From contig CM035357.1 of NCBI GenBank assembly GCA_020137815.1, positions 8,122,001 through 8,186,000 of the forward strand: a DNA stretch of 64,000 bases, in the 5' to 3' direction. The stretch's first letter is position 1. Each line of letters opens with the position of its first letter. The notes beneath the pieces were generated by a model. It ran no database searches, was not told the DNA's origin, and was given only the letters and a program-made list of their open reading frames with translations. The DNA is from Hormiphora californensis (taxonomy: Eukaryota; Animalia; Ctenophora). This document shows positions 1-64,000 of the stretch, piece after piece. A program made the position numbers and the translations under genes.

Positions 1-2244
1 CTGATATCAGCAAGCGGGAGCATGTACCTTATGGCTAACGCATCTTTGAACTCCTGCTTGTTCAGGACAAATCCATACTCTCTGATGGGCAGAGTGGTGA
101 GCCAACTAGAAGTTCCCGGCTGCCTGAGATCTTCAATTTGGCGTCTGAGGGGTCCATCGACTTCGGAGATAATATTCTCTAGTTTTTCCAGTGATTCTTT
201 TTTCTTGTTCTTGGATATTTTCTTGTGTTCTTCGTTCATTTCTTCTTGTTGCTCTGCCCATTCCACATCGTTTATCTCAAGTTTTTGTTGAATGATATTT
301 TTGACTTGAGACGGGGGGGGGGGGGACATGTTAATTGTTAATAAATCACCTCTTTTTTTCGATTTTGTTAATTAACGTTAATTAACAAAATTAACAAAAT
401 TAACAAATGCTAAAAGACTGTTCTTATTGGTTAATAATACGACTTTAACTGGTTTAATTTTATAGTTTAATGAATTATCTAACACATATATACCCAAACA
501 AGGCCTTTTCCGATAACCAAAGTCCGACATACAGGTTTTTTGGCTCAAAATCGATAAAATTCCAAAAGTTACAAATATTTCAATTTAGCGTATAAAATCT
601 CACTCTAACGTAATTTTTAAATTGGTAATCGATTCTTTGGACGTAATAAGATGATGTACAACGTTTCTGTTGAAAAAAGAAATAAAATTTTCCCAAAATC
701 AATTTTTTGGTCAAGGATTGAAAATTTGCTTCGCTACAAATCCTTGTGTTTTTTTAGAAAAATTGATTTTTGGGATATTTTTCGTTTTAAGGTAAATTCA
801 TGAGTCTTATTTAGTTTTTAGGATGCGAAAATGTGGATTAGTGTCATTTGACTTCAAATGCGGTTTAGTTTGGCTAGTATTTATTAACATCCATATAATA
901 AATTCCATAATGTTAGTCAGTCTGTCCGTTAATTGGTTTTTCAAACTCCTCCCACAGTTTTTGAGCTAGACCCCTGAAAATTTGTACACTGGTACCTTGG
1001 ACCAAGGCGGATGTAAGTACGGGCTCAGATTTTTGATCCGATCTTTACAGCAGTGACGTCACGGGGTGACGTCATTGCGACAAAAAGACTTACATTTTTC
1101 AAACGCTTCTAAGACCCTGAAAACGGCTCTAAATCAAAAAACTAACGCAATAGTGGGGAAAGAGAATCGTTTGAACTTCATTTCCCGTAACTCAATGTTT
1201 AAGGGTCGTAAATCGCGTCGGGAAAGTTAAAAATGCCAAAAATACGATATTTTTCACCGTAGCCACCCAAAATCTTATCCAATCGATATGAAACTTGGTC
1301 GTTATGTGAATTTTAATGTCCTTTGGCCAGGGGTTCCCGGAAAACGGATTGGCAAGATGAGAACTGACCGGAGTTCTTATATAATAAATTAATTCATGGT
1401 CAACACGAAACGCAAAAAGTTTCAAAAAGGTGCGGATTTTTAAAAATAAATTGTTTCCAAATAAAATGCAAAGAAATCGCGAGCGCGCGGCAGTTGTTTG
1501 CACCGTTAACTACAAAAAGACTGCGTGCCCCATTTAATTTGTCCGGTTGAACTGAACATGTTTGCGCGCAATATTCACTCACTGCGTATAGTGGGAGACA
1601 CTAGCGTGGTACGCGCAAAAAAATGCGCGCCACACACCTGTTATTTAAGGTATGTGGCGCGCATTTTTTTGCGCGTATAGTCGAATTTTTTAATCAAGGG
1701 ACAGGGGCCGCGCATTTACAAAAGTCTTTTTGCGCGTGCTAAACGTTTTCGCTCATATCTCCTGTTCCTGATAAGATAAAGACTTGATCTTGGATGCGTT
1801 GAAAAGGTCTTAAAATTATCTTTCCAACGCTTTCGGGTTCAAGTCTTAAGATTGCCAGGAACTTGATCTCGATTATCACGCGCAAATACAAAGCCGTGCG
1901 ACCCCTCTGAATGCGCGGCCCCCTGTCCCTTGATTAAAAAATTCGACTTTACCACGCTAGTGTCTCCTACTAGTAGTGTGGTCATCGCGCGTTCCCGACA
2001 TGTATCGAGCAACGTGGGCCAAAATGGGGCGAGAAATCAGAGCGCTTCTGTGTTTATCACAAAAGTAAAAAACATAAATTTAATGGGGCAAGTAAATAAA
2101 TGTGAAACAAGTATAAAATTCAGGGTTAAAACTTAGGATATTTCTCGTCTGTCTCAACTTCTCTTTCAAAAGCAAACTGATTGACAAATTGTCTCGGTTC
2201 TCTTTTATATAATATCTTTATTCCAGAGTCTTTCCAGTAATCTA

Positions 2245-2400
2245 TCAGTCCATGATGGTTCTGCGGTGATACAGATCGGAGGTTACATCACACAGGGGAA
2301 GAGTGGCAATGATCTGTGTTGTGTAAACTTTGACAAGTGGGCCTGCATGTCAATGGAACTGGTGTATTTCGTCTCCACCAATTGGAATGCTCCCTCGCAC
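2245..2400 (-). pseudogene. MAD1: MAD1 (mitotic spindle checkpoint) terminal exon, captured copy with frameshift
   Basis: Acceptor ctccag|g. Translates CEGAFQLVETKYTSSIDMQAHLSKFTQHRSLPLF, then after a shift at the G4 run (2295-2298) LCDVTSDLYHRRTIMD*. This matches the MAD1 C-terminus pattern (QLLETEF...SIPAFLSSLTLELFSRQT). Confidence 0.75.
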
Positions 2401-2681
2401 CTGGAGGAGAAACATAATTAATATCGGGATTTAATACGAAAACCAAAGAAAACGAATTTAATAAATTAATTTAGTAGGGAATTTTGAAAATTTAATAATC
2501 GTGAGCCCGTTAAATCAGGGTGTCCAGTAAATCAGGGTCAAATACTGTTAATTTCCTATATATGGGGGCGGGGGAGGTTATATCAGGGTCCGACTGCATT
2601 ACTCTTTGTTGATTAACTCCCCGTTCATCCACTAAGTTTTGTGAGAAAATATAATAAGTAACTAACTCGATCCATACTAAC

Positions 2682-2806
2682 TTCTTGAAGAGAAGATTGT
2701 GAGTTGGTGATTCAGCATAGAGAGATACAAGAGAGAACTGTGAGTCCTCGGGGCACGAGAGGGTGTATCCAAACATGTATTCAACATTCTCCTTTAATTC
2801 ACGGAT
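2682..2806 (-). pseudogene. MAD1: MAD1 penultimate exon, captured copy
   Basis: Acceptor tttacag|, donor aa|gttagt. Translates IRELKENVEYMFGYTLSCPEDSQFSLVSLYAESPTHNLLFK, resembling the MAD1 C-terminal domain (GYQI..QYRLTSLYAE..LIFK). Its phase 2 end matches the next exon. Confidence 0.8.
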
Positions 2807-4311
2807 CTGTAAATAGAGAGTATTTAGGGTGTTTAGGGTGTTCAGAGTGTTCAGGGTGCAGTGTTCATGGTGTTCTATAGTGGGTATATTATTATAGTAC
2901 ATGCCCGTGTCGTATTCAGTTCACAGTTACGCTTTACTTCAACGGGTTTTCTAGTTTACAAAATGGAATAAATCGCTGTAGAAAAGCCGTAATAGAGGTA
3001 GTAGGGGTATGTAAATCGTACAGAATGAACAACTTTGCTCGCAGAACAAGTGTTAAATACTAAAAATACGTGCTAAAGGGGATTTAGATGACATAAATGG
3101 CATTTGTTAACGTTTGTTAACTTTTTGTTAATTTGTTAATAAATCACCTGTTTTCTCGATGTTAATATTAACAAAGTTAACAAAATTAACATGTCCCCCC
3201 CCCCTTGAGACGTTGTAGCATTTTTCGAAGCTTGAAATTCTCTGGTCGAGATTTCCACTGGATCAAAAATGTTGAGTCCTGTGTATTTTGTCGGAAGCTT
3301 TGTTATTTCCCTGATTAATGTGTTGACTGGACGTCCAAATATCCGTGGGATAAACACTTCGTTAATGCACTTTTCTAGTGGCTCAAACTTTTCCTTGACA
3401 TTAGGTGTTGTTCTCATCAGAAAAAGCCATTGTTTAGAAAGCGCAAATGTGTAAGCAGCGTAGGCTCCTTGCGGATTTGTGAGCGCCACCTCGCTCAGAT
3501 TTTTCAGATCCTCGATCCATGTTTTGATTTTGTCTTCCACAAATGTTTCCACGAAGGCATCTGTTCCAATTGCTGTTCCCAAATACCTCTGTCCCTCTGT
3601 TGTTAAATTGATCTCTGTTTCCCCAAATATCTTTTCTGCGACTTCCAAGTGTTCCTTCTTTACTATCAGCCACGACTTCTTAGCATTGGGGAAATATCCC
3701 AGAGCAGGTCCAATAACGTTAATCTTGTCCCACCATTTCCTCAATTCTGCCAATCTTCCACTAGCGGAGCTGTCATCTGCGAACCACGTCTGCCTACACC
3801 TGCACTCGGCCAAATCTCTAACCAAAGCTACCGTGCTAATTGAATAAAATGCCGAGGCTAAGTTGCACCCCTGAGTGGTGCCTTCTAATGACATAATAAA
3901 GGACCCATCAAATAATATCAATTTACATGGGCTACGATAAAAATTAATAAGAATTATCGAAAAAACTGGGCATAGGTATCTCATGTTAGCCAACGCAGTA
4001 ACTCGATTTAAACAATTAAATGCGTTAGTGGCATCTACTAGAATTAGACCCTCTGTTTCGTCATCTTCGAACATTTCTCTCACGGCATGTGCGGCTGCTT
4101 CTACACCTGATCTCTGGCCTGCACATAACTGCAGCGGACCAGCTGCCTGTTCAATATCTCTCTTTAAATAAGTACGCACACTTTTACCTATAATACGTCT
4201 CATAATCTCGCCAATTCCAATAGGTCTAACACCTGGTTTCTTGTCTAATCCTATCAATCTACAAGCTAATAATGATTTAAGAGTCCCTGTATCAACAAAT
4301 TCAACGCATAA

Positions 4312-4597
4312 CACGGCGTCATACACATTTTTATTTGGAATTTCTATCTGGAGTTTCTATTTGGAATTTCTATCTAGAAGAACCGCACGTGCAGATGCGC
4401 CGCGCCGCGGCTCATATTCACGTGCGAGATTAAAGAGAGAGACGCACATTAACGTTATACGATTGTCTCTCACTCTCTCTGAAAAAACCGCACGTGCAGA
4501 TGCGCCGCGCCGCGGCTCAAATTCACGTGCGTGTTATACAGATTCTGACAGAAATTACGAGCAAGAAACTCCAGGTAGAAATGTGTATGACGGACTG
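4312..4597. mobile_element. MITE inserted in the CRE RT ORF
   Basis: Imperfect TIR cacggcgtcatacacattt / cagtccgtcatacacattt, TAA (or TA) duplication. Removal restores the R-R-L-C codons. Internal ~46-bp direct duplication at 4381 and 4487. Confidence 0.85.
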
Positions 4598-6496
4598 TAA
4601 TCGTCTCGTCATCCTTGCTATAGCTTCGCTCAGTTCGTTCGTACTGTTGCCAAAAGATTTCGATGTCAACATGCGTCTCCATAGATTGTTATCCATCCCA
4701 CTTGGTCCGCACCCTCCTTTAGTATACATTGCTGCCCTTCGTATCCTCCCTCCATCAAGTTGCTCAAATGTTCCAGGTTCGACTGTTGGGTGCATCGCGG
4801 TTGATACTAATCGTTCTACAGCAATTCTCTGGGCCGGTGGATGTTTTTTCTTCAGTTCGTCTATCAGTTGAGGTGTTACTTGCAGTGGGCCTCCTTGTGC
4901 TGTTCTGAGTAGTCTGAGAGCTGCTGCCACTCTCCCTACCAACATTAGTCTTGAGAATGCAAGATTAGTGTCGGTTTTGTTTCCTGCTGTTGATGAGTTT
5001 AGCCTACCCTGAATGGCAGTGGCTTCTGATAATAGCTGATAAAACTGCCCATCTTTCCATTTTTCCAATCTTTTGGTCAAGAGGTCAAAGTGATCTTTGT
5101 GTTTACTGTTTTTTCGCGGTTTCTGTAACAGCAAAGCGCCACTTACATGAATGGCTGTTAGAGCGATACCCTGTAGATCAGTTTTGTCCGTCCATTTATC
5201 ACATAAATCTTTGATCATCTCAATGTAGTCCTTTCCAGCCTTACCATTGGGTAATGTAAACAAGTTAGGTCGGAAAGAGGACACCTTCTCGTGAATTTCG
5301 TTGAGTGTTGACTCTAGGTTGCCTTGAAAATTTCCCCACTTTAGCTCAATTTTTGTAGTAACTTTGTCAAAAGATGGAATCTGTCTGCAAGTGATACATT
5401 CCCAGTGTGTTCCGTACCCTTCCGATGTTTTTGAATGTTGCATCGTTGATGTTAGCACATTTGCAATGAAACCACAATTGACACCCATCACATTGGACGC
5501 CGTTGTCTACTGTTTTACTACACTCGGGACATTTTTCCACTGACTCCATGTTGTTTTGTGAGTCTTGGTAGATATCTCCTAGCAGATCCATTAGTTGGGC
5601 TTTCTTCATTCTCTGCGAGTACTGGATTCCATGTTCATCTAGTAGAGCCCGAATTTGATTTAATTCCTTCAGTCTTGTTCCACTCATTATCGACAGAACA
5701 AGAATAACTGCATTATGTTTCATAATGCTATGTTTCCCCGCCAACCTTTATTTTCATAACCATCTAATGTGAAGGCGGGACAGACATTTCCGATCATTTA
5801 TGAATCACTCAAACCGTATAGAACAAATCTTTGTGTTTTAGTAGCACTAAATTGTGTGCCACATTGCGCGGCTCACATTTCCTGAAAACGTGCCATTGAA
5901 GTATTTGATGAAGGAGCAACACTGTTGTCCCTCGCAACTGAGCGGGTTACGTTACATAAAAAGCGTGACACTTCACTAGTATGTAAAATAAAATTGTCGA
6001 ATTCTAAACCCCTATGCCTTTTTACAAAAGGCATCCGGGTGAATGCCTTCGGCATTCACCGGGCGGGGAAAAAATTTTGTTGAGAATTCTCAACTAATTG
6101 TGGATGTGAATGTTTAGATCAACATATGATCTTAACGTCAGTAGACAGTGCTCCTTCATAAAAAAATTTATGTGACCAAAGCTGTTAAGCTGTTACTCCC
6201 ACTATTTGGAAGTTCTATATTGTTTTAGAACAAAATTTAGTGATTCAGTCCCCATAGTTACCGTTTCAGTTGACATGGCAACCATAATTTTAAATTTAAT
6301 AAAGAGCGCCATCCACGATATCGAATTGGAAAAGTCACGCTTTTTAATTTGTGAAAAATTTGAAAACTACCTGACTTTAAAGTGAGAGTGGACCGAATCA
6401 GAAGTGGACAAATTTGTTGTAGGTAGTGGAGATAAGCTTTCTGAGCATTTTGCGTTTTTACCTCTCAAAATCGACCCACCCATCACTGAGATATTT

Positions 6497-9400
6497 GGTA
6501 ATATACCAATTCTTGGTGTTCGAAGAAAATAGCGCTAATTAGCGGTTTTAATAGCGCTAATTAGCGCTAATTAGCGCTAATTAGCGATAGCGCTATTTAT
6601 CGATAGCGCTAATAGCGCTAATAATAGCGCTATTTCACAAAATAGCGCTATTTTTGACCGCTAATTAGCGCTAATTAGCGATCAAAAATAGCGGTAATTA
6701 GCGGTAGCGCTATTTTAGCGCTTTTTGTAACCGCTAATCGGGCAATTTATCTAAAAAAATAGCGCTATTAACACTTACAAAAATAGCGCTAATTAGCGCT
6801 AATTAGCGCTAATTAGCGCTATTAACATTCTTAATTCATTTTGTTCGAACCGCTAATTAGCGCTATTTCCAATTTCATCAAAATATAGAAAACGCTATGA
6901 TTGGATAATGTATGTCACGTGACAAAAATCCTGTCATGTGATGAAAAATAGCGCTAATTAGCGCTATTTTTATAATCGCTAATTAGCGCTATTATCAACT
7001 TAAACGTTTATTATTTTGTTAATGGCGCTAGTTAGCGCTAATTAGCGCTATTAATATTTGCAAATAGCGCTAATTAGCGCTAATTAGCGCTAATTAGCGC
7101 TAATTAGCGCTAATTAGCGCTAATAAGCGCTAACTAGCGCTATTTGCATATTATTAATAGCGCTAATTAGCGCTAATTAGCGCTATTATCAACTTGAACG
7201 TTTACTATTTTGTTAATAGCGCTAATTAGCGCTAATTAGCGCTATTAATGTTATGCAAATAGCGCTAGTTAGCGCTATTTGGAAAATATTAATAGCGCTA
7301 ATTAGCGCTAATTAGCGCTATTATCAACTTAAACAGTGATTATTTTAATAATAACGCTAATAAGCGCTAATTAGCGCTATTATCAACTTAAACGTTTATT
7401 ATTTTATTAATAGCGCTAATTAGCGCTATTAATATTTTGCAAGTAGCGCTTGTTAGCGCTAATAAGCGCTAATAAGCGCTAATAAGCGCTAATAAGCGCT
7501 AATAAGCGCTAATTAGCGCTATTTGGAAAATATTAATAGCGCTTATTAGCGCTAATTAGCACTATTATCAACTTAAACGTTTATTATTTTATTAATAGCG
7601 TTAATAAGCGCTAATTAGCGCTATTAATATTTTGCAAATAGTGCAAGTTAGCGCTTATTAGCGCTAATAAGCGCTAACTAGCGCTAATTAGCGCTATTTG
7701 GAAAATATTAATAGCGCTAATTAGCGCTAATTAGCGCTATTATCAACTTAAACATTGATTATTTTATTAATAGCGCTAATAAGCGCTATTGATATTTTGC
7801 TAATAAGCGCTAATTAGCGCTATTTGCATATTATAAATAGCGCTAATTAGCGCTTATTAGCGATATTATCAACTTAAACATTTACTATTTTATTAATAGC
7901 GCTAATTAGCGCTATTAATATTTTGCAAATAGCGCTTATTAGCGCTAATAAGCGCTAATTAGCGCTATTTGGAAAATATTAATAGCGCTTATTAGCGCTA
8001 ATTAGCACTATTATCAACTTAAATGTTTATTATTTTATTAATAGCGCTAATTAGCGCTAATTAGCGCTATTAATATTTTGCAAATAGCGCTAATTAGCGC
8101 TTATTAGCGCTAATAAGCGCTAACTAGCGCTATTTTTAAAATATTAATAGCGCTAATTAGCGCTTATTAGCGCTATTAATAAAATAGTAAACGTTTAAGT
8201 TGATAATAGCGCTAATTAGCGCTAATTAGCGCAATTAATAATATGGAAATAGCGCTAATTAGCGCTTATTAGCGCTAATTAGCGCTAACTAGCGCTATTA
8301 GCAAAATATTAATAGCGCTAATTAGCGCTTATTAGCGCTATTAATAAAATAGTAAACGTTTAAGTTGATAATAGCGCTAATTAGCGCTAATTAGCGCTAT
8401 TAATAATATGGAAATAGCGCTAATTAGCGCTTATTAGCGCTAATTAGCGCTAACTAGCGCTATTTGCAAAATATTAATAGCACTAATTAGCGCTTATTAG
8501 CGCTATTAATAAAATAGTTAACGTTTAAGTTGATAATAGCGCTAATTAGCGCTAATTAGCGCTATTAATATTTTGCAAATAATGCTAATTAGCGCTAATT
8601 AGCGCTTATTAGCGCTAACTAGCGCTATTAGCAAAATATTAATAGCGCTAATTAGCGCTTATTAGCGCTATTAATAAAATAGTAAACGTTTAAGTTGATA
8701 ATAGCGCTAATTAGCGCTAATTAGCGCTATTAATAATATGGAAATAGCGCTAATTAGCGCTTATTAGCGCTAATTAGCGCTTACTAGCGCTATTAGCAAA
8801 ATATTAATAGCACTAATTAGCGCTTATTAGCGCTATTAATAAAATAGTTAACGTTTAAGTTGATAATAGCGCTAATTAGCGCTAATTAGCGCTATTAATA
8901 TTTTGCAAATAATGCTTATTAGCGCTAATTAGCGCTAACTAGCGCTATTAGCAAAATATTAATAGCGCTAATTAGCGCTTATTAGCGCTATTAATAAAAT
9001 AGTAAACGTTTAAGTTGATAATAGCGCTAATTAGCGCTATTAATAATATGGAAATAGCGCTAATTAGCGCTTATTAGCGCTAATTAGCGCTTACTAGCGC
9101 TATTAGCAAAATATTAATAGCACTAATTAGCGCTTATTAGCGCTATTAATAAAATAGTTAACGTTTAAGTTGATAATAGCGCTAATTAGCGCTAATTAGC
9201 GCTATTAATATTTTGCAAATAATGCTTATTAGCGCTAATTAGCGCTAACTAGCGCTATTAGCAAAATATTAATAGCGCTAATTAGCGCTTATTAGCGCTA
9301 TTAATAAAATAGTAAACGTTTAAGTTGATAGCGCTAATTAGCGCTAATTAGCGCTATTAATAATATGGAAATAGCGCTAATTAGCGCTTATTAGCGCTAA

Positions 9401-12400
9401 TTAGCGCTTACTAGCGCTATTAGCAAAATATTAATAGCACTAATTAGCGCTTATTAGCGCTATTAATAAAATAGTTAACGTTTAAGTTGATAATAGCGCT
9501 TATTAGCGCTAATTAGCGCTATTAATATTTTGCAAATAATGCTAATTAGCGCTTATTAGCGCTAATAAGCGCTAACTAGCGCTATTTTTAAAATATTAAT
9601 AGCGCTAATTAGCGCTTATGAGCGCTATTAATAAAATAGTAAACGTTTAAGTTGATAATAGCGCTAATTAGCGCTAATTAGCGCTATTAATAATATGGAA
9701 ATAGCGCTAATTAGCGCTTATTAGCGCTAATTAGCGCTAACTAGCGCTATTAGCAAAATATTAATAGCGCTAATTAGCGCTTATTAGCGCTATTATTAAA
9801 ATAGTAAACGTTTAAGTTGATAATAGCGCTAATTAGCGCTAATTAGCGCTATTAATAATATGGAAATAGCGCTTATTAGCGCTTATTAGCGCTTATTAGC
9901 GCTAATTAGCGCTAACTAGCGCTATTAACAAAATATTAATAGCGCTAATTAGCGCTTATTAGCGCTATTAATAAAATAGTAAACGTTTAAGTTGATAATA
10001 GCGCTAATTAGCGCTAATTAGCGCTATTAATAATATGGAAATAGCGCTAATTAGCGCTTATTAGCGCTAATTAGCGCTAACTAGCGCTATTAGCAAAATA
10101 TTAATAGCGCTAATTAGCGCTTATTATCGCTATTAATAAAATAGTAAACGTTTAAGTTGATAATAGCGCTAATTAGCGCTAATTCGCGCTATTAATAATA
10201 TGGAAATAGCGCTAATTAGCGCTAATTAGCGCTAACTAGCGCTATTAGCAAAATATTAATAGCGCTAATTAGCGCTTATTAGCGCTATTAATAAAATAGT
10301 AATGTTTAAGTTGATAATAGCGCTAATTAGCGCTATTAATATTTTGCAAATAGCGCTAATTAGCGCTTATTAGCGCTAATAAGTGCTAACTAGCGCTATT
10401 TTTAAAATATTAATAGCGCTAATTAGCGCTTATTAGCGCTATTAATAAAATAGTAAACGTTTAAGTTGATAATAGCGCTAATTAGCGCTAAATAGCGCTA
10501 TTAATAATATGGAAATAGCGCTAATTAGCGCTTATTAGCGCTAACTAGCGCTAACTAGCGCTATTTGCAAAATATTAATAGCGCTAATTAGCGCTTATTA
10601 GCGCTATTAATAAAATAGTTAACGTTTAAGTTGATAATAGCGCTAATTAGCGCTAATTAGCGCTATTAATAATATGGAAATAGCGCTAATTAGCGCTTAT
10701 TAGCGCTAACTAGCGCTTTTAGCAAAATATTAATAGCGCTAATTAGCGCTTATTAGCGCTATTAATAAAATAGTAAACGTTTAAGTTGATAATAGCGCTA
10801 ATTAGCGCTAATTAGCGCTATTAATAATATGGAAATAGCGCTAATTAGCGCTAATTAGCGCTAACTAGCGCTATTAGCAAAATATTAATAGCGCTAATTA
10901 GCGCTTATTAGCGCTATTAATAAAATAGTAATGTTTAAGTTGATAATAGCGCTAATTAGCGCTATTAATATTTTGCAAATAGCGCTAATTAGCGCTTATT
11001 AGCGCTAATTAGCGCTATTAATAATATGGAAATAGCGCTAATTAGCGCTTATTAGCGCTAATTAGCGCTAACTAGCGCTATTAGCAAAATATTAATAGCG
11101 CTAATTAGCGCTTATTAGCGCTATTAATAAAATAGTAAACGTTTAAGTTGATAATAGCGCTAATTAGCGCTAATTAGCGCTATTAATAATATGGAAATAG
11201 CGCTAATTAGCGCTAATTAGCGCTAACTAGCGCTATTAGCAAAATATTAATAGCGCTAATTAGCGCTTATTAGCGCTATTAATAAAATAGTAATGTTTAA
11301 GTTGATAATAGCGCTAATTAGCGCTATTAATATTTTGCAAATAGCGCTAATTAGCGCTTATTAGCGCTAATAAGTGCTAACTAGCGCTATTTTTAAAATA
11401 TTAATAGCGCTAATTAGCGCTTATTAGCGCTATTAATAAAATAGTAAACGTTTAAGTTGATAATAGCGCTAATTAGCGCTAAATAGCGCTATTAATAATA
11501 TGGAAATAGCGCTAATTAGCGCTTATTAGCGCTAATTAGCGCTAACTAGCGCTATTTGCAAAATATTAATAGCGCTAATTAGCGCTTATTAGCGCTATAA
11601 ATAAAATAGTTAACGTTTAAGTTGATAATAGCGCTAATTAGCGCTAATTAGCGCTATTAATAATATGGAAATAGCGCTAATTAGCGCTTATTAGCGCTAA
11701 TTAGCGCTAACTAGCGCTTTTAGCAAAATATTAATAGCGCTAATTAGCGCTTATTAGCGCTATTAATAAAATAGTAAACGTTTAAGTTGATAATAGCGCT
11801 AATTAGCGCTAATTAGCGCTATTTATAATATGGAAATAGCGCTAATTAGCGCTTATTAGCGCTAATTAGCGCTAACTAGCGCTATTAGCAAAATATTAAT
11901 AGCGCTAATTAGCGCTTATTAGCGCTATTAATAAAATAGTTATCGTTTAAGTTGATAATAGCGCTAATTAGCGCTAATTAGCGCTAATTAGCGCTATTAA
12001 TATTTTGCAAATAGCGCTAATTAGCGCTATTTTTAAATTGTCTATGGCGCTGATCAGCGCTATTAACAAAATATACATTCATTATTTTGTTAAATGCGCT
12101 AAATAGCGCTAATTAGCGCTATTAACATTTTGCAAATAGCGCTAGTTAGCGCTTATTAGCGCTAATAAGCGCTAATCAGCGCTATTTGCAAAATATTAAT
12201 AGCGCTAATTAGCGCTTATTAGCGCTATTATCAACTTAAACGTTAACTATTTTATTAATAGCGCTAATAAGCGCTAATTTGCGCTATTAATATTTTGCAA
12301 ATAGCGCTAGTTAGCGCTAATTAGCGCTAATTAGCGCTAATAAGCGCTAACTAGCGCTATTTGCAAATTATTAATAGCGCTAATTAGCGCTAATTAGCGC

Positions 12401-13067
12401 TATTAACAAAGTAATATACATATATTGTGTTAATAGCGCTAATTAGCGCTATTTACAAATTGTTGATAGCGCTAATTAGCGCTAATTAGCGCTATTTAGC
12501 GCTTATTAGCGCTAGTTAGCGGTATTTTCATATTGTTAATAGCGCTAATTAGCGCTAATTAGCGCTATTTTGTTAATAAAAATAGCTAATCTTTAAGAAA
12601 TGGAGCTAATTAGCGGTTACAGATTTTGACCAATCATAAGGATTTATTTAATCACGTGATCAACGCCAACCAATCATGGCTTAGATACGTCAAATAGCGA
12701 TGTCTCTTAAATAGCGCTATTTCAAAATTTTTAGGACCGCTATTTGAATAGCGGTGTTATCAAATTTGAAATTAATACAAAATTTAGAACCGCTATTTTT
12801 CTACAAAAATAGCGCTATTTTTAAGTGCAAAAAGCGCTAAAATAGCGCTACCGCTAATTACCGCTATTTGTGACCGCTAATTAGCGCTAATTAGCGGTCA
12901 CAAATAGCGCTATTTTATAAAATAGCGCTATTATTAGCGCTTCTAACACTTTTTATAAATATCGAAATCTTTGATAGCGCTAATTAGCGCTAATTAGCGC
13001 TAATTAGCGCTCTTAAAATCGCTAATTAGCGCTATTTTCTTCGAACACCAAGAATTGGTATATTACC
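6497..13067. mobile_element. Merlin-like TIR element whose interior is a 6.5-kb TAGCGCTAAT satellite
   Basis: Perfect terminal inverted repeat GGTAATATACCAATTCTTGGTGTTCGAAGAAAATAGCGCTAATTAGCG. 8-bp TSD agatattt at 6489-6496 and 13068-13075. Confidence 0.85.
6530..13035. repeat. Palindromic 10-bp satellite (AATTAGCGCT)n with a ~155-175 bp higher-order unit
   Basis: Spacer aaaatagtaaacgtttaagttgat recurs at about 8181, 8347, 8511, 8677, 8841, 8997 and onward. It is in reverse orientation at about 7000-8050 and about 12230. Confidence 0.95.
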
Positions 13068-13118
13068 AGATATTTTTGTTATGTTGGGAGAACTCATGTT
13101 TAATCAGTATCATATGTA

Positions 13119-13290
13119 CAGTCGGACCCCGATTTACCGGGATGCTCGGGGGAAAGGGTTTTGCCCGGTAAATCGGGGTGCCCGGTATATCGGGGTCAAA
13201 TACCGTTGATTTCCTATATCGGGGGAAGTTTATCCTCCCGGTAAATCGGGGTTCCGGTAAATCGGGGCCCGGTAAATCGGGGTCAGACTG
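13119..13290. mobile_element. Tc1/mariner-type MITE (CAGTCGGACCCCGATTTA family)
   Basis: TA|CAGTCGGACCCC...GGGGTCAGACTG|TA. Other copies at 13577-13733, 16816-16987 and 33186-33357, partial copy at about 2505-2596. Confidence 0.85.
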
Positions 13291-13576
13291 TATAAAACAG
13301 AATAGAAACAATCGTGGTGTTTTACTAACACATTCTGAATATAAGCAGTGAGGTTGACATGTCCATGCACAGAAGCAGGGCAATGCAAGCCAGCATATTG
13401 AACATTTAAAGAATGTGTTAGTAAAACACAAGGATTGTTTCTATCGTGTTTGATAAATATTGACCCAGCAGGAATTCTCCCAACATAACAAAAATATCTC
13501 AGTGATGGGTGGGTCGATTTTGAACGGCAAAATTTTTTCGCAAAACGAAAAATGCCCAAAAAGCTAATCTCTACTA

Positions 13577-13733
13577 CAGTCGGACCCCGATATACCGGGA
13601 TCCTCGGGGGAAAGGGTTTTGCCCGGTAAATCGGGGTGCCCGGTATATCGGGGTCAAATACCGTTATTTTCCCATATCGGAGGAAGTTTACCCTCCCGGT
13701 AAATCGGGGTTCCGGTAAATCGGGGCCCGACTG
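13577..13733. mobile_element. Tc1/mariner-type MITE, same family as 13119
   Basis: TA|CAGTCGG...CCGACTG|TA. Confidence 0.85.
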
Positions 13734-14052
13734 TACATACAACAAACTTGTCAAATTCTGATCCGGTCCACTCTCACTTTAAACTGGAAGACACGTCTGG
13801 TGATATATATGATAGACACAACTGGAGATATTTTTGTTACTCTCGGGGAATTCCTGCTAGATCAATATTTTTCAAACAGGATAGAAACAAACCTTGTGTT
13901 TTACTAAAAATTTTTTAATATACTAAATTGCATTGCTCTGCTTTTGTGCATGGACATGTCAACCTCACTGCTTAAATGTATTCAGTAAAACACGACGATT
14001 GTTTCTATCCTGTTTGTTACATACTGATTAAACAGGAATTCCCCGAGAGTAA

Positions 14053-14433
14053 GGGTCAGCACACACCAAATTAAAATTTGACGTCTTTGGTCATAACTCT
14101 GCCATTTCTTGGCAAAATTGCTTCATTTTGGGCTCTTTGGAAAGAGGGCATCGAGCCCATTCTGAAGAGCTCAAGAAACTTAAAATCGGTGCAAAGTGCG
14201 CGGCGTTATGGCGCATAATGTGCGCATTAAAATTTTAAAATTTTAACGCACACATTTTTTACTGTAACGCCGCGCACTTTGCGCGGATTTCAAGTTTCTT
14301 GGGCTGTTCAGAACGGGCTCGATGCCCTCTTTCCAAAGAGCCCAAAATGAAGCAATTTCGCCTAGAAATGGCAGAGTTATGCTCAAAAACGTCAAATTTT
14401 AATTTTAATTTTAACTTTGGTGTGTGGTGACCC
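14053..14433. mobile_element. PIF/Harbinger-like foldback MITE
   Basis: TAA|GGGTCAGCACACACCAAA...TTTGGTGTGTGGTGACCC|TAA; nearly fully palindromic. Related copy at 24140-24450 with a CAA duplication. Confidence 0.8.
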
Positions 14434-14887
14434 TAACAAAAATATCTCAGTGATGGATGGGTCGATTTTGAGCGGCAAAAAGGCAAAATGCTCATATGAC
14501 CAATCTCTACAACCTCGAACAAACTTGTCCAATTCTGATTCTGTCAACTCTCACTTTAACTATACATACAGATAGATACATAGATAAACCCGGGACATCT
14601 ATAGTTTTTTTCACGATGCCATATCTAAAAGTAAAACTAAAACAAATAGAGACTTGCCAGTATATCTAAACTATGTGACACTGCATACCAGGGGGGGGGT
14701 TCGCTATGGGCGTCGCAAAACGCCATTTTTAATTTTGGCTAAAAACTGAAAAAAGTTATTACTGCTTTCTGCCACGCACGGTTAGGGGAGGATCATACTA
14801 TATATATGTTAGGGGAGGAGATGATTACCCTTGCCAGCGCAGTCATACTATATTGAAGATTCATTATTTGCTCAATATTTTTGTCAG

Positions 14888-15004
14888 GTAAACAGTCTTA
14901 ATACAGCAACTGGAAAAACGCCTCGAAAATGTCTTTTTCCTGAAGAAAACAACTGTGGGACAGTTTCTAGTGGTGACGCCATCTCGAATAACAACTTTTC
15001 CTTG
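14888..15004 (+). CDS. Probable internal exon of an unidentified gene
   Basis: tttttgtcag| ... ttg|gtatgt, 117 nt open (VNSLNTATGKTPRKCLFPEENN...); non-repetitive sequence. Confidence 0.35.
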
Positions 15005-15420
15005 GTATGTTATTGTAATGTCCAAGACCAAAGTCATAATGCCCGAGACCAAAGTCATACTACTAACACTCCTTCACTTCGCATCAAATAAAAAATGGCC
15101 GGGTCGCGGACTCTAAGTCTAACGGACTCCAGGTCTAAAAAAGGCGGACTCTAAGTCTAAAACGGACTCTAAGTCTAACATTAGTCTTTACCCTAGTAAA
15201 CACGCGATGTCGGTAAGTTGCATTTACATGTACTATGAACCGTTTGTAGCTTGGCGCGTTATGAAGTTGGCTGTTCCCAGCACGAGCTGGGAATTGCCAA
15301 CTGGAGTTTAATCGCCCAGCATGAGCATTGAGCAGGGCGATTAAACTAGTTTAAATCACGACGCCGAGGCGCTAGGCGAGGGTGAGGCAGAGATAAGCTA
15401 ACAAATGTTAATAGTTTATA

Positions 15421-16376
15421 ATGCGGAGCATTTTCGCCATAAAAAGAATAGTGGATATCAGATCAATATCCAAGCAAGCGGCTCTAAAACTATTTGATGC
15501 TCTGGTAGCACCTGTAGCAGGGTATGCATCAGCTATCTGGATCTGGCTGCACGAAACAAGATTTCTCAAGACATCTCTAAATGAAAAGCATGTCAAAACT
15601 ACATCGAAGGACATCTGGGACGACCAAACAGAAAAATGTCAAACCAGCTTTCTGAGATGGCTGCTAGGACTTCGGAAAAATACACCGCTACCTCTACTCT
15701 ACGGGGACACTGGTAGAGTCCCCCTGGCCGTCAGAAACAGCAAACACCTGCTGGACTTCCACAATGTATCATGAGCAACACCCTCGATAACCAAAGCAAG
15801 CTAGTCGTACACGCCTATAACGAACTGAAGCGACTACAGTTGCCCCGGTATCAAAGTTTCCTAAGGACCTCCGAAATATTCGATTCCAATGCTCACCACC
15901 CGCAGAAGACACTTCTCCCTAACTCCCAACTCGTGCAGGCCCGTATCTCAGATTGGTTTTGGACCCAATGGGACGATATTCGCCACAGCAATCGGAAGCT
16001 TGAATTATAAAAAAGTGTCAAGACCGGCCATGGCTTTGTGGATTACCTAGAAAGAAGGACGGCGCCTGACTTCATCAAGTTAAGAACGAGTACCCACCGC
16101 ATAAAAATTGAAACCGGACGCCACAACAAAACCGACAGATCCGAGCGCCTCTGTGATGATTGCTCCTCACCCGAGTCTATACCTCTTCTGCGTGTCCTCC
16201 CTTTCTTCGATCCCATCATCCAAGATGAGTGGCACATGCTGAATGAATGCATCCGCACCAAATCAGCTCGAGACCGCCTAACAGATCAAGACAGAACCTC
16301 CCTCCGTGGTCATGTCTTCCCCTCACATATCAATCATCATCTCTCTCACCTGATTCACACCATCATCGACCCATAA
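15421..16376 (+). mobile_element. Degenerate 3' fragment of an APE-type non-LTR retrotransposon (RTEX/L2-like)
   Basis: Fragments LKLFDALVAP, LYGDTGRVPL and KLRTSTHRIKIETGRH...ERLCDDC...QDEWHMLNEC (C-terminal cysteine motif), with stops and frameshifts. Confidence 0.7.
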
Positions 16377-16815
16377 TACACTCACTACCACCGCCCATCA
16401 TACCATTCCTCTCAACCCATCACTTACCCCTCTGAACGCTCTCTCTACTCCTCCTACTCCCACCTTTTTACCTATAGTTATATGAGGTATAAACTCTTGC
16501 CAGTGGCGCGTTATTTCAGATACCTTTCTCCCAGCGCGCCGCTGGGAGAAGGTAGCTGTAGTTTATCCGCCAGTGGCGGATAAACTGGTTTAAATCACGA
16601 CGACGATCCCGAGGCGGAGCCGAGGGAGAGGCGGAGGGGTTTAAACCAATAACGTGCCATTGGTCAGAGTTTATAGGTTATATACCCTGCTTTAGTTGTT
16701 TGTTTCAAGTATTACACACTAACAAGAGAGGAAACACTAATCAAAACACACAAAGAGAACTGAGAAACAGTCAAAAACATCTCTCAATTGAGTGTATATT
16801 GTTTGGTAACAGTTA

Positions 16816-16987
16816 CAGTCGGACCCCGATTTAACGGCCCCCGATTTAGCGGCACCCCGATTTAACGGCAGCATAATCTTCCCCCGATATAGAAAATCAA
16901 CAGTATTTAACCCCGATTTAGCGGACACCCCGATTTAACGGACAAAACCCTTTCCCCCGAGGGTGCCGTTAAATCGGGGTCCGACTG
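16816..16987. mobile_element. Tc1/mariner-type MITE, same family as 13119
   Basis: TA|CAGTCGGACCCC...GGGGTCCGACTG|TA. Confidence 0.85.
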
Positions 16988-17486
16988 TACTAAGGAGAGA
17001 GAGAAAGAAATATCACGATATGGGGCATGCCAGACATATCACAGAGGAATTGAGATAGTGAAACAAAAGGGGAGATAAAGAGAGAGAAATTGACGGAATG
17101 TGTTGTTTCTTTCTCTCCAATGCAGTGTGTAACTCTTGCAAACAGTGTTCCCTCTGTATTTCAGTAAGAACTGATCATTTACACACACTTTGAATGTAAC
17201 ATAGGAGTTAATAATAAACAGCCAGCCAGTGGGAAATAATCTGCCGCTGGACTGGCTGTATATTGAGAGCGCGCCAGTGGATTTCTCGCCACTGGCGGGT
17301 TATTTAAGTTAGCAGGGTATATATGACAATAATATTATTGTTGAATACTTTTTAATTTGAATCTTGAATCTTTGAATATAAACACTTACCTACTTTCTAG
17401 GCCATGGAATCTTTTCTTTATTGCTTCACACGGCAGGGAAATTCAGCGTTATGTTCAACATAATGTCAATAATATTGTTACTTTAG

Positions 17487-17601
17487 GTAACTGATGCCTT
17501 GGCTCATATACGAGTTAGTAGAATTCCAGACACTCAAACTGAGGAATTCTGCAACTCTGGTTACTCTCTACAAAAACCAATTCCCGAAAAACTGCCGTCC
17601 G
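17487..17601 (+). CDS. Probable internal exon of an unidentified gene
   Basis: actttag| ... ccg|gtaaga, open frame VTDALAHIRVSRIPDTQTEEFCNSGYSLQKPIPEKLPS. Confidence 0.35.
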
Positions 17602-17793
17602 GTAAGATTAAATAAAAGATGTTGATAGCCAATGTGCATAAAATCAATAGTACGACGTTTAGAATCATACATTATGTAGTTCCGGATATCCCACGTTCTA
17701 GTGATGCATCCTTTCCTTTCGATTCAGGCGTCAAACTTTGGCCCTTTCTCCCAAGGACATTTAGAAGATAATGCAATAGTTGTTCTTGTTTAG

Positions 17794-17841
17794 GGATTCA
17801 AGCTCAAACACAGTCGTACAGTCAGGATATCGGATCCCACG
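17794..17841 (+). CDS. Probable short exon of an unidentified gene
   Basis: ttgtttag| ... acg|gtaaac. GFKLKHSRTVRISDPT joins in phase 0 to the exon at 18734. Confidence 0.35.
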
Positions 17842-17971
17842 GTAAACAGGGCACTCCTCATACCGGCGATAACGGTGAAGAGACACTAACTGAGGTACTT
17901 GTTTTGCATGGTGTTTGCATGATCTGGTCACCTTTGCGCTTTCCTGTGCAGTGACTCGATATATTGCACAA

Positions 17972-18687
17972 AAAGTCGGATTTAAAAAAGTTGTCACCCC
18001 CCCTTTCTCGTGCGGCTTCGTATTTGCACGTGACAGGCCCACTTCCACTCACTTTACGGAAAAAAAACTGCATATCCCCGGAAAGAGCTTAATTTTGTGA
18101 GTCTGTAAAATTTTGGTTTGATGAAATAGGTCAAGAAACAAAGGCGTGAGAGCCAAAACAAGTTTCGGACGCGCAAATAAAAAATACCACCTAGGGGGTG
18201 ACAACTTGGAAAATCCGACTTTAAAGTCCGAGTTTTATTTGCGCGTCGGAAACTTTTCGGAAACTTGTTTTGCCTCTCACGCCTTTGTGAAAAGGGGTCG
18301 ACAATTTCAAAAAATCCGACTTTACGTTTCCCATTGCAAGGTATGTGTATACTCCATTTTTTCAACTGTTCCCCCTAAATTAGTGTGCGGATTTGTTTTG
18401 CGTGCCTATCACATGTTAACGTGTGGTGTGCACGTCAAAATTTGAAAATTTCACAATTTCATGAGTTGGGGGAACAGTTGAAAAAATTAGACTTTATAAA
18501 ATCGGATTTTTGGAAGTTGTCACCTCCCGTGGTGGATGCGATTTTTTATTTGCACGCCAGAAACTTGTATTGTTTCTCACGTCACCGGTTTTAGGGCGGT
18601 CCGACCATCGCTTCTTTGGTCACGGCTGCACCCTAACTTGCTTCCTGACTAAAAGGGGGGGTGACAACTTCAAAAAATCCGACTTTA
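17972..18687. mobile_element. Cluster of AAGTCGGATTT...AAATCCGACTT MITEs
   Basis: Several head-to-tail units with TIRs containing tgtcacccc. Relatives at about 1679-1949, 22189-22325, 23011-23293, 27724-27951 and 29747-29970. Confidence 0.65.
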
Positions 18688-18733
18688 TCGCACGGTAACA
18701 TTCAAGTATTACACTAATACCACTTATTTCAAG

Positions 18734-19210
18734 GTATACTTTATGGAGGCTGAGGATCACCCCGTCGCCATAGAAAGTACCACCCATTCTGATAATCTGA
18801 GCGCAGAGAAGAAACGGAAGAACTGGATGACTAAGAGTAAAACTGTTTCCACAATTGTGTACAAATCTAAAGAAGGTTTGACAACACCATCCTCTCCTCG
18901 ACCCTTCTCGCCATACACGCCAGGACAATTTTCTTTCGACCAAAAAGTTATGAGTCCTATTCAAACACCTGTTGGAGGGGGTAACACGGTGGGAACACTT
19001 CAAAAACAGAATTCAAAGGATATAGAACTTAATCAGAATATCGCAGGGACTGGGGTAACAAGAGTTGTCCATGCAGGACAAACAAGTGATCCGTATTTTA
19101 ATTTGCGAAAAAATCAGGCTTTTCTTGCGGATATGCATACCTGGTCATTAACAAATGCTACCTCTCTACCGTATATGGTTGATGGAAGGGACCGAAAGAA
19201 GTCAAAATGA
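18734..19210 (+). CDS. Probable terminal exon of an unidentified gene (Ser/Pro/Thr-rich)
   Basis: Acceptor ttatttcaag|, open for 158 codons to TGA, non-repetitive; no family recognised. Confidence 0.45.
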   Translation, partial: VYFMEAEDHPVAIESTTHSDNLSAEKKRKNWMTKSKTVSTIVYKSKEGLTTPSSPRPFSPYTPGQFSFDQKVMSPIQTPVGGGNTVGTLQKQNSKDIELNQNIAGTGVTRVVHAGQTSDPYFNLRKNQAFLADMHTWSLTNATSLPYMVDGRDRKKSK

Positions 19211-19349
19211 GTATTGGATTTAAAGAGACCTATCAGAACTTTTGGTGACACAGTCACCCCTACACTAGCCGGGCTGCACGCGGCTAAACGAAGCCTGCGA
19301 ACATAATAGGGGATGTCATCACCAATCAGAACTTATAATAGTCAAACTT

Positions 19350-19486
19350 ACATTATACACAACCGAGGTATGGTACGCTCCATTCTGGAAAGGTCTGGCA
19401 TGTTGAGAGAAGTGGAGGGAATGGAAGATGTGTATATTTGTCGGGACATGTCTTGTGAAGAGAAAAGTGAGAGAAAGAGACTGAGT
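19350..19486 (+). mobile_element. LINE (CR1-like) ORF1 C-terminal remnant
   Basis: VRSILERSGMLREVEGMEDVYICRDMSCEEKSERKRL resembles CR1-group ORF1 ends; interrupted by the hAT-like insertion. Confidence 0.45.
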
Positions 19487-20838
19487 CAGGAAGCGACCGA
19501 ATATTCGGTTCGGTTCGGTTCGGTTCGGAAATTCGGTGTTCTTTGGGCGGTTCGGTTCGGTTCGGTTCGGTAGGAAATTTTGGCCGAACCACCGAATTTT
19601 TTGGTCAAAAAATGCCCAGAAATCGGGCTTTTTCATGCAAAATTTTTCAATTATTTCACGAAAATTGTATAGATTTCTATGTCAATTTCGCCGTATTGAC
19701 CCTATTTCGAATCGGTGGTGCTATGTGGAAATGATTTCGCTAGTTAGCGGGTTCGATATGGATTGATTTGATACCTGACTTCCCGTCGAATCGTGTCCTC
19801 ATGAGAGGGTCAACAAATTCAGAAACTTTTTTTTTCCAAAAATTCATGGAGAGCACCGATCAAGGTGTTAAGAATCATTCTCTGAAATTTTGTAAAAAAG
19901 TTTGGAAAATATTTCAAAGTCAATTTTATGGAAAATTTTCTATGTCAATTTTTGCGTACGAATCGTGTTTCGAATCGGTATTGCTAAGCGGGAGTGATGT
20001 TGCTAATTAGTGGGTCCGAGATGGATTATGCTGATACGTGATCCCCCATCAAATCTAATTAGGAAGTTTAGGGGAAACGATTCATGTCTCAATAAATCCT
20101 GCTAATTAGCGAGAGCACTGCCGCATAGCATCACCGATTCGCAACACGATTCGTACGGCAAAATTGACATAGAATTTTTTTTCCGAAATTGACTTTGAAA
20201 TATTTTACAAAGTTTTTTCACAAAATTAAATGTTTCTATAAAAATTCATGGAGAGCATCGATCAAGGTATTGAGAATCATTACCTGAAATTTTGTGAAAT
20301 TTTTTTTTGTGAAAAGTATTTTAAGTAAATTATGGTATACGAATCGTGTTTCTAATCGACAATGCTAAACGGGAGTGATGTTGGTAATTAGTGGGTCCGA
20401 GATGGATTGTGCTGATACGTGATCCCCCATCAAATCTAATTAGGAAATTTAGAGAGACACGATTCATGGTTCGTTTAATCCTGCTAATTAGCAATACCAT
20501 TCCCGTATAGCATTGCCGATTCGAAACACGATTCGTACGCAAAAATTGACATAGAAAATTTACGATAAAATTGACTTTGAAAATTTTTTCACAAAATTGA
20601 CTTCGAAATTTTTTCAAACATTTTTTAACAAAATTTCAGAGAATGATTCTCAATACCTTGATCGGTGCTCTCCATGACTTTTTAGAGAAACATTTATACA
20701 GAAAAAGTTTTGTATGGTTCGGTTCGGTTCGGTTACCGAAATTCGGTTCGGTTCGGTTCGGTTCGGTTCGGTAAAAAAGTTTTTCAAATTCGGTTCGGTT
20801 CGGTTCGGTGAAAAAAAACCCGGTTCGGTCGTTTCCTG
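19487..20838. mobile_element. Non-autonomous hAT-like element
   Basis: TIR CAGGAAGCGACCGAA / CAGGAAACGACCGAA, 8-bp TSD gactgagt (19479-19486 and 20839-20846), subterminal (CGGTT)n arrays and internal inverted blocks. Confidence 0.85.
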
Positions 20839-20893
20839 GACTGAGTCACATGTTATTGTGAGAGGTAGTGTAGAGTTGAGAAGGAGTGAAAAT

Positions 20894-21745
20894 GGTAAGT
20901 CGGAAGAACCTGTCCGTTCCTCTCATGAGCGCTCATGAGTGTATCATGAGTGTGTCATGAGTGTATCATGAGTGTATCATGAGCGCTCATGAGACGTTTT
21001 TAGGTGTTTCAACGTCTCATGAGCGCTCATGAGTGTATCATGAGTGTGTCATGAGTGTATCATGAGCGCTCATGAGTGCTCATGAGACCTTGCTCATGAG
21101 CGCTCATGAGACATATGTCTCATCCCATCTCTGTTTCAATGTCTCATGAGCGCTCATGAGACGTTTTGACCTACATGTGCTCATGAGTGTATCATGAGAC
21201 ATGTCTCATGAGACATATGTCTCATGAGACGTTAGGGTTGGGTTTACGGTTGGGCTAGGGTTAGGGCTTTCCTTTAGGTCTAGGGACCCGTAGAGGGTAG
21301 GGCTAGGTCCAAGCCTATGGGTCAACCCTAACCCTATCCCTACGGGTCCCTAGACCTAAAGGATAACCCTAGCCCAACCGTAAACCCAACCCTAACCCTA
21401 ACCCTAACGTCTCATGAGACATATGTCTCATGAGACATGTCTCATGATACACTCATGAGCACATGTAGGTCAAAACGTCTCATGAGCGCTCATGAGACAT
21501 TGAAACAGAGATGGGATGAGACATATGTCTCATGAGCGCTCATGAGCAAGGTCTCATGAGCACTCATGAGCGCTCATGATACACTCATGACACACTCATG
21601 ATACACTCATGAGCGCTCATGAGACGTTGAAACACCTAAAAACGTCTCATGAGCGCTCATGATACACTCATGATACACTCATGACACACTCATGATACAC
21701 TCATGAGCGCTCATGAGAGGAACGGACAGGTTCTTCCGACTTACC
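20894..21745. mobile_element. Merlin-like foldback MITE (CTCATGAG-rich arms, TTAGGG-like spacer)
   Basis: GGTAAGTCGGAAGAACC...GGTTCTTCCGACTTACC with ~340-bp arms; 8-bp TSD gtgaaaat. Confidence 0.9.
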
Positions 21746-22100
21746 GTGAAAATTGGACAATGAATATTGATTTTATTTGACATTAGTTGATGGCAGGTCG
21801 AAAGAATCTCGAATCTCAGTTCACATTGCGGTTACAGTGAAATTTTAGTGCTCCACGATATCTGGAACTATGGTAGACTTTATATCTAAATTTAGATTTA
21901 GATAAAGAGTCCAAATAAGTCTAAACTCTAGGAGGACTCTATGTCTAAAAAGTCTACACAGGGCGGACTCTTTATGTCTCTTCTAAACTGCATGGGCGTA
22001 GTGCAGAAACTCTCGGAAGTCAGATTATAGATTTGACTTCAGTGTCAATTTTGACCCACTTCCTGTTGACAGACAAAATTCTCGGGTATTATAATATATT

Positions 22101-22940
22101 ATAACAATTAATATGACGTGATCAACTGCTATAGCCCAACTGTTCATTCTGAGCATTCTGGTACAAAGATATTATTTGGCTACTGATAAAGTCAGATTTT
22201 TAAGAAAGCGAACCGGGGGCGCACGAAATGAAGTTTTGAATTGAAATCGGTAGCATCCGACGTGTGATGCGCGTGAAATGCTCTGATTTGTGTGCAAGCG
22301 GTTCGCTTTATTAAAAATGGCACTTTATATGAGGTAACTCCAACCCCCCAGTTTCATCTCCTTGTTTAACATGGGAGTTACCAAGGGAATCCACTGGGTT
22401 CGATTAATCTAGGCACATACATACCCACAGTACTATTCGAATTGGCGTATTTTTATATCAGGAATCTCGGATAGCAACAATCCTTGTGTTTTATTGCTAT
22501 CTGAACAGATTAGGTGATCACCGGTGTCGTACAGGCTTGGTCATGTGCGTGGGTGTTTGTGTGTGTATGAAGTGAGTGGGTGATGTTTACAGCAGTTCAG
22601 TGCATAATTAATACATTATCCTTGATATGTGAGCACTGCTGATTCATAATAAGAGCCCTGTCTATACTCCTAATCTGTTCAGATAGCAATAAAACACAAG
22701 GATTGTTGCTATCCGAGATTCCTGATATAAAGAGATACACCAATTCGAATAGTACTGTGGGTATGTGCCTAGATTAATAGAACCCAGTGGATTCCCTTGG
22801 TAACTCCCATGTTAAACAAGGAGATGAAACTGGGGGTTGGAGTTACCTCATATGTCAGTACGGCAAATAATATCTTTGTATCAGAATTCTCAGAATGAAC
22901 AGTTGGGCTATAGCAGTTGATCACGTCATATTAATTGTTA
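22101..22940. mobile_element. Foldback element with a nested AAGTC-family MITE
   Basis: Arms 22101-22187 plus 22326-22514 mirror 22669-22940. A fragment of the same arm lies at about 54487-54565. Confidence 0.7.
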
Positions 22941-24139
22941 TCATGATCTTCGGATCACTGCACGATACTAATGACAGCTGTCTCGTGCTGTAATACAGCC
23001 GGTAATCAATAAAGTCCGATTTTTAATAAAGCGAACCGCTTGCACGCAAAAACATTCCGTGCACTGTGTGCGGTAAGTTTTGTGCGTGCTAAATCCGGTT
23101 CCTGATAAGATAATGACTTTTCATTGGTCGCATTGGAAAGATACAGTTTTTCTCTTTCTAACGCCACCAGGATCAAGTCTTTATCTTATCAGGAGGTAGA
23201 GATATGATCGAAACAACCGAAAAAAATCTTTCCCACGGTTCGTGGGAAAACCATTTCGTGCGCAAGCGGTTCACTTTATTAAAAATTCGACTTTAACCTG
23301 TCGTACAGGCTTGGTCATGTGTGTGGGTGTTTGTGTGTGTGTATGAAGTGAGTGGGTGATGTCTACAGCAGTTCAGTGCATAATTAATACATTATCCTTG
23401 ATTTTCCAGTATATTTGGATCAATTTGTAGTATTTTGCGACAAACCGGATGCAAATTGGTACAGTGGATCGCGTGTCACATCCCTTGAAAGAAACGACCC
23501 TTTTTGGGGCGGAGCCGACACTTGTGTTTGCCATGCTACGCACTGTCTGTTCGGCACTTTAAGCCCGGTGTGAGAGCTGACAGGCAAGGAACATGTCAGA
23601 CCTGTGTGTGTGTGCACGCGAACTCAATCTCGGTCGCGCCAGGTGTCTGTCACCAAGTATAATCTGAGTCCGTTAGCACTGGAGTCCGCCTACTTGGCAT
23701 TACGGCGTACTGCTCAGTTTGGTGCACCTCATTAGCGGCGGAACCGCTAACAGTGTGAACTGATACGAGGGTGCTTCTCACGCTATTACAGCACTGTTTA
23801 TAGGGAGTTATTACAGTAATAGCGTGTAGGGATTCTTCCGACCTGCCTATAGTTGATTTAAAGTGTTTCGGCGGTGTAATTTAAGATAGTTTACAAGATA
23901 CTTAAAACTTTTGTCCCTTCGTCTATCGTACTCTTTTGGATTTATCATTAATTTAACGAATTTTTCAGAATTATTTGTCTTCTACTTCTAGAAATAGCAC
24001 ACACTAGAAATAGCACACACCTATGCTATGACAAAAGTAAATTTTTAATTTTTAATTCAGACACACCAGCGGCTGTTAAAAATTCTCTCCCCTATTCTCC
24101 CAGTCGCGTGGCAATCTTACGCACCATTTTGTCATCCAA

Positions 24140-24450
24140 GGGTCACCACACACCAAAGTTAAAATTAAAATTAAAATTAAAATTAAAATTAAAATTAAAA
24201 TTAAAATTAAAATTAAAATTAAAAACACCAGCCGCCGTTAAAATTTCTCTCCCCATTCTAAAAGTAACAATCTCACGCACGATTTTGACGGTCGCGTTGG
24301 ATGACAAAATTTTAACACGCCGTTAAATTTAAAATCGCGCGTGAGATTGTTACTTTTAGAATGGGGGAGAGAAATTTTAACGGCCGCTGATGTGTTCGGG
24401 TTTAAAATCAAAATTTTAATTTTAATTTTAACTTTGGTGTGTGGTGACCC
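24140..24450. mobile_element. PIF/Harbinger-like foldback MITE with a (TTAAAA)n expansion
   Basis: CAA|GGGTCACCACACACC...GGTGTGTGGTGACCC|CAA. Confidence 0.8.
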
Positions 24451-24510
24451 CAAAACTAAATTTCAACAGTGTAAAAATGGCACGCGAGATTTAATTGTGA
24501 GGAGCGCGAT

Positions 24511-24725
24511 CACACCAAGATCTTCGAAAGAATTTTTTCGAAGCACCAAACCCAATCACACCAAAATGTTTCGTTTGGTTCTTGTGCGCGGATGGCTGTT
24601 GTATGCTTTTCACTGTCAAAAACTAGCAATAGACATACGCACGCCGCGCAAGAACCAAACGAAACATTTTGGTGTGATTGGGTTTTGGTGCTTCGAATTA
24701 AATTCTTTCGAAGATCTTGGTGTGT
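24511..24725. repeat. ~215-bp hairpin
   Basis: cacaccaagatcttcgaaagaatt...aattctttcgaagatcttggtgtg. Confidence 0.8.
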
Positions 24726-25317
24726 CGCACTCTGAGGCTATAAGCATAATGATCGTGATGATCATAATCAGGTCAGTGTACGGACGTTTTGATGGTCACC
24801 ATCAAAGGAGCGCACACACTGATGGTTATCATCATGATGGAGGCTTGATGAATCATGATGTTCTCAAACTATAGTGTGTTCACGTTTGATCATCATAGAC
24901 CATAGTGTGCGCACGTTTGATCATCATATACCTTGACATGTTCCTTGTCTGTCAGTTCCTTGTCTGTCAGCCTTCGGCCCGGTGTGAGCTTACGCGAGCC
25001 CGAAGGGCGAGCGTAAGCGAGGCGCTTAAGTGAGGCGCTTAAGTGCCGATAGACAGACTGCGTAGCATGGCAACATATACCATGCTCAACTTGCTGGAGC
25101 TTGCCTTTTGATCATGATCATCATGACCAGTGTGCTCAGCATGATGATGCTATCTCCCCCTTGCCTCCTCTTGCCTAGTCGCACGCTCTGAGAGGCTGTT
25201 GCATATCACGTGACCTGTACAACAGCCTCTCAGAGCGCGCGAAGTCGTACCACGTGGTACATATCACATGACTGCAGTGCAGCCCTCCATAAGAATAAGA
25301 TCAGAACGTGCGCACAC

Positions 25318-27054
25318 GGTAAGTCGGAAGAACCTGTCCGTTCCTCTCATGAGCGCTCATGAGTGTATCATGAGTGTGTCATGAGTGTATCATGAGTGTA
25401 TCATGAGCGCTCATGAGACGTTTTTAGGTGTTTCAACGTCTCATGAGCGCTCATGAGTATATCATGAGTGTGTCATGAGTGTATCATGAGCGCTCATGAG
25501 TGCTCATGAAACCTTGCTCATGAGCGCTCATGAGACATATGTCTCATCCCATCTCTGTTTCAATGTCTCATGAGCGCTCATGAGACGTTTTGACCTACAT
25601 GTGCTCATGAGTGTATCATGAGACATGTCTCATGAGACATATGTCTCATGAGACGTTAGGGTTAGGGTTAGGGTTGGGTTTACGGTTGGGCTAGGGTTAG
25701 GGTTATCCGGTAAGTCGGAAGAACCTGTCCGTTCCTCTCATGACCGCTCATGAGTGTATCATGAGTGTATCATGAGTGTATCATGAGCGCTCATGAGACG
25801 TTTTTAGGTGTTTCAACGTCTCATGAGCGCTCATGAGTGTATCATGAGTGTGTCATGAGTGTATCATGAGCGCTCATGAGTGCTCATGAGACCTTGCTCA
25901 TGAGCGCTCATGAGACATATGTCTCATCCCATCTCTGTTTCAATGTCTCATGAGCGCTCATGAGACGTTTTGACCTACATGTGCTCATGAGTGTATCATG
26001 AGACATGTCTCATGAGACATATCTCTCATGAGACGTTAGGGTTATGGTTATGGCTGGGTTTAGGGTTGGGCTAGGGTTAGGGCTTTCCTTTAGGTCTAGG
26101 GACCCGTAGAGGGTAGGGCTAGGTCCAAGCCTATGGGTCAACCCTAACCCTATCCCTACGGGTCCCTAGACCTAAAGGATAACCCTAACCCTAGCCCAAC
26201 CGTAAACCCAACCCTAACCCTAACCCTAACGTCTCATGAGACATATGTCTCATGAGACATGTCTCATGATACACTCATGAGCACATGTAGGTCAAAACGT
26301 CTCATGAGCGCTCATGAGACATTGAAACAGAGATGGGATGAGACATATGTCTCATGAGCGCTCATGAGCAAGGTCTCATGAGCACTCATGAGCGCTCATG
26401 ATACACTCATGACACACTCATGATACACTCATGAGCGCTCATGAGACGTTGAAACACCTAAAAACGTCTCATGAGCGCTCATGATACACTCATGATACAC
26501 TCATGACACACTCATGATACACTCATGAGCGCTCATGAGAGGAACGGACAGGTTCTTCCGACTTACCGGTTATCCTTTAGGTCTAGGGACCCGTAGGGAT
26601 AGGGTTAGGGTTGACCCATAGGCTTGGACCTAGCCCTACCCTCTACGGGTCCCTAGACCTAAAGGAAAGCCCTAACCCTAACCCAACCCTAAACCCAACC
26701 ATAACCCTAACCCTAACGTCTCATGAGACATATGTCTCATGAGACATGTCTCATGATACACTCATGAGCACATGTAGGTCAAAACGTCTCATGAGCGCTC
26801 ATGAGACATTGAAACAGAGATGGGATGAGACATATGTCTCATGAGCGCTCATGAGCAACGTCTCATGAGCACTCATGAGCGCTCATGATACACTCATGAC
26901 ACACTCATGATATACTCATGAGCGCTCATGAGACGTTGAAACACCTAAAAACGTCTCATGAGCGCTCATGATACACTCATGATACACTCATGACACACTC
27001 ATGATACACTCATGAGCGCTCATGAGAGGAACGGACAGGTTCTTCCGACTTACC
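25318..27054. mobile_element. Merlin-like CTCATGAG foldback MITE containing a nested copy of itself
   Basis: GGTAAGTCGG...CCGACTTACC; the outer flanks differ, so there is no TSD. Confidence 0.85.
25709..26567. mobile_element. Nested Merlin-like CTCATGAG foldback MITE
   Basis: 8-bp TSD ggttatcc at 25701-25708 and 26568-26575. Confidence 0.9.
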
Positions 27055-28499
27055 GAATTTTGAACAGCTGCTGGTGTGTCTGGGTTTAGAATTAAAATTT
27101 TCAATTTTAATTTTGGCAAGATTTTGTGAAAAGAGCTTGATGCCCTCTTTCGCCACCACGCCGCGCAATTTTCGCCAATTTTCATTTTCTTGAGCTCATT
27201 TGAGAGATCTCAATGTACTCTTTCCAATGAGCCAAAGATTTTGCAAATTGGTCAAGAAATGGCTGAGTTATGGGCAAAACGTGCGAAATTCTCACAGATC
27301 TGGTTTACATTTACCGCCTACCTCTTTCCAACGAGCCCAAGGTGAAGCAATTTGGTCAAGAAATGGTCAGCGGTATAAAAGGTTAACCCGTTTCCTGTAA
27401 ATGAGATTCTCACCCAATTTTTCTCAGGAAACGGGTGAGATTTTTTTTGGTTTTGGCTATTTATATTCAAGGCCAAGATCGGCCGACATATAACTCAGCC
27501 ATTTCTTGACCAAATTGCAAAATCTTGGGTTTATTCGGTGAGTAGAGCCTTCTCGTTCTGTTGGGTTCATGGTGTTGTTTCGGTATTCATTTAAACGTTG
27601 AAAATCAAAATCAAGGTTGTTCAAAACTTTCCCAAGTGACAAGTGTTTGACAAGTTAGCGCGCGCGATTTATTTGCGCGTATTTTACCGCGCGTATTTTA
27701 CCGCGCGCGTTTGAGGGCAATATAAAGTGCGTTTCAAACGACTTTGAAACTGTCACCCCCTGGGTATTTTCAAATTTCGTAAATGACCATAAATACGGTT
27801 TTTGACGAGATAGAGACTTGAAATTTAGAGGTTACGAAGATCTTGCTAAGTTCTTCCTAACCTCCAAATTTCAAGTCTCTATCTTATCAGGAACCGGAGA
27901 TATGGCAAATTTTGTTATTTTAGGAGGGTGACAGTTTCAGAAAATCCGACTTTAATTCTTGGAATCGGGTGCATTGCGCGTGTATTTACAAAGGGGAAAT
28001 CCTGAATTTCCAGGAATCTCAGGTCAAGTCGTTTGAAACGCACTTTTTAGTTTAAAAAAAAATAAAGTGTGACCGGTAAAGTTTTTTTGAAGAATCGTCC
28101 GAAAACGGAAAAAGTTATAAAGTTCATGTGTTGTCACGCTTGATATGAGTCTCATATTCAATAGTTGATAGAAGTTTATGGACAACTGAGACAATGATCT
28201 TATTGCAGGAAATAAATCACACGACGGTTTCGTCGAACATCGACATCATCAGGCTGCTCAAATTAATTTATTTAAAGTAGTGTTGAAAAGTGTTGAAAGT
28301 AAAATCATTGTCTCAGTTGTCCATAAACTTCTATCAACTAAACGGAAAAAGGGGGATAAAATTATAATAAAAAAAGCCACATGCATCTGGCCTAACAATG
28401 TCAATGATAGTGTATATAAATTGTTTTTGCCTGACCGGCTACACGAAGAAAATCACATAAACTGCATGCAACAGTTAAAGACTAGTATGTATGGTACAG

Positions 28500-29745
28500 A
28501 TCTGTCATCTGACGAAGAGCCATCATTCTTGTTCCTTCCTCTGTAGCCCCGAATAGAACAACTAACAAGTTATGGAGCGGACCATTGAAAAAGATAGACG
28601 AACACGGAGGTATCGAATACACTCCTGGTAGGTATAGCCAGTTTTCCGCGATTTCTTGCTTGCGAGTTGCTTCAGAGTTCTGCTGAACTCTTGACCAAGT
28701 CCACCGGTCGTTGAAATAACGAGAGGAGTAAAAGAAGCTTTTTCCACCTCGAGAATGCGATGTAGATAGTTCTTCTTCTTCCCTTCCTCGTGCTTGATAT
28801 GGAGGCCCGAAAAACGTGTTGCGCGCATTTTGCGACGCGCATGCGTCGCGCACCAAATTGGTCAAACTTTAAAATATGAAAAAAGCGTTTTTAAGACTTT
28901 TGAGACGTTTGAGACGTTTGAGGGATATCCTGAGTCTCGTTAGACTGTGCCCTTGGGTTAAAAACCCTTACGTCAAAATAGGTGCAGTCCATTGGTCCCC
29001 AGAATCCCCTCGTTCGAATGTCAAGGCGAGCTCCATCCTCTGTAATGGTCCCAGGTGGTAGTTTTACTCCTCTAACTTCCAGTAGGTTGGGTTCAGCCTT
29101 AGTGTCGTAGCACACTTTGTCCAGCTCCGCAGTTAGAAAGTCTCGAACGCAATCGTGTCTGACCGCAACAAATCCCCCGCGTTTGCATGATCGATGCTGT
29201 TTGCCTCCCCACAAACGCACTGTGTTGCTCTCGGCTGTCCCACTAGTGGGAGATCGTATCGTGCTGAGATTAAATCAAAGAACTCCTGGCGATTGGGTGT
29301 GAGCTTCAATGACTCTAGGGGTAGACAAGTGAGCCATGTTGATGCCCCTTTCTCGCTGAGTAGATCAAGGTTCCTCGCCTCTCTTGGCTTGATCGACTGA
29401 ACGATTTTTTCCCTACATTCCTTGTGGTAATTAGCTTTGCCAGTTTTGATGCTGAGGGCTAGGGCTTTCTCAATCTCAGGATTCGGTATGTATTCTACGT
29501 CTTGTTTATGGATGGCCTTCTGAAGTTCTTCTCGCTTTCAGCGAGTTCTGGTACTGGGGTTTTCGACACCCAGCCCTCCCATTCTTGTAGGAAGTGCCAT
29601 GATGGATCGTAGCGTATCAGGAATGAATGGTTGTCCTGTGATAGCTGGGAGGAATTTCTCTCTGATTGCCTTCTCGATGGGCTCTAGTTCTGTAGCGATC
29701 CCTGGTGTTGTCCGCAGCAAGTAGTTCCACTTCTTACTCAACCGG
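28500..29745 (-). mobile_element. 3' fragment of a second CRE-clade-like retrotransposon (zinc knuckle + restriction-like endonuclease)
   Basis: WNYLLRTTP, LPTRMGGLG, CKRGGFVAVRHDCVRD, ARLDIRTRGFW..YFDVRV, HEEGKKKNY, FTPLVISTTGGLG, with frameshifts and an ~110-bp insertion at about 28810-28920. Confidence 0.85.
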
Positions 29746-30121
29746 TAAAGTCGGATTTTTTAAACTGTCACCCCCCCCTGAAATAAAAAATTTGTCATAT
29801 CCCCGATTCCTGATAAGATAGAGACTTGAAATTTGGGGGTTCGGAAGAACTTAGCAAGATCTTCGTAACCTCCAAATTTCAAGTCTCTATCTCATCAGGA
29901 ACCGGACTTGTGGTCATTTAGAGAAATTTGAAAACTCTAAAAAACGACAGTTATTTAAAATCAGACTATAAAGTCCATTTTTATTCAACTGTTCACCCTC
30001 CAACTCTTGCGTGTGCGATATTTTAATTTACGCTGTGCGCGCTACACGTTAACATGTGATAGACGCACAAAACAATTCCACACACGACTTTGGGGGGTGA
30101 ACAGTTGAAAAAAAAATGGAG

Positions 30122-30596
30122 TATAAGTCGGGCCAGCGTTAAAATCTGGGTGTTTTGGGAGTGCTGACAAACGGTTTTTTAGGGTTAGGGCTAAAGTAGG
30201 GTTGGGGTTTGGGTTGGGGTTAGGCCTTGACATTCCCTACCAGATAAACTTTGAATCAGTCAAAACGGTTGAGTGGTTTGGCGGTTAGAGCCATTTTAGT
30301 GAATCAACTTTTTTGGCAGCGCGCACCTGTAAACAGGCCTCCAAACACCCAGATCGTAACGGCGCCCGGTAAGTCGGGCCAGCGTTAAAACCTGGGTGTT
30401 TTGGGAGTGCTGACAAACGGTTTTTTAGGGTTAAGGTTTGGGTTGGGGTTAGGCCTTGACATTCCCTACCAGATAAACTTTAAATCAGCCAAAACGGTTG
30501 AGTGGTTTGGCGGTTAGAGCCATTTTAGTGAATCAACTTTTTTGGCAGCACGCACCTGTAAACAGGCTTCCAAACACCCAGATCATAAAGGCGCCC
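30122..30596. repeat. Two tandem ~230-245 bp units starting (G)TAAGTCGGG with TTAGGG-like cores
   Basis: Units 30122-30367 and 30368-30596, each ending ggcgccc and followed directly by GGTAAGTCGG. Confidence 0.8.
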
Positions 30597-31032
30597 GGTA
30601 AGTCGGAAGAACCTGTCCGTTCCTCTCATGAGCGCTCATGAGTGTATCATGAGTGTGTCATGAGTGTATCATGAGCGTATCATGAGACGTTTTTAGGTGT
30701 TTCAACGTCTCATGAGCGCTCATGAGTGTATCATGAGCGTATCATGAGTGTGTCATGAGTGCTCATGAGACGTTGCTCATGAGCGCTCATGAGACATATG
30801 TCTCATCCCATCTCTGTTTTAATGTCTCATGAGCGCTCATGAGACGTTTTGACCTACATATGCTCATGAGTGAATCATGAGACATGTCTCATGAGACGTT
30901 AGGGTGATGGTTAGGGTTGGGTTTAGGGTTGAGCTAGAGTTAGGGCTATTCCTTAGGTCTAGGGACCCGTAGAGTGTAGGGCTAGGTCTAAGCCTATGGG
31001 TCAACCCTAACCCTACCCCTACGGGGCCCTAG
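30597..31032. mobile_element. Half copy of the CTCATGAG Merlin-like MITE, truncated by a CR1 insertion
   Basis: Left arm and part of the spacer only. Confidence 0.8.
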
Positions 31033-31035
31033 GCT

Positions 31036-32600
31036 TAACTGCAGTAGCTTGGCATACTCGATTTGGATGTTGTGGAACAGGTCATTTGAAGACGGATCTG
31101 TCCCTAGTTGCTTAAAGCAACAGTTCATAACACCGTTATTCAAGAAGGGGGCTAAATCGAAACCTGTGAATTATCGCCCAGTGTCTATAACAAGTCACCT
31201 GTCTAAAGTGTTTGAGCGGCTGGTGAGGAAACGGATCAGTGACTACTTGGACGAGATGGAGTTGCAGAGTGACACACAGCATGGTTTTAGGAAGGGGCAC
31301 AGTACCATGACACAGCTACTAACCCATGTTGACATCATCCTATCTGAACTATGCGGTGATCAGGAAGTCGATGCTATCTACTTAGATTTTAGTAAAGCAT
31401 TTGATTCCGTGGATATCAATGTTCTGCTAGCTAAATTGAGGCGATATGGTATTGGAGGTCAACTCCTTCAGTGGATCAGTGCGTGGATCCTGGGCAGGAA
31501 TCAGTGTGTAATGGTGGATGGAGTGAGGTCACCCTGGGTTGAGGTACTTAGTGGGGTTGCCCAGGGTAGTGTGCTCGGACCACTTCTTTTCCTCATATAT
31601 ATTCTTCACCTGGAGTCAGTGCTAGACGGTAGCATGTGTCTAACTTTTGCTGACGATACTAAGTTGGTAAAAGCTATTTCGGATATGACTAGCCAGGCGT
31701 GCCTACAGAACGATCTTTTAAGAATGGCAGAATGGGCAAAGAAGAACAATATGAAGTTACATGAGGATAAATTTCAGCTCTTGAGCTATAGTCTGAATAA
31801 GTCTGCTATCCTCAGACAGTTTCCTTTCGCAGCTGAAGTGTTTTCATATACTACAAGCTCAGGTGTGCAGTTGATCCCCGAACCTGATGTTCGTGATCTG
31901 GGTGTCCAGATGTCTTCAGATGGGTCATAGACGAGGCACATTTCTATCATAGTGCGGAAGGCTTCCCTCTTGAGTGGCTGGATATTCAGCGTTTTTCGGG
32001 ACCGTTCTCCGGAGGTTATGGTGCAGCTTTTCAAGTCCTTGGTCAGGCCTATTCTTGATTACTGTTGCCTAGTCTGGAACCCTTCCAAGGCTGGTGATAT
32101 CAAGGCTATTGAGAATGTCCAACGTTGTTTCATCAGACGTCTTGATGGTATGCAGGGTCATGACTATTGGGATAGACTGAAATTACTCAATCTTCCTTCA
32201 GCGTCGGAGACAGCGCTACATTCTGATTCATGTGTGGAAGACGATTCATGGTTTTGTACCTAACTCTGCCAACCTAGTATTTCAACAGCACGGTAAACTG
32301 GGTATGCGGATAGTCCCACCACCTTACCCCTATAGAGCAGAAACGAAACGAGCTAATCAATTTCACTGCTCATTTGGTCCAAGAGCAGCTCATTTATGGA
32401 ACACTCTACCAGCTGCTGTCAATTCTTGTGTGAGCATGAATCAGTTCAAATCATCATTGGGCAATTACTTGACAGGATTTCACGATCGTCCTCCAGTCAG
32501 AGGGTACCCGCCACTTCCAAATGACCTTTCGCCTCAATGTGCTGTGCTGTGCTGATGAGTGTGAGTGTGAAGGGATAGTTTTTCAACTTAATTTTATTTA
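31036..32600 (+). mobile_element. 5'-truncated CR1-clade LINE (ORF2 reverse transcriptase), inactivated
   Basis: NYRPVSITS, QHGFRKG, YLDFSKAFDSV, SGVAQGSVLGPLLFLIYI, FADDTKL, SLVRPILDYC. In-frame TAG at 31928-31930 and a frameshift near 32195. Confidence 0.92.
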
Positions 32601-33185
32601 GGTGGACCCATTCAGGGAAGGCTATGTTTCTTTATGTACGACTTCGTGCAATTAATCGACTTCGTGCAATTGGTCTCGTTACGCCACTCTGAACCCTCAC
32701 CCAGTTTGGTCCGTGTGGTTCAGATTTCATGATATTATATGTTTTATTGCGGCTCAGTGACACTACCCACCGTGGTAGTTTTTAATTGATTGATTGATTG
32801 ATTTATAAATAAAACTCTAATTGTAAACTTGTTAACTTGTAAACAAATGACCGCGCATGTGAAATTTATTAGTTTTGACGCGCACACCACACGTTAACAT
32901 GTGATGTGACGCACAAAAACATTCCGTGCACGAAAAGGGGGGTGACAGTTTCAAAAAAATCCGACTTTACAGCGGCGTCTGTTTTTGGTGGCGTTTCCTG
33001 CGCTAAAAACGGCTTATTTTTGCGAGCCTAACTGGAAAAACGCACGTTTTGACCCCATAGTTTTGAGTAAACAAAACGGTATCTGAAATATTTATACATT
33101 GTGCATGCATTGTGTATATCGATTTTTATCCTTTTTCAAATCAAATCAAATCAAAATTCAAATCATTACAGGTCAACCAAAACTA

Positions 33186-33357
33186 CAGTCGGACCCCGAT
33201 TTAGGGCCCCCCGATTTAGTGGCACCCCGATTTAGGGACAGGATTTTTTTCCCCCGATATAGGAAATTAACCTTATTTGACCCCGATTTAGTGGACACCC
33301 CGATTTAGTGGACAAGAGCCTTTCCCCCGAGGGTGTCCCTAAATCGGGGTCCGACTG
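33186..33357. mobile_element. Tc1/mariner-type MITE, same family as 13119
   Basis: TA|CAGTCGGACCCC...GGGGTCCGACTG|TA. Confidence 0.85.
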
Positions 33358-33642
33358 TACTATAGCCCTTGCTGCACACGACCGGATTCTAGACGGCCAT
33401 TACTCCACCCCCTAATAAGATAGAAAATTGAAGTTTGTTTTGTAAGGAGATCATGTCGAGTTCTTCCTACAAAAAAAATTAAAGTCTCTATCTCATCAGG
33501 GAATGGAGTTATGACCTTGGGAAATTTCACAAAATCTGAGTGAGGGACATAGTAGTTTGGGTTGTACTTTAATTGAATCCTGACCTTCGGCACTCTTGCA
33601 CGGTTCTATTAATGGCACTCTCTTACTATACCGTATCATTAA

Positions 33643-34220
33643 AGGGCCTAAAAACTCAAATATTATTTATCTATTTTGAACACTCCATCGTAACAAGCAT
33701 GCTATTGGAGTCCCAAAAAACATAGGCACACGCCACATGGACCCCAGGTGAGCCCAGGGGAAGCCCCTCCAGTTGGGGCCCATTTGGGTCCACTTGTAAA
33801 CGCGCTTGTACTCCTTGAAATGCTAACAATATGATCCTCTCTCAAATATAAAATGTAGGGTAGAAATGATCCTTGTGTTTTAGTAGATTTCATAATTTTT
33901 CTCATCAATTATTATTTAAACCTATCAAAACTAGGAGAAAAATTACCAGAATACAGAGACAAGAAAGATTGTGTATTCACCTGGAACACAAAGATAATTT
34001 TACCCAAAACTTCAAATTTCAGAGAGGATCATATTGTTAGCATTTCAAGGAGTACAAGCGCGTTTACAAGGGGACCCCAATTGGGCCCCAACTTGAGGGG
34101 GTCCCCCTGGGTTCACCTTGGGTCCGTGGGGCGTGTACCTATGTTTTTTGGGACTCCAATAGCATGCTTGTTACGATGTAGTGTTCAAAATAAATAAATA
34201 AAATTTGGGTTTTAGGCCCT
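33643..34220. mobile_element. TTAA-flanked foldback MITE (Kolobok-like) just upstream of the COLGALT start codon
   Basis: TTAA|AGGGCCTAAAA...TTTTAGGCCCT|TTAA with ~200-bp imperfect arms. Confidence 0.8.
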
Positions 34221-34274
34221 TTAAAAGTGGTACTCCTCCTTCTTTGCAACGAACTGTACTGTTATTTAATATAG

Positions 34275-34455
34275 ATGATGTATTCATGGTACGCATTGAT
34301 TCTGTTTTTTTTTGGAAATATTAACATAGTGGATTCTGAATCTGTTCAACTCGTAATACTTGCTCGATCAAGGGCGCATACTTTACCTATTTGGCTGGGT
34401 TTTATTGAAGATCTTGACTACCCCAAATCGGAAATTTCTGTTTTCATACAAACAG
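34275..34455 (+). CDS. COLGALT1: Procollagen galactosyltransferase (GT25), exon 1
   Basis: Signal peptide plus VQLVILARSRAHTLPIWLGFIEDLDYPKSEISVFIQT; donor ag|gtacgt, phase 1. Confidence 0.88.
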
Positions 34456-34753
34456 GTACGTATATATGTATTGAATCGACGATCACTGCTAGGAAGTGCA
34501 AAGGTTGGCATTCGGCTTCTCAAAAAGCGTTGCCAGAAACATAGTTATATATTTTATGAGTGTATGGGCATTAAAATAAATTTGTAAGGCTATAGATTAA
34601 CTCGTATTATAACCAAATGAACATGAAACAGGATGAATGTGCATAAGGCGGAGTGACGTTTCCTTCATTTTCAGGAATGCACTACAAAATCTCGCACTTT
34701 AATGAACTACATTGTAAAATTATTTATTGAGCTAGTGATGTCCATGTTCGACA

Positions 34754-35792
34754 TCCCTAATTATAAAGTAGAAATGAACGTCGTAGTGAGGAGCAGGATG
34801 AAGTAACCACGTGTGCAAATGAGGGGGGTTGTCAAGGAGGTGCCCTGGGAGGGGTATGGGAGGTTGCACGTGCGGGTTGGTGCAGCGGGTGAGAGGGGCC
34901 CGGTGCCCAGATATTGCAAATACCCAAGAGATAAATGCCCTTAATTTGGCAGCAAATTAAAGGCGAGGCAGCATATTGGACAAGCTGCCTAGTAGTCAGC
35001 AGTTCAATAAATATCGCTGTCGGCAGTAATAAATGTAGGGGCCATTTAGATAGTTTTAAAAAAAGTGTCCCACCCGGGATCGGTCGGGAATCGAACCCGG
35101 GTCTCACGCGTCAGAGTGGAGGCAGCACAGGCAGCGCAAATTTACCCCATATTTACATAGAAAATTTAGCCTCATTTTATGCAATATCAGTTTTACTTTT
35201 CCGGCTATTATATTCGAAGAAGTATTCCAAACACGAATATGAAGGAAATAAACAAATTGAACGTCACAAATTTTCTTAATCTTTCTGCTGCCTCGGGTAC
35301 CATTATTTACCGATTTTTTGGCTATTCCCGCCCTTCTACCCATCCAATTTGGTAATATTCGGTGCAGGGACATCCACAGTATCGATAAACAAGTGCCTAA
35401 ACCGATAAACGGGGAAAAACGGTAAAACTTAGCATGATATAGAAGGCAGCATGAGGCAGCACGTATTTAGCTTAATTAAGATAGATCCGTGCTGCCGGCA
35501 GCACGAGTTCGATTCCCGACCGGGCCCGGGTGGGATAATTTTTTTAAATTTTTTTCAAACTTTATAAATGATTTATAAATGATTTCTAAAAACTTTCTAG
35601 ACATTTATTTTACTAGGCAGCAAAATCGTCGATTTTTGAGACAAAGTTGGCAGCATATTTGACTTTTGAAAATCGTATTTATCTAAAATTTTGAAAATCC
35701 GGGCACCGGGGAGAGGGGTGCTCCTGGCCCCTGGGTGAGGGAGAGTGTGGGGATTTGGGTCAACGGGTGCTCTACTTCAACGGGCTTTCTAG
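34754..35792 (+). mobile_element. Helitron-like element in COLGALT intron 1
   Basis: A|TCCCTAATTATAAAGTAGAAATGAACGTCGT ... CAACGGGCTTTCTAG|TC; 5' end similar to 39535. Confidence 0.55.
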
Positions 35793-36422
35793 TCATCATT
35801 ATGCAGATGGTTGGTAGTAGTGATATTGATAGTGATAAAGCAACATTTGCACGTGCAGTTTAACAGCAGCTCCGATGGGCTGGTTGGTTGGTTGGTATGA
35901 GCGGCTGGTGATTTGGGGGCCTTGTTAGAGGCTCTCCTGTTGACCATGAGAGGCTTCCCTGGTTTGGGATTTGCTGCCGCTGGGGGGTTAGATTGCGCAC
36001 GTGAGTGATTTCGGGGGTGAACTTGCTTACCACCGAGAGTTCGATTTGCCCTGGCGCGTCTCGGTGGGTTTGTAGTGAGTTAGGTGTTGACCGGGGGGCC
36101 CCTGTAGGAGAAAAATGGGGGTGGCCCCGGTTTGCAGCGTACTTCTTCCCTTTGATTTGATTTAGTTATTCCAGCTTTTTGGTCTCTTTTATAAATTCCT
36201 TGAATATCTTTATTGATTCTCCCCAGTTATTTCGGACCGCAGTGATGTGATCCTTGTAGCTGGTGCCTTCAAAGTTTAAGTGTCGCTGGGCATCTGATAA
36301 TTATCTGAGAATCATTTGGAATTGCATGAAAACTTCGCTAAACGATAGCATCGATGTCATATAATCACAAAACATGTGTTTTGAAGCCAGTTGGGAGCTA
36401 AATTTTTCGTCAAAAATAATTC

Positions 36423-36667
36423 AAAGTCCAGGTCTCTCCCAATCATTGGGCATGCCTGCGGTGCTTATCTCCGATTGAAGTCCTAAGCCACTCCGTACCG
36501 AAGTACTAAACTTGCAGTCTGGGGACCAGCCCTACGTGCAAGGGAGTGTGACTTTCCAGCAGTTGATGTACCAATTTATAGCTCGGTCAACTAGACGGCT
36601 TGCGTCGGGTCCCGAACCCGGGACCTTCTGCATGAGAGGCGAGTGTGTTACCACTACACCACCCAGC
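36423..36667 (-). mobile_element. tRNA-derived SINE
   Basis: Minus-strand head ggctgggTGGTGTAGTGGtaacacactcgcctctcatgcagaaggtcccgGGTTCGGGACC (A and B boxes) followed by a non-tRNA body. Confidence 0.7.
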
Positions 36668-37589
36668 CGACTGGGTACCAAAACACTCGTAAAAATAAGA
36701 AAATTTTGATCTGAAAAACAGCCATTTTGGAGATCAGTTTAAAAAAAAACCGTAGCTTGTATAGATAACGAATGATAACATCAACATTATTATTGATACA
36801 CCTTAGCAATGGTTTGATCTAAGTTTTCTAGTGCTTGAAATGTTAATTTATGACTATTTGGTCTGGCAAGCGCTGCCGGAAGTAAAAAAAACTGAAAAAT
36901 AACGCCATTTCTTTAAACCCTTGCCAGTGCCGAGTTTTAAATTTTCTATTGTTCTATTTTGGGCTCATTTTAAAGCTAACACTGTTGTGAGATTGCAACT
37001 TCGACAACTCTTGCTATTTCTGGTGTCAAGGTGGCAATATATCTTCAGCTGGAATATAAAAACTGTTTTCCAATCGCAAAATGTCCATACTAAACGGTAG
37101 AGCATGTTTTATGTGGTCCTGACTCGTAATTCGGGGGATAATAGCCAAGTGTCAATTATTATGAATCCCTCTAATATTCAAGTTATTTTTAAGAATATAT
37201 AGCCAAAAATGTTCTTAGTTTTGATGTTCTTGGTTTTAGATTTCCTTAGTTTTTCTACAGTCTTAAATTTTTAGTTTCTTTCGTGATTTTCTTGAAGATT
37301 ATTACCGGTTTACTACAGTACACCGCGGTGATGTGATCCTCGTGACATTTACGTACTTGCTGGATTTCATTATTTGATTTGCCAGTAGTTGACATGTGAA
37401 CTGATGGTCTAATTGGTTCTATATTAAACTCTAAAGGATTTGTCCGCTGAAGTTGTACTTGTAAAACCTCCTCAATTAGGGTGGGCGGGGTGTGGCGGCG
37501 GGGCGGGGTGGCGGGTTAGAGAGCGTGGTCGTTTTATGGCTGGCGTTTATCTGGCGCTTTTATAAAGTATAGTAATTTGTCAGATATCG

Positions 37590-37712
37590 TCCCATTTCTG
37601 AGCAGCATCCCATTGCTGGGCATCATCCCTTCGCAGGGCATCATCCCATTTCTGGGCACCATCCCTTTGCAGGGCATCGTCCCATTGCTGGGCACCATCC
37701 CTTTGCAGGGCA
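37590..37712. repeat. 18-bp minisatellite (gggcatcatcccattgct-like)
   Basis: About 6-7 tandem variant units. Confidence 0.8.
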
Positions 37713-38093
37713 TGTGGAGTACACAGAGAAGCAGGAGCATACATTGTGAACTCAGCTCAGATGGGCTGAGAGGGGTTCAACCGGCGATGGTAGGGACATG
37801 CATATATGCAAATTGAGCAATATATGCAAATTGAGCAATATTGAAACTTTATAGCTCTTGGAAAGAGCTCGGTGTGTGCACTTGCGCACAGCGTTTATAT
37901 TAGTGCGTTAGCTAAAGTAGTTTGAAATGGACTTTGAAGTGTGTCATCAAAACTGCTTTAAGAGGACATCAAAATTAGGACTATAGAGTGTCAAAAATTC
38001 ACCCTAACTTTTCGGGCACACAGTATCCATTTTTTCGATCAGAAGCCGTCTGCAGGTTATAAATTGAGTTCAAAGACATGTGTTACCTTGCAG

Positions 38094-38235
38094 ATCACAA
38101 TCAAGACAACACGCCAGTACTCTTGTCAGAATGGGCGGAAAGAGTGAAACCTCTTTACAGAGACGTTTTTCTGAACACTACCTCACAGATATCATACTCT
38201 TCGTCAAAAGGACCTTCACAGTGGGACGAAGACAG
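38094..38235 (+). CDS. COLGALT1: Procollagen galactosyltransferase, exon 2
   Basis: ccttgcag| (D)HNQDNTPVLLSEWAERVKPLYRDVFLNTTSQISYSSSKGPSQWDED(R) ag|gtaaaa; phase 1 in, phase 2 out. Confidence 0.9.
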
Positions 38236-38714
38236 GTAAAATTCAAAACTCGAGCCATTTTGTAATAAATCTTCAATTCTGGATTTGTTTTCTTCTTGAA
38301 TCATGAATGAGCTCTGTTCATGATTAAACAGATCTCATTCATTCATGATATTTAGCCAAAGCAGTTCCACAACGGTGGTATCTGCCAGCGAACTACCCTG
38401 CCCGCTGTATGTTTTCTCTGACTGCTAATCTCACTTCTCTCTTACACATACACGCCCTCACGGCGTACCTGGTGAACTTTTAACACGAACTCGATGGCTG
38501 ATAGAAACCACCACTTGTACGTTGTAGCTAAAGGTCTATTTAATGCCGCTACGGTGCGGGAAAAAAGAGTTTAATGCGTGAATGGGATTTTTTGGATAAT
38601 TGGCTGTGACAGAAATATGAGATAGAGTGCCACTATGGTGCTCTAAATGGTCCACCTAAAATCAAACACAAAACCCAAACTTTTCAAGTAAAACAAAACA
38701 AATTTCAAACAAAA

Positions 38715-38932
38715 TGTGAGTTGAAACTAAAGTGAGTTGAAAATAAAGTGTGTTGAGAAAAAAAGTGAGTTGAAAAAAAATAAATTAAAAATCAAAAATG
38801 AATAAAGTGAGTCGAAAAAAAAGTGAGTTGAAAAAAAGTGAATTGAAAAAAAAGTGAGTTGAAAAATAAAAAAGTGAGCTGAAAAAAAATTGAGTTGAAA
38901 AAAAGTAAATTGAAAAAAAGTGAAATGAGTTA
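38715..38932. repeat. ~15-bp minisatellite (aaaaaaagtgagttg)n
   Basis: Tandem units visible. Confidence 0.85.
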
Positions 38933-39334
38933 AGTTTTGTTTTTTTCCCTGAAAATTTTGTTTTTTGTCCACGCTCTAAATAGTCCACTATCTTAGAAAA
39001 GAAATTGAGAAAGAACGTGGGACTTAGCGTCCTCGCATTAGTGGGGGTAGGCGCTGGAATTAGGTCTCTATCTCATCTTACTACATATATATAATGCGAA
39101 AAGAGCTGAAACTTGATCCCCCTATGCATGTGATGAGGGACCGACGAGGGTCCCCAATTTTCCCATCATCAGCTGAGATCACATCATCCCACATGCATGA
39201 TCAGATCACCCCACTGAGGATCAGATCACTCACCCAAGATCAGATCACCCCACCCATGATCAGATCACCCCACTGAGGATCAGATCATCCCAGTGAGTAT
39301 CAGATCCCACATTTCACCCATTGTTCCACTGAGA

Positions 39335-39335
39335 C

Positions 39336-39368
<33 letters not shown>

Positions 39369-39389
39369 TAGAGGGGAGAGAGAGAGAGA

Positions 39390-39475
<86 letters not shown>

Positions 39476-39485
39476 AAGAGAGAGA
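39335..39485. repeat. (GA)n microsatellite
   Basis: Visible directly. Confidence 0.95.
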
Positions 39486-39534
39486 TATCAACGGCCGGTT
39501 CAACTAACGGGGTCCAACCAACGGGCTTTCTAGT

Positions 39535-39993
39535 TCTTATCATAAAGTACAAATGAACGTCGTGAAGGTGATGATGTAGTATCCCACGTGCAAATAGAGG
39601 GGGGTTTTGGGTACGGTGCGTGATAACATGAGACTGAGAGAGACAGCGCAGGAGGATAGAAGAAAGAGGGGATATCATACCCAAAGGGGGGTTGCGGGGG
39701 GATACTGCACGTGTATGTTTTTGGTTGTTTGTTACGTGTTCCTGTGGTGTTTAGTGGTGATTTGGGATCTACCGCCATGATTGCCAATGCCTTTCTACCT
39801 ACGTACCCCGTTGATTCTCTACACAGCTACAATTCTACGGATCTTTATCACCTGATTCTACATGTTATTCAGCGGGATTTCCCTTGATATTTATGACCAG
39901 CGCTCCCCGACATGGAGAGACAAAGAGTAAGAGGGGGAGAGAGACATAAGACGGGTGGGGGGCTGTTGTAGGACTTAACAATGGGCTTTCTGG
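39535..39993 (+). mobile_element. Helitron-like element, in tandem with a preceding CTAG end
   Basis: TCTTATCATAAAGTACAAATGAACGTCGT ... ATGGGCTTTCTGG|T; the last ~90 bp match 62661-62756. Confidence 0.55.
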
Positions 39994-40019
39994 TTTCCTT
40001 TTTTTTTTAGTCTTCATAC

Positions 40020-40099
40020 CTGGTGAGTTCCTAACTCCTCCATATTCAAGATTTTAAAGTACTCTGGCACACTTTTGTAGTATCCAGTAGATGTCATAC
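40020..40099 (-). CDS. COLGALT1: Procollagen galactosyltransferase, exon 4 (opposite strand)
   Basis: ttttatcctccag| (G)MTSTGYYKSVPEYFKILNMEELGTHQ |gtatga; matches COLGALT GMTSQGYY; phase 1 in, phase 0 out. Confidence 0.9.
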
Positions 40100-40252
40100 C
40101 TGGAGGATAAAAAAGTGCGTTTTTATTGCCAACAAAGTGAAAACAGAGTCCCACCCAAAGCACCGGGCACCGGCCTCAACTTTCCGGGTACCTGTTATAG
40201 GCCAAGTAGGTCACACCCTGTTAATTTTAGTATAATATGTCGTTTCGGGCTA

Positions 40253-43200
40253 ATATCACTGCGCTGGCAAGCGCAAAGGTGGCCCCATCCCCTCCCCCCT
40301 AAAACTTTTCCCGAAAAAGTGGGCCCGCTTGCCAACAGCGTATATAACAATTTTGAAGTTTTAGCCCATTTTGGAACTTTTCGACCCCTCATAACTCCGG
40401 AACCAGATGAGCTAGGAGGCTGAAATTTGGTACTAACAAGCTTCACATAGACCTCTACTGACGATAAAAATTTCAAGTAGCTAGCTCATTCCGGTCGCAA
40501 GTTATGACACCACCCCCCAAAACAGAAAATTCATGTGGCGATAGGTATCACTGCGCTGGCAAGCGCAAAGGTGGCCCCATCCATCCCCCCCAAAAACTTT
40601 TCCCCAAAAAGTGGGCCCGCTTGCCAACAGCGTAGATATAACAATTTTGAAGTTTTAGCCCATTTTGGCACTTTTCGACCCCTCCTAACTCCGGAACCAG
40701 ATGAGCTAGGAGGCTGAAATTTGGTACTAAGAAGCTTCACATAGACCTCTACTGACGGTAAAAATTTCAAGTAGGTAGCTGATTCCGGTCGCAAGTTATG
40801 ACACCACCCCCAAAACAGAAAATTCAGTGTGGCGATAGGTATATATATATATAGATAGATTATAGAATATAGACGCTTCACTGTGTAACACTTGTAGCTC
40901 GAACCATACTAGCTAGAGACTTGAACCAAGTTTTATCCGTTAGGAAATCGTTCGGGGCATGCATTAGTTAAGTTTCAAGTGAAAATGTCCACTATGACGG
41001 GCGTAATACGTCACAAAGTGACGTCATTGAAAAATCTCAGACCAAATATTTTCAAACGCCTCTAGCACCCTCAAGACATTTTCCAATTTCTGATTTGACG
41101 CAAAATCGTTAGTGGCAAATTGTCTGAACTTTCAGATACTATATCACAAATTTTTCTAACTTGTCATTTTCAGACCTTAAAACGCGTCGGAACTCAAAAA
41201 TTTGATGTGAAAATCCACAAAAAAATTCACATTTCGTGCAATCACTTCAGTTCTTCACCACCATGGCCTTTAAAACTTTTCACACGTTTAGTGCTTCATC
41301 GGCCGAATAGTCTGTCTTATTTTTTTACGTCGTCGTGACGTCACGTGTGACGTCACGACGTCAAAACGACGTCGAATTTTGAAAATTTCGTCAAATCAGT
41401 TTCCTAGTAGGAATCCTAGTAGGAATCCTACAACCCAGGATACATTTGAATTACATTTGAACACTTTAGTTGACAATTAGCTTAGTTGTTTGAGGTCATA
41501 AGTGACCTCAAACGACCAAAAAAGAATACAAATTTAGAGCAAAAACTAATTGAAATTAGTTCGCCAGAAAGGTGGCCCATTTTGAACTTACTCTCCTTCA
41601 TTTCCGTCACCTTTGAGTTGAAGGCGGAAAAGTTTACGGATACCTCGATGTCTTTGAAGCCTCAACTCAAAGGTGACGGAAATGAAGGAGAGTAAGTTCA
41701 AAATGGGCCACCTTTCTGGCGAACTAATTTCAATTAGTTTTTGCTCTAAATATATATCACTGCGCTGGCAAGCGCAAAGGTTGCCATTCCCCCTTCCCCA
41801 AACAGCAAAGCGCCGCCAGAAACGCAGTTATACGTTTTATGGGTGTTTTGACTGAAAACCCAGATTTCAGAAGGCTATAGCATGGCTCCCTTCATCCGTT
41901 TGACTTGAAATTTGGAATGTATACCCGGCTCGGGGTCATTAACTTAAGTTCAAAATTTCAAGTCTCTATCTCATCTGGAACTGAAGTTACAGACAGGTCC
42001 CATTTGCCCTAGATTCAGTGTAACACATATGCGCGCGCGCGCCGTAGGAGAGACGCTTTTTATAAACCATATTCACCCAAACGAAAAAGATAGAAACTTC
42101 TCGTTTTCACAGCTGGTAGATCTACTGGATGTGTGTGCATTAGTCGATGTGAGGTCCCTTTTGATCGCCAGGAACGTCCTACAGAACGTCTTAAATCGTC
42201 ATTTTTCAGACTCTGACTAAAATTCTTGAGCTCATTTTACACCCTGAAGACGGATTCTGATCGAAAATCGAAGGCTATATCATGAAAGAGAATTGTCTAA
42301 ACTTTCAGAAACTATATCGCGAATTTTCAAAACTAGACGTATAAGGGTCTTAAAACGCGTCTAAAGTGTTATACTGTTTAAAAATAGATATGACGATATG
42401 GGTTTTTCGCCATAGCAGACTCAAATCTCATCCAATCGATCTCAAACTGGTCAGTATCTTCATCTAGGTAATCCAGATGATTGACGTCATCATTATGACG
42501 TCATAACGACGTGACGTGACGTCATTTTATGACGTCAAAATGACGTCAAAAATGAAAATTTTGCAAATTCGCGATTCCATCCTCTCCTTACCTGTTCTAT
42601 TACATCTAAATGGATAAAAAATCCCAAAAATGATGCAAATTATACCAAAACTAATTGAAATTAGTAGGCCGGAAGGTTGCCCTATGATTGAGCTACCTTT
42701 GGCACCAGTACATTCCCTTTTGAAGATAGAAGAAGCATAGGTTATACCCTGACTGTACCCCGTGAATGTTGCGGTGGCAAAGGTAGCTCAAATCATAGGG
42801 CAACCTTTCCGGCCTACTAATTTCAATTAGTTTTGGATAATAATATATATATATGATAGATAGAATAGTATAGACGCTTCACTGTGGTAACACTTGTAGC
42901 TCGAACCATACTAGCTAGAGACTTGAACCAAGTTTTATCCGTTAGGAAATCGTTTGGGGCATGCATTAGTTAGGTTTCGAGTGAAAATGTCCACTATGAC
43001 GGGCGTAATGACGTCACAAGTGACGTCATTGAAAAATCTCAGACCAAATATTTTCAAACGCCTCTAGCCCCTCAAGACATTTTCTAATTCCTGATTTGAC
43101 GTAAAATCGTTAGTGGCAAATTGTCTGAACTTTCAGATACTGTATAGCGAATTTCTCTAACTTGCCATTTTTAGACCCTAAAACGCGTCGGAACTCAAAA

Positions 43201-43721
43201 ATTTGATGTGAAAATATATATAAAAACTCACATTTCGTGCAATAACTTCAGTTCTTGATGCCATGGCCTTTAAAACTTTTCACACGTTTAGTGCTTCATT
43301 GGCCAAATAGTCTGTCATAATTTTTTTACGTCGTTGTGACGTCGCATGTGACGTCACGACGTCAAAACGACGTCGAATTTTGAAAATTTCGTCAAATCAG
43401 TTTCCTACAACCCAGGATACATTTGAATTACATTTGAACACTTTAGTTGACAATTAGCTTAGTTGTTTGAGGTCTAAATGACCTCAAACGACCAAAAAAG
43501 AGTACAAATTTAGAGCAAAAACTAATTGAAATTAGTTCGCCAGAAAGGTGCCCATTTGAACTTACTCATCATTTCCGTCACCTTTGAGTTGAAGGCGGAA
43601 AAGTTTATGGATACCTCAATGTCTTTGAAGCCTCAACTCAAAGGTGACGGAAATGAAGGAGTAAGTTCAAAATGGGCCACCTTTCTGGCGAACTAATTTC
43701 AATTAGTTTTTGCTCTAAATT
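40253..43721 (+). mobile_element. Tandem array of two alternating repeat modules joined at TA-rich junctions; module B ends in a long hairpin
   Basis: Module A (tatcactgcgctggcaagcgcaaagg...) at about 40253, 40546 and 41755. Module B (agacgctt...TGACGTCA motifs...hairpin) at about 40870-41751, 42050-42836 and 42870-43721. Confidence 0.75.
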
Positions 43722-44461
43722 AGATAATATAAACCCTGCGCCGATAGCTGTAATATTAGTCGTTTGAAGATTTTACGCACACACGTTAACTGCGAGTTGG
43801 GGCATTACACACCCTGTTCCCGATTTACCAGACCAGTGCCCCTTTTCACGCGTTTCTTTTCATTCGAATAACAGAGAGAATAAATTTAGAGTAATCAAAT
43901 TATGTGTAAACACACAGTTTCGTCAACAAAAGAGAGGAAAACTTAGTTGCAACAGTTAGTATTCTATTCTTTTCTGTCTCTCATTGTCTCTTTTACTGTT
44001 CACTCTCCCTCACTGTGTGTATTTGCCCTTATGGGGGGGGGGGGGGGGTGAAGTTTTTGAAGCGATTTTCAAAAACTTCAAAAACTAAAATGGGTACGAA
44101 AATTCAAAAACTTTCAAAACTTCAAAAACCTATAGTCGCGGTCAAAAAGTCTGCTGAAATTTCGATTTTTTGGGGTTCGAAAAATCGACCAAAATTATTG
44201 AAACTAATTTTAATACCACTAAGACATCCTCTAGACACTTAAAACAAGTGTGGATAACTTCGTTTTTCTGCTAAAAGCCTCTCTATTTTCTCACGTGACC
44301 TTTACTAGGGAGAATGGCAAAAAATCCCTGGTCTAAATGGTATAGCTTCGTGCATGGCTCTTTGAATGTGTCCACCCGATTAAAGGTCCCCTCGAAGATT
44401 TAAAATAATACTGGAGCTAAACCTAAAAAATCGAAAGGGTAAAATGGAGAATGTGTCTTAC

Positions 44462-44661
44462 CTGCCCAAAAATTTGAGTATGCAAAGTTGCTGTTTATCT
44501 TGATAAGGGGTGCCACAACCGTTTTTTGTAGACTAATCAAGTGACGCAGGGTTGATGGATTGGTCAGGAAAATATCGGTGTCTACGAAAAAAACGTATCT
44601 TATGCCTGTTTTACGGCCGTAATCAAGAGCTGACTGTCGAATTCTCATCATGTGAATGTAC
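44462..44661 (-). CDS. COLGALT1: Procollagen galactosyltransferase, exon 3 (opposite strand)
   Basis: tttttcttcaag| (R)YIHMMRIRQSALDYGRKTGIRYVFFVDTDIFLTNPSTLRHLISLQKTVVAPLIKINSNFAYSNFWA g|gtaaga; DxD motif; phase 2 in, phase 1 out. Confidence 0.92.
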
Positions 44662-45359
44662 CTTGAAGAAAAATTTTAAATGTAGTGTGAACAAGAAGAA
44701 AACAGAACAAACTTTTTTCCCTGCCCAGATGATCTTTTTAGTACGTGTGGTAAAAAGATCATTCAGGGTTTATAAATCAGTGTGGAAGTTAACTAAATGT
44801 CGCGATACTAGGAGCGCTTAGAGCAGCGCTTAGAGCAGCATGTGCAAAAATCGTGTGCCACACATTTTTTTTAAAAACACGCAAAACAAAAGCTTTTCAA
44901 GATCGACTTTTCACGTTTTGGCTCATAACTCCTGTTATTAGACTTCAAACCGGCGCCATTCGATGGGCCTTAGAATTCTATTTCTAAAGGTACCCAAACT
45001 GTAACTTTTCAGGAACCAGGAGTTATGAGCTAAAACGTGAAAAGTCGACCTTGAAAAGTTTTTTCGTGAGTTTAAAAACTAACTTTGTGTGGCGCACGAA
45101 TATAGTGTGTACTGCCTAGGTGATCCTACTAGAACAACGCTCCATCATCAATGAAATATGATGCCTTTTCGCGTGTACACAGGCACACTTTTGAGTTGAG
45201 ACACAAACTACGACTTGAATACTACAAAATAATATCGCATTATAACTTTAAAACTGGTTGTCTAATTAGTCAACCCATCAGCTTTACCGGCTCACATATC
45301 AGAACCCAATTAGAAGCAGGCGTGGCACATGCCATATCACATTTCTGCTAATGCTATAC

Positions 45360-48300
45360 CAGGGTGTGAACTGCATGTCGTGTTTGCTAGTCGCGAGCGC
45401 GCTTGCGAGACAAGCAAACACGTCAAGGTTCATTAACAAGCATGCTGCTCAGTCATTTTAGATTTAATACACAATGTAAGGATACCATGTAATAGGTGAG
45501 ACTCTTGCCGTCACCCTCGTTCAAGTCCCGTGAAAAACGGAGCAGTACACGCAAACTGATGCCCATTTTCCTCGCGTGACCCCGATTCAGCAGTTTGAGA
45601 CACCAACTCTTTAGGGGGCCATATCTCAGGAACCAGACAAGATAGGAAAAATCGCCGTCTAATGAGGCGTACAGTTTTTAATCTAGTTTACCACTGTACC
45701 GGCCGTTTCACTCTCCGACCTAAAACAAAAATCGCAACCCCACAAAACTTCAAAATAATGAAATTCGCATCTCGCATGTCGTGTTGCATGTCGTGTCATG
45801 TTATTGACGCGCTCGCGTTCAACTCTCACACAGCAGCTGCAGAACATGGCGGGAAACATCGAGGAGTAGAGAGAGGGTCGGTGCCGAATCAAATATTTCT
45901 TGATCTTGATCTATTCCATCTCTCAGCTATCCTACCCCTCATCAACTCGATCTCTCAGCTACCCTACCCCTCATCTACTCCATCTTTCAGCTACCCTACC
46001 CCTCATCTACTCCATCTTTCAGCTACCCTACCCCTTATCTAGTCCATCTCTCAGCTACCCTACTCCTCATCTACTCCATCTCTCAGCTTCCCTATTAGGG
46101 AAGCATAGAGATGGAAACAATTAGGGGTAGGGAATCCCTATCCATAATCGTTTCCATCTCTATGCTTCCCTAGCCCTCATCAACTCCATCTTTCAGCTAC
46201 CCTACCCCTAATCTAGTCCATCTCTCCGCTACCCTACTCCTCATCTACTCCATCTCTCAGCTACCCTACCTCCCATTTACTCCATCTCTCAGCTTCCCTA
46301 CCTCCCATTTACTCCATCTCTCAGCTTACCTACCTCCCATTTACTCCATATCTCAGCTTCCCTACCTGCCATTTACTCCATCTCTCAGATACCCTACCTC
46401 CCATTTACTCCATCTCTCAGCTTACCTACCTCCCATTCACTCCATCTCTCAGGTTCCCTACCTCCCATTTACTCCATCTCTCAGCTTCCCTACCTCCCAT
46501 TTACTCCATCCCTCAGCTTCCCTACCTCCCATTTACTCCATCCTTGCCTCCCATTTACTCCATCTCTCAGCTACCCTACCTCCCATTCACTCCATCTCTC
46601 AACTACCCTACCCCCATTTACTCCATCTCTCAGCTTCCCTACCTCCCATTTACTCCATCTCTCAGCTTCCCTACCTCCCATTTACTCCATCCCTCAGCTT
46701 CCCTACCTCCCATTTACTCCATATCTCAGCTTCCCTACCTGCCATTTACTCCATCTCTCAGATACCCTACCTCCCATTTACTCCATCTCTCAGCTTACCT
46801 ACCTCCCATTCACTCCATTTCTCAGGTTCCCTACCTCCCATTTACTCCATCTCTCAGCTTCCCTACCTCCCATTTACTCCATCCCTCAGCTTCCCTACCT
46901 CCCATTTACTCCATCCTTGCCTCCCATTTACTCCATCTCTCAGCTACCCTACCTCCCATTCACTCCATCTCTCAACTACCCTACCCCCCATTTACTCCAT
47001 CTCTCAGCTTCCCTACCTCCCATTTACTCCATCTCTCAGCTACCCTACCTCCCATTCACTCCATCTCTCAACTACCCTACCCCCCATTTACTCCATCTCT
47101 CAGCTTCCCTACCTCCCATTTACTCCATCTCTCAGCTTCCCTACCTCCCATTTACTCCATCCCTCAGCTTCCCTACCTCCCATTTACTCCATATCTCAGC
47201 TTCCCTACCTGCCATTTACTCCATCTCTCAGATACCCTACCTCCCATTTACTCCATCTCTCAGCTTACCTACCTCCCATTCACTCCATTTCTCAGGTTCC
47301 CTACCTCCCATTTACTCCATCTCTCAGCTTCCCTACCTCCCATTTACTCCATCCCTCAGCTTCCCTACCTCCCATTTACTCCATCCTTGCCTCCCATTTA
47401 CTCCATCTCTCAGCTACCCTACCTCCCATTCACTCCATCTCTCAACTACCCTACCCCCCATTTACTCCATCTCTCAGCTTCCCTACCTCCCATTTACTCC
47501 ATCTCTCAGCTTCCCTACCTCCCATTTACTCCATCCCTCAGCTTCCCTACCTCCTATTTACTCCATCTCTCAGGGGTAGGAATGTTAGGATAAATGAGAG
47601 ATGGAGTAAATGGGAGGTAGGGAAGGTAAGAGATGGAGTAAATGGGAGGTAGGGAAGCTGAGAGATGGAGTAAATGGGAGGTAGGGAGGCTGAGAGATGG
47701 AGTAAATGGGGGGTAGGGTAGTTGAGAGATGGAGTGAATGGGAGGTAGGGTAGCTGAGAGATGGAGTAAATGGGAGGCAAGGATGGAGTAAATGGGAGGT
47801 AGGGAAGCTGAGAGATGGAGTAAATGGGAGGTAGGGTAGCTGAAAGATGGAGTAAATGGGAGGTAGGGTAGCTGAGAGATGGAGTAAATGGGAGGTAGGG
47901 TAGCTGAGAGATGGAGTGAATGGGAGGTAGGGTAGCTGAAAGATGGAGTAAATGGGAGGTAGGGAAGCTGAGAGATGGAGTAAATGGGAGGTAGGTAAGC
48001 TGAGAGATGGAGTAAATTGGAGGTAGGGAAGCTGAGAGATGGAGTAAATGGGAGGTAGGGAAGCTGAGAGATGAAGTAAATGGGAGGTAGGGTAGCTGAG
48101 AGATGGAGTAAATGGCAGGTAGGGAAGCTGAGAGATGGAGTAAATGGGAGGTAGGGTAGCTGAGAGATGGAGTAAATGGGAGGTAGGGAAGCTGAGGGAT
48201 GGAGTAAATGGGAGGTAGGGAAGCTGAGAGATGGAGTAAATGGGAGGTAGGGAACCTGAGAGATGGAGTGAATGGGAGGTAGGTAAGCTGAGAGATGGAG

Positions 48301-49366
48301 TAAATGGGAGGTAGGGTATCTGAGAGATGGAGTAAATGGCAGGTAGGGTAGCTGAGAGATGGAGTAAATGGGAGGTAGGGAAGCTGAGGGATGGAGTAAA
48401 TGGGAGGTAGGGAAGCTGAGAGATGGAGTAAATGGGAGGTAGGGAACCTGAGAGATGGAGTGAATGGGAGGTAGGTAAGCTGAGAGATGGAGTAAATGGG
48501 AGGTAGGGTATCTGAGAGATGGAGTAAATGGCAGGTAGGGAAGCTGAGATATGGAGTAAATGGGAGGTAGGTAAGCTGAGAGATGGAGTAAATGGGAGGT
48601 AGGGAAGCTGAGAGATGGAGTAAATGGGAGGTAGGGAAGCTGAGAGATGGAGTAGATGAGGAGTAGGGTAGCTGAGAGATGGACTAGATAAGGGGTAGGG
48701 TAGCTGAAAGATGAAGTAGATGAGGGGTAGGGTAGCTGAAAGATGGAGTAGATGAGGGGTAGGGTAGCTGAGAGATCGAGTTGATGAGGGGTAGGATAGC
48801 TGAGAGATGGAATAGATCAAGATCAAGAAATATTTGATTCGGCACCGACCCTCTCTCTACTCCTCGATGTTTCCCGCCATGTTCTGCAGCTGCTGTGTGA
48901 GAGTTGAACGCGAGCGCGTCAATAACATGACACGACATGCAACACGACATGCGAGATGCGAATTTCATTATTTTGAAGTTTTGTGGGGTTGCGATTTTTG
49001 TTTTAGGTCGGAGAGTGAAACGGCCGGTACAGTGGTAAACTAGATTAAAAACTGTACGCCTCATTAGACGGCGATTTTTCCTATCTTGTCTGGTTCCTGA
49101 GATATGGCCCCCTAAAGAGTTGGTGTCTCAAACTGCTGAATCGGGGTCACGCGAGGAAAATGGGCATCAGTTTGCGTGTACTGCTCCGTTTTTCACGGGA
49201 CTTGAACGAGGGTGACGGCAAGAGTCTCACCTATTACATGGTATCCTTACATTGTGTATTAAATCTAAAATGACTGAGCAGCATGCTTGTTAATGAACCT
49301 TGACGTGTTTGCTTGTCTCGCAAGCGCGCTCGCGACTAGCAAACACGACATGCAGTTCACACCCTG
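45360..49366. mobile_element. 4-kb foldback element with ~730-bp TIRs and an inverted 32-bp minisatellite core
   Basis: CAGGGTGTGAACTGCATG...CATGCAGTTCACACCCTG flanked by tatac on both sides. The minisatellite tcccatttactccatctctcagcttccctacc switches strand at about 47575-47595. Confidence 0.9.
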
Positions 49367-49509
49367 TATACAGATTCTATCAAATATGATGGTCCTTGAA
49401 GTTGGGCAGGGAAATACAGCATTATGGGTACATAGTGCAAATAATTCTTGTTAATCATATCATGAATGAGATCTGTTCAGAATTAAAATATGAAGGAAAA
49501 TATCTGGTG

Positions 49510-49562
49510 AAGGCCGGCCGCTGGGCTCGAACCGACAACCTCTGGGTATCGCGTCCATTGCC
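49510..49562 (-). mobile_element. tRNA-like SINE head fragment
   Basis: ...cccagaggttgtcGGTTCGAGCCCagcgg B-box-like sequence; no full cloverleaf. Confidence 0.4.
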
Positions 49563-49604
49563 GACAGAATTTTAACATAGGATATCGTGCATCGGTTCGT
49601 CAAT

Positions 49605-50670
49605 TAATCAAAACTCATCGAAAAGTTGGTCAAAATGGTTCTAACAAAAACCAGTGTTCTAGAGAATTGTCTGGCAAACATTTTGGTTGCAAGATTGACG
49701 TTCCAAGTCTTACTATTCGTCAGATATATCGTCCTAAAGTCAAACATACGTGTTCAAGAAATCCGACCGGGGTTCACGTTTTGAAAAATTCACATATGCA
49801 AAGTTGCTCGGATCACATTGCATCCCTCATAAGAGTTGTGGGAAATTGTCTGGCGGTCATTTTGGTACCTAGGTTTTTGTCATAGCTCAATGTTTAGAGT
49901 GTCTTATGACTGTCTAAATACGAAATTCAACCAACATTTTTGAGGGGATCACGTGTCATCAACAAATGGGTAAAATAATTTGAAATTTATAAGAGCTTCA
50001 TTGGAATCGTCTAAGGTTATTTTGATACCATGGTTTTTCCCATAGCTTTACGTTTATGTTGCGTTATGAATGTAGGAACATGAAGATTTTTCTATGCTGA
50101 GTCTTAGTTGGTATCGGCTCACAACCCCTAATTAGGTGGCTCGGTGCCGTGTGTAATCCCATGATAATCAGCCACATCGTCTCAATTTCGATCTGGACAC
50201 TTTGACAGGGTTGTTACTGACGATTTGGCAAGGGCCCCTTTAATGTGTATGGATACTCAAGTGGTTCTATCCTCAAACCCTATCATGCACTAAAGTTTTC
50301 CACCTCTATGAGTCTTCATAACCGGCAAATGCATGCGATACGTTGAGACCACTTTAATGGGAAATTCAATTTCTGACAGTCTAAAACACTCTAAACATGG
50401 AAGCTAGAATAGAAAACCCGGGTACCAAAATGACCGCCAGACAATTTCCTACAACTCTTATGAGGGATGCAATGTGATCCGAGCAACTTTGCATTTGTGA
50501 ATTTTTCAAAACGTGAACCCTGGTCGGATTTCATGAACACGTAATTTTGACTGACGATTGGTAAGACTTGGAAAGTCAATCTTGCAACCAAAATGTTCGC
50601 CAGACAATTCTCTAGAACACTGGTTTTTGTTAGAACCATTTTGACCAATTTTTCGATGAGTTTTGGTTGG
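49605..50670. mobile_element. Foldback element with ~310-bp imperfect arms
   Basis: 49605-49914 is the reverse complement of 50375-50670. Confidence 0.75.
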
Positions 50671-50800
50671 TTTAATGGAGCCCGGTCATGACCCAAAATC
50701 GCAGGTCACGCAAAGAGTAAAGACAGTGGGACAATATACAATACCACACTCTCACAATGGATCATCATCACCTGCTATTTTGTGCTAATATCTGCCCTCA

Positions 50801-53210
50801 TAGGAACTATGATTGGACTTAGTCCACCGTCAGCCACTGAGGACTGTCTGAGATTCAGAAGAGATAAGAGTGAATGTTGGTTTAGCATGCTGATTACGTG
50901 GTATGTTAACAGTGTGTTTAACATTGTTCTCTCAAAGTATTTTATGTCAACCAAAACAGGTAAGCGAACATGTAAATGTAAAATTTATTCTTTTATTATA
51001 TTCTCTAGGTCACTGAGATACTGCTTTGACACACTATTAAAGTACGTATCGTCAGTTCCTAGAACTTTACTTGTTAGGAATCACCCAGATGTTAAAAACC
51101 CTGTGCCAAACACATAATATGAAATCTAAGTTGAGTGTGGTTTATTGTAATGTTAATGGACTTGTTAAGATACATTCGATAGGAAGTGATAGCCCTCAAC
51201 TTTTGGAACCTAGGTTTGTTTTTTTGGGTCACTTAGCCACACGCTGAGCAAACCACATACCGCCCGGGTATGGGTAACTATGGCGCTAAGCTCCCCCTTT
51301 CTCAACTTCGGTGAAATGGGGGAACCTATGGCATCAGTCATATAGTCTGTCGAGTTGGGTCTGTTCTGGAACAAGTTAACGTTTTGCCTTTGAGAGTGCC
51401 TTGAGCCTAGTTTGTTCTGGAACAAGGTAACCCACACCAGGGGCTTAAAAAAGTTTTCTAAAAGGGCTGAAAATTGCCCCCACCAAGGGCTGAAAATCGA
51501 TAAAATATTGTTCTAAATTGCTTTAATTCATTAAAATTTCCGGGGGCTTCGCCCCTTGTGACTGAAACTCGTTGAAAAAGTTTTCTAAAAGGGCTAAAAA
51601 TTGTTACAAATTGTTGATTAAAATTCATTAAAAACTAAAATTTTCCGGGGGCTTCGCCCCCTAGCCCCCACCAAGGGCTCTGCCCCTAAACCCCCTACCG
51701 CAGTTCCCTCGGCGCCGCTTCGCGGCACCTCGGTCGCTAGGTTTGGAGTTGGAGTGTGGCCTTTGGCCACACCCCCCCCCAAATATCCGTGCTGGGGCCA
51801 CCCCTGCAATGGGCCATTTCTAAGCTTATTTGGGACTCATTGGGCATTATTTAAGCTGTGTAGAGACCACTGGGGAGTAGGTGACCTACAACTTTGGCTC
51901 ATGCAACTATGGCTCATAGAATCTATGAGCCATAAATTCTATGAGCCATAGATGCATACAACTATGGCTCATAGAAATGTGATCTGATTAGGTTCTAATT
52001 TCTATGGGCCAAAGCTAATGAGAGTGAGAGGGAAGTGAGTGGCACGTGAGTGACACGTGAGTGACACGTGAGACGCACGTGAGAGATCGAATCATATAAT
52101 ATTGAATGAGCACAATCATACTATTATTAAAGCAAATAGGGAAATCCCGTGTCCCATTTTTTTTACCAAATATGGCAAATAGTGTCACGCACAAAATTTC
52201 TCGAAATGGCCTTTTGCACGTGTTGTCCCTAGAGGGACCCTGGCAACCTGCCAGCTTGAGCCTTAAACTGCACGTGCATCCTTGATTCATCTCTCTGCGG
52301 TCTGCCGGTTGTGTGGTTGATCGTTTGCTCGATTTGATCTGTTCACCACGTTTTGTGAACATGACTACTCAACTTCAACACAATCGCCCGCGAGTTTGGA
52401 GGAGCCATATGTCCCAAACTGACGTTGACGCCTATAGACTACGTGATAGAATCCTACAAAAGAGGTGATTATTATTCAAAAAATGTTGTCAACACACGTA
52501 ATGACAAAGTATCAATGGCACTAATATGAAATGACAGTAATACGTGAAAGTATTTTGCAAATGTTCTCCTTCATTTTTTTGAGTTGCCAAAAACGAATTT
52601 ACAGGACATTTTTTAAACAGCTGTAGCAAAAATATGAATTCGACTTGAGAGCTCAAATTGCATATTTGAGGTCTCCTTGGCATGGCCTACAACCCTACGG
52701 TGAGAGATTGCCCTGCACTCGACCAAAATACAGACATAAGCTGTAGCAAAAATATGAATTCGACTTGAGAGCTCAAATTGCATATTTGAGGTCTCCTTGG
52801 CATGGCCTACAACCCTACGGTGAGAGATTGCCCTGCACTCGACAAAAAATTTCGGTCGGTGTACCCTTAACAAGTCCATTAACATTACAATAAACCACAC
52901 TCAACTTAGATTTCATATTATGTGTTTGGCTCAGGGTTTTTAACATCTGGGTGATTCCTAACAAGTAAAGTTCTAGGAACTGACGATACGTACTTTAATA
53001 GTGTGTCAACGCAGTATCTCAGCGACCTAGAGAATATAATAAAAGAATAAATTTTACATTTACATGTTCGCTTACCTGTTTTGGTTGACATAAAATACTT
53101 TGAGAGAATGTTAAACACACTGTTAACATACCACGTAATCAGCATGCTAAACCATTACTCACTCTTCTGAATCAGTGGCTGACGGTGGACTAAGTCCAAT
53201 CATAGTTCCT
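50801..53210. mobile_element. Inverted repeat pair (~370-bp arms) enclosing 1.7 kb of other repeats
   Basis: 50801-51169 is the reverse complement of 52866-53210; 120-bp tandem duplication at 52620-52843. Confidence 0.75.
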
Positions 53211-53792
53211 TGTCTTAGTAGTCATACCTCTTCCCCCTGCAAACCTCCCAATACTTTGTCTATATTGCTCGGCGCAGATCAGTTTGGTACGTGTTATTGG
53301 GCATAGTTGTAACCACATGGCTTGAAGCGACCGTTTTTAGGGTGGTCTGGAGCACTATGTGTCCGGGTACATTTTGGCGCCAAATCCTCCAACCCGTACT
53401 CTATGTCTAAAATCCTAACCCAACCCAAAACCTAACCCTAACCCTAACCCTAACCTCGAACCCAAATAACGGCCCTAACACTTCTAAATTAGTATAGGGG
53501 TAGAGCAAACTCTCGTTTCCGGCCTAACGGCCGAACTCTCAAGTTCGCGGCGAAAGGCGGACTCTCTATCTAATTTAGATTTATGTAGATATGTATAGAG
53601 TCCAATTTGTTTAGACTTTTTAGATAAAGAGTCCACCCTGTGTGGACTTTTTAGATAAAGAGTCCTCCTAGAGTTTAGAATTATTTGGACTCTTTATCTA
53701 AATCTAAATTTAGATATAGAGTCCACTGTAGACTTAGAGTGTAGCACTAGAGTCCGCACACCGGTTTACCCAATCTACCTATAAACCTACAG

Positions 53793-53931
53793 GTACCGAT
53801 GGTACATTCTGTACTTTTACTGGATCTGGAAGGAGAGAATGCCGAGGGTCTCCGTTATTACCCTATGAGCGCTAATTACGATGGACCGATTGATGACATC
53901 ATACACTTTGCAACTAATGCAAAAATCAACG
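53793..53931 (+). CDS. COLGALT1: Procollagen galactosyltransferase, exon 5
   Basis: ctacag| VPMVHSVLLLDL...YDGPIDDIIHFATNAKIN g|gcaagt (GC donor). Confidence 0.9.
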
Positions 53932-54202
53932 GCAAGTTATTATTAAAATATTCGGATTGGGTCATAAAAAGGCCCTATGATTGACATAGTTCGAGGCACT
54001 CATGAAAGCCATGGTTGTTGACCTGAAGTGAAAACTGTGAATCCAAGGGATCGCTGCTCCCCAATGACAGCAAGTGGGTGGAAGTACGAGAGTGCATATA
54101 ACACAAACACACTCGCAAAAACCTTTCCATGCAACCATTCAAATGCATGGCGGTCTGTCGATATGAACTTGAGCATTGGTGACAATTGCATGCTTTTTCC
54201 AG

Positions 54203-54474
54203 GTATCTCCATGTTCATTAACAACGATCAAGTATATGGGTTCATGCCCAAACGCGAGAACTACGAATCAATGGAAGAGGAAGTAAAAGGGTTCTTTGAA
54301 TATATTGTGGACTTCCTCATTTATCAGATCGACAAACCTATGCCTAAATCTAAGTTTGTCACTCCGTCTCCACCAACAAAATTTGGGTTTGATGAAATCT
54401 ATCTGATTAATTTAACTAGGAGAACCGAACGGAGGAAAAGAATGTTAATGCTTCTAGAACTACTTGGTATTCAG
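54203..54474 (+). CDS. COLGALT1: Procollagen galactosyltransferase, exon 6
   Basis: tttttccag| (G)ISMFINNDQVYGF...KFGFDEIYLINLTRRTERRKRM...GIQ |gtaagt. Confidence 0.92.
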
Positions 54475-54645
54475 GTAAGTCTAATTGGCAAATGTTATCT
54501 TTCATCAGAATTCTCAGACAAACAGTTGGGCTATATGTAGCAGTTAATCACGTCATATTAATTTTTATCTAATTAAAGTTAAAGAGGAGGGGAAATTACC
54601 ATCTTGTTAGTGTAGTGACTATTTGAAATACGTTACTTCACCTAG

Positions 54646-54992
54646 GTTAAGATATTTGATGCAGTAGATGGAAGACAGCTAACACAAGAAATATTGGACA
54701 GTATGGAAGTTAAACAGCTCGCTGGCTATGAGGATCCCTATCATAAACGGGCATTAAAATTTGGTGAAATCGGATGTTTTCTCTCTCATTTTCGGATATG
54801 GGAAGAAATGGTTGCTAAAAACTACCAGAAAGTTCTTATATTGGAGGATGATTTACGATTTGCTCCGAATTTCAATTCTAACTTTGAAGAGATGCTTTAT
54901 GAACTTGAAGTTCTCAATCTTGATTGGGAATTATTGTACATTTCAAGGAAGATACTAAAACACTCTGAACAGTGGGTGAGAGGAAGTTCAAG
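54646..54992 (+). CDS. COLGALT1: Procollagen galactosyltransferase, exon 7 (further exons not identified)
   Basis: cacctag| VKIFDAVDG...GEIGCFLSH...VLILEDDLRF...WELLYISRK...SS ag|gtatgt. Confidence 0.93.
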
Positions 54993-55309
54993 GTATGTAT
55001 CCCTTGCTACGGCTACACAGGACCCAACCTGGTATCATTTTATCAAATAGATAGATGATATCTATGTATAATTCCAGTCCATAGTGTGTCCAGTTTCCCG
55101 AGCGTGGATAGCAGGAGCAGATTTCATCTTCCCATCAGTGTTGTAAAGAGAGTTGTTGTAGAAGTTAGACTCGTGCTCCTTAAAGGTTGACAAGATACCT
55201 AAAACTGTTCGTCTATCGTCTTATTTTGATTTATCATTAATTTTCAGGATTTTTTCAACATTTTTTGTCGGCTAGAAATATGTACAAAATAGGGGGTCTA
55301 CTGATAAAC

Positions 55310-55950
55310 GAGTACTTACTTGTACTTGAAGGGGTCTCCTCAATCGTTAGAGTGGCCCGCATCGGAATATTTCGCTCTTTTTGAAAATCGCCGCCACTCG
55401 TCACGATCTTGTGCTTTCCCCATCAAGTCCTCTTTGGTCTCATCGACTCCTGAAACAGCACAGGCATCCTCACGGACACACTGCAGCTAGGTCTTCCTAG
55501 GTCGTCCTCTAGATCTCTTCCCATGTCTAGGGACCCAGTTCATAAAGATGTTCGGGATCCGATGTTCTGGCATCCTGGACACATGACCAAACCACCGTAG
55601 CCGGTTCGAGGAAATGTATCCCTGCACTGTACTGATTCCTGCTCTCTTCAAGACCTTGACATTGCTCACTTTGTTGTACCATCTAATCTTGAGGATACGG
55701 CGGAGACAGGTCTGGTGGAAGACCTCTAAACGGTGCATCTGTGCCTTGGTAGTGTTCCAGGTCCCACTCCCATACAGCAGGATGGTCAGGATCGCAGCCT
55801 CATAGATCCGAATTTTAGTCCGCTCCAGAATACTACGATTGTTCCAGACCTTCCCAAGGCACCGGAATGCACCTGATCCTTTTCCAATTCTAGAAGCAAG
55901 TTCGCCATCAAGTCTCCCATCATAGCTTATCTTTGATCCCAGCCGTAGAG
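55310..55950 (-). mobile_element. 5'-truncated RTE-clade LINE
   Basis: LGSKIS..RIGKGSGAF..TKIRIYEA..LLYGSGTW..RLRWFGHVSRM..GKRSRGRPRKT; short caagta-like tail near 55310-55330. Confidence 0.88.
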
Positions 55951-56214
55951 GAGCACTTGTGACTGTTACTCGTGTCCACAAGGGTGGTCCAATCTAAGCC
56001 AGCAATAATATCACGATTTTGACGCGTAGGTCGAAGATCGGCAACATTAACTGGTCTAATAGACTCTGGTATGTCAATCTGTACCATGTTATAGACAATC
56101 TGGTAAAACGAGCCGCAGGTCATTATACAAGAAGAGTTCCTTGAAAGGAAGAATGCTCTGCAAGGGGCCGATATAATAATTTGTATATATAATATAGATA
56201 TATATATATAATAT

Positions 56215-56346
56215 ATTAAGCCAAAAACTAATTGAAATTAGTTGGCGGGAAAGGTGACCCACTTACACCTTTTGCTACTGCCGGGTATCACCACGAACTC
56301 TCTCCTGTCCCTGTCTCTCTCTCTCATTCTCTCTCATTCTCTCTCG

Positions 56347-56420
<74 letters not shown>

Positions 56421-57175
56421 CTATCAAACTCTCTTTCACTGCCTTATTCCATTATATTCACCTCTTATATCCCTGATCCCGGCAGCAGGCAAAGGTGTAA
56501 GTGGGTCACCTTTCCCGCCAACTAATTTCAATTAGTTTTTGGCTTAATTTAGGTCCCTTTTTGGTTTCTAATCGTAGCATGAGATTATTTCATGATGTAA
56601 TATTGTCGAAATGATGCGCTATATGAGAAACGAGACGAATTTCTGTGAAAATCGTATTTTAGACGTCGTAATGACGTCATTTGACGTAATTAGTGACGTC
56701 GTAACGACGTAATTGCATCACGATATATTTTGAATCAATACCCCAAAGGAGCTTGTAAAGTTTCATTGACCACAGTGGTCAGGAAAGGGAGTTTTTGCTC
56801 GAAAAACGTTGAATTTGCTGAATTTTTCGTCAAATTTTTGACTTTTGACGCGATTTAAGGGCTCAAAATGATAAGCTACGAAAATTCACAATATAGTATC
56901 TGAAAGTTCAGACAATTTGCCGGTAACGATTTTTCGTCAAATCAGAAATCGGAACACGTCTTTAGGGTGCTAGAGGCGTTTGAAAAAAGTTAGTCGGTCT
57001 CGCGCAATGACGTCACTCGTGACGTCATTGCGCGCGTCATAGCTAAGATGGAGAGTCTCCACCCAGATGGGTACATGCACGAGACAATTATCTGTCGAAT
57101 GCCGCTTGGTTTAAGGTCGTACGATGTCTGGTTCGTCTCAAACTGGGACCAAACGGATGGTAACAAAGCGTCTAT
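56215..57175 (-). mobile_element. Module B element (terminal hairpin 56215-56548 with a (CT)n loop), reverse orientation
   Basis: aaaactaattgaaattagt stem, TGACGTCA motifs and tagacgcttt start. Confidence 0.7.
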
Positions 57176-57194
57176 ACATATATATATATATATA

Positions 57195-57817
57195 CTGTGT
57201 GATTTTAAATGACTGAGACTGGTATATTGCGAATTGCGTGAAAACTATGGCATCTTTCGACTTCAAATTTTAGGACATGATAAAACTAGGTTGTAGCAAT
57301 TTTCTCCTAGTTTTACAGCAAATTTCAATGTTCCTGAATGAATATATTGCCCAAAAACCTCCTCCAACTTTACACAGTCATATCTCTGGAGTCTAATGAG
57401 ATAGAGAGTTCAAATTTTTAGGAGAGACAGATAAGACGATTTCGAATGTTTTGTCTGCTTTACGAGTTGCTACATTTTACCATTTGTTCACAGGAACTGT
57501 TTAAAGTGATGTAACACACTCTAATTAGGCCAAATTTAGGTCATTTTACCCCTCAAAGATCACTTGTCCAGCTGCATCTAGTGGGCTAATGAGGCCTTGA
57601 ACACGCATACGTCACGAGTTACTGTAGGGCTACTGCAGCTCTCCTTTTCCATCTTGAACCAGCAGACATGATCATAGTGTCTTGAAATGGTAACAAGCTG
57701 TAGAAAACCAGACAGACTAGATGCTCTCTACTTCAACGTATCACTCTCTCCCTTTCTCGTTATAAGGTCACGTGACTGGAATTGGGATCTCGACATGATC
57801 ACAATGTCTACAAAGCG

Positions 57818-57916
<99 letters not shown>

Positions 57917-58519
57917 ATGTCGAGATCCCAATTCCAGTCACGTGACCTTATAACGAGAAAGGGAGAGAGTGATACGTTGAAGTAGAGAGCACCTAGTCTG
58001 TCTGGTTTTCTACAGCTTGTTACCACTTCCAGACACCATGATCATGTCTGCTGGTTCAAGATGGAAAAGGAGAGCTGCAGTAGCCCTACAGTAACTCGTG
58101 ACGTATGCGTGTTCAAGGCCTCATTAGCCCACTAGATGCAGCTGGACATGTGATCTTTGAGGGGTAAAATGACCTAATTTTGGCCTAATTAGAGCGTGTT
58201 ACATCACTTTAAACAGTTCCTGTGAACAAATGGTAAAATGTAGCAACTTGTAAAGCAGACAAAACATTCGAAATCGTCTTATCTGTCTCTCCTAAAAATT
58301 TGAACTCTCTATCTCATTAGACTCCAGAGATATGACTGTGTAAAGTTGGAGGAGGTTTTTGGGCAATAGATTCATTCAGGAACATTGAAATTTGCTGTAA
58401 AAACTAGGAGAAAATTGCTACAACCTAGTTTTATCATGTCCCAAAATTTGAAGTCGAAAGATGCCATAGTTTTCACGCAATTCGCAATATACCAGTCTCA
58501 GTCATTTAAAATCACACAG
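57195..58519. mobile_element. Foldback element with ~600-bp TIRs and a (CT)n spacer, inserted in (TA)n
   Basis: TA|CTGTGTGATTTTAAATGACTG...CAGTCATTTAAAATCACACAG|TA. Confidence 0.9.
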
Positions 58520-58759
58520 TATATCAACCTAGTTATCCCCACACTGAATTTTCTGTTTTGGGGGTGGTGTTATAACTTTTGAACAAAAAGAGCTAGCCAC
58601 TTGAAATTTTTACCATCGATAGAGGTCTACAAGAAGCTTCTAAGTACAAAATTTCAGCTTCCTAGCTCTTCCGGTTCGGGAGTTATGGCATGTCAAAAAG
58701 TGCCAAAATGGGCTAAAAGTATGAAATAACTATATATACGCTGTGAGCAAGCGGTCCGT

Positions 58760-61600
58760 TTTGGGGGGAAATTTTTTTTCGGGGGATATTTTTTTTATTT
58801 TCCTTGAGGAAAAATAATTAAATTTTGAAAAACTAAAAAAATTTTGTTTGGGGCCAAAATTTTGGGGAAAAAAAAGGGGGGGGGGGAAATTTTGCCCCTT
58901 CCCCCGGGTTTTAAAACAAAACCCTTAACTCAAAATTTTTAATTTTTCTCCCCTTTTCTCCCTTATCTTCTTTTTTTATCCTTTTCTCTCTCCTTTTCCT
59001 ATTCAAATTTTACCTTTTTAAAAACCCCCCTTTGTTTTTTTTTCAGGATATATCCTCCCCCCGGGGAAAAGGGGTTCCCCCTTTTTCCCAAAAAGTGGCA
59101 ACCTTTCCACCAAAAAAATTTCGTTTTTTTTTTTGGGGGGGCTAATTGGGGGGGTTTTTTTTTGTTTTTAAAAAATTGAAAAAAATTTTAAACTGTTTGG
59201 GCCCCCTCTATAATGGTTTTGCCCCCCAAAATGGTGGGGGAAGGGGAAATCCCAAAAAGGGCCTGGAACTTTTTTAACAAACTTAAAAAAATTTTGCTAA
59301 AATCCCCAAAATTTAAAATTTTTTTGACCCCCATACGGTTGGGTTCCAAACGTTTAACCCAAAAGATAGGAAAAGTTTTTAAGTTTTTAAAAGGCCACTA
59401 AAAAGGGGGGGTACCGTTTGAAAATATTAACCCAAGATTTGAGGTGAAAATTTTTTAAAACCCCATATCCGTAAAAATTGCTTTTTTCACTTAATATTTT
59501 CTAAAACAAAAGAGTTCCCTTTTCCCCCCCCCGGGAATCTAGACTAAAACCCCCTGTAAAACCCCCAAATTTTCAGGACAAAAAGGGTTTTGGGCGGGGG
59601 GGCCGTACTTTTCGCCCCCAAAAAATGTTTTTGGAAAAAAAAAAAGTTTTTTTTGTTTTTGGGCAAGCGGCTAAGGGTTGGGGGGATGTCCCCTTTTTTT
59701 CCCCCCCGGCAAACAAAAAATTTTTTTTGCCTTTTATCTTTGAATAATTCCTTTTTATAGGGAAGGGCCCTTTTTGGGTCCCTTGTTTTTAAATCCGGTT
59801 TTAGAAAAATTTCCGAAAATCCTTTTCCCCAAAACCCCTTTTTTTTCCTTGCCCTAACCCCAAATTCAAGGGTTGGTATTCCCAAACCGTTACCCCTGGG
59901 GCAGCCCCCCCTATTCTAAATTTTAAAAAAGGGGTGGGGCCATGGGTTTTGCCCCGGGAACCACAAAAAAGTGTGCGTTATAATTTTCCCCCCAAAATTA
60001 AAGCGCTTTTCACCCCCTTTAAATATGTTTTGGGGACCCTTACCTGTTTTTTGAAAACCCCCTTTCTTTTCCCTCCCCCTTTTAAAACTTTTTCTAATCT
60101 TTCGAAAAGTGGAAGGGGGTTTCAAAGGTTTTTAACCTACTCCCTGTTCTAAAGGGGCCAATTGGGGGGAAACCCGGGGCGTTTATGCCCCCGAATTTTA
60201 CCTTTGACCCAAAAGGGGATTAGACACAAAAACCAGATTCCTAAAAAATTCCCAAAGTTGAACTTTTAGGGAATTTTAATTTTTTGTTTTAATTTGGAAT
60301 TTGACTTTGCCCCCCTAACGGTATTTTTACCCCACCCTTCCCTTTCTTTCCGCCCATTTGGAAAAACTTATTCAAACCTCCTCCCCTCTCCTTCTCGGTC
60401 CCCTCTCTCCCTTTTCCCTTCCCCTTCTCTCCAGTCCTTCCTCTTCCTCCTCCCCCTCCTCTCTCCCCCTTCCCTCCCCCGGGTCTCCTCTCATCTCTTT
60501 TTCCTTTCCTCTCTCTCTCATCCCCTCCTCTCCTTTTCCCTCTCTCTTTTCTTTTTCTTTTCTCTTCTCTTTTCTCTTCCCCTCTCTCTCTCTCTTTTCT
60601 CTTCTCCCCTCCCGCTTTCCTCCTCGTTCCCAGCCCTCTCTCTCTCTCCCCTTTCTTTTTTCTCTTTTTCCCCTTTTCCCTCTCCCCCTTTTCTCATTCC
60701 CCGGGGCCTCTTCCCTCTCCCCCCCTTCGTTTCTCTTTTTCCCCTTTCCCCCTCTTCCTTTTCTCTCTCTTCTCGCCCCGCTCCCCCTTTTTCCTCTCTC
60801 TTCCTTCTCTCTCTCTTTCTTTTCCTACTCTCCCCTTCATTTTCCCCCTTTTCCCCATCATCCCCCCCCTTCTTTTCTCCTCCCTCTCTCCTCTCTCTCT
60901 CTCCCCCTTCCTCTCTCCTCTCTCTCTCTCTCTCTTTTTCCCTCCCTCCCTTTTCCCCCCTCCCTTTTCCCCTCCCTTCCCCTTCTCTCTTTTTGCTCCC
61001 CTCCCCCCCCTTCTCTCCTTTCCCTCTTCTCTTCCCCCGGGCGGTTTCTCTCATCCCCCCTCTCTCTTTCTTTTTCCCCTCCCCCTCCCCCCCCTTTTCT
61101 CTCCTCTCTCTCTCTCTCCCTCTCCCCGTTTTTTCTTTTTCGGCCCTTCTCTCCCCCCCATTTCTCTCCTCCCCAATCTCTTCTTCTCTCTCTCTCCCCT
61201 TTTTTCCCCTTTTCCTTTTCTCCCTCCCTCCCTCCCTTTATCTCTTTTGTCCTCTCCGTTTCGTTCTTTTCCCAGTTTATTTTGCATATCCCCTTTATTT
61301 TTTCCCGATTTTCCCTTTAAATTTTTTTCCCCCCCCCCGGGGAAAAGGCTAAAGGCCCTAAACCCGTATCCTTTTGCAAAAAGGCTTTAAAGTTAAATTT
61401 TTAAAATTTTTAAGCGACGGGCCCCGCCGCACTTTTAAAAGAATTTCGCGTGGCTTTTTAAATTTTTGTGTGGCAAGTACCCCTACCATGCCCCCGTTTT
61501 CACGTGGGGGGGAAAAAGTTTTACCAACAAAAGCTAAAACACTTTTTTTTTTAACACGGGTTAAATATATTTTCCCCTGATCAAAAAATGTCTGCCCGGG
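58760..61600. other. Low-quality, homopolymer-inflated sequence (probable unpolished long-read segment) including a degenerate CT tract
   Basis: Abrupt change to runs of A/C/G/T midway through a repeat whose clean copies are at about 40253-40840. Confidence 0.8.
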
Positions 61601-63064
61601 GCCTTCGCCCTTCACATTAGATGGTTATGAAAATAAGTGTTGGCGGGTAAACATAGCATTATGAAACATAATGCAACTTTATTCTTGTTGACATTCGCCT
61701 GAAGGTGTTACCACCGCGGCACCATATGGACCAAGGCATCTTAAATAATTTACTTAGTTGGTTTTTACTGGTTTTTGGGTTAAATTTATACTCTTTTTGG
61801 TGTACATACTATTATAAGCAATATTTTTTCTAATTCTAGCATGTTTTGACTTGCCATAGCCTCCCCTTCAAATGTCCTCTACCATTCTTCCTTCCCGTTA
61901 ATTGAAAATCGAAATTGCGAGCAAAAACACCCACCACCCCGCCACATTCATCAGAAAAATGTCAACCAACTTTGATCTACTCAACCATCACAGACGGTGC
62001 GGTGTTAGCCACACAATAAACCCCTAACCTAGCGATAAATAAAACGAAAGACAGCGAAAGACTTAAAGTAAGAGTGGTGCGCCGTAAAGTAAGAGTGGTG
62101 CGCCGTGATTTCTCACAAAACTTAGTTGATGAACGGCGAGTACCATCAGGACCATTGCTACGGTATCGAAAATTTCTAATTCTGTCTCGTTCATTAGTTA
62201 TAACGTAATACCGTATGGGGAAGGGATGGAATGGTAGTGGTGTGGTGCTGTACTGAGCTTCGCTCTTCTTGGCACCATACCACTGCAAGCCCGATCAGTC
62301 AACCTCCGCGTCGGTCCATCCTGGAAACGTACTCCGCATGTGTGGTCCGGTTTTTTGCTTGGGGGCTGGGTGGTTTTTCGGCCTTGTTTCTGGGTGGGCG
62401 TGTTCCCGGTTCCGGCCGGGATGGGCTCTCTGGCTTGGCGGGGACCGGGGTGCGGTCGTCTTGGGCGGGGTGGGGGTCTTCCCTATCCCTTGAGCGGGAG
62501 ATTGGGCTTTGTGCGGGTTGTACGGGTAATGACTGCGGACGTGAGGCTGTCTCCCACTATGGGGGTAAATTCAACGCCAGAGAACTAGCCTCCCTCAACT
62601 ATGGCACACTGATTTGTAATCACCGAGGGCCTCTGCCTAGCATGCCTACGTATTCTTTACCCCGACATGGAGAGACGAAGAGTGAGAGGGGGAGAGATAA
62701 ATAGAGACGGGTGGGGGGGGGGGGGGTGTTGTAAGACTTAACAATGGGCTTTCTAGTCTATATTATAAAGCAGAGAACAGTGCAAAACAAAATTCGGGGG
62801 AGGGTTTTTTAGGGGTTGCACGTGGAAAATTTGAATGTTGTTATGGGTGGTTGCCGGTTGGTGGGGTTTGGGGAGTGCACGTGGCACGTGCGAATGTAAA
62901 GCTTTTCTTGGGGGAAACTAGCTCTTTGGAAAGAGCTTGAGTTTTTTTTCTAATGAGCCCAAGATTTTTGAAATTGGTTGAGAAGTGACTGATGTGGGGT
63001 ATGTGAGAGATCCCTAACCATAGTTTGATCGGGTCATGTCGGGTATGCAATTGTTCGCACAGAG

Positions 63065-64000
63065 AGTGTGTGCATTAGTCGATGTGAGGTCCCTTTTCAT
63101 CGCCAGGAACGTCCTACAGAACGTCTTAAAGTCGTCATTTTTCAGACTCTGACTAAAATTCTTTGAGCTCATTTTACACCCTGAAGACGGATTCTAATCG
63201 AAAATCGAAGACTATATCATGGAAAGAGAATTGTCTGTACTTTCAGAAACTGTATTGCGAATTTTCAAAACTAGACGTATAAGGGTCTTAAAACGCGTCT
63301 AAAGTGTTATGACTGTTTAAAAATACCTTACTCTCGTTTTTTAAGAAACGCTTTAGTATTTTAGTAAGAAACTTTTTTATAAGAAACTTTTCAAATGTAA
63401 ATCACACAATTCAGAGACACCACAACAAAATAGAACACCCCTAACTTGTTTAGTTTCTTGATAAAGGAGAAGTTCTTTTTGTTTTTGGATTGCTTACACC
63501 TGTAGTTTCCTAGAAAAAAAGTTTCTTATTTAAAAGTTTCTTGAAATATGCGAGCTTAATTAACGAGAGTAAGGTAGATATGACGATATATATGGGTTTT
63601 TTCGCCATAGCAGACTCAAATCTCATCCAATCGATCTCAAACTTGGTCAGTATCTTAATCTAGGTAATCCCGATGATATGACGTCATCATTATGACGTCA
63701 TAACGACGTGACGTCATTTTATGACGTCAAAATGACGTCAAAAATGAAAATTTTGCAAATTCGCGATTCCATCCGGGAATACAGAGAAAGAACCATCACT
63801 GTGGTCCATTATCAGTTAGAGTTTTACTGTTGATGGGATCCCATTAATGGGATGCCATTCAGTTAGAGTTTCCCCTTACCTGTTCTACTACATCTAGATG
63901 GATAAAAAATCCCAAAAATGATGCAAATTATACCAAAACTAATTGAAATTAGTAGGCCGGAAAGGTTGCCCTATGATTTGAGCTACCTTTGTCACCAGTA
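63065..64000 (+). mobile_element. Module B copy (matches 42130-42710) with a nested TA-flanked MITE at 63326-63574
   Basis: TA|CCTTACTCTCGTT...AACGAGAGTAAGG|TA; the empty site aaaatagata is visible at 42381. Confidence 0.8.

Follow-up and report, generated by a model that had tools for sequence, protein, structure and literature searches.

The last two coding exons of a MAD1 gene, together with the intron between them, lie within a mobile element in the ctenophore Hormiphora californensis. The element occupies positions 890-2954 of the analysed stretch of 64,000 nucleotides (the window), where it was placed between an A and a T with no target duplication. The cargo is genomic MAD1 DNA, comprising an exon, an intron, an exon, untranslated region (UTR) and part of the preceding intron. 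The element is likely to be Helitron-like, which is not to say a canonical Helitron. We think it probable that this is a non-autonomous Helitron-like element whose cargo, the last two MAD1 exons in reversed orientation, was copied as DNA and acquired by read-through past a weak terminator, and that it later moved again. Plants, bats and frogs are already known to undergo gene capture by Helitrons; the lineage is what is new here. No report of Helitron-like gene capture in ctenophores was found in the literature searched, although element libraries in paper supplements, Repbase or Dfam could hold these termini. With this case, the capture of genes as DNA by Helitron-like elements would reach a ctenophore, a member of one of the earliest-branching animal groups. 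Its limits are well defined, since each of three nested levels has its empty sites.

The captured MAD1 exons

Both exons are on the reverse strand. The second-last exon (2682-2806) and the last coding exon (2245-2400) are separated by an intron of 281 nt (2401-2681), which runs from GT to AG and contains two short interspersed repeats (2505-2567 and 2616-2648). Upstream of the second-last exon an AG acceptor is present at 2808-2807, within a captured part of the preceding intron (2807-2900, reverse strand) that includes this native acceptor. On the other side the captured 3' UTR contains an AATAAA (2217-2222, reverse strand), and UTR similarity to P. bachei P0003 extends to about 2204. The boundary between the captured DNA and the 3' terminus of the element lies somewhere between 2900 and 2930. 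The first-pass annotation had proposed these two exons with a GT-AG intron; the intron is as described, and protein matches identify the exons as MAD1.

The closest protein is P0003, which is identical to the second-last exon at 40 of 41 residues and itself scores 34 bits against the Pfam MAD family (PF05557, cut-off 30). The Mnemiopsis MAD1 protein (P0004) matches both exons (tblastn E-values 2e-9 and 3e-13), and P0004 and P0005 both pass Pfam MAD and match both exons. The second-last exon alone matches PF05557 with an E-value of 0.0094, which is below the cut-off, and the MAD1 exon matches the human MAD1 structure chains 4dzo and 7b1f. The last exon alone matched no Pfam family and no MAD1 structure, and was identified through the tblastn matches of P0004 and P0005. 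An HMMER library search gave nine matches, seven of which carry Pfam MAD (P0003-P0007, P0009 and P0011) and two of which are repeats. In a word-index protein search one of two candidates stood, P0003, the only match found in this way; none of 338 longer candidates matched, and the search at 43-139 residues gave no match. Scanning JGI metagenomes with P0003 gave 209 pattern matches, none of them confirmed, and scanning with the 5'-end motif gave none.

The last exon is frameshifted by two additional bases within the run at 2295-2298, and as a result the spliced frame stops early, at 2285-2283. Contigs from six of 22 runs were compared with the window, these being the DNA runs X1, X3 and X5 and the runs X12, X16 and X22. 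Each of the three DNA runs, and one RNA run (X12), has contigs from which the two extra bases are missing, so the frameshift is either private to the window copy or an assembly error. Compared with P. bachei, the shifted frame has 21 differences, of which 19 are at true third positions; the last exon requires no amino-acid change over 45 codons and the second-last exon differs at one of 41 residues. Since the differences are nearly all at third positions and the protein is almost unchanged, the capture appears recent. The RLK stretch of human MAD1 has a role in binding Bub1. The captured piece begins past the stretch that aligns with it, and an effect on the spindle checkpoint is therefore neither seen nor expected.

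No upstream MAD1 exon was found within the 64-kb window by tblastn. In the gene model of a relative, an upstream exon is spliced to the same acceptor as precedes the captured exons; in the window the DNA upstream of them consists of a mobile end, an arm of a terminal inverted repeat (TIR) element and a reverse-transcriptase frame. That transposons merely accumulated around a MAD1 3' end still at its native place is scarcely credible. The almost unchanged protein and a frameshift that may be an assembly error would suit a native end, but 61 kb of the window lack an upstream exon, the upstream DNA is of the mobile kind just described and there are empty sites at three levels. The exons thus almost certainly lie away from their native locus, as had been argued. 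The further claim of capture as DNA rather than by retroposition is also upheld, because the intron is retained and there is no poly(A) tract and no target duplication. A retrocopy was rejected, as the intron and the upstream acceptor are kept and genomic DNA continues beyond the AATAAA.

Boundaries, nesting and class of the element

The inserted segment 890-2954 begins A/TC at 889/890 and ends CTAG/T at 2951-2954/2955 (the slash marks the boundary). Aligned contigs of X1 and X5 show the empty site, passing from 889 directly to 2955, with an A/T target and no duplication. The X3 empty site passes from 887 to 2955 with AA between, which is the same site with one substitution. Contigs without exactly 890-2954 occur in three of three DNA runs and in none of one presumed RNA run. 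The bounds put forward by the first-pass annotation are therefore supported by empty sites at both ends, and the copies of the surrounding TIR element (314-3203) without the segment, which it had suggested looking for, exist as precise empty sites inside TIR copies. Neither outcome that it had named against its reading was found: the boundaries are backed by these sites, and the MAD1 piece also occurs in other flanks.

The element (890-2954, forward strand) starts with a highly repeated 5' part (890 to approximately 1376, forward strand) consisting of the TC start, an AT-rich stretch and a short GTCT repeat. Its repetition is seen from the variant contigs, which number 79, 22 and 10 at position 996 and 14, 1 and 1 at position 1435 (X1, X3 and X5 respectively). 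The 5' end reads TC-ATATAATAAATT, and a start like that at 890 in an X12 contig shares 27 of 30 letters with it. A second start-like motif, TCTTA-TATAATAAATT (1375-1390, forward strand), is a candidate start of an inner unit; the forward strand of the window has two occurrences of the start-like 11-mer, one at 894 and the other at 1380. Within the element is a nested MITE (1589-1972), whose inverted ends are 23 bp long and which is flanked by a GTA duplication of 3 bp (1586-1588 and 1973-1975), and for which three of three DNA runs contain the empty site from 1585 to 1973. The whole of 890-2954 holds one frame of at least 120 codons, over the MAD1 exon.

The element lies in turn within a TIR element that interrupts a non-LTR retrotransposon. 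The C-terminal part of the retrotransposon frame (3-304, reverse strand) is in frame across the outer element with the remainder (3213-5506, reverse strand), which contains the reverse-transcriptase domain and is itself interrupted at about 4317-4592, by a palindromic insert. Two weak Rfam microRNA matches in the palindromic MITE were rejected, being under their thresholds. Once 305-3203 is removed, the reverse-transcriptase frame is open over 485 codons. This frame matches Pfam RVT_1 with an E-value of 2.7e-4, below the family cut-off, and its best Atlas clusters are RVT_1 (score 0.97). The outer element (314-3203) is flanked by the 9-bp target site duplication CTTGAGACG (305-313 and 3204-3212; 'both' is 9 in X1 and X5 and 7 in X3), and the empty site from 304 to 3204 is found in three of three DNA runs. 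The description of a duplication-flanked TIR element splitting a retrotransposon frame is accordingly correct, and the order of nesting, from outside to inside, is retrotransposon, TIR element, Helitron-like element and MITE. The contigs of X22 cover the TIR arms only.

The outer element is non-autonomous, with poly-G ends and subterminal AATTAACAA repeats. Its inverted repeats are perfect over 21 bp (316-336 and 3184-3204) and the TIR is 28 letters long at 93%. Mutator-like elements, in common with Merlin, make 9-bp duplications, so the superfamily can be given as Merlin- or Mutator-like. Merlin elements are defined by GG ends, a TIR of 24-462 bp and an 8-9-bp duplication (PMC8101967), and the outer element has GG ends, a TIR of such a length and a 9-bp duplication. 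It also shares the internal tandem repeats described for Merlin; unlike Merlin it has no transposase. Four preserved Merlin ORFs are reported from P. bachei (PMC8101967).

The ends TC (890-891) and CTAG, a form of CTRR, and the insertion between A and T follow the pattern of HLE1 elements (PMC11417382). The terminus (2931-2954, forward strand) ends in CAACGGGTTTTCTAG, and its motif CAACGGGYTTTCTAGT has five matches in the window at up to two mismatches, three of them exact, where 0.09 are expected and 0 of 100 shuffled controls matched. Two of the other matches close elements that start A/TC (34754 and 39076). The termini therefore recur, the 3' motif five times in the window and the 5' end as a variant in X12. 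Two of the four other family ends are directly followed by TC, and a third by TTC and a start-like stretch. Head-to-tail junctions are a mark of rolling-circle transposition and are often imprecise (PMC5876387); possible junctions of this type are one X12 contig, imprecise by one base, and stacked neighbours with different bodies.

The short hairpin that precedes the 3' end of HLE1 elements is not significant at any of the five family ends folded. The folding z-score is -0.5 to -0.9 at the 2954 end, where a CCCGT/ACGGG stem of no more than 5 bp encloses a long loop, and -0.2, +1.7, +0.2 and -1.0 at the other four. Counting the 2954 site itself, 15 of 44 forward-strand CTAGT sites give folds that are as good or better. 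A lead only is the 9-bp hairpin found at 1357-1380. Its z-score is -2.3 for a 36-nt window picked after looking, which places it in the top 15% of element windows, and it is not significant in wider ones. No Helitron domain was present in the 13 frames scanned and a RepHel partner was not seen there. HLE2 (Helentron, DINE), for which short terminal inverted repeats and a T/T target would be expected, was rejected since the target is A/T and the 25 longest of 42 inverted repeats include none that convincingly pairs the ends.

We call the element Helitron-like, and do not present it as a canonical member, because the 3' motif is shared yet the hairpin is not significant. The identity claimed by the first-pass annotation holds for TC, CTAG, the A/T target, the missing duplication and the shared termini, but not for the canonical 3' hairpin. 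A mobile, MAD1-carrying element of some other class, inserting at A/T without duplication, would be compatible with the five hairpin-less ends and the missing link to a transposase. We consider this very unlikely, as TC, CTAG, the A/T target and apparent head-to-tail stacking jointly fit HLE1 and no terminal inverted repeats join the element ends (no convincing pair among the 25 longest of 42 inverted repeats). It is close to untenable that the outer TIR element captured MAD1 itself in the manner of a Pack-MULE. The cargo does lie between TIRs with a 9-bp duplication, but there are TIR copies without exactly 890-2954 and the cargo with its CTAG end is also found outside the TIR element, which largely refutes that route. 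The frameshift at 2295-2298, the MITE at 1589-1972, the non-significance of the hairpin and the start-like motif at 1375 were absent from the first-pass annotation.

Further copies and the origin of the cargo

The MAD1 and 3'-end unit is found in two further contexts, in RNA-run contigs of X16 and X12. These are environmental runs contributing one unstranded contig each, at a depth of about 4-5. The X16 contig has a different flank behind CTAG-TTTA and skips 2900-2807, a 94-nt GT-AG intron (joint 2803 to 2901 with AAT, depth 3.83); the skip is absent from the X3, X5 and X12 contigs. In the X12 contig the MAD1-linked 3' end is joined to the 890-like 5' end, at a junction where the G of CTAG is missing and which could instead reflect an insertion next to it. 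Both contigs carry another letter than the window at 2741, as does X12 at 2786 and X16 at 2804, and judging by such letters they may come from other populations or a sister species. The X16 flank could be native intron instead of a second insertion. The prediction of further MAD1 copies is thus borne out to the extent of the same piece with the same 3' end in other flanks, in one low-depth contig each.

A related copy likely gives spliced RNA. The sole splicing signal points to transcription in the MAD1 sense, opposite to the orientation of the element. A stop six codons upstream of the second-last exon precludes any in-frame fusion entered from the window copy's 3' end. The X12 contig ends at the acceptor 2400, the X16 alignment ends at 2680, followed by 5 more letters, and the native upstream-exon junction is absent in the RNA runs; these observations are compatible with splicing of element-derived RNA and prove nothing. 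In X3 and X5 the MAD1 contigs (depth about 700-2700) are deeper than the shallowest junction contigs (about 90-350), which is no more than a hint as to copy number.

In the sequence of events that we favour, a member of the family would have lain downstream of MAD1, pointing into the gene, and been copied by a RepHel transposase in trans. Copying would have passed through the MAD1 3' end and halted where a CAACGGG-CTAG end of the family type was reached. A second bypass would explain why an inner unit from 1375 appears to be fused head-to-tail to the 890-1374 unit. The three contexts of the MAD1/3'-end junction suggest that the loaded element was then copied to more than one place. At least one copy, to judge from one contig, would be transcribed from beyond its 3' end in the MAD1 sense and spliced from the GT at 2900 to the native acceptor. 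The MAD1-loaded copies are most likely young, neutral pseudogene fragments. In Helraiser, flank capture was about 12% with the hairpin in place and at least 36% once it had been removed (PMC4778049).

Gap filling would leave the same anatomy as read-through. It is possible, though on balance unlikely, that gap repair or template switching brought the MAD1 copy into a Helitron-like element that was intact beforehand, the last 30-55 bases being the old 3' end of that element. The terminus is indeed the family motif and not a random CTAG, and a low-depth X5 contig (record 21) follows 2838-2923 and then continues with 47 other letters, which could be native intron without the terminus. Donor genes in the survey of Thomas et al. 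(PMC4224331) had no related Helitron nearby in 26 cases and had one in three. Against this route, the joints listed (15 of 32) include no cargo-free parent with both ends, and the cargo is in unbroken genomic order almost up to the 3' end. An assembly chimera of repeats is a highly improbable source of the nesting. None of the contigs listed spans 889/890 or 2954/2955 with 31 letters on each side, and the window copy is unlike nearly all contigs at 2013, 2214, 2243 and 2490; yet the insert coincides to the base with the empty site, between an A and a T, the outer element has its 9-bp duplication inside an open frame, and an X3 contig (record 13, 2838-2955) joins the intron to the 3' end with no differences. 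Read-through remains the origin that we prefer. A bolder and rather improbable extension of it would be a currently active ctenophore Helitron group in which copying ends at the motif CAAYGGGYTTTCTAG rather than at a hairpin, with head-to-tail stacking and ready capture, and in which MAD1 copies are mostly in frame, transcribed and spliced, giving either a free MAD1 head-domain peptide or RNA that would pair with transcripts of the element and in this way act back on the checkpoint gene.

Comparison with known gene-capturing elements

Myotis Helitrons (HelibatN3 with NUBPL and the compound HelibatN539 with KCNQ5) are described with TC and CTAG ends, an A/T target, empty-site support, exons and intron captured as DNA, compound ends and spliced chimeric RNAs (PMC4224331, PMC4778049), and in these respects resemble 890-2954, with its apparent compound structure and likely spliced RNA. 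They differ in host, a bat in place of a ctenophore, and the present element has no significant hairpin. The captures described in Myotis favour promoters and first exons, whereas the cargo here is a gene 3' end, opposite to the element. In Xenopus laevis the HLE1 element Heli1Xen1 shows a comparable few-copy amplification of coding fragments, including a 3'-end capture from armc5.L that is present in 17 copies (PMC12001565). The same report gives 17 of 19 frog captures as 5' ends and a general bias towards the element's own orientation, in contrast to the reversed 3' cargo of 890-2954.

In maize, Hel1-331, -332 and -333 give spliced and read-through transcripts in which captured exons are joined into novel RNAs together with sequence from the flanks (PMC4528327), and maize Helitrons have been discussed in terms of epigenetic conflict (10.1101/777037). 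Unlike them, 890-2954 carries one gene, and splicing of a related copy is indicated by a single RNA-run contig. The hint of spliced captured copies goes beyond the usual captures.

Transposition without a 3' hairpin is described after hairpin deletion in Helraiser and for de novo Helibat ends, where it favours flank capture (PMC4778049), and for the hairpin-less ends of FoHeli group 2 (PMC5148889). FoHeli elements belong to HLE2 and carry asymmetric inverted repeats (PMC5148889); repeats of this type were not found at 890-2954. Unlike the hairpin-less Helraiser and Helibat ends, the family of 890-2954 shares a fixed motif that ends several unrelated bodies. This hairpin-poor, motif-defined 3' end, common to several elements, raises the question of whether sequence alone can terminate rolling-circle copying.

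Nested elements and their empty sites

The window opens with 5.5 kb taken up by four nested elements. A minus-strand reverse-transcriptase frame is interrupted by a terminal inverted repeat (TIR) element at 314-3203, which has 21-bp perfect inverted ends and a 9-bp duplication (CTTGAGACG). Within this outer element lies a Helitron-like element at 890-2954, with TC after A at its start and CTAG before T at its end, and inside that is a palindromic MITE at 1589-1972, flanked by a GTA duplication. The MITE's TAG ends and 3-bp duplication may resemble those of Academ elements. The outer element fits the published features of Merlin (PMC8101967). A Mutator-like element would be the alternative. Removal of the outer element leaves 485 stop-free codons, which bears out the first-pass annotation of a retrotransposon ORF split by a TIR element; the RVT_1 match of this frame is under the Pfam cut-off, and its best Atlas clusters are RVT_1. 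A second palindromic insert, at about 4317-4592, interrupts the same frame.

Boundaries were checked with contigs from six of 22 public sequencing runs. Contigs in all three DNA runs (X1, X3 and X5) lack the outer element (304->3204), the MITE (1585->1973) and the inner element, the last as 889->2955 in X1 and X5 and as 887->2955 with AA between in X3; contigs of X22, an RNA-guess run, reached the TIR arms only. The inner element therefore entered an A|T site without duplicating its target. The ends first proposed, A|TC at 890 and CTAG|T at 2954, are upheld by these empty sites, and the suggested copies of the outer element that lack 890-2954 are present in all three DNA runs. Some X1 and X5 contigs skip 1588->1974 or 1588->1975, part of them with GTA between; these variant skips at 1586-1975 look like MITE excision footprints.

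Elsewhere in the window are a satellite of about 6 kb based on TAGCGCTAAT, its higher-order unit being 165 bp long (6530-13011), two opposed arrays of a 32-bp unit (46153-48811; 45 and 38 copies, junction at about 47580) and a further reverse-transcriptase frame (30992-31930; RVT_1, E 2.5e-27). Short telomere-like TAACCC/GTTAGG runs lie at 21364-21408, 25655-25705, 26180-26230, 26670-26717 and 53414-53455, the first four within a family of TCATGAG-rich repeats. Two other frames match Glyco_transf_25 weakly (54022-54540, E 0.02) and DUF6451 (55487-55993, E 1e-6).

The MAD1 cargo

The cargo of the inner element is identified by sequence similarity as MAD1. The exon at 2806-2682 encodes 41 residues, 40 of which are the same in P0003, a Pleurobrachia bachei gene model. 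P0003 scores above the Pfam MAD cut-off, can be aligned with human MAD1 chains and has its upstream exon joined at the point matching the acceptor 2808-2807. Mnemiopsis MAD1 (P0004) matches both exons, with a frame switch at about 2298. By these matches the host is probably a ctenophore related closely to Pleurobrachia. The cargo is reversed relative to the element and includes a 281-nt GT..AG intron, the stop, AATAAA and downstream DNA, so that capture as DNA fits. The two exons and their intact intron are as first described, DNA-level capture is supported, and the kept intron and the DNA beyond AATAAA speak against a retrocopy. Short interspersed repeats in the captured intron (2505-2567, 2616-2648) have relatives at 13163, 13621, 16881, 33251 and 62109. 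Contigs also vary in the number of units of the short tandem arrays at 2826-2858 and 2917-2930, in the captured intron and the terminus; X3, X12 and X16 have additional units, and such differences help to distinguish copies.

Two extra bases at 2295-2298 end the spliced frame at a stop (2285-2283). X1, X3, X5 and the environmental RNA run X12 have contigs without these bases and none among the contigs listed carries them, so they are private to the window copy or an assembly error. This copy is also unlike nearly all contigs at 2013, 2214, 2243 and 2490. It is young and, as assembled, broken. The last MAD1 exon of P0003 is translated in the wrong frame, and the C-terminal half of that model is spurious. 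In the wrong frame 25 of 46 residues are shared and 19 of the 21 differences fall at true third positions; the true frame needs zero amino-acid changes against P. bachei. This bias and the lack of residue changes suggest that nearly all the divergence from P. bachei arose under selection, before capture.

Terminus, other contexts and capture

The 3' motif CAACGGGYTTTCTAGT has five matches in the window at up to two mismatches, three of them exact (0.09 expected by chance). One of the five is the inner element's own end. Of the other four, two close elements that start with A|TC (34754-35792, 39076-39533); TC follows immediately after two of these four ends, and TTC with a start-like stretch after a third. 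Another short Helitron-like element with this motif lies at 39535-39993, a further such end is at 62756, and head-to-tail stacking, in which CTAG runs into TC or into TTC plus an AT-rich start, is seen at 35793, 39534 and 62757. None of five family 3' ends folds into a hairpin better than shuffles, and the fold at the inner element's end is equalled or bettered at 15 of 44 CTAGT sites. What marks this end is a motif rather than a hairpin. The defining features of HLE1 are a TC start, a short hairpin ahead of CTRR and insertion at A|T (PMC11417382). The element is therefore Helitron-like and not a canonical HLE1 member: the identity first proposed stands for the TC start, CTAG end and A|T target, and fails for the canonical hairpin. 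HLE2 membership was rejected, its features not being found.

A 285-nt contig of the environmental RNA run X16 (depth 3.83) comprises 2680-2803, AAT, 2901-2958 and 88 letters of different flank. AAT corresponds to 2804-2806 bearing a silent substitution, so that the contig skips 2807-2900; on the minus strand this stretch runs GT...AG and ends at the native acceptor. The joint is absent in X3, X5 and X12; the contig is likely to be a spliced RNA that enters the element from beyond its 3' end. In the window sequence a stop lies six codons ahead of the exon, in frame from the 3' side, so this sequence gives no fusion protein. A 427-nt X12 contig (depth 5.23) carries unspliced 2706-2953, then a 5' end resembling 890 at 27 of 30 letters, the CTAG lacking its G. 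This junction would come from a tandem copy, a circle or an adjacent insertion. Head-to-tail joins are cited as a sign of rolling-circle copying, and roughly half of the circles formed by Helraiser had aberrant junctions (PMC5876387). The window, X12 and X16 would give three contexts of the loaded element, at most one native, the latter two from one unstranded contig each of environmental runs, where other populations are possible. Native intron could account for the X16 flank; an X5 contig (depth 150) that tracks 2838-2923 and then departs from the window is another candidate.

The highly repeated part of the inner element stops near 1376, with 79, 22 and 10 variant contigs at 996 vs 14, 1 and 1 at 1435 (X1, X3 and X5). 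A second start-like motif begins there with no CTAG ahead of it, which fits a fusion of two units: a first unit would have lost its end and been fused to an inner, MAD1-loaded one. MAD1 was probably acquired by read-through capture, though we hold this with some reserve. The main rival, gap filling into an element that was intact, is considerably less probable. Capture by the outer TIR element, within which the cargo also lies, is unlikely. It is also unlikely that 890-2954 is the native MAD1 locus; the 64-kb window holds no upstream MAD1 exon. None among the contigs listed bridges the window's own inner-element junctions, and an assembly chimera would be an unlikely source of the nesting.

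Comparison with known captures

Among the ctenophore transposable-element papers listed, judged by title, we found no ctenophore Helitron study. Our search, with most subscription papers, Repbase and Dfam outside it, found no report of Helitrons in Pleurobrachia or of MAD1 captured by a Helitron. Helitron gene capture is established in bats (PMC4224331), frogs (PMC12001565) and maize (PMC4528327). The suggested capture in another animal lineage is confirmed as an observation and supported as an interpretation; such events are already known, the lineage is new, the terminus is hairpin-poor and the evidence for splicing is weak. In the frog study 17 of 19 captures are of 5' ends (PMC12001565), whereas the inner element carries a 3' end, reversed, a less common pattern by that comparison.

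Follow-up and report, generated by a model that had tools for sequence, protein, structure and literature searches.

Two intact internal exons of a ctenophore collagen galactosyltransferase gene lie on the opposite strand, possibly through an 11-kb intragenic inversion

Introduction

In one dynein gene of Giardia, internal pieces are joined at both ends. In this reduced protist, rearranged coding pieces of HSP90, the p68 helicase and dynein heavy chains lie far apart and are joined by the spliceosome through intron base-pairing, with demonstrated mRNA (PMC10711314). In Drosophila mod(mdg4), small local inversions have placed coding exons on the opposite strand, as alternative 3'-terminal clusters with their own precursor transcripts (PMC4528330). 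The exons of C. elegans eri-6/7 are partly inverted in a TE-rich locus, while the gene is continuous in relatives; eri-6 is the 5' part, ~930-bp direct repeats are present, and one trans-splice yields a demonstrated fused mRNA (Zhang et al. 2024, PMC11414722). Within C. elegans, this inverted arrangement is the more frequent one (PMC11414722). Inversions can also arise through staggered breaks, which leave as their signature duplicated sequence in inverted orientation at either breakpoint (Ranz et al. 2007, PMC1885836).

Here we analyse a 64-kb stretch of Hormiphora californensis DNA (the window) with a COLGALT gene whose exons lie on both strands. The open-licence literature yielded neither a prior report on this COLGALT locus nor a natural case of double trans-splicing of internal opposite-strand exons. 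The probable breakpoints given below are new relative to a preliminary description of the sequence.

Results

The COLGALT gene consists of seven exons in the window (Table 1). The preliminary description had given the same coordinates for exons 1-4 and the same strands for all seven exons, a continuous stop-free reading and no plus-strand copy of exons 3-4, and all of this was borne out by tblastn and a check of splice sites. The Bolinopsis microptera orthologue P0261 gave hits on every one of the seven exons (E 4e-42 to 3e-05), and the minus strand was the sole placement of exons 3 and 4 (tblastn: 7 homologues; P0261). Acceptors were AG in 7/7 cases and donors GT in 6/7, with GC in the remaining one. 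Joined in protein order across both strands, the exons gave 1361 nt and 453 codons with no stop. Neither a second copy of exon 3 or 4 (blastn, tblastn) nor the later COLGALT exons, from the YSYW region onward (tblastn), were found within the window. By computation, splicing exon 2 to exon 5 omits 280 nt, shifts the frame and leads to a stop at codon 133. An acceptor AG lies immediately 5' of the exon 1 ATG, as would be expected with spliced-leader addition.

Table 1. Features of the COLGALT locus (positions in the window).
Feature	Position	Strand	Residues identical to P0261 (tblastn)	Remarks
COLGALT exon 1	34275..34455	+	29/60	ATG, hydrophobic N-terminus
COLGALT exon 2	38094..38235	+	26/48	
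COLGALT exon 3	44661..44462	-	39/66	inverted, intact; VDTD
COLGALT exon 4	40099..40020	-	16/27	inverted, intact
COLGALT exon 5	53793..53931	+	32/46	GC donor
COLGALT exon 6	54203..54474	+	42/91	
COLGALT exon 7	54646..54992	+	70/115	Pfam Glyco_transf_25, EDD motif
Putative left breakpoint footprint	38327..38351	-		21 nt identical + 4-nt slip; inverted duplicate of 49457-49477
Putative right breakpoint footprint	49457..49477	+		partner of 38327-38351
Putative inverted block, ~11.1 kb	38352..49456	-		suggested by exon strands and inverted duplicate
28-nt direct copy of 49459-49486	38300..38327	+		25/28 alike; 5' arm and loop of local hairpin
Foldback element, 4 kb	45360..49366			716-bp arms (1 mismatch), 32-bp satellite core, intact 5-bp target duplication
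Two head-to-tail Helitron-like elements	39075..39995	+		3' ends CTAG, CTGG; (GA)78 run
Stack of repeats in intron 3, 3.46 kb	40255..43718			absent from run X4 allele

The encoded protein has the two-domain GT1-GT2 layout of the COLGALT/GLT25D collagen galactosyltransferases. Exon 7 matched PF01755 (Glyco_transf_25) above the cut-off (E 2e-21), and the translation contains LEDD, EDD being the catalytic motif of GT25 (PMC12003778); VDTD in exon 3 is likely the GT1 DxD motif. The N-terminal GT1 domain is collinear with GT2: exons 1-7 align to P0261 (XP_063686182.1) with no window residue facing a gap and with 254/453 residues identical. P0261 is annotated as a single continuous protein, whereas the window gene is split between strands. 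Exon 7 was 98% identical to a Pleurobrachia bachei model (P0001), which covers exons 6-7 and later parts only, with unrelated sequence in front. Protein searches returned no full-length Pleurobrachia protein.

By alignment, exons 3-4 are as well conserved as the remaining exons, with 59% identity to P0261 each, versus 46-70% for the others. The window protein retains 41/42 conserved columns. At its 5 differences from P0001, it carries the commoner residue at 2/5 and a clearly rarer one at 0/5. Among the 40 of 236 rows listed, 3 exon differences separate the window from organism B, a related organism, and all 3 are synonymous. Conserved columns, splice sites, phases and residue differences gave no sign of decay. 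A metagenome scan with exon 3 returned two loci (46% and 36% identity), neither of them a ctenophore transcript, and Rfam gave 0 matches.

The breakpoints of an inversion would have to lie within 38236-40019 and 44662-53792, as already described; these intervals hold, and the sequence narrows them to probable positions at ~38327-38352 and ~49457-49477. Each interval contains one copy of a 21-nt inverted duplicate, which is probably the footprint of a staggered-break inversion of ~11 kb. Only 3 isolated inverted 16-mer pairs occur in 28,125 non-repeat bases, this pair being one of them; since the two intervals account for 0.79% of all pairs, such a placement has a probability of ~2% by chance. 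Markov shuffles reached 16 nt in 2/300 cases. The best inverted matches between the intervals were the footprint's own 16- and 13-nt segments, other words being at most 13 nt. Long inverted repeats flanking the block were not detected (0 pairs between the two intervals at E<1e-3), and the window has no N gap. These two absences speak for an inversion, because a repeat-driven misjoin or scaffold flip usually leaves one or the other. The count of 25/28 for the direct copy (38300-38327 versus 49459-49486) was read by eye, the best direct match in BLAST being 21 nt.

Other candidate traces were rejected. A restoration of a stronger hairpin by re-inversion was not significant, since 341/2000 random flanks did equally well. 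An element truncated at 39026 was considered as a breakpoint; a search of the window that allowed up to 3 mismatches gave 0 matches to its missing part. The loose end of an X10 contig, abutting 38414, resembles 49429-49458 (score 41 versus at most 30 in shuffles) and might have linked the block ends; its motif belongs to a small repeat family, with a second copy scoring 34 and further pieces present. Finally, the 4-kb foldback element is a passenger inside the block, because its target duplication of 5 bp is intact. The earlier suggestion that foldbacks promoted the inversion fails for this large element, and no long inverted repeat flanks the block. The label Helitron for 39075-39995 is our assumption from the end motifs. 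The GC skew changes sign near 40 kb but is dominated by repeats and was given no weight.

Contigs from two DNA samples, X3 and X4, were compared with the window. The samples come from two studies; each sample is marked as a possible source of the assembly, and contigs drop rare variants. The left junction was crossed unbroken and with 0 differences by an X3 contig (37830-38497; depth 78 versus 64-70 on exon contigs) and by an X4 contig (37831-38382; depth 286 versus 195-230). Neither sample's contigs branched there, although rare forms would drop from contigs. An X4 piece (39963-40254) connects the flank of exon 4 with the end of the Helitron-like element in the arrangement of the assembly. 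X4 carries an allele without 3.46 kb of intron 3 and is therefore not the assembled haplotype; in 8 listed pieces (~3,080 letters) it showed 0 substitutions. The ~0.8 kb of Helitron-like sequence at 39187-39993 was unbridged among the 32 pieces listed (23,766 further pieces exist). No strand-changing joint was seen among the 15 of 112 joints listed, and the exon positions listed showed no second copy at 90% identity. Since contigs from both samples run through the left junction without a break and at full depth, the inversion, as judged from this junction, seems to be genuine and homozygous.

In the RNA of X12, a mixed seawater sample, a fraction of 0.19 of the words of 53700-55100 was present, with no piece on exons 1-4 among 8 of 23 and none on exon 2. 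In X13, also mixed seawater, no listed piece fell on exon 2, and the listed pieces of both samples held no exon junction of either type. X22, labelled like X1, contained 0.00 of the words of 53700-55100. In organism B, exons 1, 3 and 4 are present in X11 contigs, and no contig in X10 or X11 lies on exon 2 or across the junction.

Discussion

The exon strands, the left-junction contigs and the inverted duplicate are direct observations and point to an inversion. We give about an even chance to the reading that exons 3-4 run backwards through a chromosomal flip of ~11 kb and that the allele is a recent loss of function. The block at ~38352-49456 would have been turned round through a staggered break or a template switch, the orientation would switch at the left junction, and both chromosome copies would be inverted in both samples. 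The plus-strand pre-mRNA would then splice exon 2 to exon 5, and the early stop would remove the GT1 DxD exon and the whole catalytic GT2 domain. The exons are still clean, probably because the event is recent when set against the low sequence diversity at the locus; the absence of substitutions in the listed X4 pieces leaves little time for decay. Several points weigh against such a null inversion. It is odd for a conserved enzyme to be null on both chromosome copies, and the inverted exons are undecayed and conserved like the others. Contigs cross at the left junction only, 39187-39993 is unbridged and an unpolished patch lies nearby. No collinear allele was seen, the ancestral collinear state being suggested by protein order, and the hairpin test on re-inversion failed. 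X3 and X4 are possibly the assembly's own sources, and the 3.46-kb indel, segregating among apparently inverted haplotypes, implies that the inversion is not brand new. The preliminary description had offered a recent or polymorphic null inversion; inversion and null remain the best reading, whereas a private heterozygous allele fits poorly with two samples whose contigs pass the left junction intact and at full depth.

The gene might instead be collinear in the animal and its segment flipped by the assembly, through misjoins in 39187-39993 and 49478-53792; in that case, the two 21-nt copies would represent an old direct duplication inside the real intron 2. We regard this as doubtful. Without any special biology, it would account for exons that are intact and constrained and for a junction that seems homozygous, and the assembly does have an unpolished noisy patch at ~58.6-62 kb (mean base-run length 2.49 at 59-60 kb versus ~1.4 elsewhere) as well as the unbridged stretch, with its Helitron-like pair or (GA)78 run. 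The right side, however, offers no reciprocal repeat, only inverted matches of 16, 13 nt or less. Moreover, the window's 4 Helitron-like 3' ends all lie on the plus strand, the joint between the two elements recurs in the same form at two other places in the window, and the 21-nt pair would have to straddle a misjoin by chance, in a window free of N gaps. Misassembly had already been listed as an option and is now less likely than before. A real inversion, common or fixed, could also be compatible with a working gene if a minus-strand pre-mRNA supplied exons 3-4 by double trans-splicing, perhaps guided by the 28-nt direct repeat, a possible remnant of the inversion that would be complementary between the two transcripts, and perhaps using the spliced-leader machinery. 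The exons would be inserted between exon 2 and exon 5 of the plus-strand pre-mRNA. The unbroken full-depth left junction in two samples with distinguishable haplotypes, the lack of any further copy (90% identity, exon positions listed), and splice sites and phases without decay all agree with this. Ctenophores do trans-splice leaders (PMC8527503), a leader-like gene lies at 28.3 kb in the window, and eri-6/7 is a precedent for an inversion repaired by trans-splicing (PMC11414722). We nevertheless hold it to be unlikely: the long direct repeats of eri-6/7 are missing, two trans-splices per message would be required, replacing internal exons by engineered means reportedly has a low efficiency (PMC3167625), a promoter that could drive a minus-strand transcript was not identified, and the two pre-mRNAs, fully complementary over the block, could bury splice sites. 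A reversible DNA switch, in which recombination at the 21-nt inverted copies re-flips exons 3-4 in some cells, is highly improbable. By sequence logic, a crossover within the pair would restore the collinear gene, but the two copies differ by the 4-nt slip and no recombinase ORF was recognised among 9 ORF pieces scanned. The contigs of two samples are unbranched at the left junction, so bulk DNA contains the restored form rarely or not at all, and the earlier proposal of a reversible inversion finds no support in X3 and X4. We know of no reversible DNA switch of this type in ctenophores.

If the null inversion is true, a young intragenic inversion has apparently removed a collagen galactosyltransferase from living comb jellies, which bears on the dispensability of collagen galactosylation in ctenophores; Colgalt1 mutant mice show defects of skeleton and muscle (PMC6602307). 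Should the gene prove functional instead, it would offer a natural example of double trans-splicing that draws internal exons from the opposite strand.

Compared with known systems, the Giardia genes share the rearrangement of coding pieces, but there the message is established, whereas here the listed RNA pieces of X12 and X13 held no junction. Exons 3-4 are single, constitutive internal exons needed for the frame, unlike the terminal mod(mdg4) alternatives. The preliminary description had taken mod(mdg4) as the model for trans-splicing; for this reason eri-6/7 is the closer one, and trans-splicing itself is kept as the unlikely reading above. Like eri-6/7, the locus has partly inverted exons, a continuous gene in relatives and many TEs. 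It differs in that internal exons would need two joins and in that long direct repeats do not flank the inverted part (best 21 nt in BLAST, 28 nt by eye). The locus also resembles the staggered-break inversions (PMC1885836), which likewise carry an inverted duplicate of non-repetitive sequence at both ends and no inverted transposon pair. The window inversion would be much smaller, at 11 kb with both breaks in introns of one gene, and its 21-nt duplicate is below the shortest reported there (46 bp); its ancestral allele was not seen, and it has, in addition, the 28-nt direct copy.

Exon arrangement and conservation of COLGALT

The preliminary description had placed exons 3 and 4 of the collagen galactosyltransferase gene COLGALT on the minus strand. 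The window sequence bears out its exon positions exactly, as well as the continuous frame (453 codons in the seven joined exons, no stops) and the lack of a copy of exons 3-4 on the plus strand of the window. The acceptors are AG throughout; among the donors, six are GT and one GC.

When aligned to the Bolinopsis microptera orthologue (XP_063686182.1), no window residue fell opposite a gap. Identities in exons 1 to 7 were 29/60, 26/48, 39/66, 16/27, 32/46, 42/91 and 70/115, indicating that the inverted exons are no more decayed than the others. Exon 7 matches Pfam Glyco_transf_25 and is 98% identical to a gene model labelled by its source as Pleurobrachia bachei, which places the window in a Pleurobrachia-like ctenophore; the window residue is the commoner one at two of five differences from this model. 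Of 42 alignment columns that at least 90% of 122 homologues share, COLGALT keeps 41. The three exon differences from a relative (organism B, runs X10 and X11) among those listed are all synonymous; in intron pieces the divergence of organism B is ~8-10%. Judged by its sequence, nothing in COLGALT appears to have decayed.

Exon 2 (38094-38235) had no cover in X10 or X11 at 82% likeness, with exons 1, 3 and 4 covered in X11; filtering or a second lesion in that relative could account for this. One short X10 contig piece lies on 38332-38362, the right half of the left footprint, and is too short to interpret.

Positions of COLGALT exons, breakpoint footprint and other features in the window
Feature	Position	Strand	Remarks
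COLGALT exons 1, 2, 5, 6, 7		+	
COLGALT exon 3	44661-44462	-	before exon 4, correct order for this strand
COLGALT exon 4	40099-40020	-	after exon 3, correct order for this strand
GC donor, intron 5	53931-53933		
Direct copy	38300-38327		of 49459-49486
Left footprint	38327-38351		reverse-complements 49457-49477; 21 identical nt apart from a 4-nt slip
Two Helitron-like elements	39187-39993		unbridged part (of 39075-39995); head-to-tail, with (GA)78 run
Repeat stack, intron 3	40255-43718		3.46 kb
Foldback	45360-49366		4 kb, satellite core
Inverted pair, intron 4	50802-51169 / 52866-53210		~360 nt, 92%; no clear target duplication; perhaps another small rearrangement
Error-rich stretch	58600-62000		directly after 1.3-kb palindrome
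Satellite	6500-13050		6.5 kb, ~165-nt units from palindromic 10-mer
Broken reverse-transcriptase element	3139-5747	-	Pfam RVT_1; PHD finger upstream
Broken reverse-transcriptase element	30992-32552	+	Pfam RVT_1
Probable SL RNA gene copy	28264-28310	-	resembles ctenophore spliced leader given in PMC8527503

Probable breakpoint footprint and neighbouring repeats

Self-BLAST of the window revealed no pair of long inverted-repeat arms divided between the two intervals where a breakpoint must fall (38236-40019 and 44662-53792). A short-word search of the window detected a breakpoint footprint, whose motif occurs at only three sites in a fuzzy search. Isolated inverted 16-mer pairs number three in 28,125 non-repeat bases, footprint pair included. 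The required intervals make up 0.79% of all pairs; the footprint placement is a ~2% event. At the two diagnostic positions the inverted copy has the letters of the right-hand version, a link between the left and right junctions. Given this footprint, the inverted block would span about 38352-49456. A test of whether re-inversion gives a stronger hairpin failed.

Foldbacks had been proposed as promoters of the inversion. For the 4-kb foldback within the block this was not borne out: its 5-bp target duplication is intact, which means that the DNA on either side was contiguous at insertion, and it is a passenger rather than a cause. It is young, its arms differing at 1/716 positions (715/716 identical). 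Summed contig depth of the arm, a rough measure, is ~2,200-2,500x single-copy in X3 and X4 and ~1x in X11, which suggests a recent burst in the host. The intron-3 repeat stack is missing from the X4 allele, leaving a short palindrome as the empty site; X3 looks heterozygous for the stack.

The left junction in sequencing runs

Six of the 22 runs listed contained at least half of the words. They came from samples S1 and S2, in two studies, and both samples carry a flag as potential assembly sources. Contigs from X3 (S1, 37830-38497) and X4 (S2, 37831-38382, exactly 31 letters past 38351) span the left junction with no differences, and X3 cover extends to 39217. Depth at the junction (78 in X3, 286 in X4) is equal to or higher than that of exon contigs (64-70 and 195-230), and each run has a half-depth contig elsewhere (43 and 138). 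Were the inversion heterozygous, contigs would be expected to break there. Therefore, as judged from the left junction, both chromosome copies are probably inverted in S1 and S2, bearing in mind that rare variants drop out of contigs.

An X4 contig connects the exon-4 flank with a Helitron-like end (39963-40254) without 40255-43718; thus, the S2 haplotype differs from the assembled one. X4 showed no substitutions over ~3,080 letters in eight listed pieces, pointing to haplotypes of recent common ancestry. Among the pieces listed (32/23,798 pieces, 15/112 joints), none bridged 39187-39993 in the Helitron-like pair; of the two junctions, the stretch compared with the runs took in the left one. 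Among those listed from RNA runs X12 and X13 (mixed seawater samples), none covered the COLGALT 5' exons.

Interpretation of the strand switch

We give about an even chance to the reading that the inversion is real and likely abolishes function. A plus-strand splice from exon 2 to exon 5 would omit 280 nt and reach a stop at codon 133, losing the exon with the likely DxD motif of the N-terminal GT1 domain and the entire catalytic GT2 domain; the human counterpart of this motif is required for folding (PMC12003778). Undecayed exons can be compatible with a null allele if the inversion is young, in keeping with the lack of substitutions in the listed X4 pieces, and can alternatively reflect rescue. 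That exons 3-4 were flipped by the assembly and not in the animal is rather unlikely. Such an error is not far-fetched given the unpolished patch at ~58.6-62 kb, but a misjoin would require a reciprocal repeat or gap at the right, and neither was found in the window. The patch itself is error-rich (mean base-run length up to 2.49 vs ~1.4) and looks like raw long-read sequence; it could conceal the following COLGALT exon or have lost it.

Repair of the message of a truly inverted gene by double trans-splicing is more doubtful still. Trans-splicing rescue has precedent in eri-6/7, mod(mdg4) and ctenophore spliced leaders: mod(mdg4) has clusters of 3' exons on the opposite strand (PMC4528330), and many ctenophore mRNAs receive spliced leaders (PMC8527503). 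The geometry also fits: each direct-repeat copy in the plus transcript could base-pair with the other one in a minus transcript, at sites that would lie close to the donor of exon 2 and 5' of the acceptor of exon 5. However, two trans-splices would be required, and the sole direct repeat is 28 nt. Some other explanation is very improbable, and a reversible DNA switch scarcely credible.

In the open-licence literature (main articles), we found neither reports on this locus nor a natural case in which double trans-splicing joins internal exons from the opposite strand. Ordinary readings lead; still, an apparently homozygous inversion would cut a conserved, undecayed gene. It is now cheap to test, and trans-splicing would be a striking outcome, if true.

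Comparison with known systems

Staggered breaks leave inverted duplicates at both inversion ends; those described in PMC1885836 measure at least 46 bp, against 21 nt here. In C. elegans eri-6/7, trans-splicing repairs an inversion via ~930-bp direct repeats (PMC11414722). In its DNA layout COLGALT resembles eri-6/7 but lacks its long direct repeats. On the leading reading, the locus is an inversion-disrupted gene, a known kind.
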